Origin: a virus
Direction: 5' to 3' (one strand)
Length of the DNA stretch: 64,000 nucleotides
Virus record (IMG/VR): IMGVR_UViG_3300025645_000038
Coordinates: 64,001 to 128,000 of that record
In this document: positions 1 through 64,000 of the stretch, piece by piece
Numbering within the stretch: the stretch's first letter is position 1
Layout: every line of letters begins with the position of its first letter
Translations under genes and position numbers: made by a program
Notes under the pieces: generated by a model
The model's input: the letters and a program-made list of their open reading frames with translations, nothing else
Databases searched by the model: none
Told to the model about the DNA's origin: nothing

Positions 1-50
1 AATCCTCGTATATTAAAAGAAATTTATGAGAGAACATTTAGGAGTTTAAA

Positions 51-653
51 ATGAAACAATTAATCGTAGACTATTTACCATTTGAGGTAGGGCCTGACCA
101 GATAAACGAGGCTATGAAAGAGAACAACGGAAAGTTAGTTGTTAAGGGTGTTCTACAAAGAGCAGATACCAAAAATCAAAATGGTAGGGTATATCCAAGA
201 GAAATTTTAATGCGTGAAGCAAAGAAGTATTCCGATGGATTCGTAAAACAAAAAAGAGCTATGGGAGAACTTGACCATCCTGAATCATCTGTTGTGAACT
301 TACAAAATGTATCACATAACATTACAGATATGAACTTCAATGGTGATGACCTAGTTGGTACAGTAGAAATACTTACAACTCCAAGTGGTAACATACTAAG
401 AGAATTATTTAAGAATGGAATTAAACTAGGTATCTCTTCTCGTGGTATGGGTTCGGTTGAATCTGTTAATGAGGGAGAGACACAACAGGTTGGTGATGAC
501 TTTGAACTTATTGCTTTTGACTTTGTTTCTAATCCGTCTACACATGGTGCTTTCCTATATCCAATGAATGAGAGTGTTGATAACAATATTTCAGTTCGTG
601 ATACTAAGTATGGTAAAGTAGAAGCAGTCATTAACGATATAATGAGAGGCTAA
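51..653 (+). CDS. Prohead core protease (T4 gp21-like)
   Basis: NQNGRVYP, AMGELDHP, VSH, LGISSRGMGS and FDFVSNPS motifs of gp21-type proteases; SD AGGAG upstream; lies in the head gene cluster. Confidence 0.93.
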   Translation: MKQLIVDYLPFEVGPDQINEAMKENNGKLVVKGVLQRADTKNQNGRVYPREILMREAKKYSDGFVKQKRAMGELDHPESSVVNLQNVSHNITDMNFNGDDLVGTVEILTTPSGNILRELFKNGIKLGISSRGMGSVESVNEGETQQVGDDFELIAFDFVSNPSTHGAFLYPMNESVDNNISVRDTKYGKVEAVINDIMRG

Positions 654-1510
654 TGTCAAAAAAGAGAGACTATAAAGATGAGTATAAGAAATTTCAATCT
701 TCTACAAAGTCTAAAAAGTATAGGGCAGAATTAAATAAGTACAATCGTAAGAAAGGTACTTATGGAAATGGTGATGGCAAAGACGCCTCACACAAAGGGG
801 GAAAGATAGTGGGATTCGAATCACAATCTAAAAACAGAGGAAGAGCTGAAAAGAGTCGTTTAAAGAAAGAGGCTGTTCTAAATGAAAATCCAGCAGTGAT
901 TGCAACTGCAGCTCGTATGGCTATACAAAATGCTAAGGGTAAAAAAGTATCAGTCAATACTGCTCGCCAATCTAAATATGCTAGTACAGACCCATCAGCT
1001 CACAAGAAAGCTAAAAGTATATTCCAAAGAATTAAAGATAAGTTTAAAAAGAAAGATGATAAACCTAAAAAGAAATCAGCTCCTACCACAGCAGCTGACT
1101 TTCGTAGAAGAAGAAGAGGTGAGTCTATAAATGAGAATGATAAAGTAAAGGTTCTTAAACATCTTATCAAAAGAGGTAATAATCCTAAAGATGCTAAAAG
1201 GGATGTTCAAAAACTTTATAATAAAGTAAATAAGATGTATAAGAATGCATCACCATCTAAAAAAGCCGAAATCATTTCTTCTCTATCTGCTTATAAAATG
1301 GAATCTGTAAATAAAGCTAATAATATAGATAAGATAAAAGATATTGTCAAGAAAAAACAATTCAAAAGAATCGGTGGAGTTATTATAGACATGCAAACTG
1401 CTAATGCTATAATGCAAGTACATAAAGCATTAAGTGGTGCTAATAAAAAGAAGTATGAGAAGTTGTCTATATCAAAGATGGCATCTATTGCATACAAACT
1501 GATAAAATGA
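653..1510 (+). CDS. Basic mosaic protein, probable internal head/core protein with an N-terminal HNH-like segment
   Basis: N-terminal RDYKDEY...DASH...KNRGR resembles small HNH-like phage proteins; segments separated by LNE/INE; sits next to the protease. Confidence 0.45.
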   Translation: MSKKRDYKDEYKKFQSSTKSKKYRAELNKYNRKKGTYGNGDGKDASHKGGKIVGFESQSKNRGRAEKSRLKKEAVLNENPAVIATAARMAIQNAKGKKVSVNTARQSKYASTDPSAHKKAKSIFQRIKDKFKKKDDKPKKKSAPTTAADFRRRRRGESINENDKVKVLKHLIKRGNNPKDAKRDVQKLYNKVNKMYKNASPSKKAEIISSLSAYKMESVNKANNIDKIKDIVKKKQFKRIGGVIIDMQTANAIMQVHKALSGANKKKYEKLSISKMASIAYKLIK

Positions 1511-1869
1511 TAAAACTCAAAGACATATTACTAGAACATCCAGACGATTACGCTGATAAAGATGCTGATGATATAATCAAACTTTTGAGAAGAAAACAAA
1601 AGTATGACCAGTTTGATGGTATAGGAACAACTGAGGCTAAAGACCACGAAGGTAAGATGGCTAAATCTCAATTAGAACGTTCTATGAAGTATGCAAAAAT
1701 GATTTACAAAATAGTTGATAATGTTGGTAATGGTGGTGAAGTATCAATGCCAGCTTGGGTTCAGTCTAAACTAACCAAATCTATGGATTACTTACAATCG
1801 GTATATAATTACTTAGATGGTAAGGATGGTTTAGAAGATAAATTTCAAAAAGAAAATTCAAAAAAGTAA
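1507..1869 (+). CDS. Hypothetical head-associated protein
   Basis: N-terminus MIKLKDILLE; DHEGKMAKSQL...PAWVQSKLT domain recognised from T4-like phage head regions. Confidence 0.55.
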   Translation: MIKLKDILLEHPDDYADKDADDIIKLLRRKQKYDQFDGIGTTEAKDHEGKMAKSQLERSMKYAKMIYKIVDNVGNGGEVSMPAWVQSKLTKSMDYLQSVYNYLDGKDGLEDKFQKENSKK

Positions 1870-1893
1870 TATTTATATCTAAGGAGATAAATT

Positions 1894-2529
1894 ATGGCTA
1901 ACATTAAATTAAAAGATTTACTAAACGAAATGACAGTAGCTGGTGGTATTGTTTCTGAAAGTCCTTGGACAAAGAACGAAGAAGAAAAACCATCTATAAA
2001 TGTAAAAGAATTAGTAGAATCAATTCGTAACTTTAACTCTATAGGTGAATCCATCTATGGTAAAGGTAGCTTAAAAGAAGTAGCTGAAAGTCTTTCATCT
2101 ATTGCTGAAGGTGCTGCTCAACATACTCTATCTGAAGCAGGTGATATGTTTGATAAGGTTACAGTTAGTCGTAATATGAAAGAACTTACAGGCTTATCAA
2201 AGCAATTTGGTAAAGTATCTAGCGAAGCTAACTCTCTACAAGAAAGAATGAGTGGTTTATACGAAGACATGGGTAACATCTTAGGTAGATACTATGAGAT
2301 TGGTGAAAAGCATGTGCCAGGTCATGATGATGAAGATTCAGAAGACAGAGGTGATATGGATGAAGCTGAAACAATGATGTTTAGAGAAGAAGATGATTAC
2401 AAAGCATTCTTCAAAAAAGCTATGAAAAAATTTAATGTATCTGATATTGAAGATATGAGTGATGAAGATAAAAAAGACTTCTTCAACTATGTAGATAGAA
2501 ACTATAAGGCGAAAAACGAAAAAGACTAA
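1894..2529 (+). CDS. Hypothetical head-associated coiled-coil protein
   Basis: N-terminus MANIKLKDLLNE, strong SD AAGGAG, ATATTTATA motif upstream. Confidence 0.55.
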   Translation: MANIKLKDLLNEMTVAGGIVSESPWTKNEEEKPSINVKELVESIRNFNSIGESIYGKGSLKEVAESLSSIAEGAAQHTLSEAGDMFDKVTVSRNMKELTGLSKQFGKVSSEANSLQERMSGLYEDMGNILGRYYEIGEKHVPGHDDEDSEDRGDMDEAETMMFREEDDYKAFFKKAMKKFNVSDIEDMSDEDKKDFFNYVDRNYKAKNEKD

Positions 2530-2538
2530 GAGGTTAAT

Positions 2539-2766
2539 ATGTCAATAAAAGTTGTAGTAAAGAATAATAATATCGAGAAAGCTCTCAGTATATTCAAAAG
2601 AAAAGTAAAAGATTCAAACCTTATGTTTGAACTTAGAGAGCGTGAGTTTTACAAAAAACCATCTGCTGTTAGAAAAGAGATGAAAAACAAAGCAAAAGCT
2701 CGTAATTATTGGAAAAAAATCAAATTAATGGAAGAAGTTAGTAGAAATAGAGGTAGAAAATATTAA
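2539..2766 (+). CDS. rpsU: Phage-encoded ribosomal protein bS21
   Basis: 75 aa basic protein: IKVVVKNNNIEKALSIFKRKV...ELREREFYKKPSAVR is the bS21 signature. Confidence 0.9.
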   Translation: MSIKVVVKNNNIEKALSIFKRKVKDSNLMFELREREFYKKPSAVRKEMKNKAKARNYWKKIKLMEEVSRNRGRKY

Positions 2767-2795
2767 TTCCTTATATTTATATATATCAAAACTAA

Positions 2796-2881
2796 ACACA
2801 CCGTTCCTATCGTATACGGTGTAACCGAAATATAATAATTCTATTATAGTTCCCAATAACTATACTAAATCCTAAATAGGA
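2796..2881 (+). promoter_or_regulatory. Structured 5' leader of the scaffold-capsid genes
   Basis: Hairpins ACACCGT(2798-2804)/ACGGTGT(2816-2822) and TATAGTT(2845-2851)/AACTATA(2858-2864). Confidence 0.45.
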
Positions 2882-2889
2882 GAATAATA

Positions 2890-3942
2890 ATGGATGATCT
2901 CTTAAAAGAGGCAATTGCTGACGCAAAAGCTGTTCGTGAAACTGCTTTAGAAAACGCAAAGATGGCTTTAGAAGAGGCTTTTACTCCAAGATTACAGAAT
3001 ATGTTATCTCAGAAAATCCAAAACGAAATCGAAGACGAAGATGATGAAAAGAAAGATGAAGATGTTGATTTGGAAGAAAGAGAAGATGATGATGAAGACA
3101 TGGAAGAAAGAGCCATGAATGATGAAGATGAAGATCCTTCTGATGAGCATTCTGAAGAAGAAATGGATGAGTCTGAAATAATCGAAATCGATGGTGTTAA
3201 ATATGCACCTGTAGTATCTGAAGAAGAAGACGAAGATGAAGAAGATATGGATGAGATGAAAGATGAAGACGATGAAGACATGGATGAAGATCTTGATTTA
3301 GAAGCTGTAATTAAAGAGCTTGAATCTGAACTTGATGAGGCTGAAGAAGTCGAAGAAAGTAAAGAAGAAGTTGAAGAACAATCTAAATCTTCTGGCATTG
3401 GTGCTGGTGACAACAAAGTTAGTCAACCAAGTGCTGGTGATGAAGAAGATCCGGGTAAAGGAAAACTCAAAGAGGGTGAAGATAAAGACGACAAAGAGGT
3501 TGATGAAGATATCGATCTTGATGAAGTTCTTGCAGCTCTTTCTGAGGAAGAAGATGAAGATGAGAAGAAGGATGAAGTTAAAGAACTTAAATCCGACCTT
3601 GAAGAACATCGTTCCGTAATCGAAACACTTCGTGAAAAGCTAAATGAAGTCAACTTGTTAAATGCTAAACTTTTATTCACAAACAAACTATTCAGAAAGC
3701 ATGGTTTGAACAATGAACAGAAGATGAAAGTCGTTGAGCAATTCGATAGAGCATCAAACCTAAGAGAAGTCAAGTTAGTGTATTCTACACTTGGTGAATC
3801 TTTTGGTGCTAGAAAAAATGAAATTAATGAATCTAAGGGAGCTGCTTCAAAGCCAATAGCATCTACCAAACCTGAAAAAGAAGTAATAACTGAAAGTTCA
3901 GATTTGAGAGATAGGTTTAAAAAGCTAGCTAACCTTATTTAA
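2890..3942 (+). CDS. Prohead scaffolding/core protein (gp22-like)
   Basis: Very acidic coiled coil directly upstream of the MCP; N-terminal DLLKEAIADAKAVRETA and C-terminal LNEVNLLNAKLLF. Confidence 0.85.
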   Translation: MDDLLKEAIADAKAVRETALENAKMALEEAFTPRLQNMLSQKIQNEIEDEDDEKKDEDVDLEEREDDDEDMEERAMNDEDEDPSDEHSEEEMDESEIIEIDGVKYAPVVSEEEDEDEEDMDEMKDEDDEDMDEDLDLEAVIKELESELDEAEEVEESKEEVEEQSKSSGIGAGDNKVSQPSAGDEEDPGKGKLKEGEDKDDKEVDEDIDLDEVLAALSEEEDEDEKKDEVKELKSDLEEHRSVIETLREKLNEVNLLNAKLLFTNKLFRKHGLNNEQKMKVVEQFDRASNLREVKLVYSTLGESFGARKNEINESKGAASKPIASTKPEKEVITESSDLRDRFKKLANLI

Positions 3943-3957
3943 TTGGGAGACAATAAA

Positions 3958-5595
3958 ATGTCAGATTTAAAAATAAACGATTTGATGAGTGGTCATAACC
4001 CTCATCAAGAGCTCCTGTCACAGACTCGTAAGTTAGTTGACAAGTGGGAGCCAACCGGATTATTGGATGATATTGATGACTCCACTAAGAAAACAGGCAT
4101 GGCTGTTCTTCTTGAAAACCAGGCAACTCAGCTTATTAAAGAAGCTTCGGGTACAGGTACTGGTGGAAGTAAAGAAGAATGGAGTGGTGTAGCTTTACCA
4201 TTGGTTCGTAGAATCTTTGGTGAAATTTCAGCACAAGAGTTCGTAAGTGTTCAACCTATGAACTTACCATCTGGACTGATTTTCTTCTTGGACTTCAAAT
4301 ATGGTTCAGCTAATCAGGCTAATCACATTAAAGATACAGATATATTTGGTAATACTTCTGCATCAGGCGATCCAAGTGGTGGACTCTACGGAAGTGGTAG
4401 AGGAGGATACTCTATCAATGATAGAGATTCAGCTCTTATTGCTAACTCAAACATTACAGAAGCTTCAGCTTCTTGGAAAGATGTTGAGTTTGAACCATCT
4501 CTAAGTTCTTCTGTTGCTGTTGGTACTGCTAACCAAATAGTAAAGCTAACCGTTACAAGAGCTAATTTCTTAACTGCTGCTCCAAGAGCTGACTTAGAAG
4601 GAATTAGATCTTTTGAGGTAAGTGGTTCTGATATATCAGAGTCATTTCCGGCTTATACAACAGTTGATGATACTAATGTAAACTTCTTCGTGAAGACTAC
4701 AGATGGTAGAATGGATGCTGCTGCTATTGGTGTTAAGTATCATGAAGCTCCAACTGCTGCTCAGCGTGGTGATTTTGAACAAAGTTCATTCACATCACCT
4801 GGACCATCTTCAGCTGACGATCTTAAGATTCCTGAAGTTGACATTCAGTTAAGAAGTGAAGCTATCGTTGCGAAAACTCGTAAATTGAAAGCTGTATGGA
4901 CACCTGAACTTGCTCAGGATCTTAACGCTTATCATAGTGTTGACGCTGAAGCTGAATTAACAGCAATGTTAAGTGAGTACATCGCGATGGAAATCGATTT
5001 GGAAATACTTGATATGTTAAGTCTAAACGCTGATGCTAAGACTGCTTATTGGTCAGCTAAAGTTGGCTTTGAGTATGATGGTTCTGGAACAGGCGCTGGC
5101 GCTTGGACACAAGTAAGTGGTGCTTCAAATGCATATACAAAGAGTTCTTGGTTCCAAACACTTGGAATTAAGATACAATCTGTATCTAATGCTATTCATC
5201 AGAAAACACTTCGTGGTGGTGCTAATTTTGTTGTTGTTTCACCTGAAACTGCTACAATCTTAGAGTCTGTAAGTGGATACGTTGCTAATACTGGTGACGC
5301 TTCTTCTAAGACATACGCTATGGGTGTTGAAGCCGTTGGTTCTATAAATAACAGATATACTGTTTATAAGAATCCATACATGACAACTAACGACATATTG
5401 ATTGGTTTTAGAGGAAGTAACTTCCTTGAAACTGGTGCTGTTTATGCCCCATATGTACCAATGATTATGACTCCATTAGTATACGATCCTCAGAACTTTA
5501 CTCCGCGTAAAGGTGTGATGACTCGTTATGCTAAGAAGATGGTTAGACCAGAGTTCTATGGTAAAGTCATTGTTGCTGATATCAACGAAGTTTAA
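3958..5595 (+). CDS. Major capsid protein (T4 gp23-like); probable start is ATG 3958, not TTG 3943
   Basis: PLVRR, VQPMNLPSGLIF, AKTRKLKAVWTPELAQDL, YAPYVP and FTPRKGVMTRY motifs; SD GGGAG at 3945-3949. Confidence 0.96.
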   Translation: MSDLKINDLMSGHNPHQELLSQTRKLVDKWEPTGLLDDIDDSTKKTGMAVLLENQATQLIKEASGTGTGGSKEEWSGVALPLVRRIFGEISAQEFVSVQPMNLPSGLIFFLDFKYGSANQANHIKDTDIFGNTSASGDPSGGLYGSGRGGYSINDRDSALIANSNITEASASWKDVEFEPSLSSSVAVGTANQIVKLTVTRANFLTAAPRADLEGIRSFEVSGSDISESFPAYTTVDDTNVNFFVKTTDGRMDAAAIGVKYHEAPTAAQRGDFEQSSFTSPGPSSADDLKIPEVDIQLRSEAIVAKTRKLKAVWTPELAQDLNAYHSVDAEAELTAMLSEYIAMEIDLEILDMLSLNADAKTAYWSAKVGFEYDGSGTGAGAWTQVSGASNAYTKSSWFQTLGIKIQSVSNAIHQKTLRGGANFVVVSPETATILESVSGYVANTGDASSKTYAMGVEAVGSINNRYTVYKNPYMTTNDILIGFRGSNFLETGAVYAPYVPMIMTPLVYDPQNFTPRKGVMTRYAKKMVRPEFYGKVIVADINEV

Positions 5596-5618
5596 TTAAT
5601 TACTTAATTGAACAACTT

Positions 5619-5647
5619 AAAAAGGGGAGTTTTACTCCCCTTTTTTT
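5619..5647 (+). terminator. Intrinsic terminator after the MCP gene
   Basis: GGGGAGT-TTT-ACTCCCC stem-loop followed by T7 and preceded by an A-run. Confidence 0.9.
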
Positions 5648-5698
5648 GTATCTTGTATATTTATTAATGAGTAAATATATCTATTTTAGGAGAATATA

Positions 5699-6865
5699 AT
5701 GGAAGCAATTTGGGCTGGTAGTAGTTCTTTTTCAGCAGGAAACACACCTTACGGGTTTTATGATAGTGATACAGAGTTTTCAGGCTCTGGTAATCATTCT
5801 ATAGACAAGTTTTCTGATTGGGCTGCTAAAAGATTAGGGTATCCAATAATCGAAGTAGAATTACAAGATAAACAATTCTACGCTTGTTATGAAGAAGCTA
5901 TCACAGAGTATAGCGCACAGGTAAACCAATTTAATATTAGAGATAATATGTTGGCTTTACAAGGACAAGAAACAGGTTCTGGTTCTACAAAAACAAACTT
6001 AACGCATAGAAAACTAACACCGACAATCGGTAGGAACATTCAGTTAGCTGAACAATACGGAACAGAAGCTGGGGTTGGTGGAACAGTTGATTTTAAGAGT
6101 GGTTCTATACAAATCACAAGTGGTTCACAGGTTTATGATTTAAATGCACTTTGGGCTAATGTCTCAGAAAGCGGTGATGCTATAGAAGTAAGAAAAGTAT
6201 TTTATGAGAGTTCTCCTGCTATTACAAGATATTTCGATCCATATGCTGGTACAGGTGATGGTTCTTACAATATGTTGGATAGTTTTGGTTGGGGTAATAA
6301 CTCACCAGCAGTTCAGTTTATGATGATGCCGATGTATGCTGATTTATTAAAGATTCAAGCTATTGAGTTTAATGACCAGATAAGAAAGTCTGCTTATTCA
6401 TTCGAGTTACAGAATAATAAATTAAGAATTTTTCCTAATCCAACAAGTACTTACAAACTACACTTTAGATATATTCTAAAGAAAGATAGAAATAATACGT
6501 TACAAGGAACCTCTGATGGTGTGATTACAGACTACTCAAATGCTCCTTTTAATAATATGACATTTGCTAATATTAATGAAGTTGGTAAACAATGGATTAA
6601 GAAATATGGATTAGCTCTATGTAAGGAGTTATTAGGAACAATACGAAGTAAGTATTCGTCACTTCCTATACCAAATGCAGAAACAACATTGGATGGTGAT
6701 ACTTTAAGAACAGAAGCGGCTACGGAAAAAGAAGGACTAATTACAGAACTTAGGGAAACATTAGAACAGACAAGTAGAAAGGCTTTGTTGGAAGCTGATA
6801 AGGATGAAGCTGAGTTCTTACAAGAAAAGTTGTCAAAAGTTCCATACCCAATATACATAGGATAA
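5699..6865 (+). CDS. Neck/head-tail adaptor (T4 gp13-like)
   Basis: RLGYPIIEVEL and WIKKYGLALCKELLGTIRSKY...TLDGD motifs; position after the MCP. Confidence 0.8.
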   Translation: MEAIWAGSSSFSAGNTPYGFYDSDTEFSGSGNHSIDKFSDWAAKRLGYPIIEVELQDKQFYACYEEAITEYSAQVNQFNIRDNMLALQGQETGSGSTKTNLTHRKLTPTIGRNIQLAEQYGTEAGVGGTVDFKSGSIQITSGSQVYDLNALWANVSESGDAIEVRKVFYESSPAITRYFDPYAGTGDGSYNMLDSFGWGNNSPAVQFMMMPMYADLLKIQAIEFNDQIRKSAYSFELQNNKLRIFPNPTSTYKLHFRYILKKDRNNTLQGTSDGVITDYSNAPFNNMTFANINEVGKQWIKKYGLALCKELLGTIRSKYSSLPIPNAETTLDGDTLRTEAATEKEGLITELRETLEQTSRKALLEADKDEAEFLQEKLSKVPYPIYIG

Positions 6866-6869
6866 GAAA

Positions 6870-7358
6870 ATGGCTGGTAGATTTTTACCTCAAAGAGATG
6901 TTGACTTAGTAACAAGAGTCAGTAGAGAATTGGTTGGTGATAAACAAGGAAACAAAGACGGATTAATAAATCAAGAATGTGTTGTTTATAAACCATCCTT
7001 ACAAGAGTCAGCAGTAAACATGTATGGTGAAGCTGCTGGTGGTAAGAAGGTGTATAAGAATGGAGTACAGATGGCTGCTCTTGTCTCAGCTGATGATTTC
7101 GATTTCAATACAGATGAGTTTGGGCCTGATGCACAACAGAATGCTACATTCTCATTTTTAAGACAATCATTTATAGATGCTTCAATGGTATTGGAGATAG
7201 GCGATTTAATAGATTGGAATTATGGATATTTTGAAGTTGGTTCTATAAACGAAAATCAATTAGTTGGTGGTCAATTTGACCAAAACTTTTCGGTTGTAGC
7301 AACAACTTTTTTAATTAGAAAAAGTTCTATACAAATAGAAAGAGTTAGGAGTACATAA
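6870..7358 (+). CDS. Head closure/neck protein (gp14-like)
   Basis: NMYGEA, FG and IGDLIDW motifs; synteny between gp13-like and gp15-like genes. Confidence 0.65.
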   Translation: MAGRFLPQRDVDLVTRVSRELVGDKQGNKDGLINQECVVYKPSLQESAVNMYGEAAGGKKVYKNGVQMAALVSADDFDFNTDEFGPDAQQNATFSFLRQSFIDASMVLEIGDLIDWNYGYFEVGSINENQLVGGQFDQNFSVVATTFLIRKSSIQIERVRST

Positions 7359-8926
7359 TGGCTCGTGAAAAACCAATACCTCGTTCTGCTAGAAAGAAAA
7401 TAAATCGTGGAACATTGAGGTCGAGAGGAGATGACCAAGTAAAAAACATATCAGTTGGGTTGATGGATATCGATGCAGCTATTATGTTTTATTTCAATAA
7501 TGTTATTAAACCTACTGTTATAGAAAATGATGAAACTATAAAAGTTCCTCTTATGTACTCTAATCCAGAAAGATGGAATAGTATACAAAAAAACGGATAC
7601 TTAGTTGATAATAAAAAACAACTATTAATACCACTAATTGTATTCAAGAGAAATTCTATATCAAAAGATGAAACTATGTCTGTTGATAAAATAGATCCTT
7701 TAAATCCTCAATTATTTCGTACTTTTCAAAGTAAATATTCTAAAAAGAATAGATATGATAATTTTTCTGTTCAACAAGGATTAAATAAAACAAAAGAGCT
7801 TTATACAGTGGGTGTACCAGATTATGTAAATCTTGAATATGAATTTATTGTTTGGACATCATATACTGAACAAATGAATAGTATAATAGAAAAAATCATT
7901 TGGAGTGAAGGTTCTTATTGGGGTGAAGATGGAAAGTTTAAATTTAGAACCTCAATAGATAACTATACAGATGCTAGTGAATTTACAGTAAACTCTGAAA
8001 GATTGATTAGAACTACTTTTTCAGTCACTCTAAAAGGATATTTAATACCCGAAGAATTTAATAGTGTTGTCACAACACAAAAGGCGTTAACACCAAAAAG
8101 AATATTAATTGGTGATGATGTAAGTGTAAACCTAACCGATTTGGTAGGAGATAGCCAAACCAGAGATGTAAGAATATCTGTATCGAAAGATGGTGGAGCT
8201 GGCGGTGGTGGTGGATTAGAAAAACCATTTACGATAGCAACAGGAACTGGTGTATCTATTGCAGGAGCTGGTCAGTTTGATGGAAGAAACTCTAAAACAT
8301 TTACATTTAGCATTGGTCAAGATGTAGGAACATCGAGTACAGTCCAATTTGCTAATGTCTCAGCTTCAAGTGCAATTCATATAGGCCCAACATCATTTGA
8401 AATAAAACAAAGAGATGATGGAAAAGCTGAGGTAAGTACGGATTGGGTTGTAAAGGGAGATATCATCGCAGAAAACTTTGTGGTTACATCTTCTGTAACA
8501 TCGATGTCTGTTGCTTTTGCTAGTGGTTCTACTAAATTTGGTGATAGTCCCGATGATACACATAGGATAACAGGTTCTATGAGCATAGTAGGAAACTTGT
8601 TAGTTAATGGAGCAGCTACAATTACAGCAACGACTATAACTACACCAGACCAATATATGAGAAAACAATTTGTCAAGAAAGCTGCTTCAATTAGTATACC
8701 ATCAACTGCTAGTTTTACTGCCGTAACAGCCTCTGCTCCAAGTGGTTTGACTGCTACAAACGAACAAGACTTTGTTTTCTTTATCAATGGACAATATATG
8801 GAACATGATGCTCTTACGATTAAGCAAGCTGGTTCAAACTTTTTATTACTTGTAGATACCGATAGTATAGGTTATAGTTTAGAAGCTGATGATGAGATTA
8901 TTGCTCAAGGAAAGTTTAATTCCTAA
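7358..8926 (+). CDS. Tail terminator/sheath stabiliser (gp15-like) with a C-terminal fibre-type extension
   Basis: KVPLMYSNPERW, PDYVNLEYEFIVWT, QMNSIIE and FSVTLKGYL; C-terminal about 240 aa is Gly/Ser/Thr-rich and contains SGSTKFGDSPDDTH. Confidence 0.7.
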   Translation: MAREKPIPRSARKKINRGTLRSRGDDQVKNISVGLMDIDAAIMFYFNNVIKPTVIENDETIKVPLMYSNPERWNSIQKNGYLVDNKKQLLIPLIVFKRNSISKDETMSVDKIDPLNPQLFRTFQSKYSKKNRYDNFSVQQGLNKTKELYTVGVPDYVNLEYEFIVWTSYTEQMNSIIEKIIWSEGSYWGEDGKFKFRTSIDNYTDASEFTVNSERLIRTTFSVTLKGYLIPEEFNSVVTTQKALTPKRILIGDDVSVNLTDLVGDSQTRDVRISVSKDGGAGGGGGLEKPFTIATGTGVSIAGAGQFDGRNSKTFTFSIGQDVGTSSTVQFANVSASSAIHIGPTSFEIKQRDDGKAEVSTDWVVKGDIIAENFVVTSSVTSMSVAFASGSTKFGDSPDDTHRITGSMSIVGNLLVNGAATITATTITTPDQYMRKQFVKKAASISIPSTASFTAVTASAPSGLTATNEQDFVFFINGQYMEHDALTIKQAGSNFLLLVDTDSIGYSLEADDEIIAQGKFNS

Positions 8927-8978
8927 AAATAGTTCCCACATTCCACCTTTCTTTTACTACTTCCTTATATTTATTACT

Positions 8979-9251
8979 ATGAGAAAACGACATTGGAAAA
9001 ATAGAAAGAATAGAAAATGTCCTACTTGTACTAGGATATTAACTTATTCTCGAAAAGATTCCTTTGATAGAGCAGTAGGTAACAACTCTGTCTGTAAGTC
9101 ATGTGCTCAAACAGATAGAAAAGTAACAATGGAGACATTGGAAAAGATGAAACAACCTAAGACTGTCGAACATAGAAAAAAGATTTCACGCTCTATGAAG
9201 ACGCGTTGGGAAAAACTGAGAGAGAAAGAGTATGGCTTTACTAGACAGTAA
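8979..9251 (+). CDS. Small Zn-finger + NUMOD3-like DNA-binding protein (probable start ATG 8979)
   Basis: CPTC...CKSC and KTVEHRKKISRSMK; no nuclease domain visible. Confidence 0.55.
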   Translation: MRKRHWKNRKNRKCPTCTRILTYSRKDSFDRAVGNNSVCKSCAQTDRKVTMETLEKMKQPKTVEHRKKISRSMKTRWEKLREKEYGFTRQ

Positions 9252-9951
9252 ACAATTAAATCCAAGACTTACAGGTTCGTTTACCCTTTCTGGTAGTTTA
9301 TCAACAGAAAAGAATACACGAATTATAAGCAATTTAACAGAAATTATAAAGGTTACAGTAGTTTCTGATAATGGAAATAAGTATGCTTTTGAAGGTGCTA
9401 CTGCTCCTAATATCACAGTAGCTGAGGGAAAGACTTATAGATTTGATACATCTGATAGTACAAATAGTACCCATCCTTTTAGATTTAGTACCACATTAAG
9501 TGGAAGTTGGGCTGGCGGTAGTGCTTACACAACAGGAGTAACAGTAAATGGAACACCAGGACAAGGAGATTCATACACAGAAATTTCAATCAATAAAGTC
9601 ACACCTAATCATCTTTATTACTATTGTACTGCTCATGCTAATATGGGGAACGATGGTAAGTTACTTAAAAACGATTTTACAAACTTACATCTCGTAAGTG
9701 GTTCATCAGTATCAACCGGTTCGTTTGGACACTTAGTAGTACAAGGAAATGTGACTGCTAGTGGTACTGTAAGAGCAGATGCTTTCGAATCTGTTCAAGG
9801 TGGAGACACGATAAGTTTTGGAGATAATTTAAGTGTTACTGGTCAGATAACTGCGAGTGGTAATATAGATACTACAAGTGGTAGGGTATTTGAACAAGGA
9901 ACATCAGTAATAGACCATGCTACGGCGATGGCTATTGTATTTGGAGGATAA
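9232..9951 (+). CDS. Virion structural protein with a cupredoxin-like domain
   Basis: YRFDTSD..N..HPFRFS and LYYYCTAHANMG; carries one VSGSSVSTGSFG repeat shared with the fibre genes. Confidence 0.6.
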   Translation: MALLDSKQLNPRLTGSFTLSGSLSTEKNTRIISNLTEIIKVTVVSDNGNKYAFEGATAPNITVAEGKTYRFDTSDSTNSTHPFRFSTTLSGSWAGGSAYTTGVTVNGTPGQGDSYTEISINKVTPNHLYYYCTAHANMGNDGKLLKNDFTNLHLVSGSSVSTGSFGHLVVQGNVTASGTVRADAFESVQGGDTISFGDNLSVTGQITASGNIDTTSGRVFEQGTSVIDHATAMAIVFGG

Positions 9952-9953
9952 TA

Positions 9954-10277
9954 ATGGCTAATACTTTTAAAAATGCTGGAGTTGCTGTTGGAAATAGTGC
10001 TACTACTATTTATACTGCACCTGGTAGTACAACAGGAGTTATTCATGCAGTTTACATTAGTAATGTAGATGGAACGAATGACGCAACAATAGATTTGTAT
10101 GTAACAGATACAAGTGCTGGTTCTGATTTTTACATTATGAAAACAGTAGATGTACCAGCAGATTCAACTTTGGTAATTGAGAAACCTATTAATTTAGAAG
10201 CTGGTGATGTACTAAAAGCTGTTGCTTCAGCGGCTGGTGATTTACAAGCTTTTGCGAGTGTATTGGAAATAACATAA
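9954..10277 (+). CDS. Small beta-rich virion protein
   Basis: MANTFKNAG...KPINLEAGDVLK type small structural protein next to fibre genes. Confidence 0.55.
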   Translation: MANTFKNAGVAVGNSATTIYTAPGSTTGVIHAVYISNVDGTNDATIDLYVTDTSAGSDFYIMKTVDVPADSTLVIEKPINLEAGDVLKAVASAAGDLQAFASVLEIT

Positions 10278-10278
10278 T

Positions 10279-13200
10279 ATGGCTAACCTAAAATATATAG
10301 GTAAAAATATACTAAACCACACCCTTGAAATCAAGAAGGGTGATGTAAGTGGTTCGTCTAGTTCTACTGGTTCATTTGGTAGAGGTGAAGTAACCACATT
10401 AGAAGCATCTTCATTTGGAAGTAGTGCTAGTACTTTAATTAGTGGTTCATTTACATCAACAAGCTCCTCATTAGCTAGTAGAATTACCACAGCGGAAACA
10501 GAATTAGGTAATACCTTAATCAGTTCATCTGCTCAGATAGCTTCTGATATTAGTGGTTCATTTACATCAACAAGTTCATCACTTGCTGGTAGACTAACTA
10601 CAGAAGAAGGAAATGTAGATACACTTCAAGCTAGAGATTTAATAGCAGGAGCTGGTTTAACTGGTGGTGGAACATTAGCCTCTGATAGAACTTTCAATGT
10701 AGTCGGCGGAACTGGTATTACAGCAAATGCAAATGATATACAAGTAGATTTTTCAGACTCAACTTTACAGACTACAATTAGTGGTTCATTGGGTACTAAT
10801 GCTACATTGATAAGAAGTCTTACAGCAGCTGGTATTAGTGGTTCATTTACACCAACGAGTTCATCACTTGCTAGTAGACTAACCACAGAAGAAGGAAACG
10901 TAGATACTCTTCAAGCTAGAGATTTAATAGCTGGTACAGGTTTAACAGGTGGTGGAACATTAGCTTCTGATAGAACTTTTAACGTAGTCGGTGGAACTGG
11001 TATTACAGCAAATGCAAATGATATAGAAATAGATTTTTCAGATTCCACTTTACAAACCACAATTAGTGGTTCAGTTACTTCGGTAAGTTCTTCATTAGCT
11101 GGTAGGATTACTACTGAAGAAGGAAACGTAGATACTTTACAAGCTAGAGATTTAATAGCAGGAGCTGGTTTAACTGGTGGTGGAACACTAGCCTCCGATA
11201 GAACTTTTAATGTTGGTGCTGGAACAGGTGTTACTGTAAATGCTAACGATGTAGCTATTGGACAGGCAGTTGCAACATCTGATAATGTTACATTTGGTAG
11301 TGTGACTACAACAGGAAACATAAGTGGTTCATCAACCTCAACTGGTTCGTTTGGTCAAGGTCATTTTGCTAATAGTTTAGGTATCGGCACTACATCGCCA
11401 AGTGCCTTAATTCATGGAACTGGTACAAACGGTACAACATTAAGATTAAAAAATACAAGTAGTGCGTTAAATTATATCCATCTTGAAAATAGTGCGAATA
11501 CTGGTAACTTCATACAAACAAATGCTGATAGTATAATGTTAAACGCTGATGCATTTGGTTCTGGTGGTGATGTTAGATTAATGACTGGTAATACTATAAG
11601 AGTAAGAGTAAACGAACATGGATTAGGTATAAATGCCACACCAGCAGATGATATAAGATTGAGAGTTAAATCATCCGATAACGATGATGGTATTCAATTA
11701 GATGACCAAAGTGGTAATTCATTATTTAAAGTATTCCAACAATCAGATGGTGTTGGAAGATTATTTGTAGGTGGTAGCTCATCGGGTACAGTTTTTACTG
11801 TAACAGGTGGTGGTGATGCTTCCTATGTAAAGACAGGAACATTTGGTGTTGGCGTTACAAGCCCAACAGCAGAGCTAGATGTAAGTGGTTCTCTTCAAGT
11901 ATCTGGTCATATAAGTGGTTCATCATCCTCAACTGGTTCGTTTGGTAGAGTTGAATCGGACACATTTAATGCAACAACATTTACAAGTACAGAAGTAACC
12001 TCTACAAATCTAACGGTTACAGGAACAATAACTGGTTCTTCTTTAAATGTAAGTGGTGATGGTATATTCGGTGGTAACATAAGAGCAGTAGGTGATGTAA
12101 TAGCAGAAAGATATATTGTATCATCTTCGGTTACACATCTTACACAATCTTTTAGTAGCGGTTCTACGATTTTTGGGGATAGTGCTGATGATACTCATCT
12201 ATTTATTGGTAGTAAGATAAGTGGTTCATCAAACTTAACAGGTTCGTTTGGTGCTGTATCAATAGGAAAAGGAACTGCTGATAATCAAAGAGCACTTACC
12301 ATTTCTGGTAATGTTCAGTTAGATAACAATAATGCAATTTACTTTAAAAGGTCAACAGGTACAGCAGATCCTCATATAATTTATAATAGTAATAATGACT
12401 TTAATATTTTCAATCCACTTGCTGGTGAGATAAAATTTGCTGTAGGTAGTGCTGAAATAGTTGTTGTAGATAGTAGTGGATTAACATTTAACGGAAGTAA
12501 GACAATCGGTTCTTCTGCTGGTGCTGGTGTAATAACTATTGCGGGTAATAGTGGTTTAAAACTAAAGTCAGGTGGTGGCGGTGGTTCTGGTCCTATAGAA
12601 CTTATACAAGGTAGTACAACCTATTGGTCAGTAGGTACAAGTGGTGCTTTGACTGGTAGTGCTGACTTGGTGATGAATGCTGGAAAAAACATAAGTGGTT
12701 CAGCAACCTCAACTGGTTCGTTTGGTGAAGTTCATACTGAGGGTGTAAAAGGATTAGCTGGGGATTACAGTAGTGTATTATTAGTACCAGATACTTTACA
12801 ATTTGGCAATGATGCGGATTCAATGTTTAGAAGAAGAACTTCAAACGATGTTGAGTTTAGAATGGCTGGTTCAGATATAGTTAGGATAAACACAAGTGGT
12901 TTACAGGTTGAGAATGGTAATTTAGAAGTTGAAAGTGGTAATGTAATAGCTAGTGGAAACATAAGTGGTTCATCAACCTCAACTGGTTCGTTTGGTAATC
13001 TTAGGGTTGGTGATAGAACTGCTCATGCTAATAGATTTACAGCGTATGGTGGAAATGAAGGATTTAAGGTAGGTTACGCTCAATCAGGTTTCTTAGCTAG
13101 TACAGGTGCTGCTTCAGATGGTGCTGATGCAGAAATAGTAATGACAGGAACTGGTGGTTCTGCTCCATTTAATAATCATGGTAGTATCGTATATAAGACA

Positions 13201-16200
13201 AGAGCAGTTGATACATTACAAAGAAGTTCACATATATTCTACACAGGTAGAACATCTGCTGAAAGAGTAAGGATTGACCACGATGGTAATTTGGGTATTG
13301 GCACAGCTGCTCCTTACTATAAAGCTCATATATCATTTGATAATTCTACTACATCATTTAGTGGTGGTAGTAGTGGAAATTGGGGTGGTAACGGACTGCG
13401 AATTGAAAATACTAATAGTACAACAGATACAAAGGCAACCTTACAATTAAGAGCAAATGATTATGATGCTCTAATATCTGCAGTTAAGAAATCAGGTGGT
13501 AATACAGGTGAAGTACATTTTAACGTAGATCCTGATGCAAATACAAATCAACTTCTCACATTAGCAGGTTCTAAAATAAGCGGTTCATCAACCTCAACTG
13601 GTTCGTTTGGTCATTTGGTAGTTGATGATGCTATTAAAGTAGCACACGGTGGTACAGGTACTACATCTTTAACATCTAATGCTATATTAACTGGTAATGG
13701 AACTTCACCTATACAGGCAGAATCAGACCTTACATTTTCTCCTGGAGGTTCATTATCAATTTCAACTACTCAAGATCCAATTTTAATATTAAATAGAACT
13801 AGTGGTGGAAGTTCCGCTATACATTTTAAAAATTCTGGAACTACAAAAGCTTACATTTATTCAGACACTAGTCAGAATTTGTATTTTGGAAATCCAACTA
13901 CGAATCCAGTATTAAAGCTTAATGCCGATGGTTCTTCTGTATTTGCTGGTAATGTAAGTGGTTCATCAACTTCAACAGGTTCGTTTGGTAGAGGGTTTAT
14001 TGCTGATGATTTATTTGTAGGTGATGGTACAACAACTGGTGGTATAATATCAGGATACAAAGCTGATGGTGCTTACTTATACCTACAGAATAGCACTACC
14101 GGTACGGGTCCTGCTAAAGGTATATCACTACAGGCTTATCAAGACGATGGTTATGTGGGTAACTATTCTAATACATCTGGTAAGTTCATAATCTTTGTAA
14201 ACAATGGTAACACTCATGCAATAACTATCAATGGTACAACAAGTCACAAACTTCTCACATTAGAAGATTCTAAAATAAGTGGTTCATCAACCTCAACAGG
14301 TTCGTTTGGTTCTTTAATAGTTGATGGTGTGATACAAGGTGCTACCGAAATAGGTGGTGATTTAACTATAACGGATGCTACACCAGCATTAACTTTTAAT
14401 GATACAAATGAACATCCATCAAGAATAAGTGGTAATGGTAGTCATGTAACTTTACAAGCTGATTATAATAATACTGGTGCTGGTTCAAGGATTGATTTTG
14501 AGATAGATGGTACTAATCAAGCTAGATTGTATGGTCCTACTGGTGACCTTACATTGTATAATGGTGGATTAGTAACTGCTGGTAACATAAGTGGTTCATC
14601 AACCTCAACAGGTTCGTTTGGTGATGTTCATATTGTTGATAAACTTCTTATCGGTACTAAAACAGCTGATACTGTATGGAATTTTGTACCTAGAGTACAA
14701 ATAGAGGGTACAAATGCTGCTTCATCAGCTTTTAATATAGTTCGTAACAGTAATGATGGTTCTCCACCATATATTATAATGACCAAAACAAGAGGTAGTG
14801 CAGCTGGTGGAGATACTCTTGTTCAAAATGGTGATATACTTGGTAGAATACTATTCGCTGGCGCTGATGGTACTGATAGAGCTCCGATAGGAGCAAGAAT
14901 AGCAGCTGGCGTAGATGGTACACCAGGTGAAAATGATTTACCAACTGAGCTAACATTTTGGACTACTGCGGATGGAGCACAACAGCCAACACAAAGAATG
15001 GTTATCAAAAGTTCAGGAAAAGTAGGCATCGGCGAAACATCTCCTGATTACTTTGTACATATTAAAGATAGTGCTCACACAAGATTACAACTAGAAGCAG
15101 GTAGTGTAAACCATCAAACTTATCTACAATTTGAAGCAGATAGACCAGCAGAAAACGATACAATAGGAAATATACAATTTAGGGTTGCTGGAAATGTTTC
15201 ATCAGCTATTATAGGATATAGAGGAAGTGGAGATAGCTCAGGTTATACGGTATTTACAAGTGGTGGTACGACTGAAAGAATGAGACTAGCTGAAAGTGGT
15301 GATATAGTATTTAGTGGAGCTAATCAAAAAATAAGTGGTTCATCAACCTCAACTGGTTCTTTTGGTGTTGGTTTCTTTGACGATAGTGTTGGTATGGGAG
15401 TTGCACCTGGTAACTCAAGTTATTTGTTGAATATAGAAGCAGCTCAAACTTACGCTGCAAGATTTAAATCAAGAAAGACAACTTCATCTACTTCTCAAAG
15501 AACGATGATACTGGTTGGAAGTGGACAAGACAAAGGAGCTGGTATCTTCTTTCAAGGTCCAGGTACAAATCTTTCAATAGGTGTAAAGGAAGATAATAAG
15601 TTTCATATTGCACCTGGTAGAAATGATATTGGTGATTCTAGTGCTTATTCTGTTACTGTAGATACAAGTGGTAACTTTGAGGTTACTGCTGGAAACATAA
15701 GTGGTTCAGCAACATCAACAGGTTCGTTTGGTAGGGTAGAAGTAAATTCAATATCAGCTAGTCTTTATCAAGGACAAATCGGTTCTCGTTATGTTCATTC
15801 ACAAACATCTGATTCTGCTACTTGGTCAATAAATCACAACATAGGACATAAGTATCCTGTAGTTACTGTATATGATACAAGTGACCAAATGATTTTACCT
15901 GAAACAGGAACTGCTACAGACTCAGATACATTTACCCTAACATTTAATGAAGCTATTCAAGGAAAAGCTGTAGTTTCTGTTGGTGGAATCGGTGAAAATG
16001 CTGGTGGTAACTATATATTTACACAAGATTCTTCTACTACAAATTGGAGAGTTACACATAGTTTAAGTCAACAATATCCAAATGTAACTGTGTATGATGG
16101 TAGTAATCAAGTAATTATACCTGAAAGTATTACAGCTGCTAGTTCTAACGAAATGGATATCACATTTTCAGATGCTCAGAGTGGATATGCTAACTTTTCA

Positions 16201-16554
16201 ATCGGTAGTGGAATACCGAACATAAGTGCAGAAAATGCTGGTAAGGTTCTAAAGGTAAGGTCAGGTGGACAAGGTGTGGAATGGTCACCAACATCAAACG
16301 ATGTATCAGGCTCAATGTCTGTTTCCGGTAGTATAACACCAACGATAGACAACTTTCATAACTTAGGTTCTGCTACACATAGATGGGCTAACCTACATAC
16401 TGGTGATATTCAACTATCCAACGAAGGTTCGGAAGGAAACGAAGTAGATGGAACAACAGGCTCTTGGACAATACAGGAAGGCGAGGATGACTTATACTTA
16501 TTGAATAGGAAGAATGGTAAAAAGTACAAATTTAAATTAGAGGAGATTACCTAA
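10279..16554 (+). CDS. Giant modular fibre protein 1 (2091 aa)
   Basis: Gly/Ser/Thr-rich; 12 ISGSSTSTGSFG-type linkers, GIGTTSP-type motifs, C-terminal WANLHTGD...GSWTIQEGEDDLYL fibre motif. Confidence 0.8.
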   Translation: MANLKYIGKNILNHTLEIKKGDVSGSSSSTGSFGRGEVTTLEASSFGSSASTLISGSFTSTSSSLASRITTAETELGNTLISSSAQIASDISGSFTSTSSSLAGRLTTEEGNVDTLQARDLIAGAGLTGGGTLASDRTFNVVGGTGITANANDIQVDFSDSTLQTTISGSLGTNATLIRSLTAAGISGSFTPTSSSLASRLTTEEGNVDTLQARDLIAGTGLTGGGTLASDRTFNVVGGTGITANANDIEIDFSDSTLQTTISGSVTSVSSSLAGRITTEEGNVDTLQARDLIAGAGLTGGGTLASDRTFNVGAGTGVTVNANDVAIGQAVATSDNVTFGSVTTTGNISGSSTSTGSFGQGHFANSLGIGTTSPSALIHGTGTNGTTLRLKNTSSALNYIHLENSANTGNFIQTNADSIMLNADAFGSGGDVRLMTGNTIRVRVNEHGLGINATPADDIRLRVKSSDNDDGIQLDDQSGNSLFKVFQQSDGVGRLFVGGSSSGTVFTVTGGGDASYVKTGTFGVGVTSPTAELDVSGSLQVSGHISGSSSSTGSFGRVESDTFNATTFTSTEVTSTNLTVTGTITGSSLNVSGDGIFGGNIRAVGDVIAERYIVSSSVTHLTQSFSSGSTIFGDSADDTHLFIGSKISGSSNLTGSFGAVSIGKGTADNQRALTISGNVQLDNNNAIYFKRSTGTADPHIIYNSNNDFNIFNPLAGEIKFAVGSAEIVVVDSSGLTFNGSKTIGSSAGAGVITIAGNSGLKLKSGGGGGSGPIELIQGSTTYWSVGTSGALTGSADLVMNAGKNISGSATSTGSFGEVHTEGVKGLAGDYSSVLLVPDTLQFGNDADSMFRRRTSNDVEFRMAGSDIVRINTSGLQVENGNLEVESGNVIASGNISGSSTSTGSFGNLRVGDRTAHANRFTAYGGNEGFKVGYAQSGFLASTGAASDGADAEIVMTGTGGSAPFNNHGSIVYKTRAVDTLQRSSHIFYTGRTSAERVRIDHDGNLGIGTAAPYYKAHISFDNSTTSFSGGSSGNWGGNGLRIENTNSTTDTKATLQLRANDYDALISAVKKSGGNTGEVHFNVDPDANTNQLLTLAGSKISGSSTSTGSFGHLVVDDAIKVAHGGTGTTSLTSNAILTGNGTSPIQAESDLTFSPGGSLSISTTQDPILILNRTSGGSSAIHFKNSGTTKAYIYSDTSQNLYFGNPTTNPVLKLNADGSSVFAGNVSGSSTSTGSFGRGFIADDLFVGDGTTTGGIISGYKADGAYLYLQNSTTGTGPAKGISLQAYQDDGYVGNYSNTSGKFIIFVNNGNTHAITINGTTSHKLLTLEDSKISGSSTSTGSFGSLIVDGVIQGATEIGGDLTITDATPALTFNDTNEHPSRISGNGSHVTLQADYNNTGAGSRIDFEIDGTNQARLYGPTGDLTLYNGGLVTAGNISGSSTSTGSFGDVHIVDKLLIGTKTADTVWNFVPRVQIEGTNAASSAFNIVRNSNDGSPPYIIMTKTRGSAAGGDTLVQNGDILGRILFAGADGTDRAPIGARIAAGVDGTPGENDLPTELTFWTTADGAQQPTQRMVIKSSGKVGIGETSPDYFVHIKDSAHTRLQLEAGSVNHQTYLQFEADRPAENDTIGNIQFRVAGNVSSAIIGYRGSGDSSGYTVFTSGGTTERMRLAESGDIVFSGANQKISGSSTSTGSFGVGFFDDSVGMGVAPGNSSYLLNIEAAQTYAARFKSRKTTSSTSQRTMILVGSGQDKGAGIFFQGPGTNLSIGVKEDNKFHIAPGRNDIGDSSAYSVTVDTSGNFEVTAGNISGSATSTGSFGRVEVNSISASLYQGQIGSRYVHSQTSDSATWSINHNIGHKYPVVTVYDTSDQMILPETGTATDSDTFTLTFNEAIQGKAVVSVGGIGENAGGNYIFTQDSSTTNWRVTHSLSQQYPNVTVYDGSNQVIIPESITAASSNEMDITFSDAQSGYANFSIGSGIPNISAENAGKVLKVRSGGQGVEWSPTSNDVSGSMSVSGSITPTIDNFHNLGSATHRWANLHTGDIQLSNEGSEGNEVDGTTGSWTIQEGEDDLYLLNRKNGKKYKFKLEEIT
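10549..11220 (+). repeat. Three tandem in-frame repeats of about 80-95 aa (TTEEGNVDTLQARDLIAGxGLTGGGTLASDRTFNV)
   Basis: Near-identical protein and DNA copies starting at about 10549, 10834 and 11062. Confidence 0.9.
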
Positions 16555-19500
16555 ATGGCTATTTTTAGTGGTGACATATTTGCCGAAAATTATACTGTAT
16601 CATCATCTGTAACCAACGTTCAGATATCATCTGTCTCTGGTTCTACAAAGTCTGGTGATACACCAGATGACACTCATCAGTTTACTGGTTCTTTATTCAT
16701 AAGTGCTAGTAGGATTTCATTTGACGATGGTAAACAAAATATTGCTGTTGGTAAATCAGCTCTTTATGGTATTACTTCAGGAGCTGGAAATACTGCTATC
16801 GGTTATGAGGCATTATTAACAGAAGACACAGGTGGTGGTAATACAGCAATAGGTTATCAAGCATTAAAACTTAATAATAAAGATAGTTCTACAGCAGGAA
16901 ATACTGTTATAGGTTATCAAGCAGCTACTGCTTTTACTAGTCACCAAAGAAATACTATTATTGGTTATCAAGCTGCTTTATCTGCAGATGGTGGAGAAAA
17001 TAATAATACTATAATTGGCTGGCAAGCTGGAATGAGTATGAATAGTAATGATGCAAGTAATAATGTTATCATTGGAAAAGAAGCGGGTACTGGAGGAACT
17101 GGTACATTAGCAAGTGCGGTAATTATAGGTGAAGGTGCTATGAACTCAACTGCAAATCAAGCATCTACTGGACAAGTAGCAGTTGGTAGGAGTGCTCTTA
17201 CTGCACTTACATCAGGAATTGGTAATACTGCTATTGGATACAAAGCAGGTCAAGGAATAACCTCCGATAGTAGAAACACAATCATTGGATATGAAGCAGT
17301 ATACTCCTCATCATTAAATGATGATATGGTTGTTGTTGGACACAAAGCTGGTTACAATCTAAAAGGTGATTCTGAACATGGTGGTGTACTTATTGGTTCT
17401 GAAGCTGGATATAATTTAACAGACGATGCTACTTATGCATTACGACCTAATATGTTCATTGGATATCAAGCAGGCTACAATTTCACAACAGCTAATCCAA
17501 GTATGGGTATCGGATATAAAGCTTTATGGGGAGAATATGTAGGTGCTAATGGTACTAGTCACTCTAATATTTATGGTAGTAATTTAGCTATCGGTGATTT
17601 TGCTGGATACGCTGGTGGTAATACAACAGGATTTGGTGGTAACACATATGCAGGACACTTTTCTGGTGAAGGTCATGTAGGTGGTGGATCTACACATATC
17701 GGTTACGAAGCTGGTAGATACACAGCTTCTGGTTCTCAAGATGTTTTTATTGGATACAATGCAGGAAAGATTACACACTTATCAGGTGATTCATCAAGCA
17801 CTCCTACTGCTAGATTAGGTCTTAACGTTGCTATTGGTTATAAAGCTCTGATGTCTGGTGGTACAACTAATGTTGCTATTGGTCATGAAGCATTGACACA
17901 TCAATCTGGAAGTTCTAAAAATACCGCTGTTGGATACGCTGCAATGGAAAACTCAGCTAGAAATATATCAGGTGTGACTGCAGTTGGTTACTCTGCTGGT
18001 AGTTCTGCAACGGGATTTTATTCTGTTTTAATTGGAGAGGCGGCAGGATATAACGCTAGTATAGCTACTGTTTCAATTGGTTACTATGCTGGATACAGAA
18101 CAGCAGCTTATACAACAGCTATTGGTTATGGTGCACTTTCAAGAGGAACAGGTACCAGAAATGTTGCAGTTGGTACAGACACTCTACGAGGATATCCATA
18201 CACACAAAACCAAGAAACAGGTAACAGTACAGGTACAAATAATACTGCTATTGGTTATAATGCAGGACTAGCTTACAATTCTGCTAGTTATAATACTCTT
18301 GTTGGTTATTCAGCTGGATACCGTATTGATAATGGTGAATATACTGTTCACATTGGTAACGAAGCTGGTAGATACGCAACCGGTTCTCGAAATACGTTTG
18401 TAGGAAATGAAGCTGGTAAAGGTGGACAAGCATCTGCTCCGTATAGTTCAGGTCAGGATAATGTTTCTGTTGGATATAGATCTCTTTATAGTTTCACAAC
18501 AGGTCAAAGTAATGTTGCGATTGGAAAATCAGCAGCTCAAAATCTTACCACTGGAGTTTATAATACCGCAGTCGGTAATGAAGCTTACTCTGGTACAACG
18601 GGTAATAACAATACAATAATAGGAAGGGCTGCTGGCGCTTCAATGACAACTGGTCAACAAATTACAGCAGTTGGGGCTACAACATTTAACTATCTCACAG
18701 TTGCTACAGATTCTACTGCAATAGGATTCGATGCGGGAGAATATGCTACAGGTTCCTACAACACATTCGTAGGTTCATCTGCAGGAAAAGGTGGAACAAC
18801 TTCTGCTCCATTTAGTTCAGGTCAGAATAATACTGCTCTTGGATATCAAGCTCTTACTGCTTTCACGACTGGTGGTTCAAATACTGCTATTGGATATCAA
18901 GCTGGATATCTAATCTCATCAGGATCTTATAATGTAACTATGGGATATCAAGCTGGTTACAGTTTGGGTGGAACTTTTAATAATGTAATGATTGGTAATT
19001 ATGCGGGAGCACTTAGCAACACAATAAATAATAGGAATGTATATGTCGGTGATTCAGCAGGTAGATATCTCGATACAGGTATTGCAAATGTTGCTATCGG
19101 TTATGAAGCTATGGAGTCAGCTGGTTCTGGTAATGACGCCTCATATAACACCGCTATAGGATATCATGCATTGGAATCAATCACAGATGCTGATTACAAT
19201 ACCGCTATAGGACAAGCCGCAGGTCAAAATATTGAGGGTGGTAGTGGTCAGAACGTATTTATTGGAAACAGTGCTGGTATAACTTCAGTTACCAGTGCAT
19301 TCAATATAATGATTGGAGTAAGTGCAGGTCTTGCTGCTACGGATGTGGATAAAACAGTTCTGATAGGATGGAACGCTGGAAGAAACACAACCGCAGACGG
19401 AACAATCGCTATCGGATACCAAGCTTTGCTCGAACACACGACTGGTGTAAGAAATATTGCTATTGGTAGAGATGCAATGAAAGGCACAAACGCTGGTTCT

Positions 19501-22500
19501 AATTCTTTAGGTTCAAGTGATAATATATTTATCGGTGACCAAGCTGGTGGTGGAACTTGGACAGATGCGGCTTCAAATGGTAACGTTGGTATTGGTACTT
19601 ATGTTATGGATGCATCTACAGATGGAGCATTATACAATACAGCAGTAGGTGCTTACGCTGCAAGTGCTATAACCCAAGCTGATAATGTCGTAGCTATCGG
19701 AAATAGTGCGGCTTATAGTTTAACAACTGCTTCAAATAATATCGCCATAGGATTTTCAGCTATGAAAGTTCACACAACCGGTGGTGATAATATTGCTATT
19801 GGTGCTAATGCGATGGATGATACTGATGCTGGTTCAACCTCTCTTGGTTCAACAAATAATATTTTTATGGGTTACAATGCTGGTGGTGGAACTTGGGCTG
19901 ATGCGGCTTCTAGCTATAATGTGGGTATTGGTAATTATGTTATGGATGGAGCTTTAAATGGAGCTACATATAATACCGCTCTTGGTCATCAAGCTCTTAC
20001 TTCTATAACAACTGGTGATTATAACGTTGGACTTGGATATCTAGCATTAGGTAATTCTACAACTGCTGGTACAAATGTAGCAGTCGGTGGATATGCGGGA
20101 GCATCAATAACAACTGGTGGAAATAATGTTTCTATTGGATACACATCCCTAAATACCGTTACAGTTGGAACAGATAATATAGCTATTGGAAAAGACTCTG
20201 GTAGATACACAACTGGTTCATACAACACATTCGTAGGCTCAGAAGCAGGAAAAGGTGGAACAACCTCTGCTCCGTTTAGTTCAGGTGAACAAAATACTTC
20301 TGTTGGATATCAAGCTCTCAAAGCTTTTACTACTGGAGGTCAAAATATTGCGATTGGGCACCAAGCTTCTATGGGTGTATCTACAGGAGCTAAAAACGTA
20401 GTTATTGGAAGGTCATCCTTTTCATCAGCTACAACAACTTCAAATGTTGTATTGATTGGAGATGAAGCTGGTAAAGCAATAAACTCAACAGACGCAAACG
20501 GAACAGTTGCTATTGGATATAATGCAGGTGCATCAATTACTGAAGGTCAATATAACACTATCATCGGCCACGGTGCAGGTGATGCTATGTCAACAAGTGA
20601 CCAAAATACTATCATTGGTTATAACGCTGGTACATCTATTGTAACTGATGGAGCTAGAGGTTCAACTCTAATAGGTATGCAAGCTGGAGAAGATTTAACA
20701 TCAGGTGGTTATAATACAGCTATGGGTAGAGGAGCTTTGAGAACTATGACTACTGGACAAGGTAATATTGCAATCGGTGACCAAGCTATGCAATATGTTC
20801 CAGCTAGTGCAGCAATTAATTATGTGATGGGAATTGGATATGCTGCTTTAAACGATGCTCCTAATTTGAGTACAGCGGCAAATGAAAGTATGGCTATCGG
20901 TTTTGCTGCGGGAACAAACGCTAGTAACTTAGCTGCAGAATTTGTATTAATTGGTTCATACGCAGGTCAAAAATATAATGGTGTGGGTGGTACTATCATT
21001 GGTTTCAATGCTGGACAATATGCAAGTGGTTCTTACAACACATTCGTAGGAAAAGAAGCAGGTAAAGGTGGAACAACATCTGCTCCATTTAGTACAGGTA
21101 CTTATAATACTGCTGTTGGATATGCCGCTCTTGATGCTTTCACAACTGGTGGTTCAAACACAGTTGTCGGAAATTATGCTGGTAGTGGTATAACAACTGG
21201 TGGTAGTAATGTTTTTATAGGTGGTCAGGCTGGTTTAAGTATAACCGACCATTCTCGAAATGTCACAATAGGTGATGGTGCAGGTAGAGCTGGAGCAGGA
21301 AATTATGCTAATAATGTAATAGTTGGATATGGTACGGCTGATAGAACAACTGGTGATTATCAGGTTATTATAGGTTCTCAGGCTATGGGTGGAACTTCTG
21401 TTACCGGAGAGAATAATACCGTAATGGGATTTCAAGCTCACGGAATTTCAACAGGACCCGGTGCTGCAGCAAATAATGTAACGATTGGATTTCAAGCACA
21501 ATACCATTCTTCTGGTAGTAATAATGTTGCTATTGGATATAAAGCTGGATTTGATAATCAAGCCACTGGTCAAACTTTTGTTGGATATCAAGCTGGTACA
21601 AATGTTACTTCAGGAGTACAGAATACTGCTATTGGATATAATGCACTTTATGTAGCAACAACTGGAGGTTATAATACAGTTATTGGTTACAACGCCGGTG
21701 ATGCTATCACGACTGCAAATTACAGTACGCTTGTCGGTGCCTCTGCTGGTAGTTCGATAACCACACAACAATACAATACATTGGTTGGTTCTTATTGTGG
21801 TTATGGATTAGATGCTGGAGATGGTCAGAATACGGCTGTTGGTAGAGAAGCATTGTACTATGGTGATGGTAGTGCTTCCAATGTTGCTATCGGTCAGTTA
21901 GCTCTGTACGGAGCATCCGGTACTAACAATGCTACCGCTAATGTTGCATTAGGAAATTCAGCTCTTCAAAATACTTCTACAGGTGACTACAATGTTGCTA
22001 TAGGATTTAAGGCCGGTGAGAAAAATAATAATAGTCAAAACATTTTTATCGGAAACCTTGCATCAGGTTCTGGTGCTGACCAAGAAATCGTAATAGGTTC
22101 TGGTACAAGCACATATCAGAATCCATTAATCGGTGGTGGTACTGAAACAATCAGAATAGGTAGAGCATCAGACTTTATCACAAATGATTTCGGTGAGAAT
22201 GCTACTTGGACACATTCCTCAGATAGAAGAATTAAAAAAGATATAAAAGATACCAACTTAGGATTAGAATTTATACTTAAACTACAACCAAAAGAATTTA
22301 AGAAAAAGGCACCAAGTGAGTATCCTAAAGAATTTGAACAACATAATTCAGATACTACGGAAAGAAAGAATCCAGATAGAATACATTATGGTTTCGTTGC
22401 TCAAGAAGTTAAAGAGGCAATGGATGAAGTAGGACACTCAGAGTTTCCTGTATGGAAAGAAAATAGAGATGGAATGCAAGAACTTGGTGAAACAGAATTA

Positions 22501-22611
22501 ATCACACCTCTTGTAAAAGCAGTTCAAGAACTTTCATCAGAAAACGAAAGATTAAAAGACAAATTAAATGATTTGGAAATATTTATTATGGATAAGCTAG
22601 GAGACAAATAG
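16555..22611 (+). CDS. Giant fibre/adhesin 2 (2018 aa): YadA-head-like repeats + C-terminal peptidase S74 intramolecular chaperone
   Basis: Many ~14-aa NTAIGYxA repeats; SDRRIKKDI...HYGFVAQEV...LITPLVKAVQEL followed by a coiled coil. Confidence 0.85.
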   Translation: MAIFSGDIFAENYTVSSSVTNVQISSVSGSTKSGDTPDDTHQFTGSLFISASRISFDDGKQNIAVGKSALYGITSGAGNTAIGYEALLTEDTGGGNTAIGYQALKLNNKDSSTAGNTVIGYQAATAFTSHQRNTIIGYQAALSADGGENNNTIIGWQAGMSMNSNDASNNVIIGKEAGTGGTGTLASAVIIGEGAMNSTANQASTGQVAVGRSALTALTSGIGNTAIGYKAGQGITSDSRNTIIGYEAVYSSSLNDDMVVVGHKAGYNLKGDSEHGGVLIGSEAGYNLTDDATYALRPNMFIGYQAGYNFTTANPSMGIGYKALWGEYVGANGTSHSNIYGSNLAIGDFAGYAGGNTTGFGGNTYAGHFSGEGHVGGGSTHIGYEAGRYTASGSQDVFIGYNAGKITHLSGDSSSTPTARLGLNVAIGYKALMSGGTTNVAIGHEALTHQSGSSKNTAVGYAAMENSARNISGVTAVGYSAGSSATGFYSVLIGEAAGYNASIATVSIGYYAGYRTAAYTTAIGYGALSRGTGTRNVAVGTDTLRGYPYTQNQETGNSTGTNNTAIGYNAGLAYNSASYNTLVGYSAGYRIDNGEYTVHIGNEAGRYATGSRNTFVGNEAGKGGQASAPYSSGQDNVSVGYRSLYSFTTGQSNVAIGKSAAQNLTTGVYNTAVGNEAYSGTTGNNNTIIGRAAGASMTTGQQITAVGATTFNYLTVATDSTAIGFDAGEYATGSYNTFVGSSAGKGGTTSAPFSSGQNNTALGYQALTAFTTGGSNTAIGYQAGYLISSGSYNVTMGYQAGYSLGGTFNNVMIGNYAGALSNTINNRNVYVGDSAGRYLDTGIANVAIGYEAMESAGSGNDASYNTAIGYHALESITDADYNTAIGQAAGQNIEGGSGQNVFIGNSAGITSVTSAFNIMIGVSAGLAATDVDKTVLIGWNAGRNTTADGTIAIGYQALLEHTTGVRNIAIGRDAMKGTNAGSNSLGSSDNIFIGDQAGGGTWTDAASNGNVGIGTYVMDASTDGALYNTAVGAYAASAITQADNVVAIGNSAAYSLTTASNNIAIGFSAMKVHTTGGDNIAIGANAMDDTDAGSTSLGSTNNIFMGYNAGGGTWADAASSYNVGIGNYVMDGALNGATYNTALGHQALTSITTGDYNVGLGYLALGNSTTAGTNVAVGGYAGASITTGGNNVSIGYTSLNTVTVGTDNIAIGKDSGRYTTGSYNTFVGSEAGKGGTTSAPFSSGEQNTSVGYQALKAFTTGGQNIAIGHQASMGVSTGAKNVVIGRSSFSSATTTSNVVLIGDEAGKAINSTDANGTVAIGYNAGASITEGQYNTIIGHGAGDAMSTSDQNTIIGYNAGTSIVTDGARGSTLIGMQAGEDLTSGGYNTAMGRGALRTMTTGQGNIAIGDQAMQYVPASAAINYVMGIGYAALNDAPNLSTAANESMAIGFAAGTNASNLAAEFVLIGSYAGQKYNGVGGTIIGFNAGQYASGSYNTFVGKEAGKGGTTSAPFSTGTYNTAVGYAALDAFTTGGSNTVVGNYAGSGITTGGSNVFIGGQAGLSITDHSRNVTIGDGAGRAGAGNYANNVIVGYGTADRTTGDYQVIIGSQAMGGTSVTGENNTVMGFQAHGISTGPGAAANNVTIGFQAQYHSSGSNNVAIGYKAGFDNQATGQTFVGYQAGTNVTSGVQNTAIGYNALYVATTGGYNTVIGYNAGDAITTANYSTLVGASAGSSITTQQYNTLVGSYCGYGLDAGDGQNTAVGREALYYGDGSASNVAIGQLALYGASGTNNATANVALGNSALQNTSTGDYNVAIGFKAGEKNNNSQNIFIGNLASGSGADQEIVIGSGTSTYQNPLIGGGTETIRIGRASDFITNDFGENATWTHSSDRRIKKDIKDTNLGLEFILKLQPKEFKKKAPSEYPKEFEQHNSDTTERKNPDRIHYGFVAQEVKEAMDEVGHSEFPVWKENRDGMQELGETELITPLVKAVQELSSENERLKDKLNDLEIFIMDKLGDK

Positions 22612-25600
22612 GTGAAAATTTATAGTTCGGAAATATCAGGATCTCTTAAAGTTCGTGGTGATATATTTGCAGAAAACTATGTAGTAAAATCTACAGTATC
22701 AACGATTACCCAATCGTTTAGTAGTGGTTCTACTATATTTGGTGATAGTAACGATGATACTCATAGATTTACTGGTTCTTTATTCATAAGTGCTAGTAGG
22801 ATTGATTTAGATGATAGTAAAAATAATATAGCGATAGGTAAAAATTCAATTTCTGTAATAGGTGCTGGTCAAGGTGGTAATGTTGCAGTAGGCTACGAGT
22901 CTATGAAATCAGCAGGAACAGCTGCTAATAATAATGCTGAATTTAATACTGCTATAGGTTATGAAAGTTTAAAAGATGTTACTACTGGATATACCAATGT
23001 GGCAGTTGGTAAAGGTGCTGGTGAATCACTTACTACTGGACATAGTAATGTCGCTATAGGAACTGGAGCACTAGATGTTGCTACCGATGTTGATAATACA
23101 GTTATAATTGGGAAAAAAGCTGGTGAAGCAAATATGACATCAGCTGCAGACGGAACGATATCTATCGGATATTCAGCAGGTGCCGCGATTACTTCAGGTG
23201 CAAGTAATATTGCTATTGGGTATGAAGCCTTAAAAACGACTACAACTGGTTTAAGAAATATTGCAATCGGTTATGAGGCTATGCACGATACCGATGCTGG
23301 TTCGAGTTCATCTGATTCAGATAATAATATTTTTATAGGATACACTGCTGGTGGTGGAGCTTGGGCAGACGCTAAATCAGAAAATAATGTTGCTATTGGT
23401 AGTAATGTTATGCAAGGAGTTTTAAACGGAGCTAATAACAACACTGCATTAGGTTATTTTGCTCTCGCATCTATAACATCAGGTGATACTAATGTTGGAA
23501 TAGGCGCAGAAGCGGGTGGTACACTTACCGTAGGTATAAAAAATGTTATGATGGGATACCAAGCTGGAAATTTAGTAAATCATGCGAATGCAGATGAAAA
23601 TGTACTAATAGGATACGCCGCTGGTAAAGGTGGTACTGGAGAGATGAAACGATGTATTGTAATTGGTTCTCAGGCAATGGATTCAACTACAGACCAAGCT
23701 CAAACTGGTACAATAGCAATCGGTCATGCCGCTCTTTCTGCTCTTACTTCTGGAACTGGTAATACAGCAGTAGGATACAGTGCAGGAGGTGCAATAACCA
23801 ATTCGTCTCAAAATACTTTTTTAGGTTATGCTTCAGGAGATACTAACATTGGAGATCATAGTGTTGCAGTAGGCTATCATGCATTAAAAGGAGTATCAGG
23901 TAATGCAAATAGTTACAATACTGCTGTTGGTTCAAGAGCAATGGATTCTGTTACTACTGGTGGAAGTAATGTAGCAGTAGGATTTGATTCTTTAGGTGCA
24001 ATCACAACTGCTACTGGAAATACAGCAATCGGATATAACGCAGGAGATACAATCACAACAAGTGGTTATAATGCTCTAGTAGGTTATGAAGTAGGTCAGG
24101 CTTTAGCAGGTGGTAGTGGTCAAAATGTCGCTATCGGATACCAACCTCTGTATAATGGAACTAGTAATACTAGGGTTATCGCAATAGGTTCAAGAGCAGG
24201 ATATAATAGTACGGCAGACAATAATGTTTATATAGGCTATTCGGCAGGTAGAGAAAGTCGTGCAGGCGTTAGTCAAGTCTATATCGGTAACCAAGCTGGA
24301 TACTACGCAACTGGTTCATACAATACATTTGTAGGAGATGACGCTGGAAAAGGTGGAACAACATCTGCTCCGTTTAGTTCAGGTCAGTATAATACTGCTG
24401 TTGGAAGACAAGCTCTTGGTGGTTTTACAACTGGTGGAAGTAATACAGCAGTAGGGTATACTGCAGGAAACGCTGTAACAACAGGCACGGAAAATACTTT
24501 TCTTGGATTTCATGCTGGATACAACGCGACTGGTACTAATAGTTATGCTGTTCTTATAGGATCTTATGCTGGTTATCAAAATAATAATGGATCAGTCGTT
24601 TACATTGGTCGTTACGCTGGATATGCAGGAAGTGGTCATATAGGAGGTGGTAACATTGCAATAGGGTATCACGCACTATTCACTAATCGTTCAACCGATG
24701 AAGAAGGATGCAAATGGAATATTGCTATCGGAAGAGGTGCCATGAATAATGCAACTGATACTCTTGGTGCAGCTCATAGTAATGTTGCTATTGGATATAC
24801 TGCTCTAAAGAATATAGAAAGTGGAAGTCGTAATATAGCAATCGGTGGTCAACAAGGTGGTGGTGATGGTGGTACTGGTGAATTTCTAAAAAATGGTGAT
24901 TATAATGTTTTTGTTGGTTCTAAAGCAGGTCAAGGAATAGATTCTGGTAACATACATTCAGATAAAAATGTATTTTTAGGTGCTAGTGCAGGTGCTGGTC
25001 ATAACGGTGCAGAAGGTAATGTTGGTATTGGTTATTTGGCTTTAACATTTGCTAGAGGAGACTACTCCGTTGCTATTGGTAGGTCAGCTGGTGACCATGC
25101 AACTGGTTCTTATAATACTTTTGTAGGTGGTTACGCTGGACAAGGCGGAACAACTTCTGCTCCCTATAGTTCAGGTCAGAATAATGTTGCGGTTGGATAT
25201 CAAGCTCTTGACGGTTTTACAACTGGTTATTCTAATGTTGCAGTCGGTAGAATTGCATTGGGTGGAGTAGGCACTGGTTTTAGAAATGTTGGAATAGGTG
25301 ATGGTGCTGGGCAGAGTTTAACAACTGGTAATGAAAATGTAGCAGTTGGATATAATGCGTTAAAATTAGCAGGTACTACCAGTAATCAGGTAGCTATTGG
25401 GAAAAACGCATTACATTCAGTTCAAACTGGAACTGGTAATACTGGTCTTGGATATAATACATTGTACCAAAATTCAAGTGGAAATAATAATGTCGCTATC
25501 GGATACAATGCAGGATTTTTCGGTTCAGCTAAAACTGAAAATGTACTCATTGGACTTTACGCAGGATACAACGCTACTGGCTCTTTTAACACTTTTGTAG

Positions 25601-28600
25601 GTTCTCAAGCTGGAAAAGGTGGAACAACATCTGCTCCATATAGTTCAGGTCAGAATAATGTTGCTATGGGATACGAAGCTCTTAAATCTTTCACAACCGC
25701 ACAAAGAATGGTAGCAATCGGATACGAAGCTATGACGGATGTTAAAGATGGTCAAGATAGTGTTGCCATAGGATATCAAGCAGCCTACTACAACTCAAGT
25801 AGTTATAGTGTATCCATAGGTAAGGGTGCTGGAATGGTAATGGGTGGTGGTTATAATGTTTCCGTAGGATTTGGAGCTGGTGGTTCAGCATCCGATTCAA
25901 ATGTTGCTATCGGACAAAGAGCAATGGGATTACAGCCAGCTGCTAATGAGAATGTTGCTGTTGGTAGTGTCGCTGGTTCTAATTTAATTGGAGGTTTTAC
26001 AGCAATAGTTGGTGCTCAAGCTGGTAGACATGCAACTGGTTCTTATAACACATTTATGGGATATAAGGCTGGTTATGGTTCAATAACATCTGCTCCGTTT
26101 AGTTCAGGTGAAAATAATACTGCACTTGGATACAATGCTCTTAAAGCTTTCACGACTGCTGCTTCAAATACAGTAATCGGATATTCTGCTGGTAGTAGTA
26201 TAACAACCGGTGGTGCTAACATACTTATCGGCTCCCAAGCTGGTATGAACATAACAACAACCACGAGTAACGTAGTGATAGGTAATAATGCAGGTCAACA
26301 TCTTGGTGGTTCAAATGCTGATAATCATGCTAATAGAAACGTAATCATCGGTCACTCCGCTGCAAAAGGAAGTAGTCCATCTATAGCAAAAGGTCACTAT
26401 AGTGTTGTAATAGGTGACCAAGCTCAATATCATTTTAAAAGTGGTAGTCAAAATGTTTATATGGGATATCAGTCTAGTTACTACAATCAAAATGGAAACT
26501 ATAATGTTACCATTGGAAGTGGTGCTGGATCCAATGCAACTGGTTCTAGTAATACTTTTGTTGGATATAGGTCTGGTAAAGGTGGAAACTCATCTGCTCC
26601 ATATAGTTCAGGTGGAAATAATACTGCTTTTGGATATGAAACTCTTACTGCTTTCACGACTGGTGAGTCTAATGTAGCCGTTGGTAGAGAAGCAGGTCAT
26701 GACATCACTACAGGTACTGGCAACACTTTAGTCGGTAATGCTGCAGGTGATAAAATAACAACAGCTGAGTATAATACTGCTATTGGAGCTGGTGCACTTG
26801 GTTCACAAGCAGCAGATGCGGATGGAAACATCGCTATTGGTGATTTTGCTATGGGTGCTGTCAATAATGCAGCTTCTATAGAAAATGTAGTAGTCGGTGG
26901 ATATGCAGGAAGTGGTGGTACTGGTCAACTTATACGAACCGTTGCTATAGGTAAAAATGCTCTTAATTCTACAGGTACTGCAAATCTGACTGGTACAGTA
27001 GCAATAGGATACAACGCAGGAACGGCTATAAATCATGCTGCTGCTCTATCCTCAACTTTAGTTGGATATTTATGTGGTGATTCTATAACATCAGGAGCTG
27101 GTAACTCAGCTTTTGGTTACGAAGCATTAACTGCCCAATCTGTAAATGGTTGGAACGCTGCCTTTGGTAATTATTCTGCTCACGCACATACAGGAGCATA
27201 TAGTACTTTTCTAGGTACTAAAGCTGGTGAAAATTTAACTTCGGGTAATAATGCTATTCATATTGGATTCAACACAGCTGCTTCAGCCGTAGATGTTGAT
27301 AGTGAGTATGTAATTGGAGCTGGAACTTCATTCTCAGACGGATTGACTGGTGGTGGAACTGAAACAATAAGAATAGGTGTTTCTACGGATTACATAACAA
27401 ATGATTTTGGTGAGAATGCTACTTGGACACATTCATCAGATAGACGAGTTAAGAAAAACATTGAAGATAACGATTTAGGATTAGGGTTTATAGAAAAACT
27501 AAGAACACGAAAGTTTCAAAAGAAAGCACCTAGTGAATATCCTGAAGAGTTTGAACAACATAATTCAGATACTACGGAAAGAAAGAATCCAGATAGAATA
27601 CATTATGGTTTCGTTGCTCAAGAAGTTAAAGAAGCTATGGATTCAGTAGGACACTCAGAGTTTCCTGTTTGGAAGGAAAACAGAGATGGAATGCAAGAAC
27701 TTGGTGAAACAGAATTAATTACACCTCTTGTAAAAGCAGTTCAAGAACTTTCTTTAGAAAATAAAGAATTAAAAGACGAACTTAATGAGTTGAAGATACT
27801 TATTAAAAAGAAATTAGGAGACGAATAGGTGAAAATTGATAGCCCAACCTTTTTAAGTGAAACTACTTTTATAAGTGCTTCAGTTCAATTCTCAAGTGGT
27901 TCACAAAAATTTGGTAATACTACAGATGACCAACACCAGTTTACTGGCTCTCTTAAAATTGGTGGTACTTCATTTTTCAGAGATATTGGTTCTGCCCACC
28001 AAGTATACATAGATTCAGATACTGGTGGTGTAGCACAGATAGGAACTAACACATATACACCATTAAGTATACGAGCTAACGGAAACCAAGCTATATACAT
28101 CAGTCAAGGCGCTGTGGTTTCAATGGGTACTACAAACGTAGGTAATCTAACATCTACTGGTACTATAGTAAGCACTGGAGCTAATGCTTTAATAAGTGGT
28201 TCATCTACTTCAACTGGTTCTTTTGGTATGATTACAACACCAAGTGATATTGGTGGTAAACCAGCTGCAAGATTACATAAATTTGCATTCCTTAGAGCTT
28301 CAGATTCTGGAGATACTAGTACAAGTGGATATAATAGTAAATCAGGTAACACAATATTTGGATATGATGCCGCTTCTCAAATAGTTCAGAATAATGGAGC
28401 TGGACATTCCAATACCTACATCGGACATTATGCCGGGCATGGTAACGCGAGTGGAGATCATAATACTGCTATTGGGCATGTAGCAGGTCTTGGTGGAAGT
28501 GGTGATAATAATACTTCTGTAGGATCTTATGCTGGGTATAATATAACCTCTGGTGGAAATTTAGTTTTAATAGGTAGGAGCGCTGGTGTAAGCATTACCG

Positions 28601-31600
28601 AAATGAGTGATACCGTGGTAATCGGATATAATGCTGGCGATGCTCTAACGACTGGAGTTGGAAGAAATGTTGCTATCGGTTCTGGTGCTATGAGTGCTAT
28701 GACAACTGAAACTCAAAATGTTGCTATCGGTTCTTCTGCTCTTGGTACTGCTACTGTTGCAAGTAATGTTATCGCTATCGGACATAGAGCCGCTGTTGCC
28801 CTAAGTCATGGTGATAGTAGTGGTACGATTGCTATAGGAGCTTTAGCATTAGAAGGTGCTACCGGAGCTCATAGTGGAAATATCGCTATCGGTTACAGAG
28901 CAATCAACAATGCGACTACTAATGTTGCTGGAGCGGTTGCTCTTGGATATGAGGCTCTATACTCCAATACAGATAATACTGGTAATATCGCTATCGGTTT
29001 CTATGCTATGAGAGATGGTGCTGGTGGTTCAAGTAGAGATTATAATATTGCTATAGGTAGAGAAGCGATGAGGAATGCAAATGCACATGTTTCTGTTGCT
29101 ATTGGATATACCGCTGGTAAGTTTATTAAAGATGGTGGTACTGGTGTTACCGTAGTCGGACATGAAGCTGGAAATTATGCGAGTGGTAGTGCAAATACAT
29201 TTATGGGATACCAAGCTGGTCAAGGCGGAACAACATCTGCTCCATATAGTACAGGTACAAATAATGTTGCTCTTGGATATGGAGCTCTTACAGCTTTCAC
29301 TACTGGAGATGAGAACGTTGCTCTAGGATACGAAGCTGGAAGCAATATGACAACAGGTAATAGGAACATAGCAATAGGTTATCAAGCAAAAGCTGGTACT
29401 GTTGGATCTGATAATATAGTTGTTGGTAAAGTTGCAGGAGTTGGATTTTCAAGTGGATATAAAAATATCGTAATGGGAAATCAAGCTGCAGCTGGTCATA
29501 ACGGAATTGAAAATGTAGTTATTGGTCATCAAGCAATGGGTGGTGGTTCTACAGGCGTAGATAAAACAATTATCATAGGATATCAAGCTGCTTACAATAT
29601 TAATTCAGCAGACGCAGACGGAACAATTGCTATTGGATATACAGCAGGTGGAAGTATTACTTCAGGTGCTAAAAACACAGTTGTGGGATACCAAGCTGGT
29701 AATAAAATAACCGATAGTGATAATATTACTTATATAGGTTATGGAGCTGGTTATTATGCAACTGGAGCACACAATACTGCTGTAGGTACTGAAGCCTATT
29801 TAGGTGTAGATGGAAGTACAACTGGTACTGATAACTCTATATTTGGGTATTATGCTGGGCGTGATTTAACTACTGGACATAGTAATGTTTTAATGGGTAG
29901 AGATGCTGGTCAAAATTTAACGAGTGGTTATCAAAATATTATCATTGGACCTGATGCTGGAGAAACTGCTACCAACTTACAGAACGCAATTCTTATAGGT
30001 AAAAGAGCTGGTCAAGATATAAATAGCGGTGTTCATGGCACTATTGCAATAGGTACAGATGCTCTTACTTCGCTCACTTCAGGTGCAAGTAATCTTGCTA
30101 TCGGTTATGAAGCTATGAAAGTTCACACAACTGGTGGTAACAATATCGCTATCGGTTATCAAGCTATGGATGATAATGATGCTGGTTCAAATTCTTTAGC
30201 TTCACAACACAATATCTTTATTGGAAATGCAGCAGGTGGTGGAACTTGGACAAATGTGGCTTCGAGTTACAATGTTGGTATTGGTAACAATGTTATGGAT
30301 GCAGCTATGGCTGAAGCGTGGTATAATACAGCACTCGGAAATCAATCCCTAAGTGCTCTAACATCAGGTGATTACAATGTAGGGCTTGGATACCTTGCTC
30401 TAAATGCTGTCACCACTGGTGAAAGTAATGTTGCTGTTGGAAAAAATGCAGGAGCTGGACTAACAACGGGTATTCGTAATGTCGTAATTGGAGATGGGGC
30501 TCTCGATACAGCTGCTACTGCAGATGTTGATTATAATGTCACAATAGGATATGATGCTGGTTTGGGTATAACAAGTGATGCAAATGTTACTATTGGTGCT
30601 TTTGCTGGACAATATATTAAAGGTGGTAGTTCTGTTCATATTGGATATGAAACTGGTAAATTTGCTAGTGGTAGTTCAAATACATTTGTAGGACTAAAAG
30701 CTGGAAAAGGTGGAACAACATCTGCTCCTTATAGTTCAGGTACAGGTAATACTTTTCTCGGATACCAGACAGGAAAAGATTTTACAACTGGTTATAACAA
30801 TGTTGGTGTCGGTTATCTTACTCTTCACAATATCACGACAGGATATGAAAATAATTTTATAGGTAACCAATCAGGTCATGTAATCACAACTGGTTATTAC
30901 AACGAAGGAATCGGACATAAAGCTTTAAACTCACTCACAACAGGAATTGGTAATATCGGTATAGGTGCTTTTGCTGGGGCTCACGGAGCTAGAAACTATA
31001 GTATCTTTATGGGATACCAAGCTGGTTACTACGATGGTGGTGGTGGTATGGTAGTTTTAGGACAACAAGCTGGTCAGTATACTGCTGGTGGTAATAGTAT
31101 ATTATTAGGTAAGGAAACTGGTAGATATGTAAGTGGTAGTAACAATGTTATGTTAGGATATAATGCTGGAAAAGGTAACTCAGTTCAGGCAACTACAGCC
31201 ACAATGACAAATGTTTATAGCAATGTGGGAGTAGGTTCTTATACTCTTTTGCAACTAGGTGCAGGAATGAATAATAGTGTAGCTGTTGGTAGTGCAGCTG
31301 GTCAGAATACAACTGGTTCTTACAATACTTTCGTGGGTGGAGAAGCTGGAAAAGGTGGAACAACATCTGCTCCGTTTAGTTCAGGTCAGTATAATACTGC
31401 TGTTGGATACAGAGCTCTTGAAGAGTTCACAACTGGTGGATATAATTCTATACTAGGTCAAGAAGCAGGTGAAAAAATTACAACAGGTGAATCTAATAAT
31501 TTATTTGGTTATCGTGCAGGAAGACATATAACAACTGGAAATTCTAATATAGTAATTGGAACTGAAGCTCTAAGAGATGAAAATGTATCTTCAGTCGTTG

Positions 31601-31905
31601 CAATAGGTTCAAGAGCTGGATTATATAATTCAGGTAATGATAATGTTTATTTAGGTGATACCGCTGGAAGAAATTCTGGTGCTGGAGCAGACCAAGTTAT
31701 TATTGGTCATGATGCTGGTTACTACGCTACTCATGATGATGTTGTAATAATCGGTGAGTCCGCTGGATATTACGCAACTGGTTCTGGTAACACATTCATA
31801 GGAAAAGAAGCTGGAAAAGGTGGAACAACTTCTGCTCCTTACAGTTCAGGTGAAAAGAATGTGGCTGTTGGATATAATGCTCTTACTGGTTTCACAACTG
31901 GAGAA
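18376..31905 (+). repeat. 13 dispersed copies of a ~43-aa cassette GSYNTFVGxxAGKGGTTSAP(F/Y)SSGxxNxAxGYxALxxFTTG across fibres 2-4
   Basis: 4, 5 and 4 copies in the three genes; 63 bp identical between 24343-24405 and 31345-31407. Confidence 0.9.
22612..27828 (+). CDS. Giant fibre/adhesin 3 (1738 aa), paralogue of fibre 2, with S74 chaperone
   Basis: Same repeat architecture; SDRRVKKNI; GTG start with GGAG SD. Confidence 0.85.
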   Translation: MKIYSSEISGSLKVRGDIFAENYVVKSTVSTITQSFSSGSTIFGDSNDDTHRFTGSLFISASRIDLDDSKNNIAIGKNSISVIGAGQGGNVAVGYESMKSAGTAANNNAEFNTAIGYESLKDVTTGYTNVAVGKGAGESLTTGHSNVAIGTGALDVATDVDNTVIIGKKAGEANMTSAADGTISIGYSAGAAITSGASNIAIGYEALKTTTTGLRNIAIGYEAMHDTDAGSSSSDSDNNIFIGYTAGGGAWADAKSENNVAIGSNVMQGVLNGANNNTALGYFALASITSGDTNVGIGAEAGGTLTVGIKNVMMGYQAGNLVNHANADENVLIGYAAGKGGTGEMKRCIVIGSQAMDSTTDQAQTGTIAIGHAALSALTSGTGNTAVGYSAGGAITNSSQNTFLGYASGDTNIGDHSVAVGYHALKGVSGNANSYNTAVGSRAMDSVTTGGSNVAVGFDSLGAITTATGNTAIGYNAGDTITTSGYNALVGYEVGQALAGGSGQNVAIGYQPLYNGTSNTRVIAIGSRAGYNSTADNNVYIGYSAGRESRAGVSQVYIGNQAGYYATGSYNTFVGDDAGKGGTTSAPFSSGQYNTAVGRQALGGFTTGGSNTAVGYTAGNAVTTGTENTFLGFHAGYNATGTNSYAVLIGSYAGYQNNNGSVVYIGRYAGYAGSGHIGGGNIAIGYHALFTNRSTDEEGCKWNIAIGRGAMNNATDTLGAAHSNVAIGYTALKNIESGSRNIAIGGQQGGGDGGTGEFLKNGDYNVFVGSKAGQGIDSGNIHSDKNVFLGASAGAGHNGAEGNVGIGYLALTFARGDYSVAIGRSAGDHATGSYNTFVGGYAGQGGTTSAPYSSGQNNVAVGYQALDGFTTGYSNVAVGRIALGGVGTGFRNVGIGDGAGQSLTTGNENVAVGYNALKLAGTTSNQVAIGKNALHSVQTGTGNTGLGYNTLYQNSSGNNNVAIGYNAGFFGSAKTENVLIGLYAGYNATGSFNTFVGSQAGKGGTTSAPYSSGQNNVAMGYEALKSFTTAQRMVAIGYEAMTDVKDGQDSVAIGYQAAYYNSSSYSVSIGKGAGMVMGGGYNVSVGFGAGGSASDSNVAIGQRAMGLQPAANENVAVGSVAGSNLIGGFTAIVGAQAGRHATGSYNTFMGYKAGYGSITSAPFSSGENNTALGYNALKAFTTAASNTVIGYSAGSSITTGGANILIGSQAGMNITTTTSNVVIGNNAGQHLGGSNADNHANRNVIIGHSAAKGSSPSIAKGHYSVVIGDQAQYHFKSGSQNVYMGYQSSYYNQNGNYNVTIGSGAGSNATGSSNTFVGYRSGKGGNSSAPYSSGGNNTAFGYETLTAFTTGESNVAVGREAGHDITTGTGNTLVGNAAGDKITTAEYNTAIGAGALGSQAADADGNIAIGDFAMGAVNNAASIENVVVGGYAGSGGTGQLIRTVAIGKNALNSTGTANLTGTVAIGYNAGTAINHAAALSSTLVGYLCGDSITSGAGNSAFGYEALTAQSVNGWNAAFGNYSAHAHTGAYSTFLGTKAGENLTSGNNAIHIGFNTAASAVDVDSEYVIGAGTSFSDGLTGGGTETIRIGVSTDYITNDFGENATWTHSSDRRVKKNIEDNDLGLGFIEKLRTRKFQKKAPSEYPEEFEQHNSDTTERKNPDRIHYGFVAQEVKEAMDSVGHSEFPVWKENRDGMQELGETELITPLVKAVQELSLENKELKDELNELKILIKKKLGDE

Positions 31906-33972
31906 AGAGTAGTAGCAGTAGGCTACAACGCAGGTGCTTCATTAACCACAGGTGGTCAAAGTGTCTTTATCGGATACAATGCAGGTGATGGTACTACCAA
32001 TTCTTATAGAAACATTGCTATTGGAGATAACGCTTTAAGTGAAGCTGCTGGCGATGATAATATAGCTGTTGGATTGTTTGCTCTAAGAACTAATACAGGT
32101 GGGGGAAACATCGGAATTGGTACAAGGGCAGGTGAAACCATTACCTCAGGTACAAGAAACATAGCAATCGGTTGGAGAACAATGTGGGATCTCGATGCTG
32201 GTTCAAACTCATCTACCTCTCAAGATAATATTGCTATTGGTTATGCTGCTATGAATGGAACTTGGGCGAATACTAGGTCAGATTTAAATGTTGCTATCGG
32301 TAACTACTCTATGGATGGTGCTTTAGATGGTGCTAATTACAATGTTGCTCTTGGATATGAAACATTAAGTTCAATAACAGGAGATGATGCAAATGTTGCT
32401 ATCGGTTATAGGGCTATGTCGGGAGGTGGAGGAAGTCAAAATATCGCCATAGGTGCTGACGCTATGTATCAAGGCCCAACAGGTGGTACAAACTATGCTA
32501 TCGGTAGATACACTATGATGGATTGTAATGCTGGTTCTAATGCATTGAGTTCAAATAGTAATATAGCTATAGGACATTCTGCTTTAGGTGGAACTTGGGC
32601 AGATGCTGATTCGAATAGAAACATTGCCATTGGTCATTATACTATGGATGCGGGTGTAGATGGAGCATTGGATAATGTTGCTGTAGGACACTACGCATTA
32701 AGTTCAATAACAAGTGGTGATTTTAATACTGCACTTGGCTCAAATGCAGGATTATCCATCACAACTGGTGCAGATAACGTAGTTATCGGGTATCTTGCTG
32801 GTGATACGATGACGGATACAGGTAATACAGTTTTAATCGGCAAAAGTGCTGGACAAGCCATAAATAACAGCACCGCAAATTATACAATTGCTATAGGATT
32901 TAACGCACTTTCAAGTTTAACAAATGGTCATAGTAATATTGGTATAGGCGGTAATACTCAAACAGGTATAAGCACAGGAGATGGCAATGTCACTATTGGT
33001 TATAATACTATGTCTGATTTTAATGCTGGTGTTAACTCTGCTAACTCAAGTAATAATATAGCAATTGGTAATGGTGCAATGAGTGGAACTGTAACAAATG
33101 CGGCTTGTAACGATAACATCGCAATAGGTGCAAACACTCTGGCTGCTGCTTTAGATGGAGCATTATATAACATAGCAATTGGAGTTACCTCTCTTAATGA
33201 TTTAACCACTGGTGACAAAAACGTTTCTATTGGAAACAATTCGTTACAGAAATTGACTACAGGCGAAAGAAATACCTCTGTTGGTTATGATACTGGTGGA
33301 GATGGTGGTAATGCCGCTCTAACTGGCAATGATAATGTTTTGATTGGAACAGGCGCAGGTACTAATTTAGAAGGTGCAGGACACTCTAATACTTTTATAG
33401 GTTCTGCCGCAGGTGCTGTTACAACTACAGGAGTTGAAAACACTACTCTAGGATTCAATACAGAAATTCAAGATGCTACTGCAACAAATCAAATTGTTAT
33501 TGGAAATAATTTAACAGGAACAAAGGATAATGCAGTATTCATTGGTAATGATACAAACCATATTGAAAATGATTTTAATGCAGATGCTACTTGGAACTAT
33601 TCATCAGATGTAAGACAAAAAACTGAGATAGAGGATGATATTTTAGGGTTGGACTTTATAAATAATATAAGGCCAGTAGTGTACAAACACAAATCACCAA
33701 GTGAGTTTCCAAAGGAATGGAGTGCTTATGACGCAGATGATAAAGAGCCTATGGGTGGCGATAAAAGGATTCATGGATTAATTGCTCAAGAGGTAAAAGA
33801 AGCGTTAGATGAAGTTGGTGCAGACTCTTTTGGTGGTTGGTCTGAAGGAGATGACGGAAGACAGAGGGTTTCAAGAGAAATGTTTGTGACACCATTGATA
33901 AAAGCAGTTCAAGAGCTATCTAAAAAGGTTGAAGAACAACAAAAAGAGATAGAAGAACTAAAAAATAAATAA
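27829..33972 (+). CDS. Giant fibre/adhesin 4 (2047 aa), paralogue with S74 chaperone
   Basis: Same repeats; SDVRQKTEI...HGLIAQEV...PLIKAVQEL; GTG start with GGAG SD. Confidence 0.85.
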   Translation: MKIDSPTFLSETTFISASVQFSSGSQKFGNTTDDQHQFTGSLKIGGTSFFRDIGSAHQVYIDSDTGGVAQIGTNTYTPLSIRANGNQAIYISQGAVVSMGTTNVGNLTSTGTIVSTGANALISGSSTSTGSFGMITTPSDIGGKPAARLHKFAFLRASDSGDTSTSGYNSKSGNTIFGYDAASQIVQNNGAGHSNTYIGHYAGHGNASGDHNTAIGHVAGLGGSGDNNTSVGSYAGYNITSGGNLVLIGRSAGVSITEMSDTVVIGYNAGDALTTGVGRNVAIGSGAMSAMTTETQNVAIGSSALGTATVASNVIAIGHRAAVALSHGDSSGTIAIGALALEGATGAHSGNIAIGYRAINNATTNVAGAVALGYEALYSNTDNTGNIAIGFYAMRDGAGGSSRDYNIAIGREAMRNANAHVSVAIGYTAGKFIKDGGTGVTVVGHEAGNYASGSANTFMGYQAGQGGTTSAPYSTGTNNVALGYGALTAFTTGDENVALGYEAGSNMTTGNRNIAIGYQAKAGTVGSDNIVVGKVAGVGFSSGYKNIVMGNQAAAGHNGIENVVIGHQAMGGGSTGVDKTIIIGYQAAYNINSADADGTIAIGYTAGGSITSGAKNTVVGYQAGNKITDSDNITYIGYGAGYYATGAHNTAVGTEAYLGVDGSTTGTDNSIFGYYAGRDLTTGHSNVLMGRDAGQNLTSGYQNIIIGPDAGETATNLQNAILIGKRAGQDINSGVHGTIAIGTDALTSLTSGASNLAIGYEAMKVHTTGGNNIAIGYQAMDDNDAGSNSLASQHNIFIGNAAGGGTWTNVASSYNVGIGNNVMDAAMAEAWYNTALGNQSLSALTSGDYNVGLGYLALNAVTTGESNVAVGKNAGAGLTTGIRNVVIGDGALDTAATADVDYNVTIGYDAGLGITSDANVTIGAFAGQYIKGGSSVHIGYETGKFASGSSNTFVGLKAGKGGTTSAPYSSGTGNTFLGYQTGKDFTTGYNNVGVGYLTLHNITTGYENNFIGNQSGHVITTGYYNEGIGHKALNSLTTGIGNIGIGAFAGAHGARNYSIFMGYQAGYYDGGGGMVVLGQQAGQYTAGGNSILLGKETGRYVSGSNNVMLGYNAGKGNSVQATTATMTNVYSNVGVGSYTLLQLGAGMNNSVAVGSAAGQNTTGSYNTFVGGEAGKGGTTSAPFSSGQYNTAVGYRALEEFTTGGYNSILGQEAGEKITTGESNNLFGYRAGRHITTGNSNIVIGTEALRDENVSSVVAIGSRAGLYNSGNDNVYLGDTAGRNSGAGADQVIIGHDAGYYATHDDVVIIGESAGYYATGSGNTFIGKEAGKGGTTSAPYSSGEKNVAVGYNALTGFTTGERVVAVGYNAGASLTTGGQSVFIGYNAGDGTTNSYRNIAIGDNALSEAAGDDNIAVGLFALRTNTGGGNIGIGTRAGETITSGTRNIAIGWRTMWDLDAGSNSSTSQDNIAIGYAAMNGTWANTRSDLNVAIGNYSMDGALDGANYNVALGYETLSSITGDDANVAIGYRAMSGGGGSQNIAIGADAMYQGPTGGTNYAIGRYTMMDCNAGSNALSSNSNIAIGHSALGGTWADADSNRNIAIGHYTMDAGVDGALDNVAVGHYALSSITSGDFNTALGSNAGLSITTGADNVVIGYLAGDTMTDTGNTVLIGKSAGQAINNSTANYTIAIGFNALSSLTNGHSNIGIGGNTQTGISTGDGNVTIGYNTMSDFNAGVNSANSSNNIAIGNGAMSGTVTNAACNDNIAIGANTLAAALDGALYNIAIGVTSLNDLTTGDKNVSIGNNSLQKLTTGERNTSVGYDTGGDGGNAALTGNDNVLIGTGAGTNLEGAGHSNTFIGSAAGAVTTTGVENTTLGFNTEIQDATATNQIVIGNNLTGTKDNAVFIGNDTNHIENDFNADATWNYSSDVRQKTEIEDDILGLDFINNIRPVVYKHKSPSEFPKEWSAYDADDKEPMGGDKRIHGLIAQEVKEALDEVGADSFGGWSEGDDGRQRVSREMFVTPLIKAVQELSKKVEEQQKEIEELKNK

Positions 33973-33974
33973 AA

Positions 33975-34008
33975 AATTGTATTTCGTATAATTATATGAT
34001 ATATATTA
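33975..34008 (+). promoter_or_regulatory. Putative bipartite promoter AATTGTATTTC-N11-TGATATATATTA
   Basis: Identical boxes and spacing at 52863-52896; a related copy at 34366-34396. Confidence 0.6.
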
Positions 34009-34040
34009 CTATTAATAAACAAAACTAAGGAGTTATTAAA

Positions 34041-34349
34041 ATGGCTGAAGAAATTAAATTTACTGATGAAGAGTTAAAGTCTCTTCAAGATTTAAGTCAA
34101 AGTTATCAAAACATTCAAGCTTCTTTTGGACAAATGAAAGTTCAGAAGATTCTTAATCAACAACAAGCTGATGCTTTAGAAGAAGCTGAAGTTAAAATGG
34201 ATGCTGATTACAAAGATATTCAGGATTCTGAACGTAAATTGGTTGAGGAATTGAATGAAAAGTACGGACCAGGTCAATTAGACCCACAAACAGGCGTATT
34301 TACACCAACACCACAAGAAGAAGCTGCTGAAGTAGTAGAAGAATCTTAA
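34041..34349 (+). CDS. Small acidic coiled-coil protein (possible fibre assembly factor)
   Basis: Heptad-rich, ends KYGPGQLDPQTGVF; strong SD; follows the fibre array. Confidence 0.5.
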   Translation: MAEEIKFTDEELKSLQDLSQSYQNIQASFGQMKVQKILNQQQADALEEAEVKMDADYKDIQDSERKLVEELNEKYGPGQLDPQTGVFTPTPQEEAAEVVEES

Positions 34350-34445
34350 ATAAATCCTTAATCGGTTGTATTTTGGGAATTTTCTTTATATTTATATATA
34401 ATGAATTTTCATATTAATTTTTTAAACCTTTAAAGGAGAAAACAC

Positions 34446-36923
34446 ATGGCAGAGAGAATAGTCAGCCCAGGTGTATTCACTCGTGAGAGAGATTTATCTT
34501 TTTTACCTCAAGGAGTATCTGAAATAGGTGCAGCTATTGTAGGACCGACAGTAAAAGGTCCTTCATTCGTACCAACAGTAGTCAGAAACTTTGAGGAATT
34601 TGAAAGTATTTTTGGAACTTACAATAGTGATTATTACACACCCTTTACAGTTAAGAACTACTTAGATAGTGCTGGAACTGTAACAATAGTAAAAGTAGGA
34701 TATCTTGGTGGATACAAGGTATCGGGTTTCAATTTAGTAGTTAGTGGTTCGGGCGCAACAAAGTTTGTTGTAGCTCAATTTTTACCAGCAGAACCAAATA
34801 ATAGTGGTGAGGGACTAATAAGTGGTTCTTTGTCAGGAGACCCTATCTCAGAAGCTAGTAACTTTGCTTTGAAGATTAACGGAGCTAATGCAACTGCTAG
34901 TGTTTCAAATTTGACATTATCAGAAAAAGGTTCAGCTACAGGTGATTTATCAAGTGCTTCCTCTAATTTTATTGGAAAGCAATTTCCTACTGCTCCTGGT
35001 GCTCAAAAGATAGGTTCAACAGATGCACCAGCGTATATGTATAAGTTTTTTAGAACTGCATTAAGTGCCTCTTTTTCAAATGGTACTCTTACTGCTAACG
35101 CTTCAATGTCCATAGAAAACTTTGCTGATAATGGAATTGATTTTGCTAGTGGAACTGAATCTGTAGATACTTCAGATGGTAACTATATTAGTACCATTTC
35201 AGGTAACTCAGACGCAGCTTCTGCAAGAACACCATTTATCGTATCCCAAGATTCTACTGAATTATTTAGAATATACACGAGAGCTGATGGTACTGAAACT
35301 AATAATCATTACGCAGTAATTCGTGATGTAAAAAGACCACAAAACTCTAACTCAAGTCCAGATTATGCTGAGTTTGGTTTAGCAGTTTACACTGCAGATG
35401 GAAGTCTTGTTGAAACTTACAGTAATTTAAACTTAGATCCAACTTCGGGTAACTATATAGTTAAGGTAATTGGAGATGAGTTTCAAACTGTAAATAACGA
35501 TGGTGAAATCACTGTTTATGGTGATTATCCTAATGCTTCAAGACACATTAGAGTTGGTGATTACAAAGAAAGTACATTTGAAAGTAATCCTAATTTACAG
35601 CCAATGGGATATTCTGCTGTATTAGACCCAATTAAATCTACTGCAAGTGTACCGACTGCATCTTTTAATCGTAGTCAGGTAATTCCAACTGTAGATTCTA
35701 ATACATATAAAGAGGACTTACCATACGGATTTAAGATAGACCCTCGTTTTGGTGAAAACGAATTAGCTGATAACAAAGCTTACTTATCTCCTATTCCTAA
35801 GAGTGAGAATGCAGGAAGTAACGTTGACTTTCTTCTTACAAATATGAAGGGATTTGGAGCAGCTGGTAGTTCTGAATCAAGCAAATATACTAATTTTGCT
35901 ATATCAACTCAAAATCTAAATATATCATCTTCAACTCAACAGTTGAAGTTTGCTGTACCATTTCAACATGGTTTTGATGGTATTAATCCGTCACACCCAA
36001 AACATACTGGTACATCAATTAGTTCTGCTAACACAAGTGGATTTGATATTAGTAGTGCTACTGCTAGTGGTTCTATAGCTTACAAAAGAGCTATAAACGC
36101 TGTTAGTAATCCTGATGAGTATGATATTAATATGTTGGTAACTCCAGGTATTATTCATAAACATCATAACATTATCAGTAACCACGCTATAGACAAGGTA
36201 GAAGCTAGAGCTGATGCTTTCTATGTAATGGATGGTTCTGATATTGATGATAATGTCGCTACAGCAGTAAATAATGTGGCTAGTTTAGATACTAATTATG
36301 TAGCTACTTATTACCCTTGGGTTAAAATGGATGATATTTCAAAAGGTTCAGGTACAGTATTAGTACCACCATCGGTAGTAATACCAGGCGTAATTGCTTT
36401 CACAGATAGTGTAGCTCACGAATGGTTTGCTCCTGCTGGACTAAACAGAGGTGGATTAACAAATGTTCGTATGACTCAGAAGAAACTTACTCATACAGAC
36501 AGAGATACGCTTTATGAAGGTAGAGTTAATCCTATCGCATCCTTTCCAGGTCAAGGTGTAGTTGTTTTCGGACAGAAGACATTACAGGCTAGACCATCTG
36601 CTCTTGATAGAATCAACGTAAGAAGATTATTAATCAGATTGAAGAAGTTTATCGCTTCCTCAAGTAGATTCTTAGTATTCGAACAGAATGATAGCTCTAC
36701 AAGAAGTAGATTCTTAAATATAGTTAATCCGTTCTTAGAATCAGTTCAATCCAATAGTGGTTTGAGTGCATTCAAAGTTGTAATGGATGATTCTAACAAT
36801 ACTCCTGATGTCATAGACAGAAATCAGTTGGTTGGACAGATATTCATACAACCTACAAGGACTGCTGAGTTTATTGTATTAGACTTCTCAGTACTTCCAA
36901 CGGGTGCTGCATTTCCTGAATAA
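34446..36923 (+). CDS. Tail sheath protein (gp18-like)
   Basis: SPGVFTRERD, WFAPAGLNRG, GQKTLQ, DRINVRRL and IQPTRTAEFI. Confidence 0.96.
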   Translation: MAERIVSPGVFTRERDLSFLPQGVSEIGAAIVGPTVKGPSFVPTVVRNFEEFESIFGTYNSDYYTPFTVKNYLDSAGTVTIVKVGYLGGYKVSGFNLVVSGSGATKFVVAQFLPAEPNNSGEGLISGSLSGDPISEASNFALKINGANATASVSNLTLSEKGSATGDLSSASSNFIGKQFPTAPGAQKIGSTDAPAYMYKFFRTALSASFSNGTLTANASMSIENFADNGIDFASGTESVDTSDGNYISTISGNSDAASARTPFIVSQDSTELFRIYTRADGTETNNHYAVIRDVKRPQNSNSSPDYAEFGLAVYTADGSLVETYSNLNLDPTSGNYIVKVIGDEFQTVNNDGEITVYGDYPNASRHIRVGDYKESTFESNPNLQPMGYSAVLDPIKSTASVPTASFNRSQVIPTVDSNTYKEDLPYGFKIDPRFGENELADNKAYLSPIPKSENAGSNVDFLLTNMKGFGAAGSSESSKYTNFAISTQNLNISSSTQQLKFAVPFQHGFDGINPSHPKHTGTSISSANTSGFDISSATASGSIAYKRAINAVSNPDEYDINMLVTPGIIHKHHNIISNHAIDKVEARADAFYVMDGSDIDDNVATAVNNVASLDTNYVATYYPWVKMDDISKGSGTVLVPPSVVIPGVIAFTDSVAHEWFAPAGLNRGGLTNVRMTQKKLTHTDRDTLYEGRVNPIASFPGQGVVVFGQKTLQARPSALDRINVRRLLIRLKKFIASSSRFLVFEQNDSSTRSRFLNIVNPFLESVQSNSGLSAFKVVMDDSNNTPDVIDRNQLVGQIFIQPTRTAEFIVLDFSVLPTGAAFPE

Positions 36924-36945
36924 TAGGGAGGTGTAAAACAGTAGA

Positions 36946-36972
36946 AGAGGGGAACAATAGTTCCCCTTTTTT
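36946..36972 (+). terminator. Intrinsic terminator after the sheath gene
   Basis: AGGGGAAC-AATA-GTTCCCCT followed by a T-run. Confidence 0.85.
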
Positions 36973-37088
36973 ATTATATCAAAAAACTATGAAAAAACTA
37001 TGAAATAATAACTCAATATTCTGTATCGATTTTTCAGTTTGTTTATATTTATATATGAAAGAATTAAACACTTATTAGGAGAACTGAA

Positions 37089-37577
37089 ATGGCAGATATA
37101 ATCGATCCTTCAGAAATTATGTTTACACCCTTTGAACCGAAAGTTAAAAATCGGTTTATTATGTACATAGAAGGAATCCCTGCATACCTTATTAGAGCTG
37201 CTGCTCGACCAACTATTACATTCGAAGAAATAGAATTAAATCATATCAACGTTAAAAGATATGTTAAAGGAAAAGGTTCTTGGGAACCATTGGAAATCAC
37301 TCTTTACGATCCTATTGTACCATCAGGTGCACAGGCAGTTATGGAGTGGGTTCGTTTACACAAAGAATCTGTTACAGGTAGAGATGGATACTCAGACTTT
37401 TACAAGAAAGATGTTACTTTCAACGTATTGGGTCCTGTAGGAGATAAAGTAGAAGAATGGACACTAAAAGGTTCTATGATTCAATCTGCTAACTTTGGTG
37501 ACATGAACTTTGAAACCAATGAACCTAATGAGATTACATTAACACTAAGATACGATTACGCTATCTTACAATTCTAA
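37089..37577 (+). CDS. Tail tube protein (gp19-like)
   Basis: NRF, WEPLEITLYDP, VMEW, YKKD, VEEWTLKG and LTLRYD; follows the sheath gene. Confidence 0.92.
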   Translation: MADIIDPSEIMFTPFEPKVKNRFIMYIEGIPAYLIRAAARPTITFEEIELNHINVKRYVKGKGSWEPLEITLYDPIVPSGAQAVMEWVRLHKESVTGRDGYSDFYKKDVTFNVLGPVGDKVEEWTLKGSMIQSANFGDMNFETNEPNEITLTLRYDYAILQF

Positions 37578-37586
37578 GAGGATAAT

Positions 37587-37796
37587 ATGAGTTTTTTAAG
37601 AGAAATGCTTTCTAGTGATGCTAAAATCTCTAGTAAAAGATTTGTCGGTTTTATGGCTTTCTTTATGCTGATTTGTAGTTGGGGTGCTGATACCTTTTCT
37701 GCATTTGAGGTCAAGGATAAGATATTGGAATGTTTTATGTACATTTCAGTAGTTGGACTTGGTGTTACAGCGGCTGAGAAGTTCGGTAAAAAATAG
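37587..37796 (+). CDS. Small two-TM membrane protein (holin-like)
   Basis: SSKR followed by two hydrophobic helices and a basic C-terminus. Confidence 0.45.
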   Translation: MSFLREMLSSDAKISSKRFVGFMAFFMLICSWGADTFSAFEVKDKILECFMYISVVGLGVTAAEKFGKK

Positions 37797-37829
37797 TTAT
37801 AGTTCAAAACTAAATCATAGGAGTCAAAT

Positions 37830-38573
37830 ATGGCTGAAGTCAAATTCCCTACAGAAGTAGTGGATTTGCCGTCAAAGGGATTATTGTATCCAGAAGGTAG
37901 CCCTCTATCATCTGGTAAAATAGAAATCAAATACATGACGGCAAGAGAAGAAGATATTCTAACATCTGCTAACCTTATTAAACAAGGTGTGGTGGTTCAA
38001 AAATTATTAGAGTCTCTTATTATAGACAAATCAATTAAGGTAGATGATTTACTGATTGGTGATAAAAATGCTGTTTTAATAGCAGCTCGTATTCTTGCTT
38101 ATGGTAAAGAGTATGAAGTTGAAATATTTGGTAGGAAGGTAGAAGTTGATTTAACTCAATTAAAAGATAACAAGTTAGATGAGAGTATAGTTACAAAAGG
38201 AGTTAATGAGTTTGAGTTTGAATTACCCGCTACAAAAAGAAAATTAACTTTTAAAATGCTTGTATCAGGCGATGAAAAAACAATTGATGATGAGGTTAAA
38301 GGTTATGAGAAAATACATGGTATTGGATACGAACTAACCACAAGATTAAAACACCAAATTATTTCAGTAGATGGTGATACTAAAAGAGCTAGTATTAACT
38401 CTTTTGTAGATAATGAGTTCTTATCAAGAGATTCAATGGCTTTTAGAAATCATATATCTGATATTATGCCAGATGTGGATATGACATCAACTTTTACTGA
38501 TGAGGATGGAAACGAAAAGGAGTTCACGGTCCCTATGACCGTTACGTTTCTTTGGCCTAACGCCGGAATATAA
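37830..38573 (+). CDS. Baseplate hub assembly / tail assembly chaperone (T4 gp26-like)
   Basis: LPSKGLLY, KYMTAREEDIL, LLIGDKNAVLIAARILAYG, ends FLWP. Confidence 0.8.
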   Translation: MAEVKFPTEVVDLPSKGLLYPEGSPLSSGKIEIKYMTAREEDILTSANLIKQGVVVQKLLESLIIDKSIKVDDLLIGDKNAVLIAARILAYGKEYEVEIFGRKVEVDLTQLKDNKLDESIVTKGVNEFEFELPATKRKLTFKMLVSGDEKTIDDEVKGYEKIHGIGYELTTRLKHQIISVDGDTKRASINSFVDNEFLSRDSMAFRNHISDIMPDVDMTSTFTDEDGNEKEFTVPMTVTFLWPNAGI

Positions 38574-38772
38574 ACCACAAATACACGAACAACTTTTTCA
38601 AATAAGTTTTAACTCACAAGGTATGTTCTCTTTTTCAGAGGTATATAACATGCCTATATATCTCCGTACATTCTACTTTAAGAGATTACAAAAACATTTT
38701 AAGGATGAAGCTGAAGAGGTCAAGAAAGCTCAACAAAGTAACAAATCATCTATTCCATCTTATAAAAAATGA
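38548..38772 (+). CDS. Unannotated gp51-like / chaperone 'T' segment in the +1 frame (frameshift extension, or start at ATG 38623)
   Basis: FFGLTPEYKPQIHEQLFQISFNSQGMFSFSEVYNMPIYLRTFYFKRLQKHFKDEAEEVKKAQQ; frame opens at 38539 and overlaps the end of the upstream gene. Confidence 0.7.
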   Translation, partial: FFGLTPEYKPQIHEQLFQISFNSQGMFSFSEVYNMPIYLRTFYFKRLQKHFKDEAEEVKKAQQSNKSSIPSYKK

Positions 38773-38831
38773 TAAATGTGATATTTATTATTGAATAATT
38801 CCACACAAAAATAATCTTATGGAGAACAGAA

Positions 38832-39032
38832 ATGGCTGACAGAGAAGGTTTAATATTTAAATTCTTTGATAAATGGAAAAGAAAACGTTTAAATAGATTC
38901 GCAAAACAGTTAGTAAAAGACGATCCTTCCATAGAAAAAAACTTAGATAATTTAGGAAAAGCTTTTTCAGATTTAGAGAGTAAACTAAAAAAGAAGTATC
39001 CTGATGCTTATAAGAAAGCTATGGGGAAGTAA
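38832..39032 (+). CDS. Hypothetical protein
   Basis: SD GGAG; ATATTTATT motif at 38781. Confidence 0.55.
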   Translation: MADREGLIFKFFDKWKRKRLNRFAKQLVKDDPSIEKNLDNLGKAFSDLESKLKKKYPDAYKKAMGK

Positions 39033-39035
39033 TAA

Positions 39036-40769
39036 ATGGCTAAAAAAGTTGATAGTAGAGAACAGGTAATAAACTTAAAAAAACAGACTGAAGAGTTAAG
39101 AAAACAAAGTGAAGTTATGCGTAGTCATAACGACTACTCTAAGTCATATACTCAGTCTCTTGAAAAGGGTAGATCTATTCTCAAAGATATAACTGGTTTA
39201 CAAAGTGACCAAGCACAGATTTCAAAAAATACTCAAAGTATTGAGAAGAATATAAGCGCTCTTTTCGCAAAAAAAGAAAAGAGTGAAGCACTAATAAATA
39301 GTCTAAAGATAAGTCAATACTCTAATAGTAAAAAATTAACATCAGAAGCAAAAAACTTTTCTGGTCTTACCGATAGATTTTTGAAAGGTGAAGTAGAGTT
39401 GGATGAACTTTACAGAGCTAGAGAACAATTTATTGGAACAGACTTTTACAACACACTCGAAGAGTTAATTGAACTTATGGAAAAGTCCCCAAACTTATCA
39501 GAAAAATTAAGTTTAGAGGCTGATGCTCAAAAGAAGATAGACGATTTTAGAAAAAAGGTAAAAGAAACTTCAGCTTTTCTAAGTAGTCCAAAGGCTATGG
39601 GAGTAGCTGCTGTAGGATTACTGGTTCAACAGATGGGTGATTTTGCTAGTAAGGCTTTTGAAGCTAGACAATCTTTAGGAACAACAGCAGTTGAGTCAGC
39701 TAGAGTAGCTGGTAATCTAAAAGTAGCTGGGTTAGCTGCTAAAGCTGTTGGTGGTAGTTCAGAACAAGCTGAAGCAGCTGTAATGTCATTGGTTGATGAG
39801 TTTGGTTCTGTATCCGTTATAAGTGCTGGTGTATCAAAACAATTAGGTTTGGTAACAGGTCAGTTTGGTTTAAGTGGAGACAATGCTGGTAAGTTATTAA
39901 AACAAATGCAGGCTATAAATGGTTCTTCAATAGAAACCAATCTAAATCTAATAAGTTCTGTTGGTGAACTTGCAAGAGCTGAAGGAGTTGCGCCTGCTAA
40001 AGTTCTAAACGACATAGCTGGAGATACGGAGACATTTGCTAAGTTCGCAAAAGATGGTGGAAAAAATATAGGTGCAGCTGCTATTCAAGCTGCTAAGTTA
40101 GGTTTAAATATGTCTACAGTAGCCGGTATAGCTGAAAATCTATTAGACTTTGAGAGTTCGATAGAAAAGCAGATGGAAGCATCTGTTCTATTGGGTAGAC
40201 AACTTAACTTAGATAAAGCTAGAGAGTTGTCCTTAATGGGAGACTTAGAAGGTTTACAAAAAGAAGTATTAAAACAAGTTGGTTCAGAAGCTGATTTTAA
40301 CGCTATGAATGTGATGCAAAGAAAAGCTCTTGCTGATGCTATCGGTGTTAGTGTTGCCGACTTAGGTAAGATGGTAGCTGGTGAACAAACATCAGCACAG
40401 GCAGCAGCTGATAAGGTTAAAGCTCAAGAGAAATCATTAAAATTACAAGAAAAAGCTTCTTACGCAGCTTTAGTGACAGCAGCTGCACAAATCGGTGCAA
40501 GTTTTGGAAAATTTGGTCCAGTTGGATTTGCACTAGCCATACCCGCAATTATGAAGTTATATTCTTTAGCAAAAGGAGCTCCAAAAGCTCAAACCGGTGG
40601 TGTAGTAAGAGAAACCGGTATGGCTGTAGTGCACAAAGGTGAGACGATAGCTGGAACTCAGTTTGGTGGTAGAGAAAGTAATAACTTACTAAAAGAATTA
40701 ATTAAACAAAACTCAACCTTAATGGGTAGACTAACAAACAAAGTTGGTGAAATGGCATTAGGTTCATAG
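39036..40769 (+). CDS. Tape measure protein
   Basis: Ala-rich helical protein with LLDFESSIEKQMEASVLLGRQLNLDKAR; lies after the tube and chaperone genes. Confidence 0.75.
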   Translation: MAKKVDSREQVINLKKQTEELRKQSEVMRSHNDYSKSYTQSLEKGRSILKDITGLQSDQAQISKNTQSIEKNISALFAKKEKSEALINSLKISQYSNSKKLTSEAKNFSGLTDRFLKGEVELDELYRAREQFIGTDFYNTLEELIELMEKSPNLSEKLSLEADAQKKIDDFRKKVKETSAFLSSPKAMGVAAVGLLVQQMGDFASKAFEARQSLGTTAVESARVAGNLKVAGLAAKAVGGSSEQAEAAVMSLVDEFGSVSVISAGVSKQLGLVTGQFGLSGDNAGKLLKQMQAINGSSIETNLNLISSVGELARAEGVAPAKVLNDIAGDTETFAKFAKDGGKNIGAAAIQAAKLGLNMSTVAGIAENLLDFESSIEKQMEASVLLGRQLNLDKARELSLMGDLEGLQKEVLKQVGSEADFNAMNVMQRKALADAIGVSVADLGKMVAGEQTSAQAAADKVKAQEKSLKLQEKASYAALVTAAAQIGASFGKFGPVGFALAIPAIMKLYSLAKGAPKAQTGGVVRETGMAVVHKGETIAGTQFGGRESNNLLKELIKQNSTLMGRLTNKVGEMALGS

Positions 40770-40779
40770 GAGATAAGAA

Positions 40780-43230
40780 GTGGCTTTAGAAGACTTAGTA
40801 TCAGACTTATCTAATTTCAAAGGACAATCTCAGTACGATGATTTAGATGGTCAGATAAAAAATGGTGTGGATTTTATTCCTAATACGGATGCTCCTGGTT
40901 TTACTCCTAAAACAGATTTAGAGTCTTTATACAATAAAGTTAAAGATGGTACAGTGGTTGCTCCAAACTCTGGAGTGGTATCTAATGAGAAAACAAGAAA
41001 TCCTTATGGTGCACAAGGAGAGTATCTTGTTGCTAACGGAATAGGTATAGCAAATCCATCTCATATAATAAGTGGTGATAATATCTTGGGAGTCAAGGTA
41101 CAACCACAATTCGTAACAGACTTTATGACCACACCATTAGCTGATTACAATAGTAGATTTTCACTATCCACACCTTTGGGTGCAGGAACTAAAACACTTA
41201 AAGTTAGAAAAGAGTCTTTTAGAACAGTAGAGGGTGAATCTCCATTTGATAAATTTATAAAACCATTTTCTGTAGAAACAACAAAAAACATTTACGGAGA
41301 TAGCGACTATATAAAAGATTTATTTGAGTTTAGAAAAGATGGTAGGGATACATTTAAAAACGTTCCAAATGGAGTGGATGGTAATGGTTTATTTAGTACT
41401 GCTGATTTTAGAAAGGTAGCTAACAAAGGCCCATTTGATGGTAACAACACTCATCCAATTATATTAAGAAAGCCGGGTTCAAATTGGGACAGTGTTCTAT
41501 CAGAAACACCTGGATTAGGTGGAACGATAGGTGGTGTTTTACAAGGTGCTTTAAGCGTATTTGGTTTACTAACAAAGAGTTCAAGAAATATTGCTGATAA
41601 AGCTAGAATAGGTACTTATTTGTTATCAGATCCTGGTAAATTATTTATTGCTAAACAATTTGGTATGCAATTACTTAATCCTACAATAGAAAGTAAGATA
41701 TACAATCCTCTTTCTACTTTAGGTATAGCTGGAGCAAATAGTTTACTGGATGGAGATGTAAGGGGATTATTACAGGCAGCTGCTTCTTTTATCTTACCTG
41801 TAAGTCATGTAGAAAGACATTTAGGTGGTGGTAGATATGAGGATATAATGCCGTTAAGAGAATTGCCTGCTATGGCAAAACTTTTACTACCTGGCGCAAT
41901 AAAAAGTGTAATTCCTGATAATGGCTTTGATACAAAAGCTAAATATGGTTTTGGTAGTAGACTTGCTTTACAAAGTAATCCTGAAATAATACCAGAAGTA
42001 TCAGCATACGGTTACACCATTGGTGGAAAAGATTTAGGAACTTCTTTACTTTTTATGAATCCTAATAAATATTTATTCCCAATTTCATCTGCTCCTAAAA
42101 GTATTGGTCCTGATGGTAGTATTTCATTTTTAGGTGGTCCTAGATTTGCTGCTGTGGATGCTGATAGAGCTGAAAATACACAAAAAATAGGAAATACTCA
42201 TGGTGGTGTTACTTTCAATGACGCAGCTTCAAATAATTTTGGTAGAGCAGCAAATGGTACTGGTGATAGAACAAGATTTCATACATCAACATATTCTGAA
42301 CTAAGAAGAGAAAACAGATATGAGAAAGATATTAAAACATCAGCAGTAAACCAAAATACACATATGCAAAATACTGAAGAAAGAAGAAAAGAGTATAAAA
42401 AGATAAATGATAATATAGGTAATCCTGGAGGAACTACTTTTTCAACAACAAATGGTACAGGAATAGTTGTTAATGAAATACTTGGTGGTGGTGTAAAAAG
42501 AGGACAAGGCCCTAGTACAATATCAAGTGCTGTAGATAAAGTTAACATTATTCCATATGGTAGTGATGGTAATGGGGACATACCTACCGATCATCAAAGT
42601 ACAAAAGATTTTATTAAATTTAGGTTCTTTGATGTGGTGAACAAAAAGTTCATTATATTTAGAGCTATTTTAGAAGGCATAACAGATACCATTACGCCGG
42701 AGTATAGTGAGGAAAGATATATTGGTAGGCCTGATAAACTATTTACATATCAAGGTGTTGATAGAAGTTTATCGTTTACTTTTAGTATCTATCCCAAAAC
42801 AAAACAAGAGTTGCCAGTTTTGATGGAGAAATTAAATTACTTAATAGGGTTGTGTTATCCATCATTTACAACAGGTGACAGAATGGTTACACCATTTATA
42901 GATTTAACATTAGGTGATATGTTTGTGAGTACTCCTGGTATTTTGAGTTCTCTAACAGTTACTGTTGAGGAGCAAAGCACATGGGAAATAACCGATGGTT
43001 TACAATTTCCACATTTTATAAAAGCTGCATGTGAGTTTAGACATATTGGTAAGCATGTTCCTGTATCAACAGGTAGACATTATGATTTACCATTTGGGTT
43101 AGATGACGCAAGACAAAAACAAATTGATAGATTTACAAGCGATAAAGCATTTGGATTTAATCAGTATCCAAGTAGAAAAGAAGATTTTAGAAAAGAAATA
43201 TTTGGTTCTTTAGGACAACCAAACGAATAG
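40780..43230 (+). CDS. Baseplate/tail-tube initiator-like protein
   Basis: C-terminal FRAILEGITD...YIGRPDKLFTYQGVDRSLSFTF...LTLGDMF tube-like domain. Confidence 0.6.
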   Translation: MALEDLVSDLSNFKGQSQYDDLDGQIKNGVDFIPNTDAPGFTPKTDLESLYNKVKDGTVVAPNSGVVSNEKTRNPYGAQGEYLVANGIGIANPSHIISGDNILGVKVQPQFVTDFMTTPLADYNSRFSLSTPLGAGTKTLKVRKESFRTVEGESPFDKFIKPFSVETTKNIYGDSDYIKDLFEFRKDGRDTFKNVPNGVDGNGLFSTADFRKVANKGPFDGNNTHPIILRKPGSNWDSVLSETPGLGGTIGGVLQGALSVFGLLTKSSRNIADKARIGTYLLSDPGKLFIAKQFGMQLLNPTIESKIYNPLSTLGIAGANSLLDGDVRGLLQAAASFILPVSHVERHLGGGRYEDIMPLRELPAMAKLLLPGAIKSVIPDNGFDTKAKYGFGSRLALQSNPEIIPEVSAYGYTIGGKDLGTSLLFMNPNKYLFPISSAPKSIGPDGSISFLGGPRFAAVDADRAENTQKIGNTHGGVTFNDAASNNFGRAANGTGDRTRFHTSTYSELRRENRYEKDIKTSAVNQNTHMQNTEERRKEYKKINDNIGNPGGTTFSTTNGTGIVVNEILGGGVKRGQGPSTISSAVDKVNIIPYGSDGNGDIPTDHQSTKDFIKFRFFDVVNKKFIIFRAILEGITDTITPEYSEERYIGRPDKLFTYQGVDRSLSFTFSIYPKTKQELPVLMEKLNYLIGLCYPSFTTGDRMVTPFIDLTLGDMFVSTPGILSSLTVTVEEQSTWEITDGLQFPHFIKAACEFRHIGKHVPVSTGRHYDLPFGLDDARQKQIDRFTSDKAFGFNQYPSRKEDFRKEIFGSLGQPNE

Positions 43231-43238
43231 GGTAAGTT

Positions 43239-43529
43239 ATGAGATACAAAAGTAATGTAATAAAAAAAGATAGAAACAATGTCAGATACTATAAACCAAG
43301 AATAGTACCTAACATACCTATAAAAGATAGTGATATTTTTATTTATCCATTATATGGTGATAGGTTTGATACATTAGCTCAAAGGTATTATGAAGACTCT
43401 AATCTTTGGTGGATTATTGCTAAAGCTAATGAAATCGGTAACGGTAAAATAGCTCCAAATCCTGAAAAAAAACTTAGAATACCAACAGAGATAGATGATA
43501 TATTAGAATCAATAAACAAAGCTAATTAA
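43239..43529 (+). CDS. LysM-like baseplate protein (gp53 / tail X-like)
   Basis: GDRFDTLAQRYYEDSNLWWIIAKAN...LRIP. Confidence 0.8.
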   Translation: MRYKSNVIKKDRNNVRYYKPRIVPNIPIKDSDIFIYPLYGDRFDTLAQRYYEDSNLWWIIAKANEIGNGKIAPNPEKKLRIPTEIDDILESINKAN

Positions 43530-43531
43530 AT

Positions 43532-46500
43532 ATGTATACAAAGTTTATATCAAAACCCATTCAAGAAAAGTTGAAAGCTAAAGAACGAGCGCTCGCACGT
43601 TTAGGTAAACCATCACAACAACAACAGAATGACGACTCTTTGGAGCTAAAAGATTTAGCAAGTAGAACAATTTTCGTGAGAATGTGTTCTAACAAATCTA
43701 AAGTTCCAAATATATTAATATCAGGTGGTGAACACAACGAAAGGGGTATACCTTTAGGATTTGGAGATTCCTATAAAGATAGAACAGGTAATGTAGACGA
43801 AGAAGGTAATCCTATAGATAATTCTGGCATAAAAGCAGTGCCTGGTGTAAAGGATATTAGTGTTGAGTATAAAGGTGGATTTAAAGCTATTAGAGAGTGT
43901 ACAATAAATTGGACTGTACCTGCTATAGAAGATTTAGATAGATTAACACCATACTTTTTAACTGTTGGTAAGACAGTTGTTGTAGATTGGGGTTGGGTAA
44001 ATGCTAATAAAAAGAGTTTAAGGCAACAGATTGGTGTCGAACCTTTTATTCAAAGAAATATAGATGTTGCGAATAACACTGTAAACTATTCCGTTGACCA
44101 AGAGATATTTACAAATCCCCAACAAAGAGTTATAGAGGCTGGTGGTGATTATGATGCAATAGGTGGAAGGATAAAAAACTTTAATTATACTCTAAGAGAA
44201 GATGGTGGGTTTGATTGTATAACCACTATTACCGCTCTAGGTGCAGCCCTTTTCCATAAACCAGTAGATGTTAGTGGTGATAAACAAGGAACAAGAAAGT
44301 CTAAGAAAGATAATAGTCCTGTATTCACACCACCTGATACTTTGATTAATTTTTTACTTAATTTAAAGAATGTGCTTAAATACGATGTATTGGGTATAGA
44401 AAAAGACAGAGAATTTGAATCATTATACGAATTATCTAAAGGGGAAAGAGGATTGTATAGTAGTGCTGTTTACCATACAAGCTACTCACTTAGTGGTAAG
44501 AAAAAATTCGCTGTATCAAAAAATTTTTCTTGTATAATAGTTAATGATTCTAAAAATCCTGATGTTATTTTAACTGTTCATCCAGAAGGAAAAACTGATA
44601 TTTTCGTGACTTGGGGATATTTTGAAGACCAAATATTAAACAGATACTTATCTTACAGTGGTGGTTCAGAAGATGGTTCTGGAATAAAAATGACTATGAG
44701 AAGTACAGATACAATTTTAGATGCAGAAGGAAAGGCTATTTCTACTGAAGATTTAGATGGAGCTATTATTGAAAGATATGGTGTGAATTTAGACATACCA
44801 TCTGACGATTATAACTCCACATTAAAACAGACTACTCTAATTAGATATCCGTCTTTACTTTATCCTACAGACCCAATGAAGTTTTTTATTTTAGAGACAA
44901 ACTCATTGATTGTCGCTACTGATAAGAAAACAGGAGCTATTAGTGAAGAGGGTTTGAAAACATCTTTTTTCAAAGAGAAACTTCAGGCTGCAGGGGATGT
45001 CAAAAAAAGAATTAAAGAGTTTTTACACGCTTTTTTAGATATGGGATTTCAAAACAAAGCTGACTTTTCTTCTAAATCATTTAATGCACAGAACATTGGA
45101 ACTCGTGGTAAAGGTAAACTTAGAAATATATACGTTAATATAAAAGAGATACAGAGAGCATTTGGTATAACTAATGCCGATTCTAATGATACGACTAAAA
45201 ATAATGTGAGTCCACCTGGAACCATCGGCGCAGCTATGACAAATCTTCTTAATGAACTTAATGGTAATTTTCATAATTGTTGGGATTTTGATTTAGCGGT
45301 TGACCAATACGATTCGACAAATATAAAAGTTGTAGATAAATCCGATACAAATACTGATAACCCTAAATACACAACTTATGAGGGCGGGGTAGATGATAAA
45401 GAGGGTAGGAACAGTCACAAGGTTCAAGACTTGGGTTTATTTAAGTTTCCATCATTTAAGATAGGCAGTATAGTCAAGACACAGAATTTAGAATTTAAGA
45501 TTCCTGACGCACAAGCAATCACGATACTATATGGTTCTAATAAAGAAAAAGGACAAAGTGATTCCTCTGCTAAATCACGATTGGATAAACTCTTTAGGTT
45601 GGATAAAGTAGATACTGATAAAGATCCTTACGCAGATAAATTTTTAGAAAGTTTGGAAACATCAAACTTTAAGGTAGAAGATAAAGTTATAGGTGAAGCT
45701 ACCCAGAGTATAGTTGTTAGTAGACGGGTGGGTAGTTATCAATCGGATGAAAATTCAAAAATTGTTGAGGGAGAAGGTATATCTCTGAATATCAAAGAAT
45801 CTCCGTATGAGTGGAAACGATACTTACCTGATGTTGAAAAGACTGATAAACCCGATTCTAATCCAAAAACAACAACTAATTATGAAGTAGACGATTTTGG
45901 TAATCTTAAATATGTGACTAGAAAAATAACGAAAGACGGAAAAAATCCCATACATTTATCTCGCGATAATACTTTCTATAGTTACGATACAACAAACAAA
46001 ACATTAGTATTAGAATCAAATGCACAAGGTGCTTTAAATAGTTACATAAATGCTAGTTCACCGACTGCTGAGTACGATGTCAACTCTTTGATACCAGCAG
46101 ATTTAACTTTAGAAATAGATGGTACAGGAGGTATAATACCAGGTGACATAATTCAAACCGACTACATACAGAACAAATATAAAGCTTCCATCTCATTTAC
46201 AGACTTAAAAGGAAAAAGAACAGACGCAGGTCCTTTGACTTATTTTCAGCTATTCGGAGTTACTCAAAAGATAGACCCGAGTGGTTGGAAGACAGAACTA
46301 ACAAGTAAAATGAGAATCAATTATATAAATGATGGTATAGACTTAGAGTACAAAGTTCCTGTTGATAATCCCCTTAATCCCAAAACATCCACAATCCAAA
46401 ATTCAGACGAACCTGAAAGACCATTTATTTCAATACCAATAGAAGAAGAGGATATAGTAGGTGACCAAGTACTAGATGATTTAGATTTTGAAGATATTCC

Positions 46501-47512
46501 GGAGTTTCAAGAAATACCAGCTCCTGTGAGTAGACCAAACATACCAGTTCCTATTGATGATGAGGACATTGCAGATGACGTTGAATTAGAAGATTTAGAC
46601 TTTGATGAAATACCACCTTGGATACCACCACCTTACCCATCTACATTATCTTTGAGAAGAGCTAAAATTGAAATAGAAAACCAACCGGAGAGAGTTCCTG
46701 ATGAGTCTCCACCTGATGTTCCACTAATTCCTGTAGGTGGTATGTTATCATCTGAAGATATAAATGCTCTTATAGCACAAGGACTTGAAAGTAGTAATAT
46801 ATCAGGCAACAGTACAGACTTAGTAGAGTACCCACCTGAACCAGACCCAAGAGCTGAACCAGCTCTACCATCTCAACCGATAAGAAGAGGTGGGGATTAT
46901 GGTAATCTAGATCCATTATCTTTACTTGACCAGATAAAGTCACAGAAGATTATATATGTTCAACCAGCTCCTGAGCTAACCAATGAAACTGGAGAAGTTC
47001 AGAAACCACAAAGGTTTGAAGCACCACAAGTAGAAGAGCTTAACTTTGAAAGTCCTGTTGAGGCTACGATTGCTGTAAATGAAAATATTAAGAAAGAGTT
47101 ACCAAAGGAGATAGTGGTTGCAACTCCACAAGAGTTGAACTTCATCGAAAAGAAGTCTACATACAACTTCAGTCTTGACCATAATCGAATACTTTACAAT
47201 CTAAGAGAGGATTGGAGACCTTTATACAAAAAAACTAATGGTAGTTTGACCGGTGCTAGATTTTCAGGTAAAGGTGAGGATAGGGTTGAGAATACATTGG
47301 TCAGAAGTGGACAACCAAAAGAGATAAGACAAGCTTATTGGGATGCTTACATTGAAGGTAAGAATGAAAGTGGTAAATCACAAACTAAATTTGTGGATAA
47401 GGATAATTTTACAATATTTCCTCCTGTACAACCAACAGGTGATTTATTAAGAAGAGAAAGAGATACTTATTGGTATGGGGAGTGGAATCCAGGATACACA
47501 CCACCATCATAG
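43532..47512 (+). CDS. Large baseplate hub-like protein with an acidic Pro-rich C-terminal region
   Basis: PGVKDISV, VVDWGW, NFNYTLREDGGFDC, LTLEIDGTGGI and VTQKIDPSGWKTEL; follows the LysM gene. Confidence 0.55.
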   Translation: MYTKFISKPIQEKLKAKERALARLGKPSQQQQNDDSLELKDLASRTIFVRMCSNKSKVPNILISGGEHNERGIPLGFGDSYKDRTGNVDEEGNPIDNSGIKAVPGVKDISVEYKGGFKAIRECTINWTVPAIEDLDRLTPYFLTVGKTVVVDWGWVNANKKSLRQQIGVEPFIQRNIDVANNTVNYSVDQEIFTNPQQRVIEAGGDYDAIGGRIKNFNYTLREDGGFDCITTITALGAALFHKPVDVSGDKQGTRKSKKDNSPVFTPPDTLINFLLNLKNVLKYDVLGIEKDREFESLYELSKGERGLYSSAVYHTSYSLSGKKKFAVSKNFSCIIVNDSKNPDVILTVHPEGKTDIFVTWGYFEDQILNRYLSYSGGSEDGSGIKMTMRSTDTILDAEGKAISTEDLDGAIIERYGVNLDIPSDDYNSTLKQTTLIRYPSLLYPTDPMKFFILETNSLIVATDKKTGAISEEGLKTSFFKEKLQAAGDVKKRIKEFLHAFLDMGFQNKADFSSKSFNAQNIGTRGKGKLRNIYVNIKEIQRAFGITNADSNDTTKNNVSPPGTIGAAMTNLLNELNGNFHNCWDFDLAVDQYDSTNIKVVDKSDTNTDNPKYTTYEGGVDDKEGRNSHKVQDLGLFKFPSFKIGSIVKTQNLEFKIPDAQAITILYGSNKEKGQSDSSAKSRLDKLFRLDKVDTDKDPYADKFLESLETSNFKVEDKVIGEATQSIVVSRRVGSYQSDENSKIVEGEGISLNIKESPYEWKRYLPDVEKTDKPDSNPKTTTNYEVDDFGNLKYVTRKITKDGKNPIHLSRDNTFYSYDTTNKTLVLESNAQGALNSYINASSPTAEYDVNSLIPADLTLEIDGTGGIIPGDIIQTDYIQNKYKASISFTDLKGKRTDAGPLTYFQLFGVTQKIDPSGWKTELTSKMRINYINDGIDLEYKVPVDNPLNPKTSTIQNSDEPERPFISIPIEEEDIVGDQVLDDLDFEDIPEFQEIPAPVSRPNIPVPIDDEDIADDVELEDLDFDEIPPWIPPPYPSTLSLRRAKIEIENQPERVPDESPPDVPLIPVGGMLSSEDINALIAQGLESSNISGNSTDLVEYPPEPDPRAEPALPSQPIRRGGDYGNLDPLSLLDQIKSQKIIYVQPAPELTNETGEVQKPQRFEAPQVEELNFESPVEATIAVNENIKKELPKEIVVATPQELNFIEKKSTYNFSLDHNRILYNLREDWRPLYKKTNGSLTGARFSGKGEDRVENTLVRSGQPKEIRQAYWDAYIEGKNESGKSQTKFVDKDNFTIFPPVQPTGDLLRRERDTYWYGEWNPGYTPPS

Positions 47513-47522
47513 GAGATAAAGA

Positions 47523-48311
47523 ATGAGTGTTCAACTACAAGAATTTTTAGAAAAAAGAAGTAATAAGCTACCAAGAGTATCTCCTGCTATATCTGCTATA
47601 CACGAAAATACGGACAGAGTAGAAAAGAATAAGGTTGCTAAAGAGAAAGAATTTTACTCTAAAAGAGGAAAGTATATTTCAAAAGGATCTCTTTATCATG
47701 TACACTATACAAAAGATTTAGAGGTTCATTATATGACTGGTGGAGAACACAACGAAAGAACTCAGTTGATATTTAGAAAGAGTATTTTTGATAGCGACTT
47801 TGATTACTACAATACTTTAAACAAACAAGAGGTTGTACAATTAAAATCAACATCTAAACCACCAACCGAAGATGATTACAAGAATGGTACGATGACTAGA
47901 TACTTTGCTAAAAAAGCTAACGATACAAGGTCACCAGCATTCGAAGTTTCAGAAGATGATTTTGAATCATCACCTATGTACAACTTTGTATCATTACGCT
48001 GGTATATTAGAGGAAATAAGATTAGGGTTACTAAGTCAAATCAGAGAGAAATAAAGGTGGCTTCAATAAAGATACCTAACATTGGTAAGTTGCTACCTAT
48101 TCTACAATACTATCGTTCAGATTCTAAAGTTGGTGTTAGACAATCGATAATCGATAGGTTAGGAATAACAAGTGAACAAGGAGAGGCTCAACAAGAAACT
48201 ACCACAACAACACAAACAACAACTACTCCAAAAACTAATACACAACAAAACGCACCAACTGGTACTCCACCAGAAGTAATAACGCGTGGGGCTTACGGTG
48301 CTGGTAATTAA
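47523..48311 (+). CDS. Hypothetical baseplate-region protein
   Basis: PTEDDYKNGTMTRYFAKK motif; SD GGAG. Confidence 0.5.
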   Translation: MSVQLQEFLEKRSNKLPRVSPAISAIHENTDRVEKNKVAKEKEFYSKRGKYISKGSLYHVHYTKDLEVHYMTGGEHNERTQLIFRKSIFDSDFDYYNTLNKQEVVQLKSTSKPPTEDDYKNGTMTRYFAKKANDTRSPAFEVSEDDFESSPMYNFVSLRWYIRGNKIRVTKSNQREIKVASIKIPNIGKLLPILQYYRSDSKVGVRQSIIDRLGITSEQGEAQQETTTTTQTTTTPKTNTQQNAPTGTPPEVITRGAYGAGN

Positions 48312-48362
48312 TTTACATTTTGGGTTATCTATATAATACTTATATACAAATAGAGGTTACAT

Positions 48363-49064
48363 ATGAAAAGTAAAGTTTTAGACAAAGGCTTTATTGAGGT
48401 TATTGATTCGTTAGGAAACGATTTAACAGTCGTCAATTCAGCTAGAGTATCATTCGGTAAAAGAAAAACAAAGTTCGATAAGTCAGACGAAAGACTTGTT
48501 CGTTATCTTGCTAAACACAAACACTATTCACCATTCAGACATTTACAAGTTCAGTTCCATTTAAAAGCACCTGAGTTCGTGATGAGACAATGGTATAAAC
48601 ATGTAGTTGGGATAGAGACTACATCTAATAGTTCTACTAAAGACCATGCTTGGAATGAAATAAGTGGAAGATATGTTGAGTATGATGAGTTTTACGAACC
48701 AACCATTTACAGAAAACAATCTGATGATAACAAACAAGCATCAGAAGGTCAGTTTGAAGGTCAGTCTGAAATAGCAATAGCTGCTAATTGGAAACAAGCA
48801 CATAGTATGACTTTGACTGCTTACAAAAATATGATAGATGCTGGTATGGCTAAAGAACAAGCTCGTTGTATATTACCACTTACATTATACACAGAGGTAT
48901 ATTGGACAGCTTCCTTTCAGGCCGTAATGAATTTTATTGAGTTGAGAAACGAAAAGACTGCACAGATAGAGATACAAGATTATGCTAAGGTTCTATTAGA
49001 TTTAATGTTAGAGGTTTATCCGATGACAACTAAACTATGGGCTGAGGCACACGATTGGTTATAG
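48363..49064 (+). CDS. thyX: Flavin-dependent thymidylate synthase
   Basis: VNSARVSF, HYSPF, WNEISGRY, AKEQARCILP and LRN...AQIEI. Confidence 0.95.
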   Translation: MKSKVLDKGFIEVIDSLGNDLTVVNSARVSFGKRKTKFDKSDERLVRYLAKHKHYSPFRHLQVQFHLKAPEFVMRQWYKHVVGIETTSNSSTKDHAWNEISGRYVEYDEFYEPTIYRKQSDDNKQASEGQFEGQSEIAIAANWKQAHSMTLTAYKNMIDAGMAKEQARCILPLTLYTEVYWTASFQAVMNFIELRNEKTAQIEIQDYAKVLLDLMLEVYPMTTKLWAEAHDWL

Positions 49065-50359
49065 TAGAAACAAAGAAAGAGTATAGAAAGTTTGCTAGGA
49101 TATTCAGTAAAGAGGATTCCATAGTTATACCAATCGAATGTGATTTTAATAAACATCCAAGAAGTACTAGATTGTGTATACTCTATGTAAAAACTATAGA
49201 TAAAGATTCCAAAGAATATATCCTACCATTTAGACATTCAGATACTCTTAACTTAGAAGAGCATATCATTGATAGTCTTTGGACTCCCAAAAATGTTTAC
49301 ACTCACGATAAGAAGAAGCTACTACATTTCTTTGATTGGAAGAACACACACGATGTACAGATGAATCATTACTTAGAAAAGAACGAACCATTGTCTATAG
49401 ATGATATATTGACAAATGCACATGAATACTTTTATAGAAAGTATTATGGTAAGTCTAACATAAATTGTGTGATACCTATCATGAAGCATTTAGAATGGTG
49501 TAGGAAAGTGGTAGAGGTTCTAAAGGTAGCTGGTATCATTGGACTGAAAGAAACTCAATCGGTGTATAACATTTATAATGAGGATGTATTGGAGAACCTA
49601 CAAAAGATAGAATCAAATGGATTACAGACTGTAGATGGTATGGTATATTCAGAATACAATCCTTACACCGCTACAGGCCGCCCATCAAATAGATTCGGTG
49701 GTTTAAACTTTGCTGCTCTTAATAAGAAGGATGGTAGTAGAAAGAAGTTTGTAAGTAGATATGGTAAAGAGGGTATGTTGGTAGAGATGGATTATGATGC
49801 TTATCATCTAAGATTGATCGGTGAGGTAGTAGACTATCAGTTTCCAAAGGGTTCGGTACATAATCATATGGCTAAATTATATGATACCGATTATGACGAA
49901 GCAAAGTCTTTATCATTTCAGTTTTTGTATGGTCATATACCTGATGAGGTGATAAAAACCAATCCGTTTTTCGCTAAAGTTCAAGTATATATAGATGAGG
50001 TTTGGAGTCAATATAAATCAATGAATTTCATAGAATCTTATATTTATAATAAGAGAATATATAAGAAAAATCTGTCTGATATGAACAAAAATAAGGTATT
50101 TAACTATCTTATACAGTTAATGGAAACAGAGAATAATATGAAGATACTAACAGAGCTTCTACCTAAAATAGATGGTTACAAAAGTAAATTAGTTCTGTAT
50201 AGTTACGATTCATTTTTATTTGACTTTTACCTGCCAGATGGATTAGATTTTCTACAGAAGGTAAAAGGTATTATTGAACAAAAGGGTAAGTTTCCAGTCA
50301 AAGTTGGCAAAGGTTGGAACTATCATGAAATGGAAGATATAACGAGGAAGTTTAAATGA
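49055..50359 (+). CDS. Short divergent family A DNA polymerase-like protein
   Basis: TATGRPS, motif A EMDYDAYHLRL, motif B AKSLSFQFLYG, NYLIQ, motif C LYSYDSFLFD; only 434 aa. Confidence 0.8.
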   Translation: MVIVETKKEYRKFARIFSKEDSIVIPIECDFNKHPRSTRLCILYVKTIDKDSKEYILPFRHSDTLNLEEHIIDSLWTPKNVYTHDKKKLLHFFDWKNTHDVQMNHYLEKNEPLSIDDILTNAHEYFYRKYYGKSNINCVIPIMKHLEWCRKVVEVLKVAGIIGLKETQSVYNIYNEDVLENLQKIESNGLQTVDGMVYSEYNPYTATGRPSNRFGGLNFAALNKKDGSRKKFVSRYGKEGMLVEMDYDAYHLRLIGEVVDYQFPKGSVHNHMAKLYDTDYDEAKSLSFQFLYGHIPDEVIKTNPFFAKVQVYIDEVWSQYKSMNFIESYIYNKRIYKKNLSDMNKNKVFNYLIQLMETENNMKILTELLPKIDGYKSKLVLYSYDSFLFDFYLPDGLDFLQKVKGIIEQKGKFPVKVGKGWNYHEMEDITRKFK

Positions 50360-52443
50360 TTACAGATTTAAATGAAATATTAGTAGAATGGTCTTATCGT
50401 ACAAGCGATGGTAAGCCAGATGTAAAGAATAATGCTAAGTTGATAATACTAGAGTCAGTACTGAATGACTTTGGTTGGAGTAGAGAAGCGAGAGCTGAGT
50501 TGTTAAATACGTTGATGGAAGTGGACATAGTTAGAAAAAAACAACCAGATGGAAGTATGGGCTCTTCATACACAGTACAAAAACACAATCCTGAAAAAGG
50601 ACAGGTTTTAGTAACAAAGAATGCTTCCGATGATGCTGTTGCTAAAGTGACAAAGGGTAAAGTAGATAAAGAAAAAGACAAAGGTGAAGAAAAACCAAAG
50701 GATAATGAAGAAGGGCCAAAAGTCTCTATGTCTAACACAATAGATAGAGGTGGAGATAGTAAGGTTAAAAATTTAGCATTTAAATATGGTTTTAAAGAGG
50801 TAAAAGATAAAGATGGAAATACTATATTTAAACCTGCGCCAGGTAATGCAGGTTCATTGTTAAATGAGGTTGTTTCAGGTGAAGTCGCACAGATGCTTGA
50901 AGAGAATCCAAATTTATCAGATGAAGAGCTTATTGATATATTGGAAGATAGATTTGGTGAAACTGAATTATTTAAAAGTAAAGGCAAAAATGGAAATTCA
51001 GGTAGTAAACTTGCAGGAGGACTAACAAAAAAAGATATTGATGTTCCTGAAGGAAAAAATGTTGGTTTGTATAGTAAATTATTCTTAGCTGTAAAGAGTG
51101 GAAGAAGAAAACATAACAAAGCTGTAGATAAAGCTGAGAAAAGAGGTTTTAAAAATCCAAAGATGGAAAACTACTACGGTCACTCATCATCATTTGACGC
51201 GATGGTGGATGCTATTAAGGACAAACAAGTGATTGGTCCCGAAGGTGAAAAAATATCACAAGAAGAGGCAGAAGAATTAATTAGGTCAGGTGGTGGTGGA
51301 GATAACCCATCGGATACTGGAACATTGGTATTTGATGAAGCTTCTAATAAAGTTATAATGCTATTTCACTCCGATAAAGATAGTTTAGATGCGATTGTCG
51401 CACAATCAAGCGCAAACGCAGAAGCTGTAGCAAATGAAAAAAATGTTGATAGGCTGGTTAAAGATGGTAAAATTACAGAAGAACAAGCTGAAGCAGTTAA
51501 GGGTAAAAATAGAGAGTTGGTAGATACTTTAGATGATACAGAAAAAGAATTGAAACAAGTGGTTACAGGTCCAGGTAAGTGGTTTCAGAAAAATGTAGAA
51601 CCAAAAGATGCAATTAATAGTATAAAGAATGATGAGAATCTTGATGGTAGTAAAGATAAAAATGCAACATCTACAAAGTGGAAATCTGTTGTTAACCAAA
51701 GAGGTGAACTAAATTCAAAATTGAGAAAATATTTACCGGATGGAGTAAACCATAGAACTGTAACTGATGAACAAGCCTTAGATGCATTCTTAAAATTTAT
51801 GGCTGATGAAGATAAGGGAGTAGATGTAAAAGGTAATCCTATAGAACCAACTGATGACCAAGTAACATTGATGGAAAGATTAAATTCAAGGTTTGTCGAA
51901 AAAGGTGCACCTGATATATTTACTCAATTAGAAGATATAAGAAATAGAACATTACAAGCCCAAAGAGATTTCACAAAAGATAATGATGAAATAAAAATAG
52001 ATGTAGATGGTAAAGAAGTAGGATTAGGAACATTTTTAGAGGGTGGAACTGTGTGGAAACAATTTCATTTGGAAGCATCCAATTCTGATTCAAAGACAGG
52101 TGTTCATAAGTATCCTGGTATGTTTGAAACTAATCACGCTGGACTTGCAGTTGATGGCGAGACGTTGGTTGGTTGTATGGGTGGTGATGTTAAAAACAAA
52201 AATGATTTCGTAACTCGTTTAGAAGTTGGTGATATTGAAGCACAAAAAGGTGTTAGTGGAACACAAAAAGGATTAACTACAGGTGGAAAAAGATTAGTGT
52301 ATGCTATAACTGCTGGTGGTGAAAAAATTGAAATAGGTCAGAAAACAATGAGAACAAAACGAGGTAAAACAGGTAAATTAGCAACCGATTACAAGTGGTC
52401 TAAAGATATGAAAGATTGTTTTTCTAAAAAGGGAAAGAAGTAA
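50356..52443 (+). CDS. Hypothetical protein, possibly head-packaged, possible PD-(D/E)xK-like fold
   Basis: N-terminal DLNEILVEW...LME; internal NE...NPSD...HSDK arrangement. Confidence 0.35.
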   Translation: MITDLNEILVEWSYRTSDGKPDVKNNAKLIILESVLNDFGWSREARAELLNTLMEVDIVRKKQPDGSMGSSYTVQKHNPEKGQVLVTKNASDDAVAKVTKGKVDKEKDKGEEKPKDNEEGPKVSMSNTIDRGGDSKVKNLAFKYGFKEVKDKDGNTIFKPAPGNAGSLLNEVVSGEVAQMLEENPNLSDEELIDILEDRFGETELFKSKGKNGNSGSKLAGGLTKKDIDVPEGKNVGLYSKLFLAVKSGRRKHNKAVDKAEKRGFKNPKMENYYGHSSSFDAMVDAIKDKQVIGPEGEKISQEEAEELIRSGGGGDNPSDTGTLVFDEASNKVIMLFHSDKDSLDAIVAQSSANAEAVANEKNVDRLVKDGKITEEQAEAVKGKNRELVDTLDDTEKELKQVVTGPGKWFQKNVEPKDAINSIKNDENLDGSKDKNATSTKWKSVVNQRGELNSKLRKYLPDGVNHRTVTDEQALDAFLKFMADEDKGVDVKGNPIEPTDDQVTLMERLNSRFVEKGAPDIFTQLEDIRNRTLQAQRDFTKDNDEIKIDVDGKEVGLGTFLEGGTVWKQFHLEASNSDSKTGVHKYPGMFETNHAGLAVDGETLVGCMGGDVKNKNDFVTRLEVGDIEAQKGVSGTQKGLTTGGKRLVYAITAGGEKIEIGQKTMRTKRGKTGKLATDYKWSKDMKDCFSKKGKK

Positions 52444-52856
52444 TGAAAACACAACTACTCTGCACATTCACCCAAAAAGAAAATCTAAATGATATTCTTG
52501 ACCTAATCATTTTATGTAATGATATACTCTACGATAAGATATATGTATTTCAGAATGGTAAAGACCACAACCAGCTTATCTGTACATACAATGTTGAGTA
52601 CGATGGTGATAATCATCCTGAAGATATTCCAAATACGATATCACTACATAGAAAGAAACAAAGTAATACACTATACACAATCAACGCACTCAACGAAGTT
52701 ATCAGAGAACTAAATGGTGGTGTGCTTGATAAGAGATTTCCCATACCTTGGGATGATTACTATAATAGTTTATTACTAACTAATGAGAACGGACTAAATA
52801 AAATACCGACAAAAATACACAGCATCGTTGATACAAAAAATCATAAAGAAAATTAA
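52443..52856 (+). CDS. Hypothetical phage protein
   Basis: TQLLCTF...TYNV...HRKKQSNTLYTINALN; overlaps the upstream stop codon. Confidence 0.6.
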   Translation: MKTQLLCTFTQKENLNDILDLIILCNDILYDKIYVFQNGKDHNQLICTYNVEYDGDNHPEDIPNTISLHRKKQSNTLYTINALNEVIRELNGGVLDKRFPIPWDDYYNSLLLTNENGLNKIPTKIHSIVDTKNHKEN

Positions 52857-52862
52857 AAAAAT

Positions 52863-52896
52863 AATTGTATTTCACTATTACGGGTGATATATATTA
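52863..52896 (+). promoter_or_regulatory. Putative bipartite promoter AATTGTATTTC-N11-TGATATATATTA upstream of SSB
   Basis: Matches 33975-34008 in both boxes and spacing. Confidence 0.6.
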
Positions 52897-52958
52897 TTGG
52901 TTACAGAATGATGTAACTAACAAATGAATAATAACTAATAAAATAAGGAGAATAAAAA

Positions 52959-53714
52959 ATGGATATTAATTCTATTCGTAAGCGTCTTAATCAATTACAA
53001 ACCACAAACAATAGGACTTCAAACCTATGGAAACCTCAACCAGGAAAACAAGTCATTAGGGTATTACCTTACAAACATAATAAGGATAATCCTTTCATTG
53101 AGTTGTTCTTTCATTTTGGTTTGAATAACAAAACCTATTTATCACCAATCTCTTTTGGTCGTCCAGACCCAATTGAAGAGTTTGCTCAGAAACTAAAAAC
53201 AAGTGGAAACAGAGAAGAGTATCAGATGGCTCGTAAGTTAGAAGCCAAGATGAGAACTTTTGCTCCTGTTATTGTTAGAGGTGAAGAGACTCAAGGTGTT
53301 CGTTTTTGGGGATTTGGTAAGACGGTCTATCAAGAATTACTTTCTGTAATAGCAGATCCAGACTATGGTGATATCACAGACGCTGTTAGTGGTCGTGATG
53401 TATCAGTAGAGTTTATTACTGCTGAAGAAAGTGGTGCTTCTTTTCCTAAGACTACCATTCGTGTTAAACCTAATCAGAATCCTATCGTAGAGGATAAAGC
53501 ACAATTGGAAAATCTCTTAGAAAACCAAAAAGACATTACTGAATTATATCAGGAATTATCTTATGAGGAGCTAACAGATGTTCTTAACACTTGGTTGAAT
53601 CCAGATGATACATCAACCGAGAGTGGAACTCAGACTGAAGCTTCGTCAGTAGTAGCTGAAACAGCAAAAGTTGAAGATGCTAGTGCTGCATTTGATGAGT
53701 TATTCAATAAGTAA
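52959..53714 (+). CDS. Single-stranded DNA-binding protein (gp32-like)
   Basis: WKP..G..VIRVLP, FWGFGKTVY, DITD..GRD and acidic tail ending FDELFNK. Confidence 0.85.
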   Translation: MDINSIRKRLNQLQTTNNRTSNLWKPQPGKQVIRVLPYKHNKDNPFIELFFHFGLNNKTYLSPISFGRPDPIEEFAQKLKTSGNREEYQMARKLEAKMRTFAPVIVRGEETQGVRFWGFGKTVYQELLSVIADPDYGDITDAVSGRDVSVEFITAEESGASFPKTTIRVKPNQNPIVEDKAQLENLLENQKDITELYQELSYEELTDVLNTWLNPDDTSTESGTQTEASSVVAETAKVEDASAAFDELFNK

Positions 53715-53722
53715 ATAAAGTG

Positions 53723-53798
53723 TAGTGGGTGTTGAAGCCAACACTAATAAAACCGAGTGTGTGCGAAGGATTCTTTACAAAGCCGGACACACCCACTA
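53723..53798 (+). ncRNA. Candidate structured cis-regulatory RNA between SSB and UvsX
   Basis: 10-bp stem TAGTGGGTGT/ACACCCACTA enclosing alternative helices. Confidence 0.45.
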
Positions 53799-53815
53799 TC
53801 TAATAGGAGAAATAT

Positions 53816-54913
53816 ATGTCAGTTAAAGACGATTTAGCTGGGGTTCTTGCCGACTCTCTAAATAAGAAGTTCAAAGATTATAAGGTTGCTTACTTCTTGG
53901 ATGGAGTTCAAGAAACACCAACAGATATCAAAGAGTTCATTTCAACAGGTTCAACAATGTTAGACTTAGCAATTTCAAATCGCCCTAATGGTGGTATTGC
54001 AGTTGGTAGGATTACAGAACTGAATGGATTGGAAAGTAGTGGTAAATCATTAGTAGGTGCTCACCTACTTTCAGAGACTCAAAAGAAAGGTGGTGTCGCT
54101 GTTTATATAGATACAGAGACTGCCGTAAGTGAAGAATTTTTAGGTGTTATAGGTGTTGATATAAATAATATGTTGTATCTACATTTAGAAACAGTAGAAG
54201 ATATCTTTGAAGCTATTGAAGAAATCGTAACCAAAGTTCGTGAGTCTGATAAGGATAGGTTAGTAACCATCTTAGTAGATTCATTAGCTGCTGCTACAAC
54301 TAAGGTTGAGTTAAATGCAGACTTTGATAAGGATGGTTGGGCTACTTCAAAAGCTATCGTAATATCTAAAGCTATGAGAAAGATTACTCAGATGATTGGA
54401 AGACAAAGAGTAGCTTTGGTATTCACAAATCAGTTAAGGGTAAAGTTAGGTGCTATGTTTGGAGATCCTTATACCACATCAGGTGGTAAGGCTCTTCCTT
54501 TTCATGCATCAACTCGTATTCGTTTAAAGAATAAAGGTCAAATAAAGGATACTAAAAAGAATGTAATCGGTATGACTATTCTGGCACAAGTGATTAAGAA
54601 TCGTTTGGGTCCTCCACTTAGAAAAGCAGAGTTTCCTCTGTACTTTGAAAGTGGTGTAGATGATGAGGGTAGTTGGTTACAAGTTCTTAAAGACCACAAC
54701 TTAGTCAAAGTTGGTGGTGCTTGGTATACTATGAAAGACCACAATGATGAAGAGATTAAGTTTCAATCTAAGGATTGGGCTGAAAAGTTAGAAGATGAAG
54801 ATTTCAAAGACTATTGTTACAAGTTGATTTGTGATAAAGTCATACTGAAATACACTAAAGCTGATTTAGGTATCGATGATGTAGAGATTACAGAAGAGGT
54901 GTTGGGTGACTAA
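53816..54913 (+). CDS. uvsX: RecA/UvsX recombinase
   Basis: ISTGSTMLD, GRITELNGLESSGKS, YIDTE, VDS, FTNQLR and TSGGKALPFHAS. Confidence 0.93.
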   Translation: MSVKDDLAGVLADSLNKKFKDYKVAYFLDGVQETPTDIKEFISTGSTMLDLAISNRPNGGIAVGRITELNGLESSGKSLVGAHLLSETQKKGGVAVYIDTETAVSEEFLGVIGVDINNMLYLHLETVEDIFEAIEEIVTKVRESDKDRLVTILVDSLAAATTKVELNADFDKDGWATSKAIVISKAMRKITQMIGRQRVALVFTNQLRVKLGAMFGDPYTTSGGKALPFHASTRIRLKNKGQIKDTKKNVIGMTILAQVIKNRLGPPLRKAEFPLYFESGVDDEGSWLQVLKDHNLVKVGGAWYTMKDHNDEEIKFQSKDWAEKLEDEDFKDYCYKLICDKVILKYTKADLGIDDVEITEEVLGD

Positions 54914-55940
54914 TGCTAGATACCTTTCTATTCTCGATGAGATAAAGAAAAAAGGCGGTGAGTTAGATTCAGAAGAACCTGACGACAAGGTATTGATTAT
55001 AGATGGACTAAATACATTCATAAGATGTTTTAGCGCTATACCAACTCTCAATGATGACGGTGCTCATGTTGGGGGAATAGTTGGTTTTCTAAGGTCAATC
55101 GGATACGCTATTAGGACTATTAGACCTACTCGAACTGTCATAGTATTTGATGGTAAAGGTGGGTCTAACCGCCGAAAGAAGTTATTTCCAGATTACAAAG
55201 CTGGTAGGAACATGTCGGAAAGACTTAATCGTTCCTATGATTTCAATGATAAAGAAGATGAACATCAATCTATGAAGATGCAATTGACTAGGGTTATAGA
55301 TTACTTAGATTATCTTCCAATCACAACGATTACTATTGAAGGTATAGAAGCAGATGATACGATGGCTTATCTTACCAAACAGGTTATGAAGACATCTAAG
55401 ATAGTTTTAATGTCTACGGACAAAGACTTTCTTCAGTTGGTAAATCACAGAGTATCGGTTTGGTCACCAACAAAAAAGAAGATGTACGATCCTCCTAAAG
55501 TTTTAGAGGACTATGGTATTCCATCTCATAACTTTGCTGTTTATAGGTCAATAGATGGTGACAAGTCTGATAACATAGATGGAGTTCGTGGTTGGGGTTT
55601 GAAAACTATTCAAAAAAAAATACCACTTTTGCTCGAAGACAAGATACTTAATATAGATGACATTATTAAAGAAGATGAAAAGCTCAAGGAGAGTGAAGAG
55701 TTATTGAAAAGAAACTATAGGTTGATGCAGTTAGATGAAGTAGACATCAGCACCTCTGCTAAAACTAAAATCTTAGATAAAATTAGAGAACCTATCAATG
55801 GGTTAAATAAAATACAATTTCAAAAAAGGTTTATTGAGGATAGACTATTTGCAACATTACCAAATATGGATAGTTGGTTGGTTCAATGTTTTGCTAAACT
55901 CAATCAGATGGCTGAGAAATCAAATGGGAAGAAAACGTAA
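54906..55940 (+). CDS. 5'-3' exonuclease / flap endonuclease (T4 RNase H-like)
   Basis: IIDGLN, VFDGKG, YKAGR, EADD, STDKDFLQL and GDKSDNIDGV. Confidence 0.92.
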   Translation: MTNARYLSILDEIKKKGGELDSEEPDDKVLIIDGLNTFIRCFSAIPTLNDDGAHVGGIVGFLRSIGYAIRTIRPTRTVIVFDGKGGSNRRKKLFPDYKAGRNMSERLNRSYDFNDKEDEHQSMKMQLTRVIDYLDYLPITTITIEGIEADDTMAYLTKQVMKTSKIVLMSTDKDFLQLVNHRVSVWSPTKKKMYDPPKVLEDYGIPSHNFAVYRSIDGDKSDNIDGVRGWGLKTIQKKIPLLLEDKILNIDDIIKEDEKLKESEELLKRNYRLMQLDEVDISTSAKTKILDKIREPINGLNKIQFQKRFIEDRLFATLPNMDSWLVQCFAKLNQMAEKSNGKKT

Positions 55941-56103
55941 ATACAACACAGAGTCAGAAAAAAAGGAAGCACAACGTAAGTGGTCTATGAACTACTACCA
56001 TAAAAATAGAGCGGCTCTACAAGCTAAAGCTAGAGAACGTTATCGTAGAAAAAAACAAATGGAACTAAAGGAAAAACAAAGAAGAGAACTATATGGCGAG
56101 TGA
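55924..56103 (+). CDS. Small basic protein (probable start ATG 55924)
   Basis: MGRKRKY...YYHKN...ARERYRRKK; likely binds nucleic acid. Confidence 0.5.
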   Translation: MGRKRKYNTESEKKEAQRKWSMNYYHKNRAALQAKARERYRRKKQMELKEKQRRELYGE

Positions 56104-57451
56104 AAATTTTAATCAGTTCGGCCCGACATTTCAATCAAAGGTAATCTCATCTTTATTGTCGGATAACAAATTCATACAGACTATAAGTGATATATTAGAA
56201 CCAGAATATTTTGACTCAGATGCAAACAAATGGTTAACAAAAGAAATAGCTAAATACTTTATGGAGTTTAGAAAGTCTCCAACGTTAGAAGTTCTGAAGA
56301 TAAAAATCAATCAGATGGAAGACGAGATTCTAAAAGTATCTGTTGTAGAAAATCTAAAAGATGCTTGGAGAAATATAGAAGCTACAGACTTAGAGTTTGT
56401 AAAACAAGAAACATTAGGTTTCTGTAAAAACCAAGTCATCAAAGAATCAATCATGCAATCGGTAGACCTATTAGAACAAAAGAAATACGATGAGATAAAA
56501 GTTCTTATCGATGCTGCTATGAAAGCTGGTAGTGAAAGAGACTTAGGTCATGATTATATTATATCCCTAAATGACAGACTTACAGAATCAGTAAGAGAGA
56601 CACTACCAACACCTTGGGATTCTATAACCAATGTAATGGATGGTGGATTAGCTGGTGGTGAGTTAGGTGTGTTAGTTGCTCCTGCTGGTATCGGTAAGAC
56701 TTGGTGTTTACAATCTTTAGCTGCTCACTTGGTAAGACAAGGTAAAACTGTAGTTCATTATACATTAGAGTTGAATGAGGCTTATGTTGGTTTAAGATAT
56801 GATACAGTATTTAGTGGTACACCAACTGCTAACATTAAATTTTATCAAGATGATGTACAGAAAGTTATAGATGGACTAAAAGGTAAGTTGATTATAAAAT
56901 ACTATCCAACTCGTTCTGCTTCGGTAAACACATTAGCTTCTCATCTTAAACAGATGGAGATACAAGAAATCAAACCTGATGCTGTCATAGTTGATTATGC
57001 TGATATTCTAAAACCAACTACATTCTATAAAGAGAAGAGACACGCTACAGGTGAGACTTATGAAAATCTTCGTGGTATGGCTGGTGAGTTTGATATTCCA
57101 ATATGGACTGCTTCACAGGCAAATAGAAGTTCGTTAGAAGAAGATGTGATTGATGCCAGTAAGGTGGCTGAAGATTATAGTAAGGTGATGACTGCTGACT
57201 TTGTTATGTCTGTAAGTCGTAAGGTTGAGGATAAGATTGCAAACACAGGCAGAGTTCATGTAATCAAAAATAGATTTGGTGTTGATGGAATAACATTTCC
57301 TGCAGAAATCAATACAAATACAGGCAACATACAAGTGTATGAAGCTTCAACGCAGGGTGGGAAAGAAGCTCAAGGTAAGATGGATAATTCAGAAGAGTAC
57401 CTAAGACAAACTTTATCTAAAAAATATAAAGATATGGGTGGATTCGAGTAA
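56093..57451 (+). CDS. Replicative DnaB-like helicase (gp41-like)
   Basis: APAGIGKT Walker A, YTLEL, IVDYAD, WTASQANR and KNRFG. Confidence 0.93.
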   Translation: MASENFNQFGPTFQSKVISSLLSDNKFIQTISDILEPEYFDSDANKWLTKEIAKYFMEFRKSPTLEVLKIKINQMEDEILKVSVVENLKDAWRNIEATDLEFVKQETLGFCKNQVIKESIMQSVDLLEQKKYDEIKVLIDAAMKAGSERDLGHDYIISLNDRLTESVRETLPTPWDSITNVMDGGLAGGELGVLVAPAGIGKTWCLQSLAAHLVRQGKTVVHYTLELNEAYVGLRYDTVFSGTPTANIKFYQDDVQKVIDGLKGKLIIKYYPTRSASVNTLASHLKQMEIQEIKPDAVIVDYADILKPTTFYKEKRHATGETYENLRGMAGEFDIPIWTASQANRSSLEEDVIDASKVAEDYSKVMTADFVMSVSRKVEDKIANTGRVHVIKNRFGVDGITFPAEINTNTGNIQVYEASTQGGKEAQGKMDNSEEYLRQTLSKKYKDMGGFE

Positions 57452-57513
57452 TAAGAATTGGTATATATTATATTTAATATTGTGTACAAAAGAACAAAAA
57501 TAAATTAGGAGTT

Positions 57514-59526
57514 ATGATGGAAAAATTTCAGTTATCAGAAAATTTTATAAATAAATTTAAAAGAAAAAAGCCACCATTTGGTTTCAACGGATTAGGTGAA
57601 TTAGTTTATATGAGAACCTACTCAAGAATTAAAGAAGATGGTAAAAATGAGAGATGGTGGGAAACTGTACAAAGGGTTGTAGAAGGTACATACTCAATGC
57701 AGAAGAAATGGATTGAGTCTCACGAGTTAGGTTGGAATGCATGGCAGGCTCAGAAGAGTGCTCAAGATATGTATGAAAGAATTTTTACAATGAAGTTCCT
57801 ACCACCAGGTAGAGGACTTTGGGCTATGGGAACTCCTATCACAGAAGAAAAAGGTTTATATGCAGCTCTTAACAATTGTGCATTTGTATCAACCAAAACA
57901 ATAAAAGAAGATTATTCAAAACCTTTCTGTTTCCTTATGGATGCAAGTATGTTAGGTGTTGGAGTTGGGTTTGATACTAAAGGGGCTGATGAGATAATAG
58001 TAAAAGGAATAGATAAAGGTAGAGACGAACAATTGTTTGAAATACCTGATACTCGTGAAGGTTGGGTAGAATCTCTAAAGTTATTATTAGAAAGTTACTT
58101 TCATGGAACTGCTTCAATGAAGTTTGATTACTCAAAGATAAGAGGCGCTGGTGAACCAATAAGTGGATTCGGTGGTGTTGCTAGTGGTTATGAACCATTA
58201 GAAGAAGTTCATGAAGATATAAGAAAAGTATTAGAAAAAAATAGTGGAGAACCAATCACAATCACTACAATTGTTGATATTATGAATCTTATAGGAAAAT
58301 GTGTAGTAGCAGGTAATGTTCGTAGAACTGCTGAGATTGTATTTGGTGAGCCAGACAATGAAGAATATTTAGATTTAAAAAACTATGAAGTAAACCCACA
58401 CAGAGACCAATATGGATGGACAAGTAATAATAGTATATTTGCAGAATTGGGTATGGATTATACTGAAGCTGCCAAACGAATCGTAGATAACGGAGAGCCA
58501 GGTTTTGCTTGGTTAGATAATATGAGAAAGTATTCTCGTATGAAGAATGGTGGAGATGATAAAGACCATAGAGCTATGGGTGGTAATCCTTGTTTAGAAC
58601 AAACATTGGAGTCATATGAGTTATGTTGTTTAGTAGAAACTTTTCCTGATAATCATGATGACTTTGAAGATTATGCGAGAACTCTAAAGTATGCTTATCT
58701 TTATGCTAAAACAGTAACTCTTGGTAGAACACATTGGTCAGAAACTAACAGAGTTATGTTAAGAAACAGAAGAATAGGATGTTCGGTTAGTGGTATCGCT
58801 CAGTTCATCACTCATAGAGGATTGGGAACTTTAAAGGAGTGGTTAAATGATGGATACGATGTCATACAAGAATGGGATGATATGTACTCTGATTGGTTTG
58901 CTGTACCGAACTCAATCAAAACTACATCAGTTAAACCAAGTGGAACAGTTTCATTGTTGGCTGGCTCTACTCCAGGTTTACATTATCCCGAAAGTAGATT
59001 TTATATAAGAAGAATAAGGGTTTCAAAACATTCAGAACTATTAGTACCTATGGAAAAAGCAGGATATAAAATAGAACCTGCATTTGGTTCAGAGGATACT
59101 ACAATGGTTGTTGAAGTACCAGTAGATGTTGGAGAGGGAATAAGAACAGCGGCTGACCTATCGATATGGGAACAATTCAGTTTAGCTGCTTTTATGCAAA
59201 GACATTGGGCAGACAATCAAGTTAGTTGTACGGTTACATTCAATCCAGAAACAGAGGGTGAACAAATCGCACCCGCTCTAAATTATTATCAATATCATCT
59301 AAAAGGTATATCCCTTTTACCAAGACATGATTACGGAGCATATCCACAGATGCCGTATGAAGCTATAGATGAGAAAGAGTACAATAAACAAGTTAAGAAA
59401 CTTGGTAAACTTTCATTTGGTGTTATCAAAAATGAAGAGGCAGAAGTAGATAAGTTCTGTAATAACGATTCGTGTGAGATAATTCCAACGACTGGTGATA
59501 ACGATGACCAAGACTATGCTAATTAA
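57514..59526 (+). CDS. nrdJ: Class II adenosylcobalamin-dependent ribonucleotide reductase (monomeric RTPR type)
   Basis: FLPPGRGLW, LNNCAF, GNVRRTA, GNPCLEQ (thiyl Cys), ELCCL, TSVKPSGTVS and C-terminal CNNDSC; no beta-subunit gene nearby. Confidence 0.93.
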   Translation: MMEKFQLSENFINKFKRKKPPFGFNGLGELVYMRTYSRIKEDGKNERWWETVQRVVEGTYSMQKKWIESHELGWNAWQAQKSAQDMYERIFTMKFLPPGRGLWAMGTPITEEKGLYAALNNCAFVSTKTIKEDYSKPFCFLMDASMLGVGVGFDTKGADEIIVKGIDKGRDEQLFEIPDTREGWVESLKLLLESYFHGTASMKFDYSKIRGAGEPISGFGGVASGYEPLEEVHEDIRKVLEKNSGEPITITTIVDIMNLIGKCVVAGNVRRTAEIVFGEPDNEEYLDLKNYEVNPHRDQYGWTSNNSIFAELGMDYTEAAKRIVDNGEPGFAWLDNMRKYSRMKNGGDDKDHRAMGGNPCLEQTLESYELCCLVETFPDNHDDFEDYARTLKYAYLYAKTVTLGRTHWSETNRVMLRNRRIGCSVSGIAQFITHRGLGTLKEWLNDGYDVIQEWDDMYSDWFAVPNSIKTTSVKPSGTVSLLAGSTPGLHYPESRFYIRRIRVSKHSELLVPMEKAGYKIEPAFGSEDTTMVVEVPVDVGEGIRTAADLSIWEQFSLAAFMQRHWADNQVSCTVTFNPETEGEQIAPALNYYQYHLKGISLLPRHDYGAYPQMPYEAIDEKEYNKQVKKLGKLSFGVIKNEEAEVDKFCNNDSCEIIPTTGDNDDQDYAN

Positions 59527-59536
59527 AAACTTGCGG

Positions 59537-59570
59537 ATAGGCAGACGACACACCTATACAAAAATGTGTC
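59537..59570 (+). promoter_or_regulatory. Predicted H-type RNA pseudoknot in the TBDR leader
   Basis: S1 ATAGG/CCTAT, S2 GACACA/TGTGTC, L1 CAGAC, no L2, L3 ACAAAAA. Confidence 0.55.
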
Positions 59571-59598
59571 TTAACCAAAAACAAAGAGGAGACGTTTT

Positions 59599-62337
59599 AT
59601 GAATAAACGTAATCTATTATCTTGGCTGTTAATAGCTTTCACTCCAATTTTCCTTATGGGAAGTTCGGTAGTAGGAGTTGTTAGTGGCGAAGGTAAACCT
59701 TTGGTTGGAGCAAACGTAGTCATTGATGGTACAAACTTAGGAACCGTATCAGACGATGATGGTTTCTATAGTATTGATGTGCCTTTAGGTGAACATACTG
59801 TAGTTGCTTCATTCATAGGGTATTCATCTGTAACTCAAGTAGTTATGGTGGATTCAACAAGTGACGCTATAGCTGATTTCTCATTAGAGATGGATGCTAT
59901 TGCAATGTCTGCATTAGAAGTTCTTGCTTCTCGTGCTGACGAAACAACACCTGTTGCTTATACAACTGTAGATAAAGCTGAAATGGAAATCAGACTTGGT
60001 AGTCAAGATATTCCAATGATTCTTAATACTACACCGAGTGTATATGCTACTAACCAAGGTGGTGGTGCGGGTGATGCTCGTATCAATGTTCGTGGTTTCA
60101 ACCAAAGAAACGTTGCTGTTATGATTAATGGTGTTCCCCAAAATGATATGGAGAACGGATGGGTTTATTGGTCTAATTGGGATGGAGTAGGTGATGCTAC
60201 TTCTTCAATTCAGATGCAAAGAGGACTATCAGCTGTTAATCTTGCAACACCATCTATTGGTGGAACAATGAATATCATTACAGATCCTGCTGCTATGGAA
60301 AAAGGTGGTAAGTTCAAACAAGAAGTAGGTGAAGGTGGTTTTCTAAAAACTACTATGACTTACAACTCAGGTCTTATCAATGATAAACTAGCAATTGGTG
60401 GTGCGATAGTTCGTAAAACTGGTGATGGGTTTATTGATGGAACTTGGACAGACGCTTGGGCTTATTACTTAGGAACATCATATGCTATTAGTGATGACCA
60501 AAGGGTTGAACTATATGCTATCGGTGCTCCACAGAGACATGGACAGAACCTATACAAACAGAATATTGCTACTTACTCACAAGAGTTAGCAGGTAGTATT
60601 GATGGGTATGATGATTCTGCTTATGTTGCTGGTAACAAGTTTGAAACTGAAGCTGGTAGGTTTTATAATCAAAACGTAGCACCGATAAGTTCCGATTATA
60701 AAGGAAAGCAATATTGGTATATGTATGGGGATAAAACATCAGACAGATTTAGTCCCGACTTCCTAAATGAAAGAGAAAACTTCTTTCATAAACCACTTGT
60801 AAACTTAAATCATTTCTACGATATAAATGACGAACTTAGATTAAGTTCTGTTCTATATTGGAGTGGTGGTTCAGGTGGTGGTACTGGTACATATGGAAGT
60901 GTTAGTAGAAAACCTGCAGTTGAGGGAGAAAGATGGTATGCATCTTCACCTTGGACTTGGGATTGGGATGGAGAAATTGCTGAGAACTCTGCTAATGTAG
61001 ATTCTGCTTTCTCTGATACCGAAAATCGTTCTACTGGTATTCTTCGTAATTCAATTAATAGACAAGATACTTATGGTTTGATTTCAAAGTTAAACTATGA
61101 TGTATCAGATGAACTTGAAGTTCAGATTGGTATTGATTGGAGAACTGCTGGTATAGAACACGCTAGAGAAGTTCGTGACTTACTTGGTGGAGACTACTAT
61201 GTAGACTTTGCTGATAAGAATGCTCCCGATGGAAAAGTTGTTAGATTAGGTGATGAGATTGCTTATCACAATGAAACAACTGTCGATTGGTTTGGTGCTT
61301 TCTTACAAGGTAAGTATGATGCTGATAAGTTCAATCTTTATGGTATGGGTGGTATTTCAACCATTGGTTATACATATAAAGACCATTTCTCTGTAGAGAA
61401 AGAACTTGTTGAAGCTGATGCTATAACATCTTTCCAAGTAAAAGGTGGTGGTAGATATAATCTTGATGATAGATTATCTGCATTCGCTAATCTTGGATAT
61501 GTTCAGAAGCCGCCAATCCTTGATAATGTAATTTCTTATGATGGAACTGTATCTACAGATCCTGATAATGAGAAGTTCACATCAATGGAAGTCGGTGGTG
61601 AGTATAATAGTGGTTTAGTATCCATTAAGGGTAGTTACTACAATACTCAATGGAAAGATAGAAACCTTACAAAATCTGTAACAACAGGTCAAGGTGACTC
61701 AGGTGATACTGATATCATTTATCTAACTGGTGTAAATCAAAGTCATAGTGGAGTAGAAGTAGAAACGAAAGTTGCTCTTCACGAAATGGTTGACTTGGAT
61801 GTAGTAGTTAGTGTTGGTGATTGGTATTTCGATGGAGATGCTAAAGGTGACTATACAGAGATGGAATATAACGATGACAACCAAATCATTGGACAAACAT
61901 CTACAGAGTATGAATATGCTCTTAATGGTCTAATGGTTGGTGACATGCCACAAACTGCTTATGTTGGTGGATTAACTATTAAACCTATCGATGGATTAAG
62001 AATACAAGGTCTTTATAAGTGGTATGATAACCACTATTCAGATTGGAGTCCTGATTCTCGTGAGGTTGATGGTGATGCTGACAGAGCACAAGTATGGAAA
62101 ACTCCATCTTATGGCAAGTTAGACTTACATCTATCTTACAAACTACCAGAGATTGGTGGTTTAGATATGACACTTAGTGGTCATATATTTAACGTTCTTG
62201 ATGATGTTTATGTTCAAGACGCTGTTGACAATAGTAAGTATAATGGGTTTGGTGACAAAGTTCACGCTGCTCATAACGCTGAAGTATTTCTTGGTTCTCC
62301 AAGAAGTTTTAACTTAGGACTTGCTGTCAATTTCTAA
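59599..62337 (+). CDS. TonB-dependent outer-membrane receptor
   Basis: Signal peptide; N-terminal carboxypeptidase-regulatory-like domain (PLVGANVVIDGT..GTVSDDDGFYSI); plug (INVRGF...MINGVP, GGTMNIIT); beta-barrel; C-terminal PRSFNLGLAVNF. Confidence 0.92.
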   Translation: MNKRNLLSWLLIAFTPIFLMGSSVVGVVSGEGKPLVGANVVIDGTNLGTVSDDDGFYSIDVPLGEHTVVASFIGYSSVTQVVMVDSTSDAIADFSLEMDAIAMSALEVLASRADETTPVAYTTVDKAEMEIRLGSQDIPMILNTTPSVYATNQGGGAGDARINVRGFNQRNVAVMINGVPQNDMENGWVYWSNWDGVGDATSSIQMQRGLSAVNLATPSIGGTMNIITDPAAMEKGGKFKQEVGEGGFLKTTMTYNSGLINDKLAIGGAIVRKTGDGFIDGTWTDAWAYYLGTSYAISDDQRVELYAIGAPQRHGQNLYKQNIATYSQELAGSIDGYDDSAYVAGNKFETEAGRFYNQNVAPISSDYKGKQYWYMYGDKTSDRFSPDFLNERENFFHKPLVNLNHFYDINDELRLSSVLYWSGGSGGGTGTYGSVSRKPAVEGERWYASSPWTWDWDGEIAENSANVDSAFSDTENRSTGILRNSINRQDTYGLISKLNYDVSDELEVQIGIDWRTAGIEHAREVRDLLGGDYYVDFADKNAPDGKVVRLGDEIAYHNETTVDWFGAFLQGKYDADKFNLYGMGGISTIGYTYKDHFSVEKELVEADAITSFQVKGGGRYNLDDRLSAFANLGYVQKPPILDNVISYDGTVSTDPDNEKFTSMEVGGEYNSGLVSIKGSYYNTQWKDRNLTKSVTTGQGDSGDTDIIYLTGVNQSHSGVEVETKVALHEMVDLDVVVSVGDWYFDGDAKGDYTEMEYNDDNQIIGQTSTEYEYALNGLMVGDMPQTAYVGGLTIKPIDGLRIQGLYKWYDNHYSDWSPDSREVDGDADRAQVWKTPSYGKLDLHLSYKLPEIGGLDMTLSGHIFNVLDDVYVQDAVDNSKYNGFGDKVHAAHNAEVFLGSPRSFNLGLAVNF

Positions 62338-62349
62338 AATGGTAAACTT

Positions 62350-62375
62350 GGGGGGAATTTATTTCCCCCCTTTTT
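62350..62375 (+). terminator. Intrinsic terminator after the TBDR gene
   Basis: GGGGGGAA-TTTAT-TTCCCCCC-TTTTT. Confidence 0.88.
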
Positions 62376-62387
62376 ATCAAAAAACTC

Positions 62388-62416
62388 TTGACTTTTATCA
62401 AATTTATTCGTAGCTT
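62388..62416 (+). promoter_or_regulatory. Sigma70-type promoter for the DNA polymerase gene
   Basis: TTGACT-17 bp-TAGCTT. Confidence 0.6.
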
Positions 62417-62448
62417 TAAGTATAGAAAATGGGGATTATATAATCTAA

Positions 62449-64000
62449 ATGTATCAAAATTGTTATTTCGATAATAAAAAACAAACAGTTCATATTTGGG
62501 ATGACGAAAAAGGTTATTTCACAATGCCGTATAAAAGGTATGCTTATGTAAAAGATAGAAGTGGTGTACACATATCTTTATATGGAGACAAACTTAGAAA
62601 AGTTTACAGGTTTGATCCAGAGACACCTAATTTATTTGAATCAGATGTACCGCCAGAAACTCGTACATTGGTTGACCAATATGCTGACTCTGAAGAATTA
62701 TCTACAGGCCATCGTATTATGACAATTGATATTGAGGTTGAAGTTACAGATGGTTTTCCATATCCAGAAGACTCAAAAGATAAGATAACTGCTATCGCAG
62801 TTCATAACTCAGAAGAAGATGAGTATTATTGTTTAGTATTAGATGATAAAAAGAAACTCACTTTAGAATCAAAAGATAATGTGATTATCGAATCTTTTGA
62901 AAATGAGTTTGATTTACTACAAAGATTTTTTCTATTATATTTAGATTGGAAACCAACCATCATTACAGGTTGGAACTCTGATTCATTTGATATGCCTTAC
63001 ATCTACAATAGAGCTTGTAAGATTGTTGGTTCTGATATAGCTAATTTAATCTCACCAATAAGAGAAGTAAAGTGGAACAAACATCGTAAGAGGTTTATGT
63101 TTGCTGGTGTTAGTTGTTTAGATTACTTAGCTCTATACAAACTATTCACATACACTCAACTATCCTCTTACAGATTAGATGCTGTGGCTGAACACGAACT
63201 TAGTGAAAAGAAGGTTGAGTATAGTGGAACACTCAATGATTTATATGAAAACAATATAGATAAGTTTGTGGAGTATAACATTCATGATGTTAGACTTGTA
63301 AAGAGATTACATGATAAGTTAGACTTTATCGATATGGCTCGTGGTGTATGTCATGTAGGCCATGTTCCTTATGAGGATGTGTATTTCTCATCAAGATATT
63401 TAGAGGGTGCTATCTTGGTATACCTAAAAAACTTAGGTGTGGTTGCTCCAAATAAACCACCAAGAGTAATGAAGAATGATGACGAAAAGTTCGCTGGTGC
63501 TTATGTACAACCACCACAAAGGGGCAAACACGATTGGGTATTTGATTTGGATATTACATCTATGTATCCATCAGTTATTATGTCTCTCAATATCTCACCC
63601 GAAACAAAGATGGGTAAGTTAAATGGTTGGGATGTAGAGGAGTTTATGAAAGGAACTAAGAAAACATACACTCTTATACAGAATGATAAAGAGATGGGTA
63701 GACTTACTGAAACAGAACTTAAAGATTTCTTTGATAAAAACAAAGTTTCAGTATCTTCTAATGGTGTTCTATATCGTAGTGATAAGAAAGGATTGATTCC
63801 AGCACTACTAGAGAAGTGGTTTGATACTCGTGTGGAGTATAGAAAGTTGATGAAGAAGTTTGGTGATGCTGGAGATAATGAAAAATACACATACTTTAAA
63901 AGTCGTCAGCTAATACAAAAGGTTGTACTAAACTCTCTCTATGGTGTATTGGGTTTACCTGTATTTCGTTTCTATGATTTAGATAATGCAGAGGCTACTA
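62449..64000 (+). CDS. Family B DNA polymerase (gp43-like), 5' part, runs off the window end; absent from the ORF track
   Basis: Own translation from ATG 62449: ExoI IDIEV, ExoII GWNSDSFDMPY, ExoIII YNIHDV, motif A DLDITSMYPS, motif B QLIQKVVLNSLYG. Confidence 0.95.
   Translation, partial: MYQNCYFDNKKQTVHIWDDEKGYFTMPYKRYAYVKDRSGVHISLYGDKLRKVYRFDPETPNLFESDVPPETRTLVDQYADSEELSTGHRIMTIDIEVEVTDGFPYPEDSKDKITAIAVHNSEEDEYYCLVLDDKKKLTLESKDNVIIESFENEFDLLQRFFLLYLDWKPTIITGWNSDSFDMPYIYNRACKIVGSDIANLISPIREVKWNKHRKRFMFAGVSCLDYLALYKLFTYTQLSSYRLDAVAEHELSEKKVEYSGTLNDLYENNIDKFVEYNIHDVRLVKRLHDKLDFIDMARGVCHVGHVPYEDVYFSSRYLEGAILVYLKNLGVVAPNKPPRVMKNDDEKFAGAYVQPPQRGKHDWVFDLDITSMYPSVIMSLNISPETKMGKLNGWDVEEFMKGTKKTYTLIQNDKEMGRLTETELKDFFDKNKVSVSSNGVLYRSDKKGLIPALLEKWFDTRVEYRKLMKKFGDAGDNEKYTYFKSRQLIQKVVLNSLYGVLGLPVFRFYDLDNAEAT

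What the first reader, a model, noticed from the sequence alone, without database searches (positions are those of the whole stretch)
10279..16554. Fibre 1 is a chain of dissimilar modules punctuated by a DNA-conserved 36-bp repeat
Seen: 12 copies of ATAAGTGGTTCATCAACCTCAACTGGTTCGTTTGGT (ISGSSTSTGSFG) separate dissimilar modules of about 80-310 aa. Two more copies lie in neighbouring genes (9694, 28192). Synonymous sites are largely conserved, including a TCG Ser codon in most copies of an AT-rich gene, and 11314-11355 equals 12955-12996 over 42 bp. Inference: the repeats act as in-frame crossover points for gain, loss and exchange of receptor-binding modules. No dedicated recombinase is in the window, so the phage UvsX could drive it.
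Basis: partly seen in the sequence, partly recalled or inferred. Interest (0 to 1): 0.75.

Follow-up and report, generated by a model that had tools for sequence, protein, structure and literature searches.

The report
Recombining DNA linker in phage fibre
A giant tail-fibre gene of an uncultured marine T4-like phage is built from protein cassettes joined by one 36-base linker that is kept almost letter for letter, and comparison with related phages shows that cassettes have been swapped, gained, lost and moved between fibre genes exactly at this linker.

Summary
Gene F1 (10279-16554, 2091 aa) holds 12 in-frame copies of a 36-nt block encoding (I/V)SGS(S/A)xSTGSFG. Two more copies lie at 9694 and 28192, and there are none elsewhere in the 165-kb record.

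Codon choice is position-specific and far from codon bias. Ser10 is TCG in 10/12 copies against 3% background. Thr6 is ACC in 7/9 against 7%. DNA identity stops at the block edges.

The main inference is supported. Against the closest syntenic relative, all six high-identity DNA matches inside F1 have their inner ends within 6 nt of a linker border. Two F1 cassettes sit in fibre gene 4 of that relative, and five have no counterpart there. Other relatives show linker-bounded insertion, duplication and a 98.8%-identical two-cassette transfer.

The same DNA linker occurs in at least 119 IMG/VR stretches. Copies differ as much within as between genomes, which fits one shared pool.

The "receptor-binding" label is not shown. 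Cassette M10 is a trimeric beta-helix stalk unit, five others resemble it remotely, and the fibre tip is conserved.

This is a new, very regular variant of conserved-motif recombination known from T-even fibres. The scan noted the same 36-nt repeat in another genome (e1-3862045) and the same principle with other linkers.

The parts
10279..16554 (+). Fibre gene F1 (2091 aa): a 22-aa N-terminal piece, 12 linkers, and cassettes M1-M12
   Evidence: ORF. The start MANLKYIGKN is conserved in relatives. The C-terminal 97 aa match the fibre gp28 of cyanophage P-SCSP1u, PDB 8i4m_e, E 1e-18.
10345..10380 (+). Linker 1 (VSGSSSSTGSFG), 7 mismatches to consensus
   Evidence: DNA homology to relative G001 (window 9999-10379, 91%) ends at this linker. 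It is the site where G000 F1 is fused relative to the two-gene layout of G001 and G003.
11320..11355 (+). Linker 2, exact consensus
11911..11946 (+). Linker 3
12217..12252 (+). Linker 4
   Evidence: The match to G001 (12072-12252, 92%) ends exactly at its last base.
12691..12726 (+). Linker 5
   Evidence: Left border of the M5 cassette match.
12727..12960 (+). Cassette M5 (78 aa), found in fibre gene 4 of relative G001 and in three other contigs with different neighbours
   Evidence: Window 12686-13002 matches G001 22773-23089 at 85% nt. It belongs to cluster C3, with 5 members.
12961..12996 (+). Linker 6, exact consensus
12997..13575 (+). Cassette M6 (193 aa), kept in F1 of relative G001
   Evidence: Window 12957-13609 matches G001 4879-5531 at 87% nt, with both ends at linkers.
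13576..13611 (+). Linker 7
13954..13989 (+). Linker 8
14275..14310 (+). Linker 9
14587..14622 (+). Linker 10
   Evidence: Left breakpoint of the 97.6%-identical segment shared with Tara contig L133.
14623..15330 (+). Cassette M10 (236 aa): a trimeric beta-helix stalk unit plus a second part. Its first 415 nt (14623-15037) occur almost unchanged in another context.
   Evidence: 26,284 representative homologues. PDB profile hits to 8ond, 8oml and 8ol4. Foldseek hits to 8oml and 8onf at E 2e-5 and to T5 pb1 4uw7. L133 comparison.
15331..15366 (+). Linker 11
15367..15696 (+). Cassette M11 (110 aa), found in fibre gene 4 of relative G001
   Evidence: Window 15328-15732 matches G001 22103-22507 at 93.8% nt, with ends 3 and 0 nt from linker borders. 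The backbone is only 84% identical.
15697..15732 (+). Linker 12
   Evidence: The conserved 3' block (15697-16715) starts at its first base.
15733..16551 (+). C-terminal module M12 (273 aa), the fibre tip, conserved among relatives
   Evidence: 91% aa identity to G001 and 79% to G003. PDB 8i4m_e match.
9694..9729 (+). Linker copy in the 239-aa fibre-like gene 9232-9951
   Evidence: Matches tail-fibre PHROG families.
28192..28227 (+). Single linker copy near the start of fibre gene F4 (27829-33972). The same position in relative G001 carries five linkers and four extra cassettes.
53816..54913 (+). UvsX-like RecA-family recombinase, the likely engine. The link is inferred, not shown.
   Evidence: PF00154 E 7e-57. 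phrog_97 UvsX-like recombinase E 8e-67.

Best explanation
F1 is a trimeric tail-fibre protein built as a string of separately folding cassettes. Most are stalk-type beta-helix or prism units.

Between cassettes sits a 12-residue Ser/Gly/Thr connector. Its 36-nt coding sequence is held nearly constant across a whole clade of uncultured marine T4-like phages of about 165 kb.

Every copy is in the same codon phase. It is also the only stretch of DNA homology between otherwise unrelated cassettes. General homologous recombination therefore crosses over inside it and yields in-frame chimeras. The likely engines are the phage's UvsX-type recombinase during co-infection or between paralogous fibre genes, or template switching at replication.

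The outcome is cassette replacement, insertion, deletion, duplication, transfer between the four fibre genes, and even gene fusion.

Shown here: the DNA conservation beyond codon bias, the mosaic distribution of cassettes, and the coincidence of homology breakpoints with the linker.

Inferred: the enzyme, and what keeps the linker constant. The most likely cause of constancy is a self-reinforcing process. Cassettes flanked by consensus linkers recombine and spread most, and each crossover re-homogenises the linker. Selection for fibre variability may add to this. At the protein level the linker probably serves as a generic neck or hinge that tolerates any neighbour.
For: Copies and codons.
- 14 copies, sharply bounded.
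- Position-specific codons against bias in G000.
- The same in 156 copies from 17 contigs: TCG 123/156, AGT 143/156, TCA 146 and 149/156.
- The same in 106 copies from loci found by protein homology only: TCG 67/106.
- Codon identity at identical residues is 0.75-0.83 between non-orthologous linkers. It is 0.59-0.66 between orthologous sheath genes.

Breakpoints.
- G000 against G001: all six high-identity matches in F1 have their inner ends within 6 nt of a linker border.
- All pairs: 87/178 match ends lie within 10 nt of a linker, against 8.3% of random positions.

Cassette movements.
- M5 and M11 are in fibre gene 4 of G001. M4 and M7-M10 are absent from G001.
- L032 against L033: 99.1% identical flanks with one exactly linker-bounded cassette extra in gene 2, whose homologue is in gene 1 of the other phage.
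- L031 against L033: a 770-nt two-cassette block at 98.8%, bounded by linkers, in genomes otherwise 80-92% alike.
- A linker-bounded duplication within one gene of G003.
- L133 shares 456 nt at 97.6% that start at the linker.

Pool and engine.
- Linker distances within genomes equal those between genomes.
- A UvsX-like gene is present. No RT, resolvase or integrase is found.
- Stalk-unit fold of M10.
Against: - No experiment or read-level data shows recombination happening now. All events are inferred from assembled metagenomic contigs, where chimeric assembly across a shared 36-mer is conceivable. The same junctions and cassettes do recur in independent samples, and long contigs are collinear.
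- About half of the high-identity match ends are not at a linker. Many of these lie in the differently built F2-F4-type repeats, and some lie inside cassettes or at the GKVGIG junction.
- 36 bp is near the lower limit for efficient homologous recombination (from memory of T4 and E. coli work, not tested here).
- The match-end statistics count non-independent pairs.
- Loci L001-L019 were collected by an exact 33-mer, which biases pooled codon counts. The homology-collected set shows the same pattern, only weaker.
Confidence: 0.8

Rival explanations
1. The linker is purely a structural connector. Its DNA constancy is a passive by-product of repeated gene conversion, with no role in generating useful fibre diversity. 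The cassette mosaics are neutral debris of recombination in a recombination-prone phage.
For: The same consensus is found within and between genomes, which fits homogenisation. The fibre tip M12 is conserved while the stalk cassettes vary. M10 and probably others are stalk units rather than obvious binding domains.
Against: This rival still needs recombination at the linker, so it differs only on adaptive value. Cassette turnover between close relatives is extreme: 5 of 13 modules have no counterpart at 84% backbone identity. Some cassettes are more similar than the backbone (93.8-98.8%), which suggests recent spread and not drift alone.
Confidence: 0.3
2. The synonymous-site conservation serves translation or RNA. 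In this reading the rare TCG and ACC codons pause ribosomes at domain borders to aid folding of the trimer, or the block forms an RNA structure.
For: Two rare codons (TCG at 3%, ACC at 7% background) sit at fixed positions at every domain border.
Against: Four Ser positions each keep a different common codon (AGT or TCA and not TCT), which pausing does not explain. Folding of four copies with flanks gives z-scores of +0.9, +1.1, -0.2 and -0.5, so no stable structure. This reading does not explain breakpoints at the linker.
Confidence: 0.07
3. A dedicated enzyme recognises the 36-nt block and drives programmed cassette exchange. Candidates are a site-specific recombinase, a nuclease that starts gene conversion, or a retroelement.
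For: The sequence is unusually constant in at least 119 viral stretches. All copies are direct and in phase.
Against: No reverse transcriptase, serine recombinase or tyrosine recombinase is found in the 165-kb record, which is 79% complete. Neighbouring genes are structural. There are no inverted copies. There is no silent cassette archive, since no copies lie outside the fibre genes. Breakpoints also occur at other conserved junctions, as expected for plain homology-driven exchange.
Confidence: 0.06
4. The linker copies are alike only because the cassettes were duplicated recently, or because amino-acid constraint plus codon bias suffices.
For: The peptide is strongly conserved. GGT, TTT and ATA are the preferred codons anyway.
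Against: The cassettes between copies have no detectable BLAST similarity. DNA identity ends at the block edges. TCG, ACC and the position-specific Ser codons are incompatible with bias (p down to 1e-14).
Confidence: 0.02

Closest known systems
Conserved-motif recombination in T-even long-tail-fibre and adhesin genes: gp37 'His boxes' and gp38 glycine-rich motifs (GRMs) separating hypervariable segments. Sources: Tetart et al. 1998 J Mol Biol 282:543, as cited in Trojet et al. 2011, PMC3157838.
   Same: Short conserved motifs separate variable segments of a fibre or adhesin gene. [quoted passage not shown] The phage is T4-like, with general recombination as the engine.
   Different: In gp38 the number and order of GRMs are fixed, the variable parts are short loops of a single domain, and deleting any one is lethal (PMC3157838). 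Here the units are whole domains of 43-491 aa. Their number (1-16 linkers per gene) and order vary, and they move between paralogous genes. One 36-nt sequence is reused up to 37 times per genome and is conserved at synonymous sites across the clade. F1 has no Pfam or PHROG match to gp37 or gp38 families.
Mosaic adhesive trimer (MAT) fibres of Bdellovibrio bacteriovorus and the phage T5 L-shaped tail fibre pb1 (Caulton et al. 2024, PMC10769870; PDB 8ond, 8oml, 8ol4, 4uw7)
   Same: M10 matches their trimeric beta-helix stalk domains by profile (E 3e-14 to 1e-11) and by fold (E 2e-5). Both are long mosaic fibres made of stacked units. The neighbouring genes F2-F4 end in the same S74 chaperone domain.
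   Different: F1 has no S74 chaperone. MAT fibres vary at the tip and keep the stalk (PMC10769870). F1 keeps the tip and varies the stalk. No DNA-conserved linker came up in term searches of that paper (the paper was not read in full).
Cassette systems of antigenic variation that use short conserved flanking repeats for gene conversion, such as Borrelia vlsE with 17-bp direct repeats and Neisseria pilE/pilS (from general knowledge, not checked here)
   Same: It works like them in one respect: short DNA-conserved repeats flank variable in-frame cassettes and provide the homology for exchange.
   Different: There is no silent cassette archive in the genome and no evidence of a programmed high-rate switch. 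The donors are other phages or paralogous expressed genes.
Site-specific tail-fibre switches: the shufflon (Rci), Mu Gin and P1 Cin invertible segments, and diversity-generating retroelements
   Same: They also diversify phage or pilus tip proteins in frame.
   Different: Those need inverted repeats plus a recombinase, or a reverse transcriptase with template and variable repeats. Here all copies are direct, and no such enzyme is found.

Membership tests
T-even gp37/gp38 conserved-motif recombination system | Short conserved motifs alternate with variable segments in a tail-fibre or adhesin gene | tested here: met
   12 linkers alternate with 13 unrelated segments.
T-even gp37/gp38 conserved-motif recombination system | Natural chimeras have their exchange points at or near the motifs | tested here: met
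T-even gp37/gp38 conserved-motif recombination system | Sequence homology to gp37 or gp38 (His boxes, GRMs) | tested here: not met
   Pfam gave only a sub-threshold GBD_IRG7_N match, and PHROGs gave no gp37 or gp38 family. The motif STGSFG is absent from the paper library.
T-even gp37/gp38 conserved-motif recombination system | Fixed number and order of motifs within one domain | tested here: not met
   1 to 16 linkers per gene. Order and gene location of cassettes vary.
MAT / T5 pb1-type trimeric beta-helix fibre | Stalk units with the beta-helix or prism fold of 8ond, 8oml and 4uw7 | tested here: met
   Met for M10: profile E 3e-14 and Foldseek E 2e-5, probability 1.00. The model is of moderate quality, pLDDT 66 overall and 70-90 in the core. 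M2, M4, M6, M7 and M11 match only weakly.
MAT / T5 pb1-type trimeric beta-helix fibre | C-terminal S74 intramolecular chaperone (S74 subfamily) | tested here: not met
   Absent from F1 and present in F2-F4. The F1 tip instead resembles cyanophage P-SCSP1u fibre gp28.
MAT / T5 pb1-type trimeric beta-helix fibre | Trimeric assembly | not testable with these tools
   Only a monomer model could be made.
Site-specific shufflon or invertible fibre segment | Inverted repeats plus an Rci, Gin or Cin-type recombinase | tested here: not met
   All copies are on the + strand. No PF00239 or PF00589 match in the record.
Diversity-generating retroelement | Reverse transcriptase with a template and variable repeat pair | tested here: not met
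   No PF00078 match. The variation is by whole cassettes and not by adenine-directed substitutions.

The most novel reading that the evidence does not exclude
The 36-nt linker is a clade-wide, evolved 'exchange standard': a DNA sequence maintained because it makes fibre cassettes interchangeable between genes and between co-infecting phages. It may be recognised by a dedicated nicking or pairing factor. Under this reading these marine T4-like phages run a natural plug-and-play system for rebuilding their fibres at rates far above ordinary recombination.
Probability: 0.12. Interest if true: 0.9.

Novelty: new variant of a known kind. Interest (0 to 1): 0.66.

Why it matters
The idea that conserved motifs guide recombination in tail-fibre genes rests mostly on a few T-even coliphages. 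Here the principle appears in an extreme and very clean form.

- One 36-nt in-frame linker is conserved at synonymous sites against codon bias.
- It is reused up to 37 times per genome and occurs in at least 119 viral contig stretches from many marine samples.
- Breakpoints are resolved to the nucleotide, and cassettes hop between paralogous fibre genes.

This makes an old question directly testable: is such DNA conservation selected for evolvability, or does recombination itself maintain it? The linker can be recoded synonymously and recombination measured.

The finding also gives a natural rule for where trimeric fibre domains can be joined, which is of practical use for building chimeric fibres in laboratory phages.

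Finally, these abundant uncultured ocean phages vary the stalk of the fibre and not its tip. That is the reverse of the usual picture and needs explaining.

Tried and rejected
- RNA structure. Four linker copies with flanks fold no better than shuffles, so this was rejected.
- Genome-specific concerted evolution. Within-genome and between-genome linker distances are equal. Homogenisation, if any, acts on a shared pool.
- DGR or site-specific recombinase. No RT, resolvase or integrase is found in the record.
- Cultured relatives. blastn of F1 and of a 4-kb backbone piece against 50,697 GenBank phage records found nothing.
- Population variants. An exact 26-mer from cassette M10 found nothing in JGI metagenome contigs.
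- Literature. The peptide STGSFG occurs in no paper of the library.
- Structure of the linker. In the monomer AlphaFold model both linkers have pLDDT below 50, so nothing can be said about their conformation. A trimer could not be modelled.
- Protein-level breakpoint test. The enrichment was only about 3-fold, because alignments run through the conserved linker and through repetitive F2-F4-type sequence. The DNA-level test is the cleaner one.
- Phage type. I checked whether mid-size contigs carrying the linker could be small phages of another type. All five tested are fragments estimated 20-28% complete, consistent with large genomes.
Full report
**What is in the window**

The window is the structural-gene region of a 164,845-bp uncultured virus record (window = bases 64001-128000). 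It carries a major head protein, a tail sheath and four giant fibre genes:
- F1: 10279-16554
- F2: 16555-22611
- F3: 22612-27828
- F4: 27829-33972

G+C content is 33-40%. I did not test that beyond finding the sheath, head and UvsX-like genes. Neither F1 nor a backbone segment has a nucleotide match among 50,697 GenBank phage records.

**Check of the observation**

The 36-mer has 12 matches at up to 3 mismatches, with none expected by chance. A protein-level scan finds 12 copies in F1 plus one in gene 9232-9951 and one in F4. There are no others anywhere in the record.

The peptide is (I/V)SGS(S/A)xSTGSFG. The pieces between copies are 22, 313, 185, 90, 146, 78, 193, 114, 95, 92, 236, 110 and 273 aa. 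They show no significant similarity to each other by BLAST. DNA identity is confined to the 36 nt and collapses on both sides (alignment A1).

**Codon test**

Background codon usage was taken from F1 outside the linkers.
- Ser at position 10 is TCG in 10/12 copies, against 3% background (p 1e-14).
- Thr at position 6 is ACC in 7/9, against 7% (p 2e-7).
- The other Ser positions are fixed as AGT, TCA, TCA and TCA, although AGT, TCA and TCT are about equally common in the gene.

Amino-acid constraint plus codon bias therefore does not explain the identity.

**Relatives**

The exact 33-mer occurs in 19 stretches of IMG/VR. It also occurs in three contigs of marine MAGs. Three longer relatives carry 18, 18 and 37 copies.

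In 156 protein-defined copies from 17 contigs the same position-specific codons dominate: AGT 143, TCA 146, TCA 149 and TCG 123. In 106 copies from loci that were collected by protein homology to the fibre tip, and not by the DNA motif, the pattern holds: TCG 67/106 and AGT 94/106.

Codon identity at identical residues is 0.75-0.83 between non-orthologous linker copies of different phages. It is only 0.59-0.66 between their orthologous sheath genes. Linker copies differ as much within a genome as between genomes. There is thus one consensus for the whole clade and no genome-specific homogenisation.

**Module order and breakpoints**

I split all linker-bearing ORFs of 17 contigs at the linkers. 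I then clustered the pieces at 80% or more mutual coverage. The same clusters recur full length in different orders, numbers and genes.

The closest relative, G001, is syntenic and its sheath region is 84% identical at the DNA level. Compared with it:
- M0, M6 and M12 stay in F1.
- M5 and M11 lie in fibre gene 4.
- M4, M7, M8, M9 and M10 have no counterpart anywhere in the 42.8-kb contig.

At the DNA level, all six high-identity matches inside F1 have their inner ends within 6 nt of a linker border. The M11 cassette match (93.8%) runs from 3 nt before one linker to the last base of the next.

Over all contig pairs, 87 of 178 ends of matches (85% identity or more, 150 nt or more) fall within 10 nt of a linker, against 8.3% of random positions. 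The pairs are not independent, so the p-value is only indicative.

Individual events are very clean.
- L032 and L033 are 99.1% identical up to the last base of a linker. L033 then carries one extra cassette, whose homologue sits in the neighbouring gene of L032.
- L031 and L033 share a 770-nt block of two cassettes and three linkers at 98.8%, in genomes otherwise 80-92% alike.
- G003 has a linker-to-linker duplication within one gene.
- A Tara Oceans contig (L133) shares 456 nt at 97.6% with window 14582-15037. The shared stretch starts at the linker and ends at a second conserved junction encoding G-K-V-G-I-G.

So module order is not fixed, and the breakpoints sit at the repeat. The linker is the main exchange point but not the only one.

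**A fusion at the first linker**

In G001 and G003 the 22-aa N-terminus, a linker and a roughly 400-aa domain form a separate gene. The cassette-array gene follows with its own N-terminus. G000 lacks both that domain and that N-terminus. Its homology to G001 stops at linker 1. F1 of this phage is therefore a fusion made at the linker. Contig L001 has the fused form with one more cassette.

**What the cassettes are**

M10 with its linkers has 26,284 representative homologues, typically several units per long protein. No Pfam family covers them.

A profile of M10 relatives hits the trimeric fibres of Bdellovibrio (8ond, 8oml, 8ol4; E 3e-14 to 1e-11). The AlphaFold model has mean pLDDT 66, a core at 70-90 and linkers below 50. 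It matches those fibres at E 2e-5, and also matches the T5 L-shaped fibre and T4 gp34. In the Bdellovibrio structures these regions are beta-helix stalk domains (PMC10769870).

The same profile hits M6, M2, M4, M7 and M11 at E 6e-10 to 9e-4. Several 'dissimilar' modules are thus probably variants of one stackable stalk unit.

The tip M12 is the conserved part. Its last 97 aa match the fibre of cyanophage P-SCSP1u (8i4m_e, E 1e-18). 'Receptor-binding modules' is therefore not established. The varying parts are mostly stalk. They could carry lateral binding sites or set length and flexibility, but that is open.

**Mechanism**

All copies are direct and in phase. The linker is the only homology between unlike cassettes. 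A UvsX-like recombinase is encoded at 53816-54913. No reverse transcriptase, resolvase or integrase is found. The linker RNA has no stable fold.

The simplest reading is general homologous recombination, or template switching, within a 36-nt homology patch placed at domain borders, so that the products are in frame and foldable.

What keeps the synonymous sites constant is inferred. Crossovers re-homogenise the linker, and cassettes with consensus linkers spread more. This maintains a clade-wide consensus whether or not variability is itself selected.

**Comparison with known systems**

The nearest known system is recombination at conserved motifs in T-even gp37 and gp38 (Tetart et al. 1998, as cited in PMC3157838). 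The present case works the same way but is not a member of that family.
- There is no sequence relation.
- The units are whole domains and not loops.
- The number and order of units vary.
- Cassettes move between genes.
- One DNA sequence is reused up to 37 times per genome.

The peptide motif is absent from the searchable literature.

This scan has noted the same 36-nt repeat in another genome (e1-3862045). It has also noted the same principle with other linkers in other phages. I used those notes only as context.

**Verdict**

The recombination reading is supported by comparative evidence. The receptor-binding label is not supported. This is a new variant of a known kind, of good interest, because it is unusually regular, widespread and experimentally tractable.

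Noticed in passing
window 10279-11319, compared with G001 275-1573 and 1583 onward (loci L020, L028): In relatives G001 and G003 the first roughly 435 aa form a separate gene: a 22-aa N-terminus, a linker and a roughly 400-aa globular domain. The cassette array is a second gene with its own N-terminus (MGVKVTGQFEPAGDF...). G000 has neither that domain nor that N-terminus. F1 here is a gene fusion whose breakpoint is linker 1.
   Followed up: partly
window 12072-12216 (C-terminal part of cassette M3): About 50 aa (SSSVT..QSFSSGSTIFGDS.DDTH.F.GS) are homologous to the conserved N-terminal regions of fibre genes F2, F3 and F4 and of many relatives' fibre genes. An N-terminal attachment-type segment thus sits in the middle of F1, which suggests an older end-to-end gene fusion.
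   Followed up: partly
window 15020-15037 (inside M10) and locus L133: A second conserved junction, encoding G-K-V-G-I-G (the widespread 'GxVGIGTxxP' inter-unit motif of this fibre family), is the right-hand breakpoint of a 97.6%-identical segment shared with a Tara Oceans contig. The ISGS linker is therefore not the only crossover point.
   Followed up: partly
window 10438-11254 (cassette M1): Three tandem repeats of about 86 aa at 77-84% nt identity, each opening with a linker-like ISGSFTSTSSSLA and containing AG.GLTGGG.L..DRTF.V. This is a different repeat system inside the first cassette.
   Followed up: no
loci L134, L135, L136 (genome contigs): The DNA linker occurs in contigs binned as Candidatus Pelagibacter sp. 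TMED166 (71.9-kb contig, 5 copies in an open-ended ORF of at least 1381 aa), Pelagibacter MED605 and bacterium TMED198. These are probably phage contigs mis-binned with SAR11.
   Followed up: partly
loci L035 (4356), L061 (1625), L083 (2340): A second linker 'allele', VSGSA(V/T)STASFG, has its own recurrent codons (…GCATCATTCGGT) in more distant contigs. Linker families may define separate exchange groups.
   Followed up: no
window 13550-13630 and 14249-14329: Two junctions share 81 nt at 89%, that is the linker plus about 22 nt on each side (LLTL..SK-linker-.L.VD). Junctions fall into at least two types (…GN-ISGS…-xVH/RVE and …SK-ISGS…-xLxVD), perhaps matching structural classes of neighbouring cassettes.
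   Followed up: no
window 27829-28227, compared with G001 21953-23400: F4 has one linker after a 121-aa N-terminal part. The orthologue in G001 has five linkers and four extra cassettes at that point, before the same YadA-like repeat body of 1700-1900 aa.
   Followed up: partly
window 15733-16551 (M12): The conserved tip contains two tandem segments of about 70 aa (residues about 1831-1899 and 1909-1981 of F1). They hit PHROG families of unknown function and, below threshold, a galactose-binding-like Pfam domain (GBD_IRG7_N). These are candidates for the real receptor-binding part.
   Followed up: no

What the first reader, a model, noticed from the sequence alone, without database searches (positions are those of the whole stretch)
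57514..62375. Complete phage-encoded TonB-dependent receptor directly after a B12-dependent RNR
Seen: an intact 912-aa TBDT (signal peptide, plug, barrel, terminal Phe) lies 72 bp after nrdJ. No terminator is visible between them, there is one after the TBDT, and both flanks are phage replication genes. Known: class II RNR needs adenosylcobalamin, and Gram-negative bacteria import cobalamin through TBDTs (BtuB). Inference: the phage may install its own outer-membrane importer to supply B12 or another scarce nutrient for dNTP synthesis. Alternatives are TonB/receptor competition for superinfection exclusion, or iron uptake. The substrate cannot be read from the sequence.
Basis: partly seen in the sequence, partly recalled or inferred. 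Interest (0 to 1): 0.85.

Follow-up and report, generated by a model that had tools for sequence, protein, structure and literature searches.

The report
Phage-borne TonB-dependent importer from Marinimicrobia
A widespread group of marine T4-like phages carries an intact outer-membrane nutrient importer captured from SAR406 (Marinimicrobia) bacteria, kept under strong selection behind its own RNA leader; the evidence argues against vitamin B12 as its cargo.

Summary
A 912-aa TonB-dependent transporter (TBDT) lies 72 bp after an RTPR-type class II RNR (nrdJ), inside the replication module of a 165-kb T4-like phage record. It is not an assembly artefact: at least 329 IMG/VR contigs carry it.

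The gene was captured from Marinimicrobia. All phage copies form one clade nested in the Fidelibacterota orthologues, which reach at most 67% identity. It is under strong purifying selection (dN/dS about 0.11), and its plug is about 100% identical to the host consensus.

The B12 reading is not supported:
- Four Marinimicrobia genomes with the nearest orthologue each hold a separate, riboswitch-controlled, BtuB-like TBDT unrelated to the phage protein.
- No cobalamin riboswitch precedes the phage gene or its orthologues.
- 6 of 70 close nrdJ loci lack the TBDT, at least two through deletions that left traces.
- Five contigs carry the TBDT with no RNR nearby.

What always travels with the gene is a conserved 34-nt leader, a hairpin or pseudoknot with compensatory changes and no Rfam match. 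Bacteroidota orthologues sit in an operon with a secreted nucleotide pyrophosphatase/phosphodiesterase in 12 of 23 loci, which hints at a phosphodiester or nucleotide cargo.

This scan reached the same core conclusion earlier on another genome (e1-4702854).

The parts
57514..59526 (+). nrdJ: monomeric RTPR-type class II (adenosylcobalamin-dependent) ribonucleotide reductase, 670 aa
   Evidence: TIGR02505 365.9 bits, above the 340 cut-off. phrog_367 E 5e-138. 76-99% identical in related phage loci.
59537..59570 (+). Conserved 5' leader RNA of the TBDT. S2 hairpin GACACA(59547-59552)/UGUGUC(59565-59570). Possible H-type pseudoknot through S1 AUAGG(59537-59541)/CCUAU(59553-59557), with an A-rich loop at 59558-59564.
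   Evidence: 46 and 64 distinct copies are 98.4% and 97.7% paired. 3 of 6 S2 pairs and 1 of 5 S1 pairs show compensatory changes. 0 of 500 shuffles reach the observed score, and slid controls pair only 17-58%. The element is single-copy in the phage record. It stays with the TBDT when nrdJ is 0.5-2 kb away or absent. No Rfam match.
59586..59591 (+). Shine-Dalgarno GAGGAG, 7 nt before the ATG; unpaired in the minimum-free-energy fold
   Evidence: Sequence; fold.
59599..62337 (+). TonB-dependent transporter, 912 aa: signal peptide (about residues 1-22), CarboxypepD_reg N-terminal extension (27-104), candidate TonB box ALEVLASRA (105-113), plug (115-223), beta-barrel (about 236-912), C-terminal Phe
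   Evidence: dN/dS about 0.11 among phage copies. Plug residues 141-220 are about 100% identical between the phage and Marinimicrobia consensus.
62350..62375 (+). Intrinsic terminator closing the nrdJ-TBDT unit
   Evidence: 8-bp G+C stem followed by a T-run. The same terminator is retained in the TBDT-deletion derivative L211.
62449..64000 (+). Family B DNA polymerase (runs off the window), preceded by a TTGAC-type promoter-like element that is conserved in relatives
   Evidence: Pfam DNA_pol_B_exo1 and DNA_pol_B. Promoter-like sequence seen in the window and in L211, L226 and L259.

Best explanation
The gene is a host-derived auxiliary gene. An ancestor of this group of marine T4-like myoviruses captured the conserved TonB-dependent outer-membrane transporter of its Marinimicrobia (SAR406/Fidelibacterota) host once.

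During infection the gene is transcribed with nrdJ in a unit that ends at the terminator at 62350-62375, and it is translated from its own structured leader. The protein would be exported by the host Sec system, inserted by host BAM and energised by host TonB-ExbBD, because the phage record encodes none of these. It would then keep up or raise import of whatever the host orthologue carries during a long latent period, much as cyanophage psbA or pstS sustain a host function the phage depends on.

The cargo is not cobalamin. The best available hint, from the operon partners of orthologues in sister phyla, is a phosphodiester- or nucleotide-type organophosphate that would supply phosphorus or nucleotides for DNA synthesis.

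Shown here: intactness, phage location, single origin within Marinimicrobia, purifying selection, the conserved leader, and the separate host BtuB. Inferred: expression timing, membrane insertion, transport activity and cargo. My odds for the general mechanism are given under confidence; for the organophosphate/nucleotide cargo specifically they are about 0.3.
For: Phage context and reality:
- 329 IMG/VR contigs and more than 100 protein clusters at 82-99% identity carry the gene. Every locus examined shows the synteny RecA, exonuclease, DnaB, nrdJ, TBDT, PolB.

Origin:
- All phage copies form one clade (SH-like 100 in FastTree, SH-aLRT 99 in IQ-TREE) nested inside the Fidelibacterota clade (100).
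- The orthologue is present, mostly as a single copy, in 111 of 201 sampled Fidelibacterota genomes, at up to 67% identity.
- Its flanks there are host chromosomal genes.

Function kept:
- dN/dS is 0.11 with synonymous differences at a proportion of about 0.57. This is as constrained as nrdJ (0.08) and UvsX (0.12).
- The plug is about 100% identical to the host consensus. The loops are conserved within the phages and there is no hypervariable region.
- The candidate TonB box EVxAxRA is conserved across 20 diverse homologues.
- No TonB_C or ExbB is found in the phage record.

Own regulation:
- A leader with covariation always precedes the gene.

Cargo hint:
- Among Bacteroidota orthologues (44-50% identical to the phage protein), 12 of 23 loci from an even sample have a signal-peptide-bearing PF01663 nucleotide pyrophosphatase/phosphodiesterase 117-250 bp downstream on the same strand.
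- The same holds in 10 of 25 loci of the Bacteroidota/Ignavibacteriota/Calditrichota/Chlorobiota clade.
Against:
- The NPP operon lies in a sister clade, not in Marinimicrobia, where NPP is encoded elsewhere, so the cargo may differ.
- Deoxynucleoside kinase is adjacent in only 3 of 30 close Marinimicrobia loci, so that link is weak.
- The phage record has no NPP and no dNK.
- The gene is dispensable in some relatives: 6 of 70 nrdJ loci lack it.
- The host assignment rests on gene phylogeny and on FCB-infecting relatives by capsid similarity, not on CRISPR spacers or single-cell data.
Confidence: 0.6

Rival explanations
1. B12 importer: the phage installs the transporter to bring in cobalamin for its adenosylcobalamin-dependent RNR.
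For: The upstream gene is a B12-dependent RTPR. The two genes are adjacent in 64 of 70 nrdJ loci and share one terminator. nrdJ and the TBDT are the two best-conserved genes of the module.
Against: - No BtuB model is hit, and neither sequence nor fold shows any special affinity to BtuB.
- Marinimicrobia genomes with the orthologue have a distinct, riboswitch-controlled BtuB-like TBDT of 681-707 aa that is unrelated to the phage protein.
- No cobalamin riboswitch precedes the orthologues or the phage gene.
- nrdJ persists without the TBDT in 6 loci.
- The TBDT persists without a nearby RNR in 5 contigs.
- No PduO-type adenosyltransferase is found in the phage record.
Confidence: 0.07
2. Iron or siderophore importer: the phage boosts iron supply in iron-poor seawater.
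For: Most characterised TBDTs carry iron chelates. The best solved-structure matches are XusA (9gbc), FecA, FhuA and Fiu.
Against: Those matches cover generic plug, N-terminal-extension or fold features at about 13% identity. None of the cellular neighbourhoods examined holds iron-uptake genes. The phage's own RNR is the iron-independent class.
Confidence: 0.1
3. Superinfection exclusion or receptor interference: the phage copy competes with the host copy (perhaps the phage's own receptor) or titrates TonB, so that infected cells stop adsorbing phages.
For: TBDTs are common phage receptors (established knowledge; the FhuA-pb5 and FhuA-Llp structures appear among the fold hits). The phage copy is a diverged version of a single-copy host surface protein.
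Against: The plug and transport core are kept almost unchanged. The surface loops are conserved among phages rather than diversifying, and overall dN/dS is 0.11. Newly made barrels cannot remove receptors already in the membrane (inference).
Confidence: 0.1
4. Neutral passenger: a recently picked-up host gene with no role in infection.
For: It has been lost in some relatives.
Against: The phage clade is deep (58-99% identity), synonymous differences are high (proportion about 0.57), dN/dS is 0.11, and the gene has a phage-specific conserved leader and terminator.
Confidence: 0.03

Closest known systems
Conserved TBDT of Marinimicrobia/Fidelibacterota with a CarboxypepD_reg N-terminal extension (uncharacterised orthologue; loci L088-L096, L381-L410)
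   Same: Same architecture and length, 58-67% identity, and a nearly identical plug. The phage clade nests inside this clade.
   Different: The cellular genes have no pseudoknot leader, are not next to an RNR, and lie among chromosomal housekeeping genes.
BtuB, the cobalamin TBDT (E. coli 1NQE; riboswitch-controlled BtuB-like genes of Marinimicrobia, L179-L182)
   Same: Both are TonB-dependent plug-and-barrel outer-membrane importers.
   Different: BtuB-type proteins have 594-707 aa and follow a cobalamin riboswitch. The phage protein has 912 aa and no riboswitch, does not hit TIGR01779 or NF007926, and shows no BLASTP similarity to the host BtuB-like protein.
Putative TonB-dependent receptor (SusC) listed as an auxiliary gene of marine megaphage Mar_Mega_1 and LR745206 (Michniewski et al. 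2021, PMC9723777)
   Same: A TBDT annotated in a marine phage genome and read as a nutrient-uptake auxiliary gene. LR745206 gives a plug-only tblastn hit to this protein at 26.5% identity.
   Different: A different phage group (genomes over 600 kb) and only distant similarity. That work reports no origin, selection, linkage or regulatory analysis, and it proposed carbohydrate uptake.
Cyanophage auxiliary genes psbA and pstS (established knowledge, not tested here)
   Same: Works alike: a host-derived gene that sustains a host supply function during infection.
   Different: Those products are a thylakoid protein and a periplasmic protein. This one is a roughly 100-kDa outer-membrane barrel that needs host BAM and TonB.
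TBDT plus NPP (PF01663) two-gene operon of Bacteroidota, Ignavibacteriota, Calditrichota and Chlorobiota
   Same: An orthologous TBDT (44-53% identity) forming the sister clade in the tree.
   Different: The phage and Marinimicrobia copies have lost the NPP partner. I found no paper describing this operon.
Small H-type pseudoknot leaders: preQ1-I riboswitch and the T4 gene 32 translational operator (recalled from memory; leads only)
   Same: About 34 nt with a 5-bp stem 1 and an A-rich loop 3, followed by an unstructured A-rich stretch up to the ribosome-binding site.
   Different: No Rfam family matches. Stem 2 has 6 bp with no loop 2. Neither a ligand nor a protein partner is known.

Membership tests
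TonB-dependent transporter superfamily | Plug domain (PF07715) | tested here: met
   49.5 bits against a cut-off of 23.9, residues 115-223.
TonB-dependent transporter superfamily | 22-strand beta-barrel enclosing the plug | tested here: met
   AF2 model pLDDT 83.4. Foldseek E 7e-34 to Fiu, PqqU, FhuA and YncD, with target TM 0.72-0.81. The Pfam barrel model itself was not hit at E below 0.001.
TonB-dependent transporter superfamily | TonB box N-terminal to the plug | tested here: inconclusive
   ALEVLASRA at residues 105-113. EVxAxRA is conserved in 20 diverse homologues. This is a motif only; no interaction was tested.
TonB-dependent transporter superfamily | Signal peptide and C-terminal aromatic beta-signal | tested here: met
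   The N-terminus has K/R followed by a hydrophobic run, and the C-terminus is ...LGLAVNF. Judged by inspection; no predictor was run.
BtuB (cobalamin TBDT) | Match to the BtuB equivalog models TIGR01779 / NF007926 | tested here: not met
   Neither is among the NCBIfam hits of the phage protein. The host riboswitch-linked TBDTs do hit them best, at 32-104 bits, which is below the cut-off.
BtuB (cobalamin TBDT) | Cobalamin riboswitch in the leader | tested here: not met
   No RF00174 hit in the window at 52-64 kb at E up to 1, or in 59500-59620 at E up to 10. None in 13 cellular orthologue loci.
BtuB (cobalamin TBDT) | Orthology to the host's riboswitch-controlled transporter | tested here: not met
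   BLASTP of the phage protein against L179's riboswitch-linked TBDT gives a best E of 0.58.
BtuB (cobalamin TBDT) | Cobalamin binding and transport | not testable with these tools
   Needs a binding or complementation assay.
SusC/RagA | Full-length match to TIGR04056 and an adjacent SusD-like lipoprotein gene | tested here: not met
   TIGR04056 scores 55.7 bits against a cut-off of 368, over the N-terminal 27-183 only. The next phage gene is PolB. No SusD family appears among the scanned neighbours of the cellular orthologues.
Phage auxiliary metabolic gene | Host-derived gene inside a bona fide phage genome, flanked by phage genes and under purifying selection | tested here: met
Known riboswitch or RNA families (Rfam 15) for the leader | Covariance-model match | tested here: not met
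   Only chance-level hits, E 3-7 and at most 15 bits.

The most novel reading that the evidence does not exclude
The 34-nt leader is a new regulatory RNA, either a small-ligand riboswitch or an operator for a phage protein such as the gp32 single-strand-binding protein. It would tie synthesis of the importer to the nucleotide or replication state of the infected cell. The importer itself would bring in nucleic-acid-derived phosphodiesters, so that these phages make SAR406 cells feed on dissolved DNA or nucleotides to build virus DNA.
Probability: 0.12. Interest if true: 0.85.

Novelty: new variant of a known kind. Interest (0 to 1): 0.55.

Why it matters
Marinimicrobia (SAR406) are among the most abundant uncultured bacteria of the dark and low-oxygen ocean, and I found no paper that links phages to them. 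This gene gives a phylogenetic host link for a phage group seen in hundreds of metagenomic contigs.

It also extends auxiliary genes to a large outer-membrane machine that depends on host BAM and TonB. It points to one conserved, uncharacterised transporter family as important enough for a virus to carry.

Two testable leads follow from it:
- a TBDT-NPP operon in cultivable Bacteroidota that could reveal the cargo;
- a compact, covarying leader RNA with no Rfam family.

It also corrects an attractive but unsupported story, that the phage imports B12 for its B12-dependent RNR.

Tried and rejected
- **Literature:** no paper was found on phage TBDTs linked to RNR or Marinimicrobia, or on a TBDT-NPP operon. 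The only precedent is the megaphage note in PMC9723777.
- **Leader outside the phages:** model R1 found no convincing copy upstream of 53 cellular orthologue loci or in 5 Marinimicrobia genomes (best 19 bits, E 0.08). No second copy exists in the phage record.
Rejected as a conserved feature.
- **Deoxynucleoside kinase as a neighbour:** seen in 4 of the first 15 Marinimicrobia loci but in only 3 of 30 in the wider sample. Downgraded to a weak hint.
- **Phage nrdJ homologue in 5 Marinimicrobia genomes:** not found with this query.
- **Phage record searches:** no TonB_C, ExbB, dNK, PduO adenosyltransferase or NPP. The record is 79% complete, so absence is not proven.
- **Technical failures:** one fuzzy-regex script timed out. 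One viral scan was wasted on a mis-counted pattern. One genome search had a wrong 'of' argument.
Full report
**1. Observation.** The window holds two adjacent plus-strand ORFs, 57514-59526 (670 aa) and 59599-62337 (912 aa), 72 bp apart.
- The first is an adenosylcobalamin-dependent ribonucleoside-triphosphate reductase: TIGR02505 scores 365.9 bits, above its 340-bit cut-off, and phrog_367 gives E 5e-138.
- The second has a signal-peptide-like N-terminus, a CarboxypepD_reg-type N-terminal extension (residues 27-104), a Plug domain (115-223) and a C-terminal Phe.
- Its AlphaFold2 model (pLDDT 83.4, pTM 0.79) matches solved TonB-dependent transporters at Foldseek E about 1e-34.
- A strong intrinsic terminator lies at 62350-62375 and none lies between the two genes.
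- The flanking genes are gp32, RecA/UvsX, 5'-3' exonuclease, DnaB helicase and family B polymerase. The window also encodes a T4-type major head protein and a tail sheath.
- The window is part of a 164,845-bp IMG/VR virus record rated 79% complete, with 144 of 147 ORFs on one strand.

**2. Not an artefact, and widespread.**
- The protein search returns over 100 clusters at 82-99% identity.
- The contigs looked up show the same order: RecA, exonuclease, DnaB, sometimes a methyltransferase, nrdJ, TBDT, sometimes a 166-aa ORF, PolB.
- IMG/VR holds 329 contigs with a close relative of the TBDT and 288 with a close relative of nrdJ.
- In all 80 TBDT loci with upstream DNA, nrdJ lies just 5' of the TBDT.
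- Across these phages nrdJ (76-99% identity) and the TBDT (74-99%) are much better conserved than DnaB (53-95%) or PolB (29-100%).

**3. Origin and host.**
- The nearest cellular homologues are in Marinimicrobia (Neomarinimicrobiota/Fidelibacterota) MAGs and a single-cell genome, at 58-67% identity.
- Their flanks contain no phage genes. They hold DnaG primase, an epimerase, peptidase S58, Amt, P-II and GltB.
- A 90-row tree largely follows phylum taxonomy. The phage copies form one clade nested deep in the Fidelibacterota clade.
- Adding the most divergent phage copies (58-72% identity) keeps one phage clade: SH-like 100 in FastTree and SH-aLRT 99 in IQ-TREE, inside a Fidelibacterota clade with support 100.
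- One 4.2-kb MAG contig (L087) has no leader and a divergently transcribed upstream gene, yet it nests inside the phage clade. It may be a transfer back to a host or a mis-binned fragment.
- The orthologue is present, mostly as a single copy, in 111 of 201 evenly sampled Fidelibacterota genomes.
- By capsid similarity the closest isolates are Flavobacterium phage immuto (49%), Microcystis phage Mel-JY01 (51%) and Rhodothermus phage RM378 (34.5%). Two of these three infect FCB-group hosts, and none carries this TBDT.

I read this as a single ancient capture from a Marinimicrobia host. My estimate for that host assignment is about 0.75.

**4. Is it a B12 importer?** Several independent tests say no.
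- **By sequence:** no BtuB model is hit. In a profile search of the PDB, the best match is Bacteroides XusA (9gbc), over the N-terminal extension and plug only. PqqU, YncD, FecA and FhuA follow, with BtuB far behind at E 1.7e-5.
- **By fold:** all TBDTs score alike at about 13% identity, and BtuB is rank 30.
- **By regulon logic:** four of the five Marinimicrobia genomes that hold the nearest orthologues each have exactly one cobalamin riboswitch (RF00174, 36-80 bits). It sits directly upstream of a different TBDT of 681-707 aa. That protein's best NCBIfam hit is TonB-B12 and it has no BLASTP similarity to the phage protein. In one genome a beta-propeller protein with a T9SS sorting domain follows it. 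The host already has a BtuB, and the phage gene is not derived from it.
- **Riboswitch absent:** none of 13 orthologue loci, nor the phage region, has a cobalamin riboswitch.
- **No adenosyltransferase:** the phage record has no PduO-type enzyme.

**5. How tight is the link to nrdJ?**
- Of 70 assessable loci found through nrdJ (86-99% identity), 64 have the TBDT next to it and 6 do not.
- L211 is a clean deletion. The 3' end of nrdJ is fused at a short CCAAGA homology to the last ten or so codons of the TBDT, followed by the same terminator.
- L253, L254 and L258 keep the leader and the first 27 or so codons of the TBDT, then continue into an unrelated 483-aa ORF with no Pfam family.
- L226 and L259 go straight from nrdJ to the PolB promoter region. 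L259 appears to have a tRNA gene in between, judged by eye and not scanned.
- Conversely, a pattern scan for the leader found at least 120 contigs. In five of them (L281, L297, L312, L328, L330; TBDT 58-71% identical), leader plus TBDT have no nrdJ upstream. In the three longer loci they sit after Hsp20 and a roughly 280-aa unknown ORF.
- No RNR large-subunit family is found on those five contigs of 19-57 kb.

So nrdJ works without the TBDT and the TBDT occurs without nrdJ nearby. The adjacency is the usual state of one lineage, not an obligate couple.

**6. Selection.**
- Among 13 representative phage copies, median dN/dS is 0.11 with a proportion of synonymous differences of about 0.57. The comparison values are nrdJ 0.08, UvsX 0.12, and DnaB and PolB about 0.21.
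- In a comparison of 65 distinct phage copies with 10 Marinimicrobia copies, residues 141-220 (the plug core) are about 100% identical between the two consensus sequences.
- The long loops are better conserved within phages (0.84-0.88) than within cells (0.64-0.69).
- Only the signal peptide and the N-terminal extension vary much.

This pattern fits a working transporter. It does not fit a decaying passenger or a surface protein in an arms race.

**7. The leader RNA.**
- The spacer holds a motif conserved in every TBDT-bearing locus, with consensus GCGGACAGGCAGACGACACACCUGUAGAAAAAUGUGUC.
- Stem S2 (GACACA/UGUGUC) has compensatory changes at 3 of 6 pairs. The possible pseudoknot stem S1 (ACAGG/CCUGU) has them at 1 of 5.
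- Cells are 98.4% paired in 46 copies and 97.7% in 64 distinct copies. 0 of 500 shuffles reach the observed score, and slid controls pair only 17-58%.
- The second alignment was pattern-selected and fitted to S2, so S1 support is thin.
- The motif is single-copy in the phage. No convincing match was found upstream of the cellular orthologue loci searched or in five Marinimicrobia genomes. It has no Rfam match.
- It stays with the TBDT when nrdJ is 0.5-2 kb away or missing.
- The Shine-Dalgarno GAGGAG is unpaired in the minimum-free-energy fold. I therefore found no support for a conserved anti-SD switch.
- Its layout is a compact pseudoknot followed by an unstructured A-rich tract up to the ribosome-binding site. 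From memory, this resembles the T4 gene 32 operator and preQ1-I. Those are leads, not tests.

**8. Cargo hints from orthologue neighbourhoods.**
- In the sister clade (Bacteroidota, Ignavibacteriota, Calditrichota, Chlorobiota), 10 of 25 loci have a type I phosphodiesterase/nucleotide pyrophosphatase downstream on the same strand, in 8 of 11 such loci immediately so. It scores 326 bits on PF01663 and has a signal peptide and the SxDGFRWDY motif.
- An independent, even sample of 301 Bacteroidota genomes gave 23 orthologue loci. Twelve have this gene 117-250 bp downstream on the same strand.
- Marinimicrobia keep an NPP orthologue, but not within about 1.5 kb of a TBDT.
- A deoxynucleoside kinase lies next to the TBDT in a few Marinimicrobia, but only in 3 of 30 close loci.

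The family is thus recurrently tied to an extracytoplasmic phosphodiester- or nucleotide-cleaving enzyme. That makes an organophosphate or nucleotide cargo the best guess (about 0.3), and it would suit a gene placed in a phage's DNA-synthesis module. It remains guilt by association in a sister clade.

**9. Mechanism (inferred).** nrdJ and the TBDT are transcribed as one unit that ends at 62350-62375. The TBDT is translated from its own leader. The precursor uses host Sec and BAM, and host TonB-ExbBD provides the energy, since no TonB_C or ExbB is found in the phage record. The added transporter keeps up or raises import of the host orthologue's substrate during infection.

**10. Comparison and novelty.**
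- PHROGs holds an unannotated family with a plug-only match (phrog_5687).
- This scan had already reached the same core reading on another genome (e1-4702854). I reproduced it independently.
- New here are the explicit tests against B12, the deletion derivatives and the RNR-free context, the selection figures, and the TBDT-NPP operon of the sister clade.

I class it as a new variant of a known kind, a phage auxiliary gene.

**11. Limits.**
- No expression or biochemical data exist.
- The phage record is incomplete.
- Trees are single-gene, with SH-type supports only.
- dS is close to saturation for the distant pairs.
- The host assignment is indirect.

Noticed in passing
L211:4400-4600 (IMGVR_UViG_3300030106_006270): A relative in which the TBDT has been cleanly deleted. 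The 3' end of nrdJ is joined at a short CCAAGA homology to the last ten or so codons of the TBDT, followed by the same terminator.
   Followed up: partly
L253:6022-7673 (also L254, L258): The leader and the first 27 or so codons of the TBDT are kept. An unrelated 483-aa ORF with no Pfam family then replaces the transporter before PolB.
   Followed up: partly
L281, L312, L330 (also L297, L328): A second genomic context in which leader plus TBDT has no nrdJ upstream. In L312 and L330 the order is Hsp20, a roughly 280-aa unknown ORF, leader, TBDT; L281 shows the unknown ORF, and L297 and L328 are too short to annotate. No RNR is found on these 19-57 kb contigs, which CheckV rates 11-32% complete.
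   Followed up: partly
L087 (JAFMFP010000048.1, 4.2-kb contig of a Neomarinimicrobiota MAG): A TBDT without the leader and with a divergently transcribed upstream gene nests inside the phage clade (SH-aLRT 97). It may be a phage-to-host back-transfer or a mis-binned fragment.
   Followed up: partly
L179-L182 (Marinimicrobia genomes G002-G005): Each genome has one cobalamin riboswitch followed by a 681-707 aa BtuB-like TBDT. In L181 the next gene is a beta-propeller protein with a T9SS sorting domain, which is reminiscent of Bacteroides BtuG (recalled, not tested).
   Followed up: partly
L411-L431 and L103-L158 (Bacteroidota and allies): A conserved two-gene operon of the orthologous TBDT and a secreted PF01663 nucleotide pyrophosphatase/phosphodiesterase, present in 12 of 23 sampled Bacteroidota loci. 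I found no paper on it.
   Followed up: partly
window 52880-52960: The gp32 gene has its own leader: a GUUACA/UGUAAC hairpin followed by a long A/U-rich unstructured tract up to the ribosome-binding site. This recalls the layout of the T4 gene 32 autoregulatory operator.
   Followed up: no
window 62380-62448; L211, L226, L259: A conserved promoter-like element, TTGAC(A/T), about 17 nt, then TA..TTTA, precedes PolB in all relatives read. L259 also appears to carry a tRNA gene between nrdJ and this element (judged by eye, not scanned).
   Followed up: no
loci L001-L086: Across the phage group nrdJ and the TBDT stay at 74-99% identity while DnaB falls to 53% and PolB to 29%. Either the replication genes are exchanged in mosaic fashion or the nrdJ-TBDT pair is under unusually strong constraint.
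   Followed up: partly
window 10279-33972; genome 39865-53616: Four consecutive ORFs of 1738-2091 aa and one of 4583 aa, presumably fibres or adhesins. Other notes of this scan already flag them.
   Followed up: no
spacer upstream of the leader in many loci (e.g. L044, L051, L083): A second short conserved element, TTCACATACAAAAA, lies between the nrdJ stop codon and the leader in about half of the loci. It is absent from this window and might be an own promoter or a processing site.
   Followed up: no

What the first reader, a model, noticed from the sequence alone, without database searches (positions are those of the whole stretch)
59531..59610. Compact H-type pseudoknot plus start-codon hairpin in the TBDR leader: candidate riboswitch or operator
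Seen: S1 59537-41/59553-57, S2 59547-52/59565-70, zero-nt L2 and an A-rich L3. The fold ends 15 nt before the SD (GAGGAG), and a 6-bp hairpin ACGTTT/AAACGT (59592-59610) encloses the AUG. Known: this topology is used by small riboswitches (preQ1-I, SAM-II/V) and the T4 gene 32 operator, and TBDT genes are often riboswitch-controlled. I do not recognise it as any known class. Inference: ligand- or protein-responsive control of the phage transporter.
Basis: partly seen in the sequence, partly recalled or inferred. Interest (0 to 1): 0.7.

Follow-up and report, generated by a model that had tools for sequence, protein, structure and literature searches.

The report
Pseudoknot leader of phage TonB receptor
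A 34-base RNA pseudoknot just upstream of an outer-membrane importer gene in marine T4-like phages is real, is conserved in every relative examined and matches no catalogued RNA family, so it is a new gene-control element; whether a protein, a small molecule or nothing triggers it is still open.

Summary

The pseudoknot is present in all 150 protein-retrieved relatives that include the leader. That is about 180 distinct contexts and 78 distinct cores, always in front of the TonB-dependent-receptor (TBDR) gene. Six of the 11 base pairs show compensatory changes with almost no unpaired cells. The helical junction, the start of L1 (CA) and the five A of L3 do not vary.

It is a single copy in its own genome and has no Rfam match. 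In one genome each of 185,579 prokaryote species it appears only on two small contigs that look mis-binned. The Bacteroidota orthologues of the TBDR lack it, so it arose in the phage lineage.

The pseudoknot does not touch the SD. I found no supported anti-SD pairing, terminator, conserved uORF or recoding signal.

The architecture is pseudoknot, then an A-rich G-poor UAAC-rich linker, then an SD/AUG hairpin. It most resembles the T4 gene 32 translational operator, and the phage encodes a gp32-family SSB.

My estimates:
- protein operator: about 0.35
- constitutive structural element: about 0.3
- riboswitch: about 0.2

This scan had already found the same element on other DNA (e1-5342254, e1-4702854).

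The parts
57514..59526 (+). Upstream cistron: adenosylcobalamin-dependent ribonucleoside-triphosphate reductase (RTPR, class II RNR)
   Evidence: NCBIfam TIGR02505 scores 365.9 bits, above its cut-off of 340. Pfam RNR_Alpha and RNR-II insertion domain. No terminator or sigma-70-like promoter lies between it and the TBDR gene.
59533..59536 (+). GCGG 5' flank of the pseudoknot, conserved only in the majority clade
   Evidence: Alignments A1 and A2. It is replaced by CCGA, CAAA, TACC and others in divergent clades, and no pairing partner was found.
59537..59541 (+). Pseudoknot stem S1, 5' strand (AUAGG)
   Evidence: Pairs with 59553-57. Pair 2 is C-G in 68 cores and U-A in 10. Pair 3 is A-U in 64 and U-A in 14, with no mismatch among the 78 cores tallied (one search has one unpaired row at pair 3). 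The two G-C pairs next to the junction are invariant. The outermost pair is dispensable.
59542..59546 (+). Loop L1 (CAGAC), crossing S2
   Evidence: 5 nt in 77 of 78 distinct cores. The first two bases (CA) are invariant, the third is G in about 95%, and the last two vary freely.
59547..59552 (+). Pseudoknot stem S2, 5' strand (GACACA)
   Evidence: Pairs with 59565-70. Pair 1 is G-C, A-U or G-U. Pair 2 is A-U, G-C or G-U. Pair 4 is A-U in 58 cores and G-C in 20. S2 is 100% paired in A2.
59553..59557 (+). Stem S1, 3' strand (CCUAU); abuts S2 with no intervening base (L2 = 0)
59558..59564 (+). Loop L3 (ACAAAAA), A-rich, crossing S1
   Evidence: 7 nt in 74 of the 78 cores tallied and 9 nt in the other 4; one further variant seen has 4 nt. 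The last five A are invariant and the first two bases vary.
59565..59570 (+). Stem S2, 3' strand (UGUGUC)
   Evidence: The AUG at the L3-S2 boundary (59564-66) does not open a conserved uORF.
59571..59585 (+). Single-stranded A-rich, G-poor linker (CUUAACCAAAAACAAA)
   Evidence: S2 end to AUG is 24-39 nt, mode 28. Composition is A 53%, U 24%, C 17%, G 6%. UAAC is 8.7-fold and UAACAA 28-fold enriched over the genome. Some relatives carry a small palindromic hairpin here.
59586..59591 (+). Shine-Dalgarno GAGGAG
   Evidence: Most genes of the phage have UAGGAG-type SDs.
59592..59610 (+). Hairpin ACGUUU/AAACGU enclosing the AUG (59599-601); in the MFE fold it is extended by GGA:UCU pairs that take in part of the SD
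   Evidence: Different lineages use different registers against the conserved CGUAAUCU (Arg-Asn-Leu) codons. Compensated variants are ACUUUU/AAAAGU and GAUUAU/AUAAUC.
59599..62337 (+). Regulated gene: 912-aa TonB-dependent receptor-like protein (CarboxypepD_reg plus Plug plus barrel)
   Evidence: Pfam, NCBIfam, PDB sequence search. Bacteroidota orthologues are 47-53% identical.
62350..62375 (+). Intrinsic terminator after the TBDR gene (8-bp G/C stem plus T run)
52959..53714 (+). gp32-family single-strand-binding protein gene: candidate trans-acting factor (inferred, not shown)
   Evidence: PF08804 scores 54.5 bits, above its cut-off. Its own leader has a 5' hairpin followed by a UAAC-rich single-stranded tract.

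Best explanation
The element is a cis-acting RNA module in the intercistronic leader of the TBDR mRNA. It has three parts: a compact H-type pseudoknot (S1 5 bp, L1 5 nt, S2 6 bp, no junction base, A-rich L3 of 7 nt), a single-stranded A-rich G-poor linker of 13-25 nt, and a hairpin that occludes part of the SD and the AUG.

I think it most likely works like the translational operator of T4 gene 32. In that model the pseudoknot is the specific structured docking site for a phage-encoded nucleic-acid-binding protein. The gp32-family SSB encoded 6 kb upstream is the obvious candidate. The protein then spreads over or clamps the adjacent single-stranded UAAC-rich tract and keeps 30S subunits off an initiation region that is already weak. 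TBDR synthesis would then be set independently of the upstream RTPR cistron and tied to the state of replication.

Shown: the pseudoknot and the AUG hairpin exist and are under strong selection; the element belongs to the TBDR gene; it is phage-specific and unlike known families.

Inferred: that it acts on translation, that a protein is the effector, and that the protein is gp32.

The broader claim, a cis-acting RNA controlling TBDR translation or mRNA fate, I put at about 0.85. The protein-operator mechanism I put at 0.35.
For: Structure:
- Covariation in both interleaved stems, 6 of 11 pairs.
- At least 7, 15 and 13 parsimony changes at three pairs on the TBDR tree.
- Invariant bases cluster at the helical junction, in L1 (CA) and in L3 (five A).

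The element belongs to the TBDR gene:
- It stays directly upstream of the TBDR when AhpC or glutamine synthetase genes are inserted after the RNR.
- All 305 instances with enough downstream sequence precede a TBDR-like N-terminus.
- S2 end to AUG is constrained to 24-39 nt, whereas the intergenic spacer as a whole ranges from 63 to 117 nt.

Operator-like anatomy:
- The pseudoknot lies at -62 to -29.
- An unstructured A-rich linker follows, which starts with UUAAC in most lineages.
- The T4 operator is a pseudoknot about 67 nt upstream of the AUG followed by an A+U-rich tract with UUAA(A) repeats that overlaps the RBS (PMC3014915).

Candidate factor:
- A gp32-family SSB is encoded in the same replication module.
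- Its own leader, conserved over 49 distinct relatives, also has a structured element followed by a UAAC/UAACAA-rich tract: 6.7-fold and 21-fold enrichment, against 8.7-fold and 28-fold in TBDR linkers, and no enrichment in the window's other intergenic DNA.

Origin:
- Cellular TBDR orthologues lack the motif.
- It is easier to imagine a phage lineage recruiting an existing RNA-binding protein than evolving a new ligand aptamer.
Against: - No binding data exist.
- The gene 32 leader of this phage does not contain this pseudoknot: it is a single copy in the genome, and the next best model hit scores 15 bits. It appears to use a simple 5' hairpin instead. There is therefore no shared structured operator, only a shared linker flavour.
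- UAAC occurs in 62% of TBDR linkers, and only once in this window.
- The enrichment counts come from related sequences.
- The linker to the SD is short (13-17 nt, against about 40 nt in T4).
- About a quarter of lineages carry an extra hairpin in the linker, which would hinder cooperative spreading.
- T4 gp32 regulates only its own gene. An outer-membrane protein gene as a second target has no precedent.
- RegA-type repressors were not found, but that search was uninformative.
Confidence: 0.35

Rival explanations
1. Constitutive structural element. A mechanically stable, triplex-type pseudoknot acts without any effector. It could insulate TBDR initiation from ribosomes that terminate on the upstream cistron. 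It could act as a 5' or processing-site protective cap. It could flank a ribosome standby site (the A-rich linker) that lets 30S subunits capture the transiently open SD/AUG hairpin.
For: - S2 forms on its own in the MFE fold and no competing conserved fold was found.
- L2 = 0, CA at the start of L1, and an A-rich 7-nt L3 over a GC-rich end of S1. From my memory of luteovirid pseudoknots, these are the hallmarks of self-contained triplex pseudoknots, so the junction conservation could be purely intramolecular.
- The linker is G-poor and unstructured and the initiation region is unusually structured, which is the situation the standby model addresses.
- The linker tolerates extra hairpins and a 24-39 nt spacing.
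- The RTPR-TBDR pair looks co-transcribed, with the terminator only after the TBDR gene.
- In the AhpC lineage the upstream ORF ends inside the pseudoknot, so ribosomes melt it routinely.
Against: - A plain hairpin would be enough for insulation or protection.
- 20 of the 32 fixed-length positions scored are invariant, against 2% of third codon positions in the adjacent gene (part of this is forced by the search pattern, but it also holds in the protein-retrieved sets).
- A fixed 5-nt L1 with conserved CAG suggests recognition by something.
- No other gene of the phage uses such an element.
Confidence: 0.3
2. New phage-specific riboswitch. The pseudoknot is a minimal aptamer, the size of preQ1-I, for a metabolite linked to the transporter or to nucleotide supply. 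Ligand-dependent folding changes TBDR translation or mRNA fate.
For: - It sits in the 5' leader of a transporter gene.
- Conservation is concentrated at the helical junction and loops while the distal pairs covary freely, as in aptamers.
- At 34 nt it matches the smallest known classes.
- S1 is only marginally stable (5 bp, outer pair dispensable), so docking could depend on a ligand.
- No Rfam class matches, so if it is a riboswitch it would be new.
Against: - No expression platform: the SD lies 13-25 nt beyond the pseudoknot, no terminator follows, and the only possible anti-SD pairing is a generic 3-bp CCU:AGG that is no better than against other genes' SDs and does not covary.
- L2 = 0 leaves no junction loop.
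- It is confined to one gene of one phage clade and absent from cellular genomes apart from two small contigs that look mis-binned.
- The bacterial orthologues of the TBDR have no riboswitch.
- The B12 idea loses support because 6 of 12 bacterial orthologues sit beside a nucleotide pyrophosphatase/phosphodiesterase gene, not B12 genes.
Confidence: 0.2
3. Anti-SD switch, as proposed in the parallel first-reader note. The S1 3' strand (CACCU) alternates between pairing with S1 5' and pairing with the SD.
For: CCU can pair with the AGG of the SD. In lineages whose SD reads AUAGGAG or ACAGGAG the match extends to 5 bp.
Against: - The typical duplex is 3 bp (-3.0 kcal/mol, mean -3.9), no better than the same strand against the SDs of 16 other genes of the phage (-2.9 to -5.3).
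- The bases flanking the SD do not covary with the S1 C-G/U-A switch.
Confidence: 0.05
4. Recoding or coupling signal for the upstream ORF (stop-codon readthrough, -1 frameshift, termination-reinitiation), or a leader peptide starting at the AUG at the L3-S2 boundary.
For: The pseudoknot follows the upstream stop codon closely (10 nt here). Compact A-rich-loop pseudoknots stimulate recoding in viruses.
Against: - The intergenic spacer varies from 63 to 117 nt while the pseudoknot-to-AUG distance is held at 24-39 nt, so the stop-to-pseudoknot distance varies widely. In one lineage the stop lies inside the pseudoknot.
- The element follows whichever gene precedes the TBDR.
- There is no conserved extension frame.
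- The uORF from the pseudoknot AUG ends at more than 20 different positions and in different frames.
Confidence: 0.03
5. DNA-level element (promoter, hairpin promoter, protein operator, origin), or chance complementarity.
For: Some lineages read TTGACA inside L1/S2 or TATAAAAA in L3.
Against: - Those hexamers are not conserved: most lineages read CAGACGACA and GTAGAAAAA.
- Two interleaved stems both covary, which a duplex-DNA site would not require.
- No sigma-70-like promoter is called in the spacer.
- Chance is excluded.
Confidence: 0.03

Closest known systems
Translational operator of gene 32 mRNA in T4, T2, T6 and RB69
   Same: Both are in T4-like phages and both have an H-type pseudoknot with two coaxially stacked stems. 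The pseudoknot lies some tens of nucleotides upstream of the AUG (T4 about -67; here -62 to -29). An unstructured A/U-rich tract with UUAA-type repeats follows and leads into the ribosome-binding site (PMC3014915). A gp32-family protein is encoded by this phage.
   Different: It precedes an outer-membrane receptor gene, not gene 32. This phage's own gene 32 leader lacks the motif. The linker is about a third as long and ends in an SD/AUG hairpin. L1 is 5 nt with conserved CAG, whereas from memory it is 1 nt in T2/T4. There is no sequence similarity, and binding is untested.
Small H-type pseudoknot riboswitches (preQ1-I RF00522, SAM-II RF00521, SAM-V RF01826, guanidine-III RF01763)
   Same: Size (about 34-50 nt), H-type topology, A-rich 3' loop lying along S1, position in the leader of a transport-related gene, and conservation focused at the junction.
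   Different: There is no covariance-model match even at E<=10. L2 is 0 nt. S2 is a stable 6-bp helix that does not include the SD. No expression platform is present. The motif is confined to one phage gene and absent from cellular genomes.
Luteovirid -1 frameshift pseudoknots (BWYV, PLRV, ScYLV type; comparison from memory)
   Same: S1 is a 5-bp stem ending in GG, followed by an L1 that starts with CA, and the 3' loop is an A-rich 7-nt loop. In those RNAs this pattern builds a minor-groove triplex and a C+ base triple.
   Different: It is not inside an ORF, has no slippery site and lies at a variable distance from the upstream stop. S2 is 6 bp rather than 3 bp, and L1 is 5 nt rather than 2 nt.
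btuB-type cobalamin riboswitch control of TonB-dependent receptors (RF00174)
   Same: A structured leader in front of a TonB-dependent receptor gene, here next to a B12-dependent enzyme gene.
   Different: There is no RF00174 match in the window or in 12 bacterial orthologue loci. The spacer is 72 nt, far below the size of any cobalamin aptamer.

Membership tests
H-type RNA pseudoknot (generic) | Two interleaved helices, each supported by compensatory substitutions | tested here: met
   S1 has 3 covarying pairs and S2 has 3. 97-98% of cells are paired, 0/500 shuffles reach the observed score, and slid controls collapse.
H-type RNA pseudoknot (generic) | Loop lengths sterically compatible with both helices forming at once | tested here: met
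   L1 is 5 nt over a 6-bp S2. L3 is 7 nt (4 to 9 in rare variants) over a 5-bp S1. L2 is 0. Compatibility is judged from general pseudoknot stereochemistry; no 3D model was made.
preQ1-I riboswitch (RF00522) | Match to the family covariance model | tested here: not met
   No hit at gathering score or at E<=10.
preQ1-I riboswitch (RF00522) | L2 loop carrying the ligand-pairing C, and a short P2 whose 3' strand overlaps the SD or a terminator | tested here: not met
   L2 is 0 nt in all 78 cores. S2 is 6 bp and ends 13-25 nt before the SD.
SAM-II / SAM-V / guanidine-III / fluoride pseudoknot riboswitches | Match to the family covariance model | tested here: not met
   No Rfam 15 family matched 59300-59800 at E<=10.
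Cobalamin riboswitch (RF00174) | Match to the family model; aptamer of roughly 100 nt or more | tested here: not met
   No hit. The whole spacer is 72 nt. The bacterial orthologues also have none.
Riboswitch (generic) | Expression platform: ligand-dependent alternative pairing with the SD/AUG, or a terminator | tested here: not met
   No terminator. Pairing of the pseudoknot with the SD is generic, 3 bp and does not covary.
Riboswitch (generic) | Direct, specific binding of a small molecule | not testable with these tools
   Needs in-line probing, ITC or SHAPE.
T4 gene 32-type translational operator | Pseudoknot upstream of an unstructured A/U-rich tract that runs into the RBS | tested here: met
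   Pseudoknot at -62 to -29. The linker is A 53%, U 24%, G 6%, with UAAC 8.7-fold enriched. Caveat: the tract is short and the SD/AUG lie in a hairpin.
T4 gene 32-type translational operator | Located on the mRNA of the binding protein itself (autogenous control) | tested here: not met
   It precedes the TBDR gene. The gp32 homologue's leader has no copy.
T4 gene 32-type translational operator | Specific binding of gp32 nucleated at the pseudoknot | not testable with these tools
   Needs EMSA, footprinting or toeprinting.
Viral -1 frameshift / readthrough pseudoknot | Fixed short spacing (about 6-8 nt) downstream of a slippery site or leaky stop inside overlapping ORFs | tested here: not met
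   The intergenic spacer varies from 63 to 117 nt while the pseudoknot-to-AUG distance is held at 24-39 nt, and in one lineage the stop lies inside the pseudoknot. There is no conserved extension frame.

The most novel reading that the evidence does not exclude
The pseudoknot is the aptamer of a previously unknown, phage-born riboswitch class. It would sense a metabolite tied to the imported substrate or to nucleotide supply (for example a nucleotide or organophosphate, or a corrinoid). It would act without base-pairing to the SD, for instance by switching a ribosome standby or docking site on and off.
Probability: 0.2. Interest if true: 0.85.

Novelty: new variant of a known kind. Interest (0 to 1): 0.6.

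Why it matters
Phage-encoded TonB-dependent receptors in abundant marine T4-like phages imply that viruses re-tool nutrient import by infected cells. This element is the only visible control point of that gene.

It is a very small RNA fold with strong covariation support, matches no family in Rfam 15, and evolved after the gene was captured from bacteria. It is therefore a clean case of de novo regulatory RNA evolution in a virus.

If it is a gp32-type operator, it would be the first case of that mechanism reaching beyond gene 32, linking nutrient import to replication status. If it is a riboswitch, it would be a new minimal class and would name the metabolite the phage cares about. Either way, 34 nt is small enough for direct biochemical and structural work.

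Tried and rejected
1. Rfam 15, at gathering score on the whole window and at E<=10 on 59300-59800: nothing.
2. Second copies in the phage genome with a covariance model: none. The best other hit scores 15 bits.
3. Other gene contexts: two pattern scans of viral contigs gave only TBDR leaders plus random non-pairing hits.
4. Cellular genomes: the 24 pattern hits in one genome each of 185,579 species roughly match my rough chance estimate of about 26. Only two are real, both on contigs of 1.6 and 3.0 kb inside MAG bins.
5. Bacterial TBDR orthologues: no pseudoknot and no Rfam riboswitch in the 12 best loci.
6. uORF from the AUG at the L3-S2 boundary: frame and stop are not conserved.
7. Anti-SD alternative fold: generic 3 bp only.
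8. Readthrough, frameshift or coupling: variable spacing, and the element follows the TBDR gene.
9. The upstream TTCACATAC box as a pairing partner of S2: it does not covary with the S2 variants, and it is absent from this window.
10. Promoter or terminator in the spacer: none.
11. RegA family in the genome: not found, but the control search rang nowhere, so this is uninformative.
13. A wider UAAC-cluster regulon in the genome: only the gene 32 leader stands out.
15. Literature searches found no description of this motif.


Full report
**What is in the sequence**

- S1: AUAGG (59537-41) with CCUAU (59553-57).
- S2: GACACA (59547-52) with UGUGUC (59565-70).
- L1: CAGAC.
- No base between S2 5' and S1 3'.
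- L3: ACAAAAA.
- 15 nt to GAGGAG (59586-91).
- A 6-bp hairpin ACGUUU/AAACGU (59592-59610) with the AUG in its 7-nt loop.

A nested-only fold finds S2 and the AUG hairpin, at -14.6 kcal/mol and z = -2.2. Only 17 of 20,000 shuffles of the spacer contain any 5+6 bp H-type pseudoknot.

**Context**

The window is part of a 164.8-kb IMG/VR virus record. Around the element lies a T4-like replication module:
- a gp32-family SSB at 52959-53714
- RecA/UvsX
- a 5'-3' exonuclease
- a DnaB-like helicase
- a B-family polymerase after the TBDR gene

The upstream ORF is an adenosylcobalamin-dependent ribonucleoside-triphosphate reductase, TIGR02505, above its cut-off. The downstream ORF is a 912-aa TonB-dependent receptor-like protein with CarboxypepD_reg and Plug domains. 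No promoter-like or terminator-like site lies in the spacer. A strong intrinsic terminator follows the TBDR gene at 62350-62375. The element is therefore most likely intercistronic on an RTPR-TBDR transcript.

**Conservation and covariation**

- A protein-based search with the TBDR returned 80 viral contigs at 74-99% identity. All 74 that include upstream sequence carry the element.
- A second protein-based search, seeded with the most divergent TBDR found (L122, 66% identical in its N-terminal 400 residues), gave 80 more loci. All 76 with upstream sequence were hit by a covariance model at 25-68 bits.
- Two pattern scans added further variants.
- Altogether I hold about 180 distinct 400-nt contexts and 78 distinct pseudoknot cores.

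Pair counts on an 80-sequence alignment:
- 98.2% of cells are paired.
- Four pairs have changes on both sides.
- No shuffle of 500 reached the observed covariation score.
- The slid controls collapse to 18-58% paired.

Counts on the unbiased second set:
- 97.4% of cells are paired.
- Six of the 11 pairs covary.
- S2 is 100% paired.

Pair types among the 78 cores:
- S1 pair 2: C-G 68, U-A 10.
- S1 pair 3: A-U 64, U-A 14.
- S2 pair 1: G-C 70, A-U 3, G-U 3.
- S2 pair 2: A-U 63, G-C 10, G-U 5.
- S2 pair 4: A-U 58, G-C 20.

On a tree of the TBDR N-terminal 400 residues, three of these pairs changed at least 7, 15 and 13 times by parsimony. Recombination could inflate those counts. The window itself differs from a relative whose TBDR is 99% identical (L001) by a double change in S1, U-A against C-G.

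Loop lengths are held tightly:
- L1 is 5 nt in 77 of 78 cores.
- L2 is always 0.
- L3 is 7 nt in 74 of the 78 tallied cores and 9 nt in the other 4. One further variant (L050) has a 4-nt L3.

The invariant bases sit at the helical junction: the GG/CC end of S1, CA at the start of L1, C-CA at the end of S2 5', the five A of L3 and the UG-G of S2 3'. The distal pairs vary. In the same 109 loci only 2% of third codon positions in the adjacent gene are invariant. Part of the invariance in that tally is forced by my search patterns, but it also holds in the protein-retrieved sets.

**Where it occurs and where it does not**

- It is a single copy in its own genome: 60 bits, with the next hit at 15 bits.
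- Every one of the 305 instances with enough downstream sequence precedes a TBDR-like N-terminus.
- When another gene is inserted after the RNR, the pseudoknot stays with the TBDR gene. The inserts are an AhpC/TSA peroxiredoxin in L019/L030 and a glutamine synthetase in L040/L041.
- In the AhpC lineage the upstream ORF's UAG spans the last base of S1 3' and the first two of L3, so translation must melt the pseudoknot.
- A pattern scan of one genome each of 185,579 prokaryote species gave 24 hits, close to my rough chance estimate of about 26. Only two are real, both on contigs of 1.6 and 3.0 kb inside MAG bins and both with the TBDR-type leader.
- About 33 of 401 sampled Bacteroidota genomes hold a full-length orthologue of the TBDR at 47-53% identity. 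The 12 best loci have neither this motif (best 10 bits) nor any Rfam family.

The element therefore arose in the phage lineage after the gene was acquired.

**The rest of the leader**

From the end of S2 to the AUG there are 24-39 nt, mode 28. The part before the SD is 53% A and only 6% G. It begins with UUAAC in most lineages, and about a quarter carry a small palindromic hairpin there.

The initiation region is unusually structured. Mean MFE over -18 to +27 is -7.6 kcal/mol for 106 distinct leaders, against -3.7 for 32 other genes of the window. Different lineages pair the SD-to-AUG spacer with different registers of the conserved CGUAAUCU (Arg-Asn-Leu) codons. Two variants are compensated even at the cost of an amino-acid change: ACGUUU/AAACGU becomes ACUUUU/AAAAGU, and GAUUAC/GUAAUC becomes GAUUAU/AUAAUC.

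**What it is not**

- No Rfam 15 family matches, even at E<=10.
- The pseudoknot shares no base with the SD. The only complementarity to the SD is CCU:AGG (typically -3.0 kcal/mol). That is no better than against other genes' SDs and does not covary. The anti-SD switch proposed in a parallel note is therefore not supported.
- The AUG at the L3-S2 boundary opens no conserved uORF.
- Readthrough, frameshifting and reinitiation are excluded by the variable position of the upstream stop.
- Promoter-like hexamers inside the element are specific to some lineages only.

**How it most likely works**

The layout is a coaxial pseudoknot at -62 to -29, then a short unstructured A/U/C tract with UUAA-type words, then the RBS. 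This is the layout of the T4 gene 32 operator, where gp32 nucleates on a pseudoknot about 67 nt upstream and spreads over an A+U-rich tract with UUAA(A) repeats onto the RBS (PMC3014915).

This phage encodes a gp32-family SSB. That gene's leader is conserved in 49 distinct relatives. It consists of a promoter-like box, a lineage-variable 5' hairpin and a UAACAAAUGA-type single-stranded tract. UAAC and UAACAA are enriched 6.7-fold and 21-fold there, and 8.7-fold and 28-fold in TBDR linkers, but not in the window's other intergenic DNA. In the whole genome only the gene 32 leader shows a dense UAAC cluster before an SD-ATG.

I therefore rank a protein operator of the gene 32 type first, at about 0.35. 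The weaknesses are real:
- The gene 32 leader has no copy of this pseudoknot.
- The linker is short and sometimes holds a hairpin.
- UAAC occurs only once in this window.
- The counts come from related sequences.
- No binding has been measured.

A constitutive role comes second at about 0.3. That role could be insulation from the upstream cistron, a protective cap after processing, or the flank of a ribosome standby site for a closed initiation region. It explains the junction conservation as an intramolecular triplex. The GG|CA boundary and the A-rich 7-nt loop recall luteovirid pseudoknots, a resemblance I draw from memory and did not test.

A new riboswitch comes third at about 0.2. The conservation pattern and the size fit. 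But there is no expression platform, the distribution is one gene in one phage clade, and the cellular orthologues have no riboswitch.

**Comparison and novelty**

The element fails the defining tests for every known pseudoknot riboswitch class and for recoding pseudoknots. It meets the architectural features of the gene 32 operator but not the autogenous one. I file it as a new variant of a known kind: a new leader-pseudoknot family.

The same element was already noted and followed up by this scan on other genomes (e1-5342254, e1-4702854). My results agree with those notes on its reality and novelty. They add covariation in six pairs, the absence from cellular orthologues, the conserved AUG hairpin and the parallel with the gene 32 leader.

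The notes' suggestion of a SAR406 origin for the TBDR was not tested here. I found Bacteroidota orthologues at about 50% identity. The B12 rationale for the transporter is weakened: 6 of the 12 bacterial orthologue loci carry a type I phosphodiesterase/nucleotide pyrophosphatase gene next to the TBDR, and none has a cobalamin riboswitch.

Noticed in passing
L238-L249 (Bacteroidota loci); window 59599-62337: Chromosomal orthologues of the phage TBDR (47-53% identity, about 33 of 401 sampled Bacteroidota genomes) sit next to a type I phosphodiesterase/nucleotide pyrophosphatase gene (PF01663) in 6 of 12 loci, and none has a cobalamin riboswitch. This suggests nucleotide or organophosphate scavenging rather than B12 uptake as the transporter's role.
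   Followed up: partly
window 52857-52958 and L427-L506:475-600: The leader of the gp32-family SSB gene is conserved. It has a TTGTATTT-N17-GATATATATTAT promoter-like box, a lineage-variable hairpin (GGUUAC...GUAAC here; AUCAAG...CUUGAU elsewhere) and a UAACAAAUGA-type A/U-rich tract before the SD. This is an architecture like that of T4 gene 32, but seemingly without a pseudoknot.
   Followed up: partly
L019:1497-2066 and L030; L040:1939-2925 and L041: Some relatives carry an AhpC/TSA peroxiredoxin gene or a glutamine synthetase gene inserted between the RNR and the pseudoknot. The AhpC ORF ends with a UAG inside the pseudoknot (last base of S1 3' plus the first two of L3).
   Followed up: partly
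window, upstream of most + strand ORFs: Nearly all genes have a strong UAGGAG-type Shine-Dalgarno 6-9 nt before the start. This is unexpected if the host is a Bacteroidota, which the TBDR's domain make-up and orthologues suggest, because as far as I recall that phylum makes little use of SD pairing.
   Followed up: no
upstream of the pseudoknot in many relatives (e.g. L022, L250, L253, L317): An (A/G)AUUUCACAUAC(C) box directly follows the RNR stop codon in many lineages, and a similar UUCACAA word often follows the pseudoknot. This window lacks both. It does not covary with S2 and its function is unknown.
   Followed up: partly
window 62350-62375: A strong intrinsic terminator (G6/C6 stem plus T run) lies right after the TBDR gene and before the polymerase gene. 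It marks the TBDR as the last cistron of its transcript.
   Followed up: no
L209, L225 (genome contigs): Two short contigs (1.6 and 3.0 kb) that carry the phage pseudoknot-TBDR leader are binned into MAGs, one labelled Candidatus Pelagibacter. They are probably phage contigs that were mis-binned.
   Followed up: no
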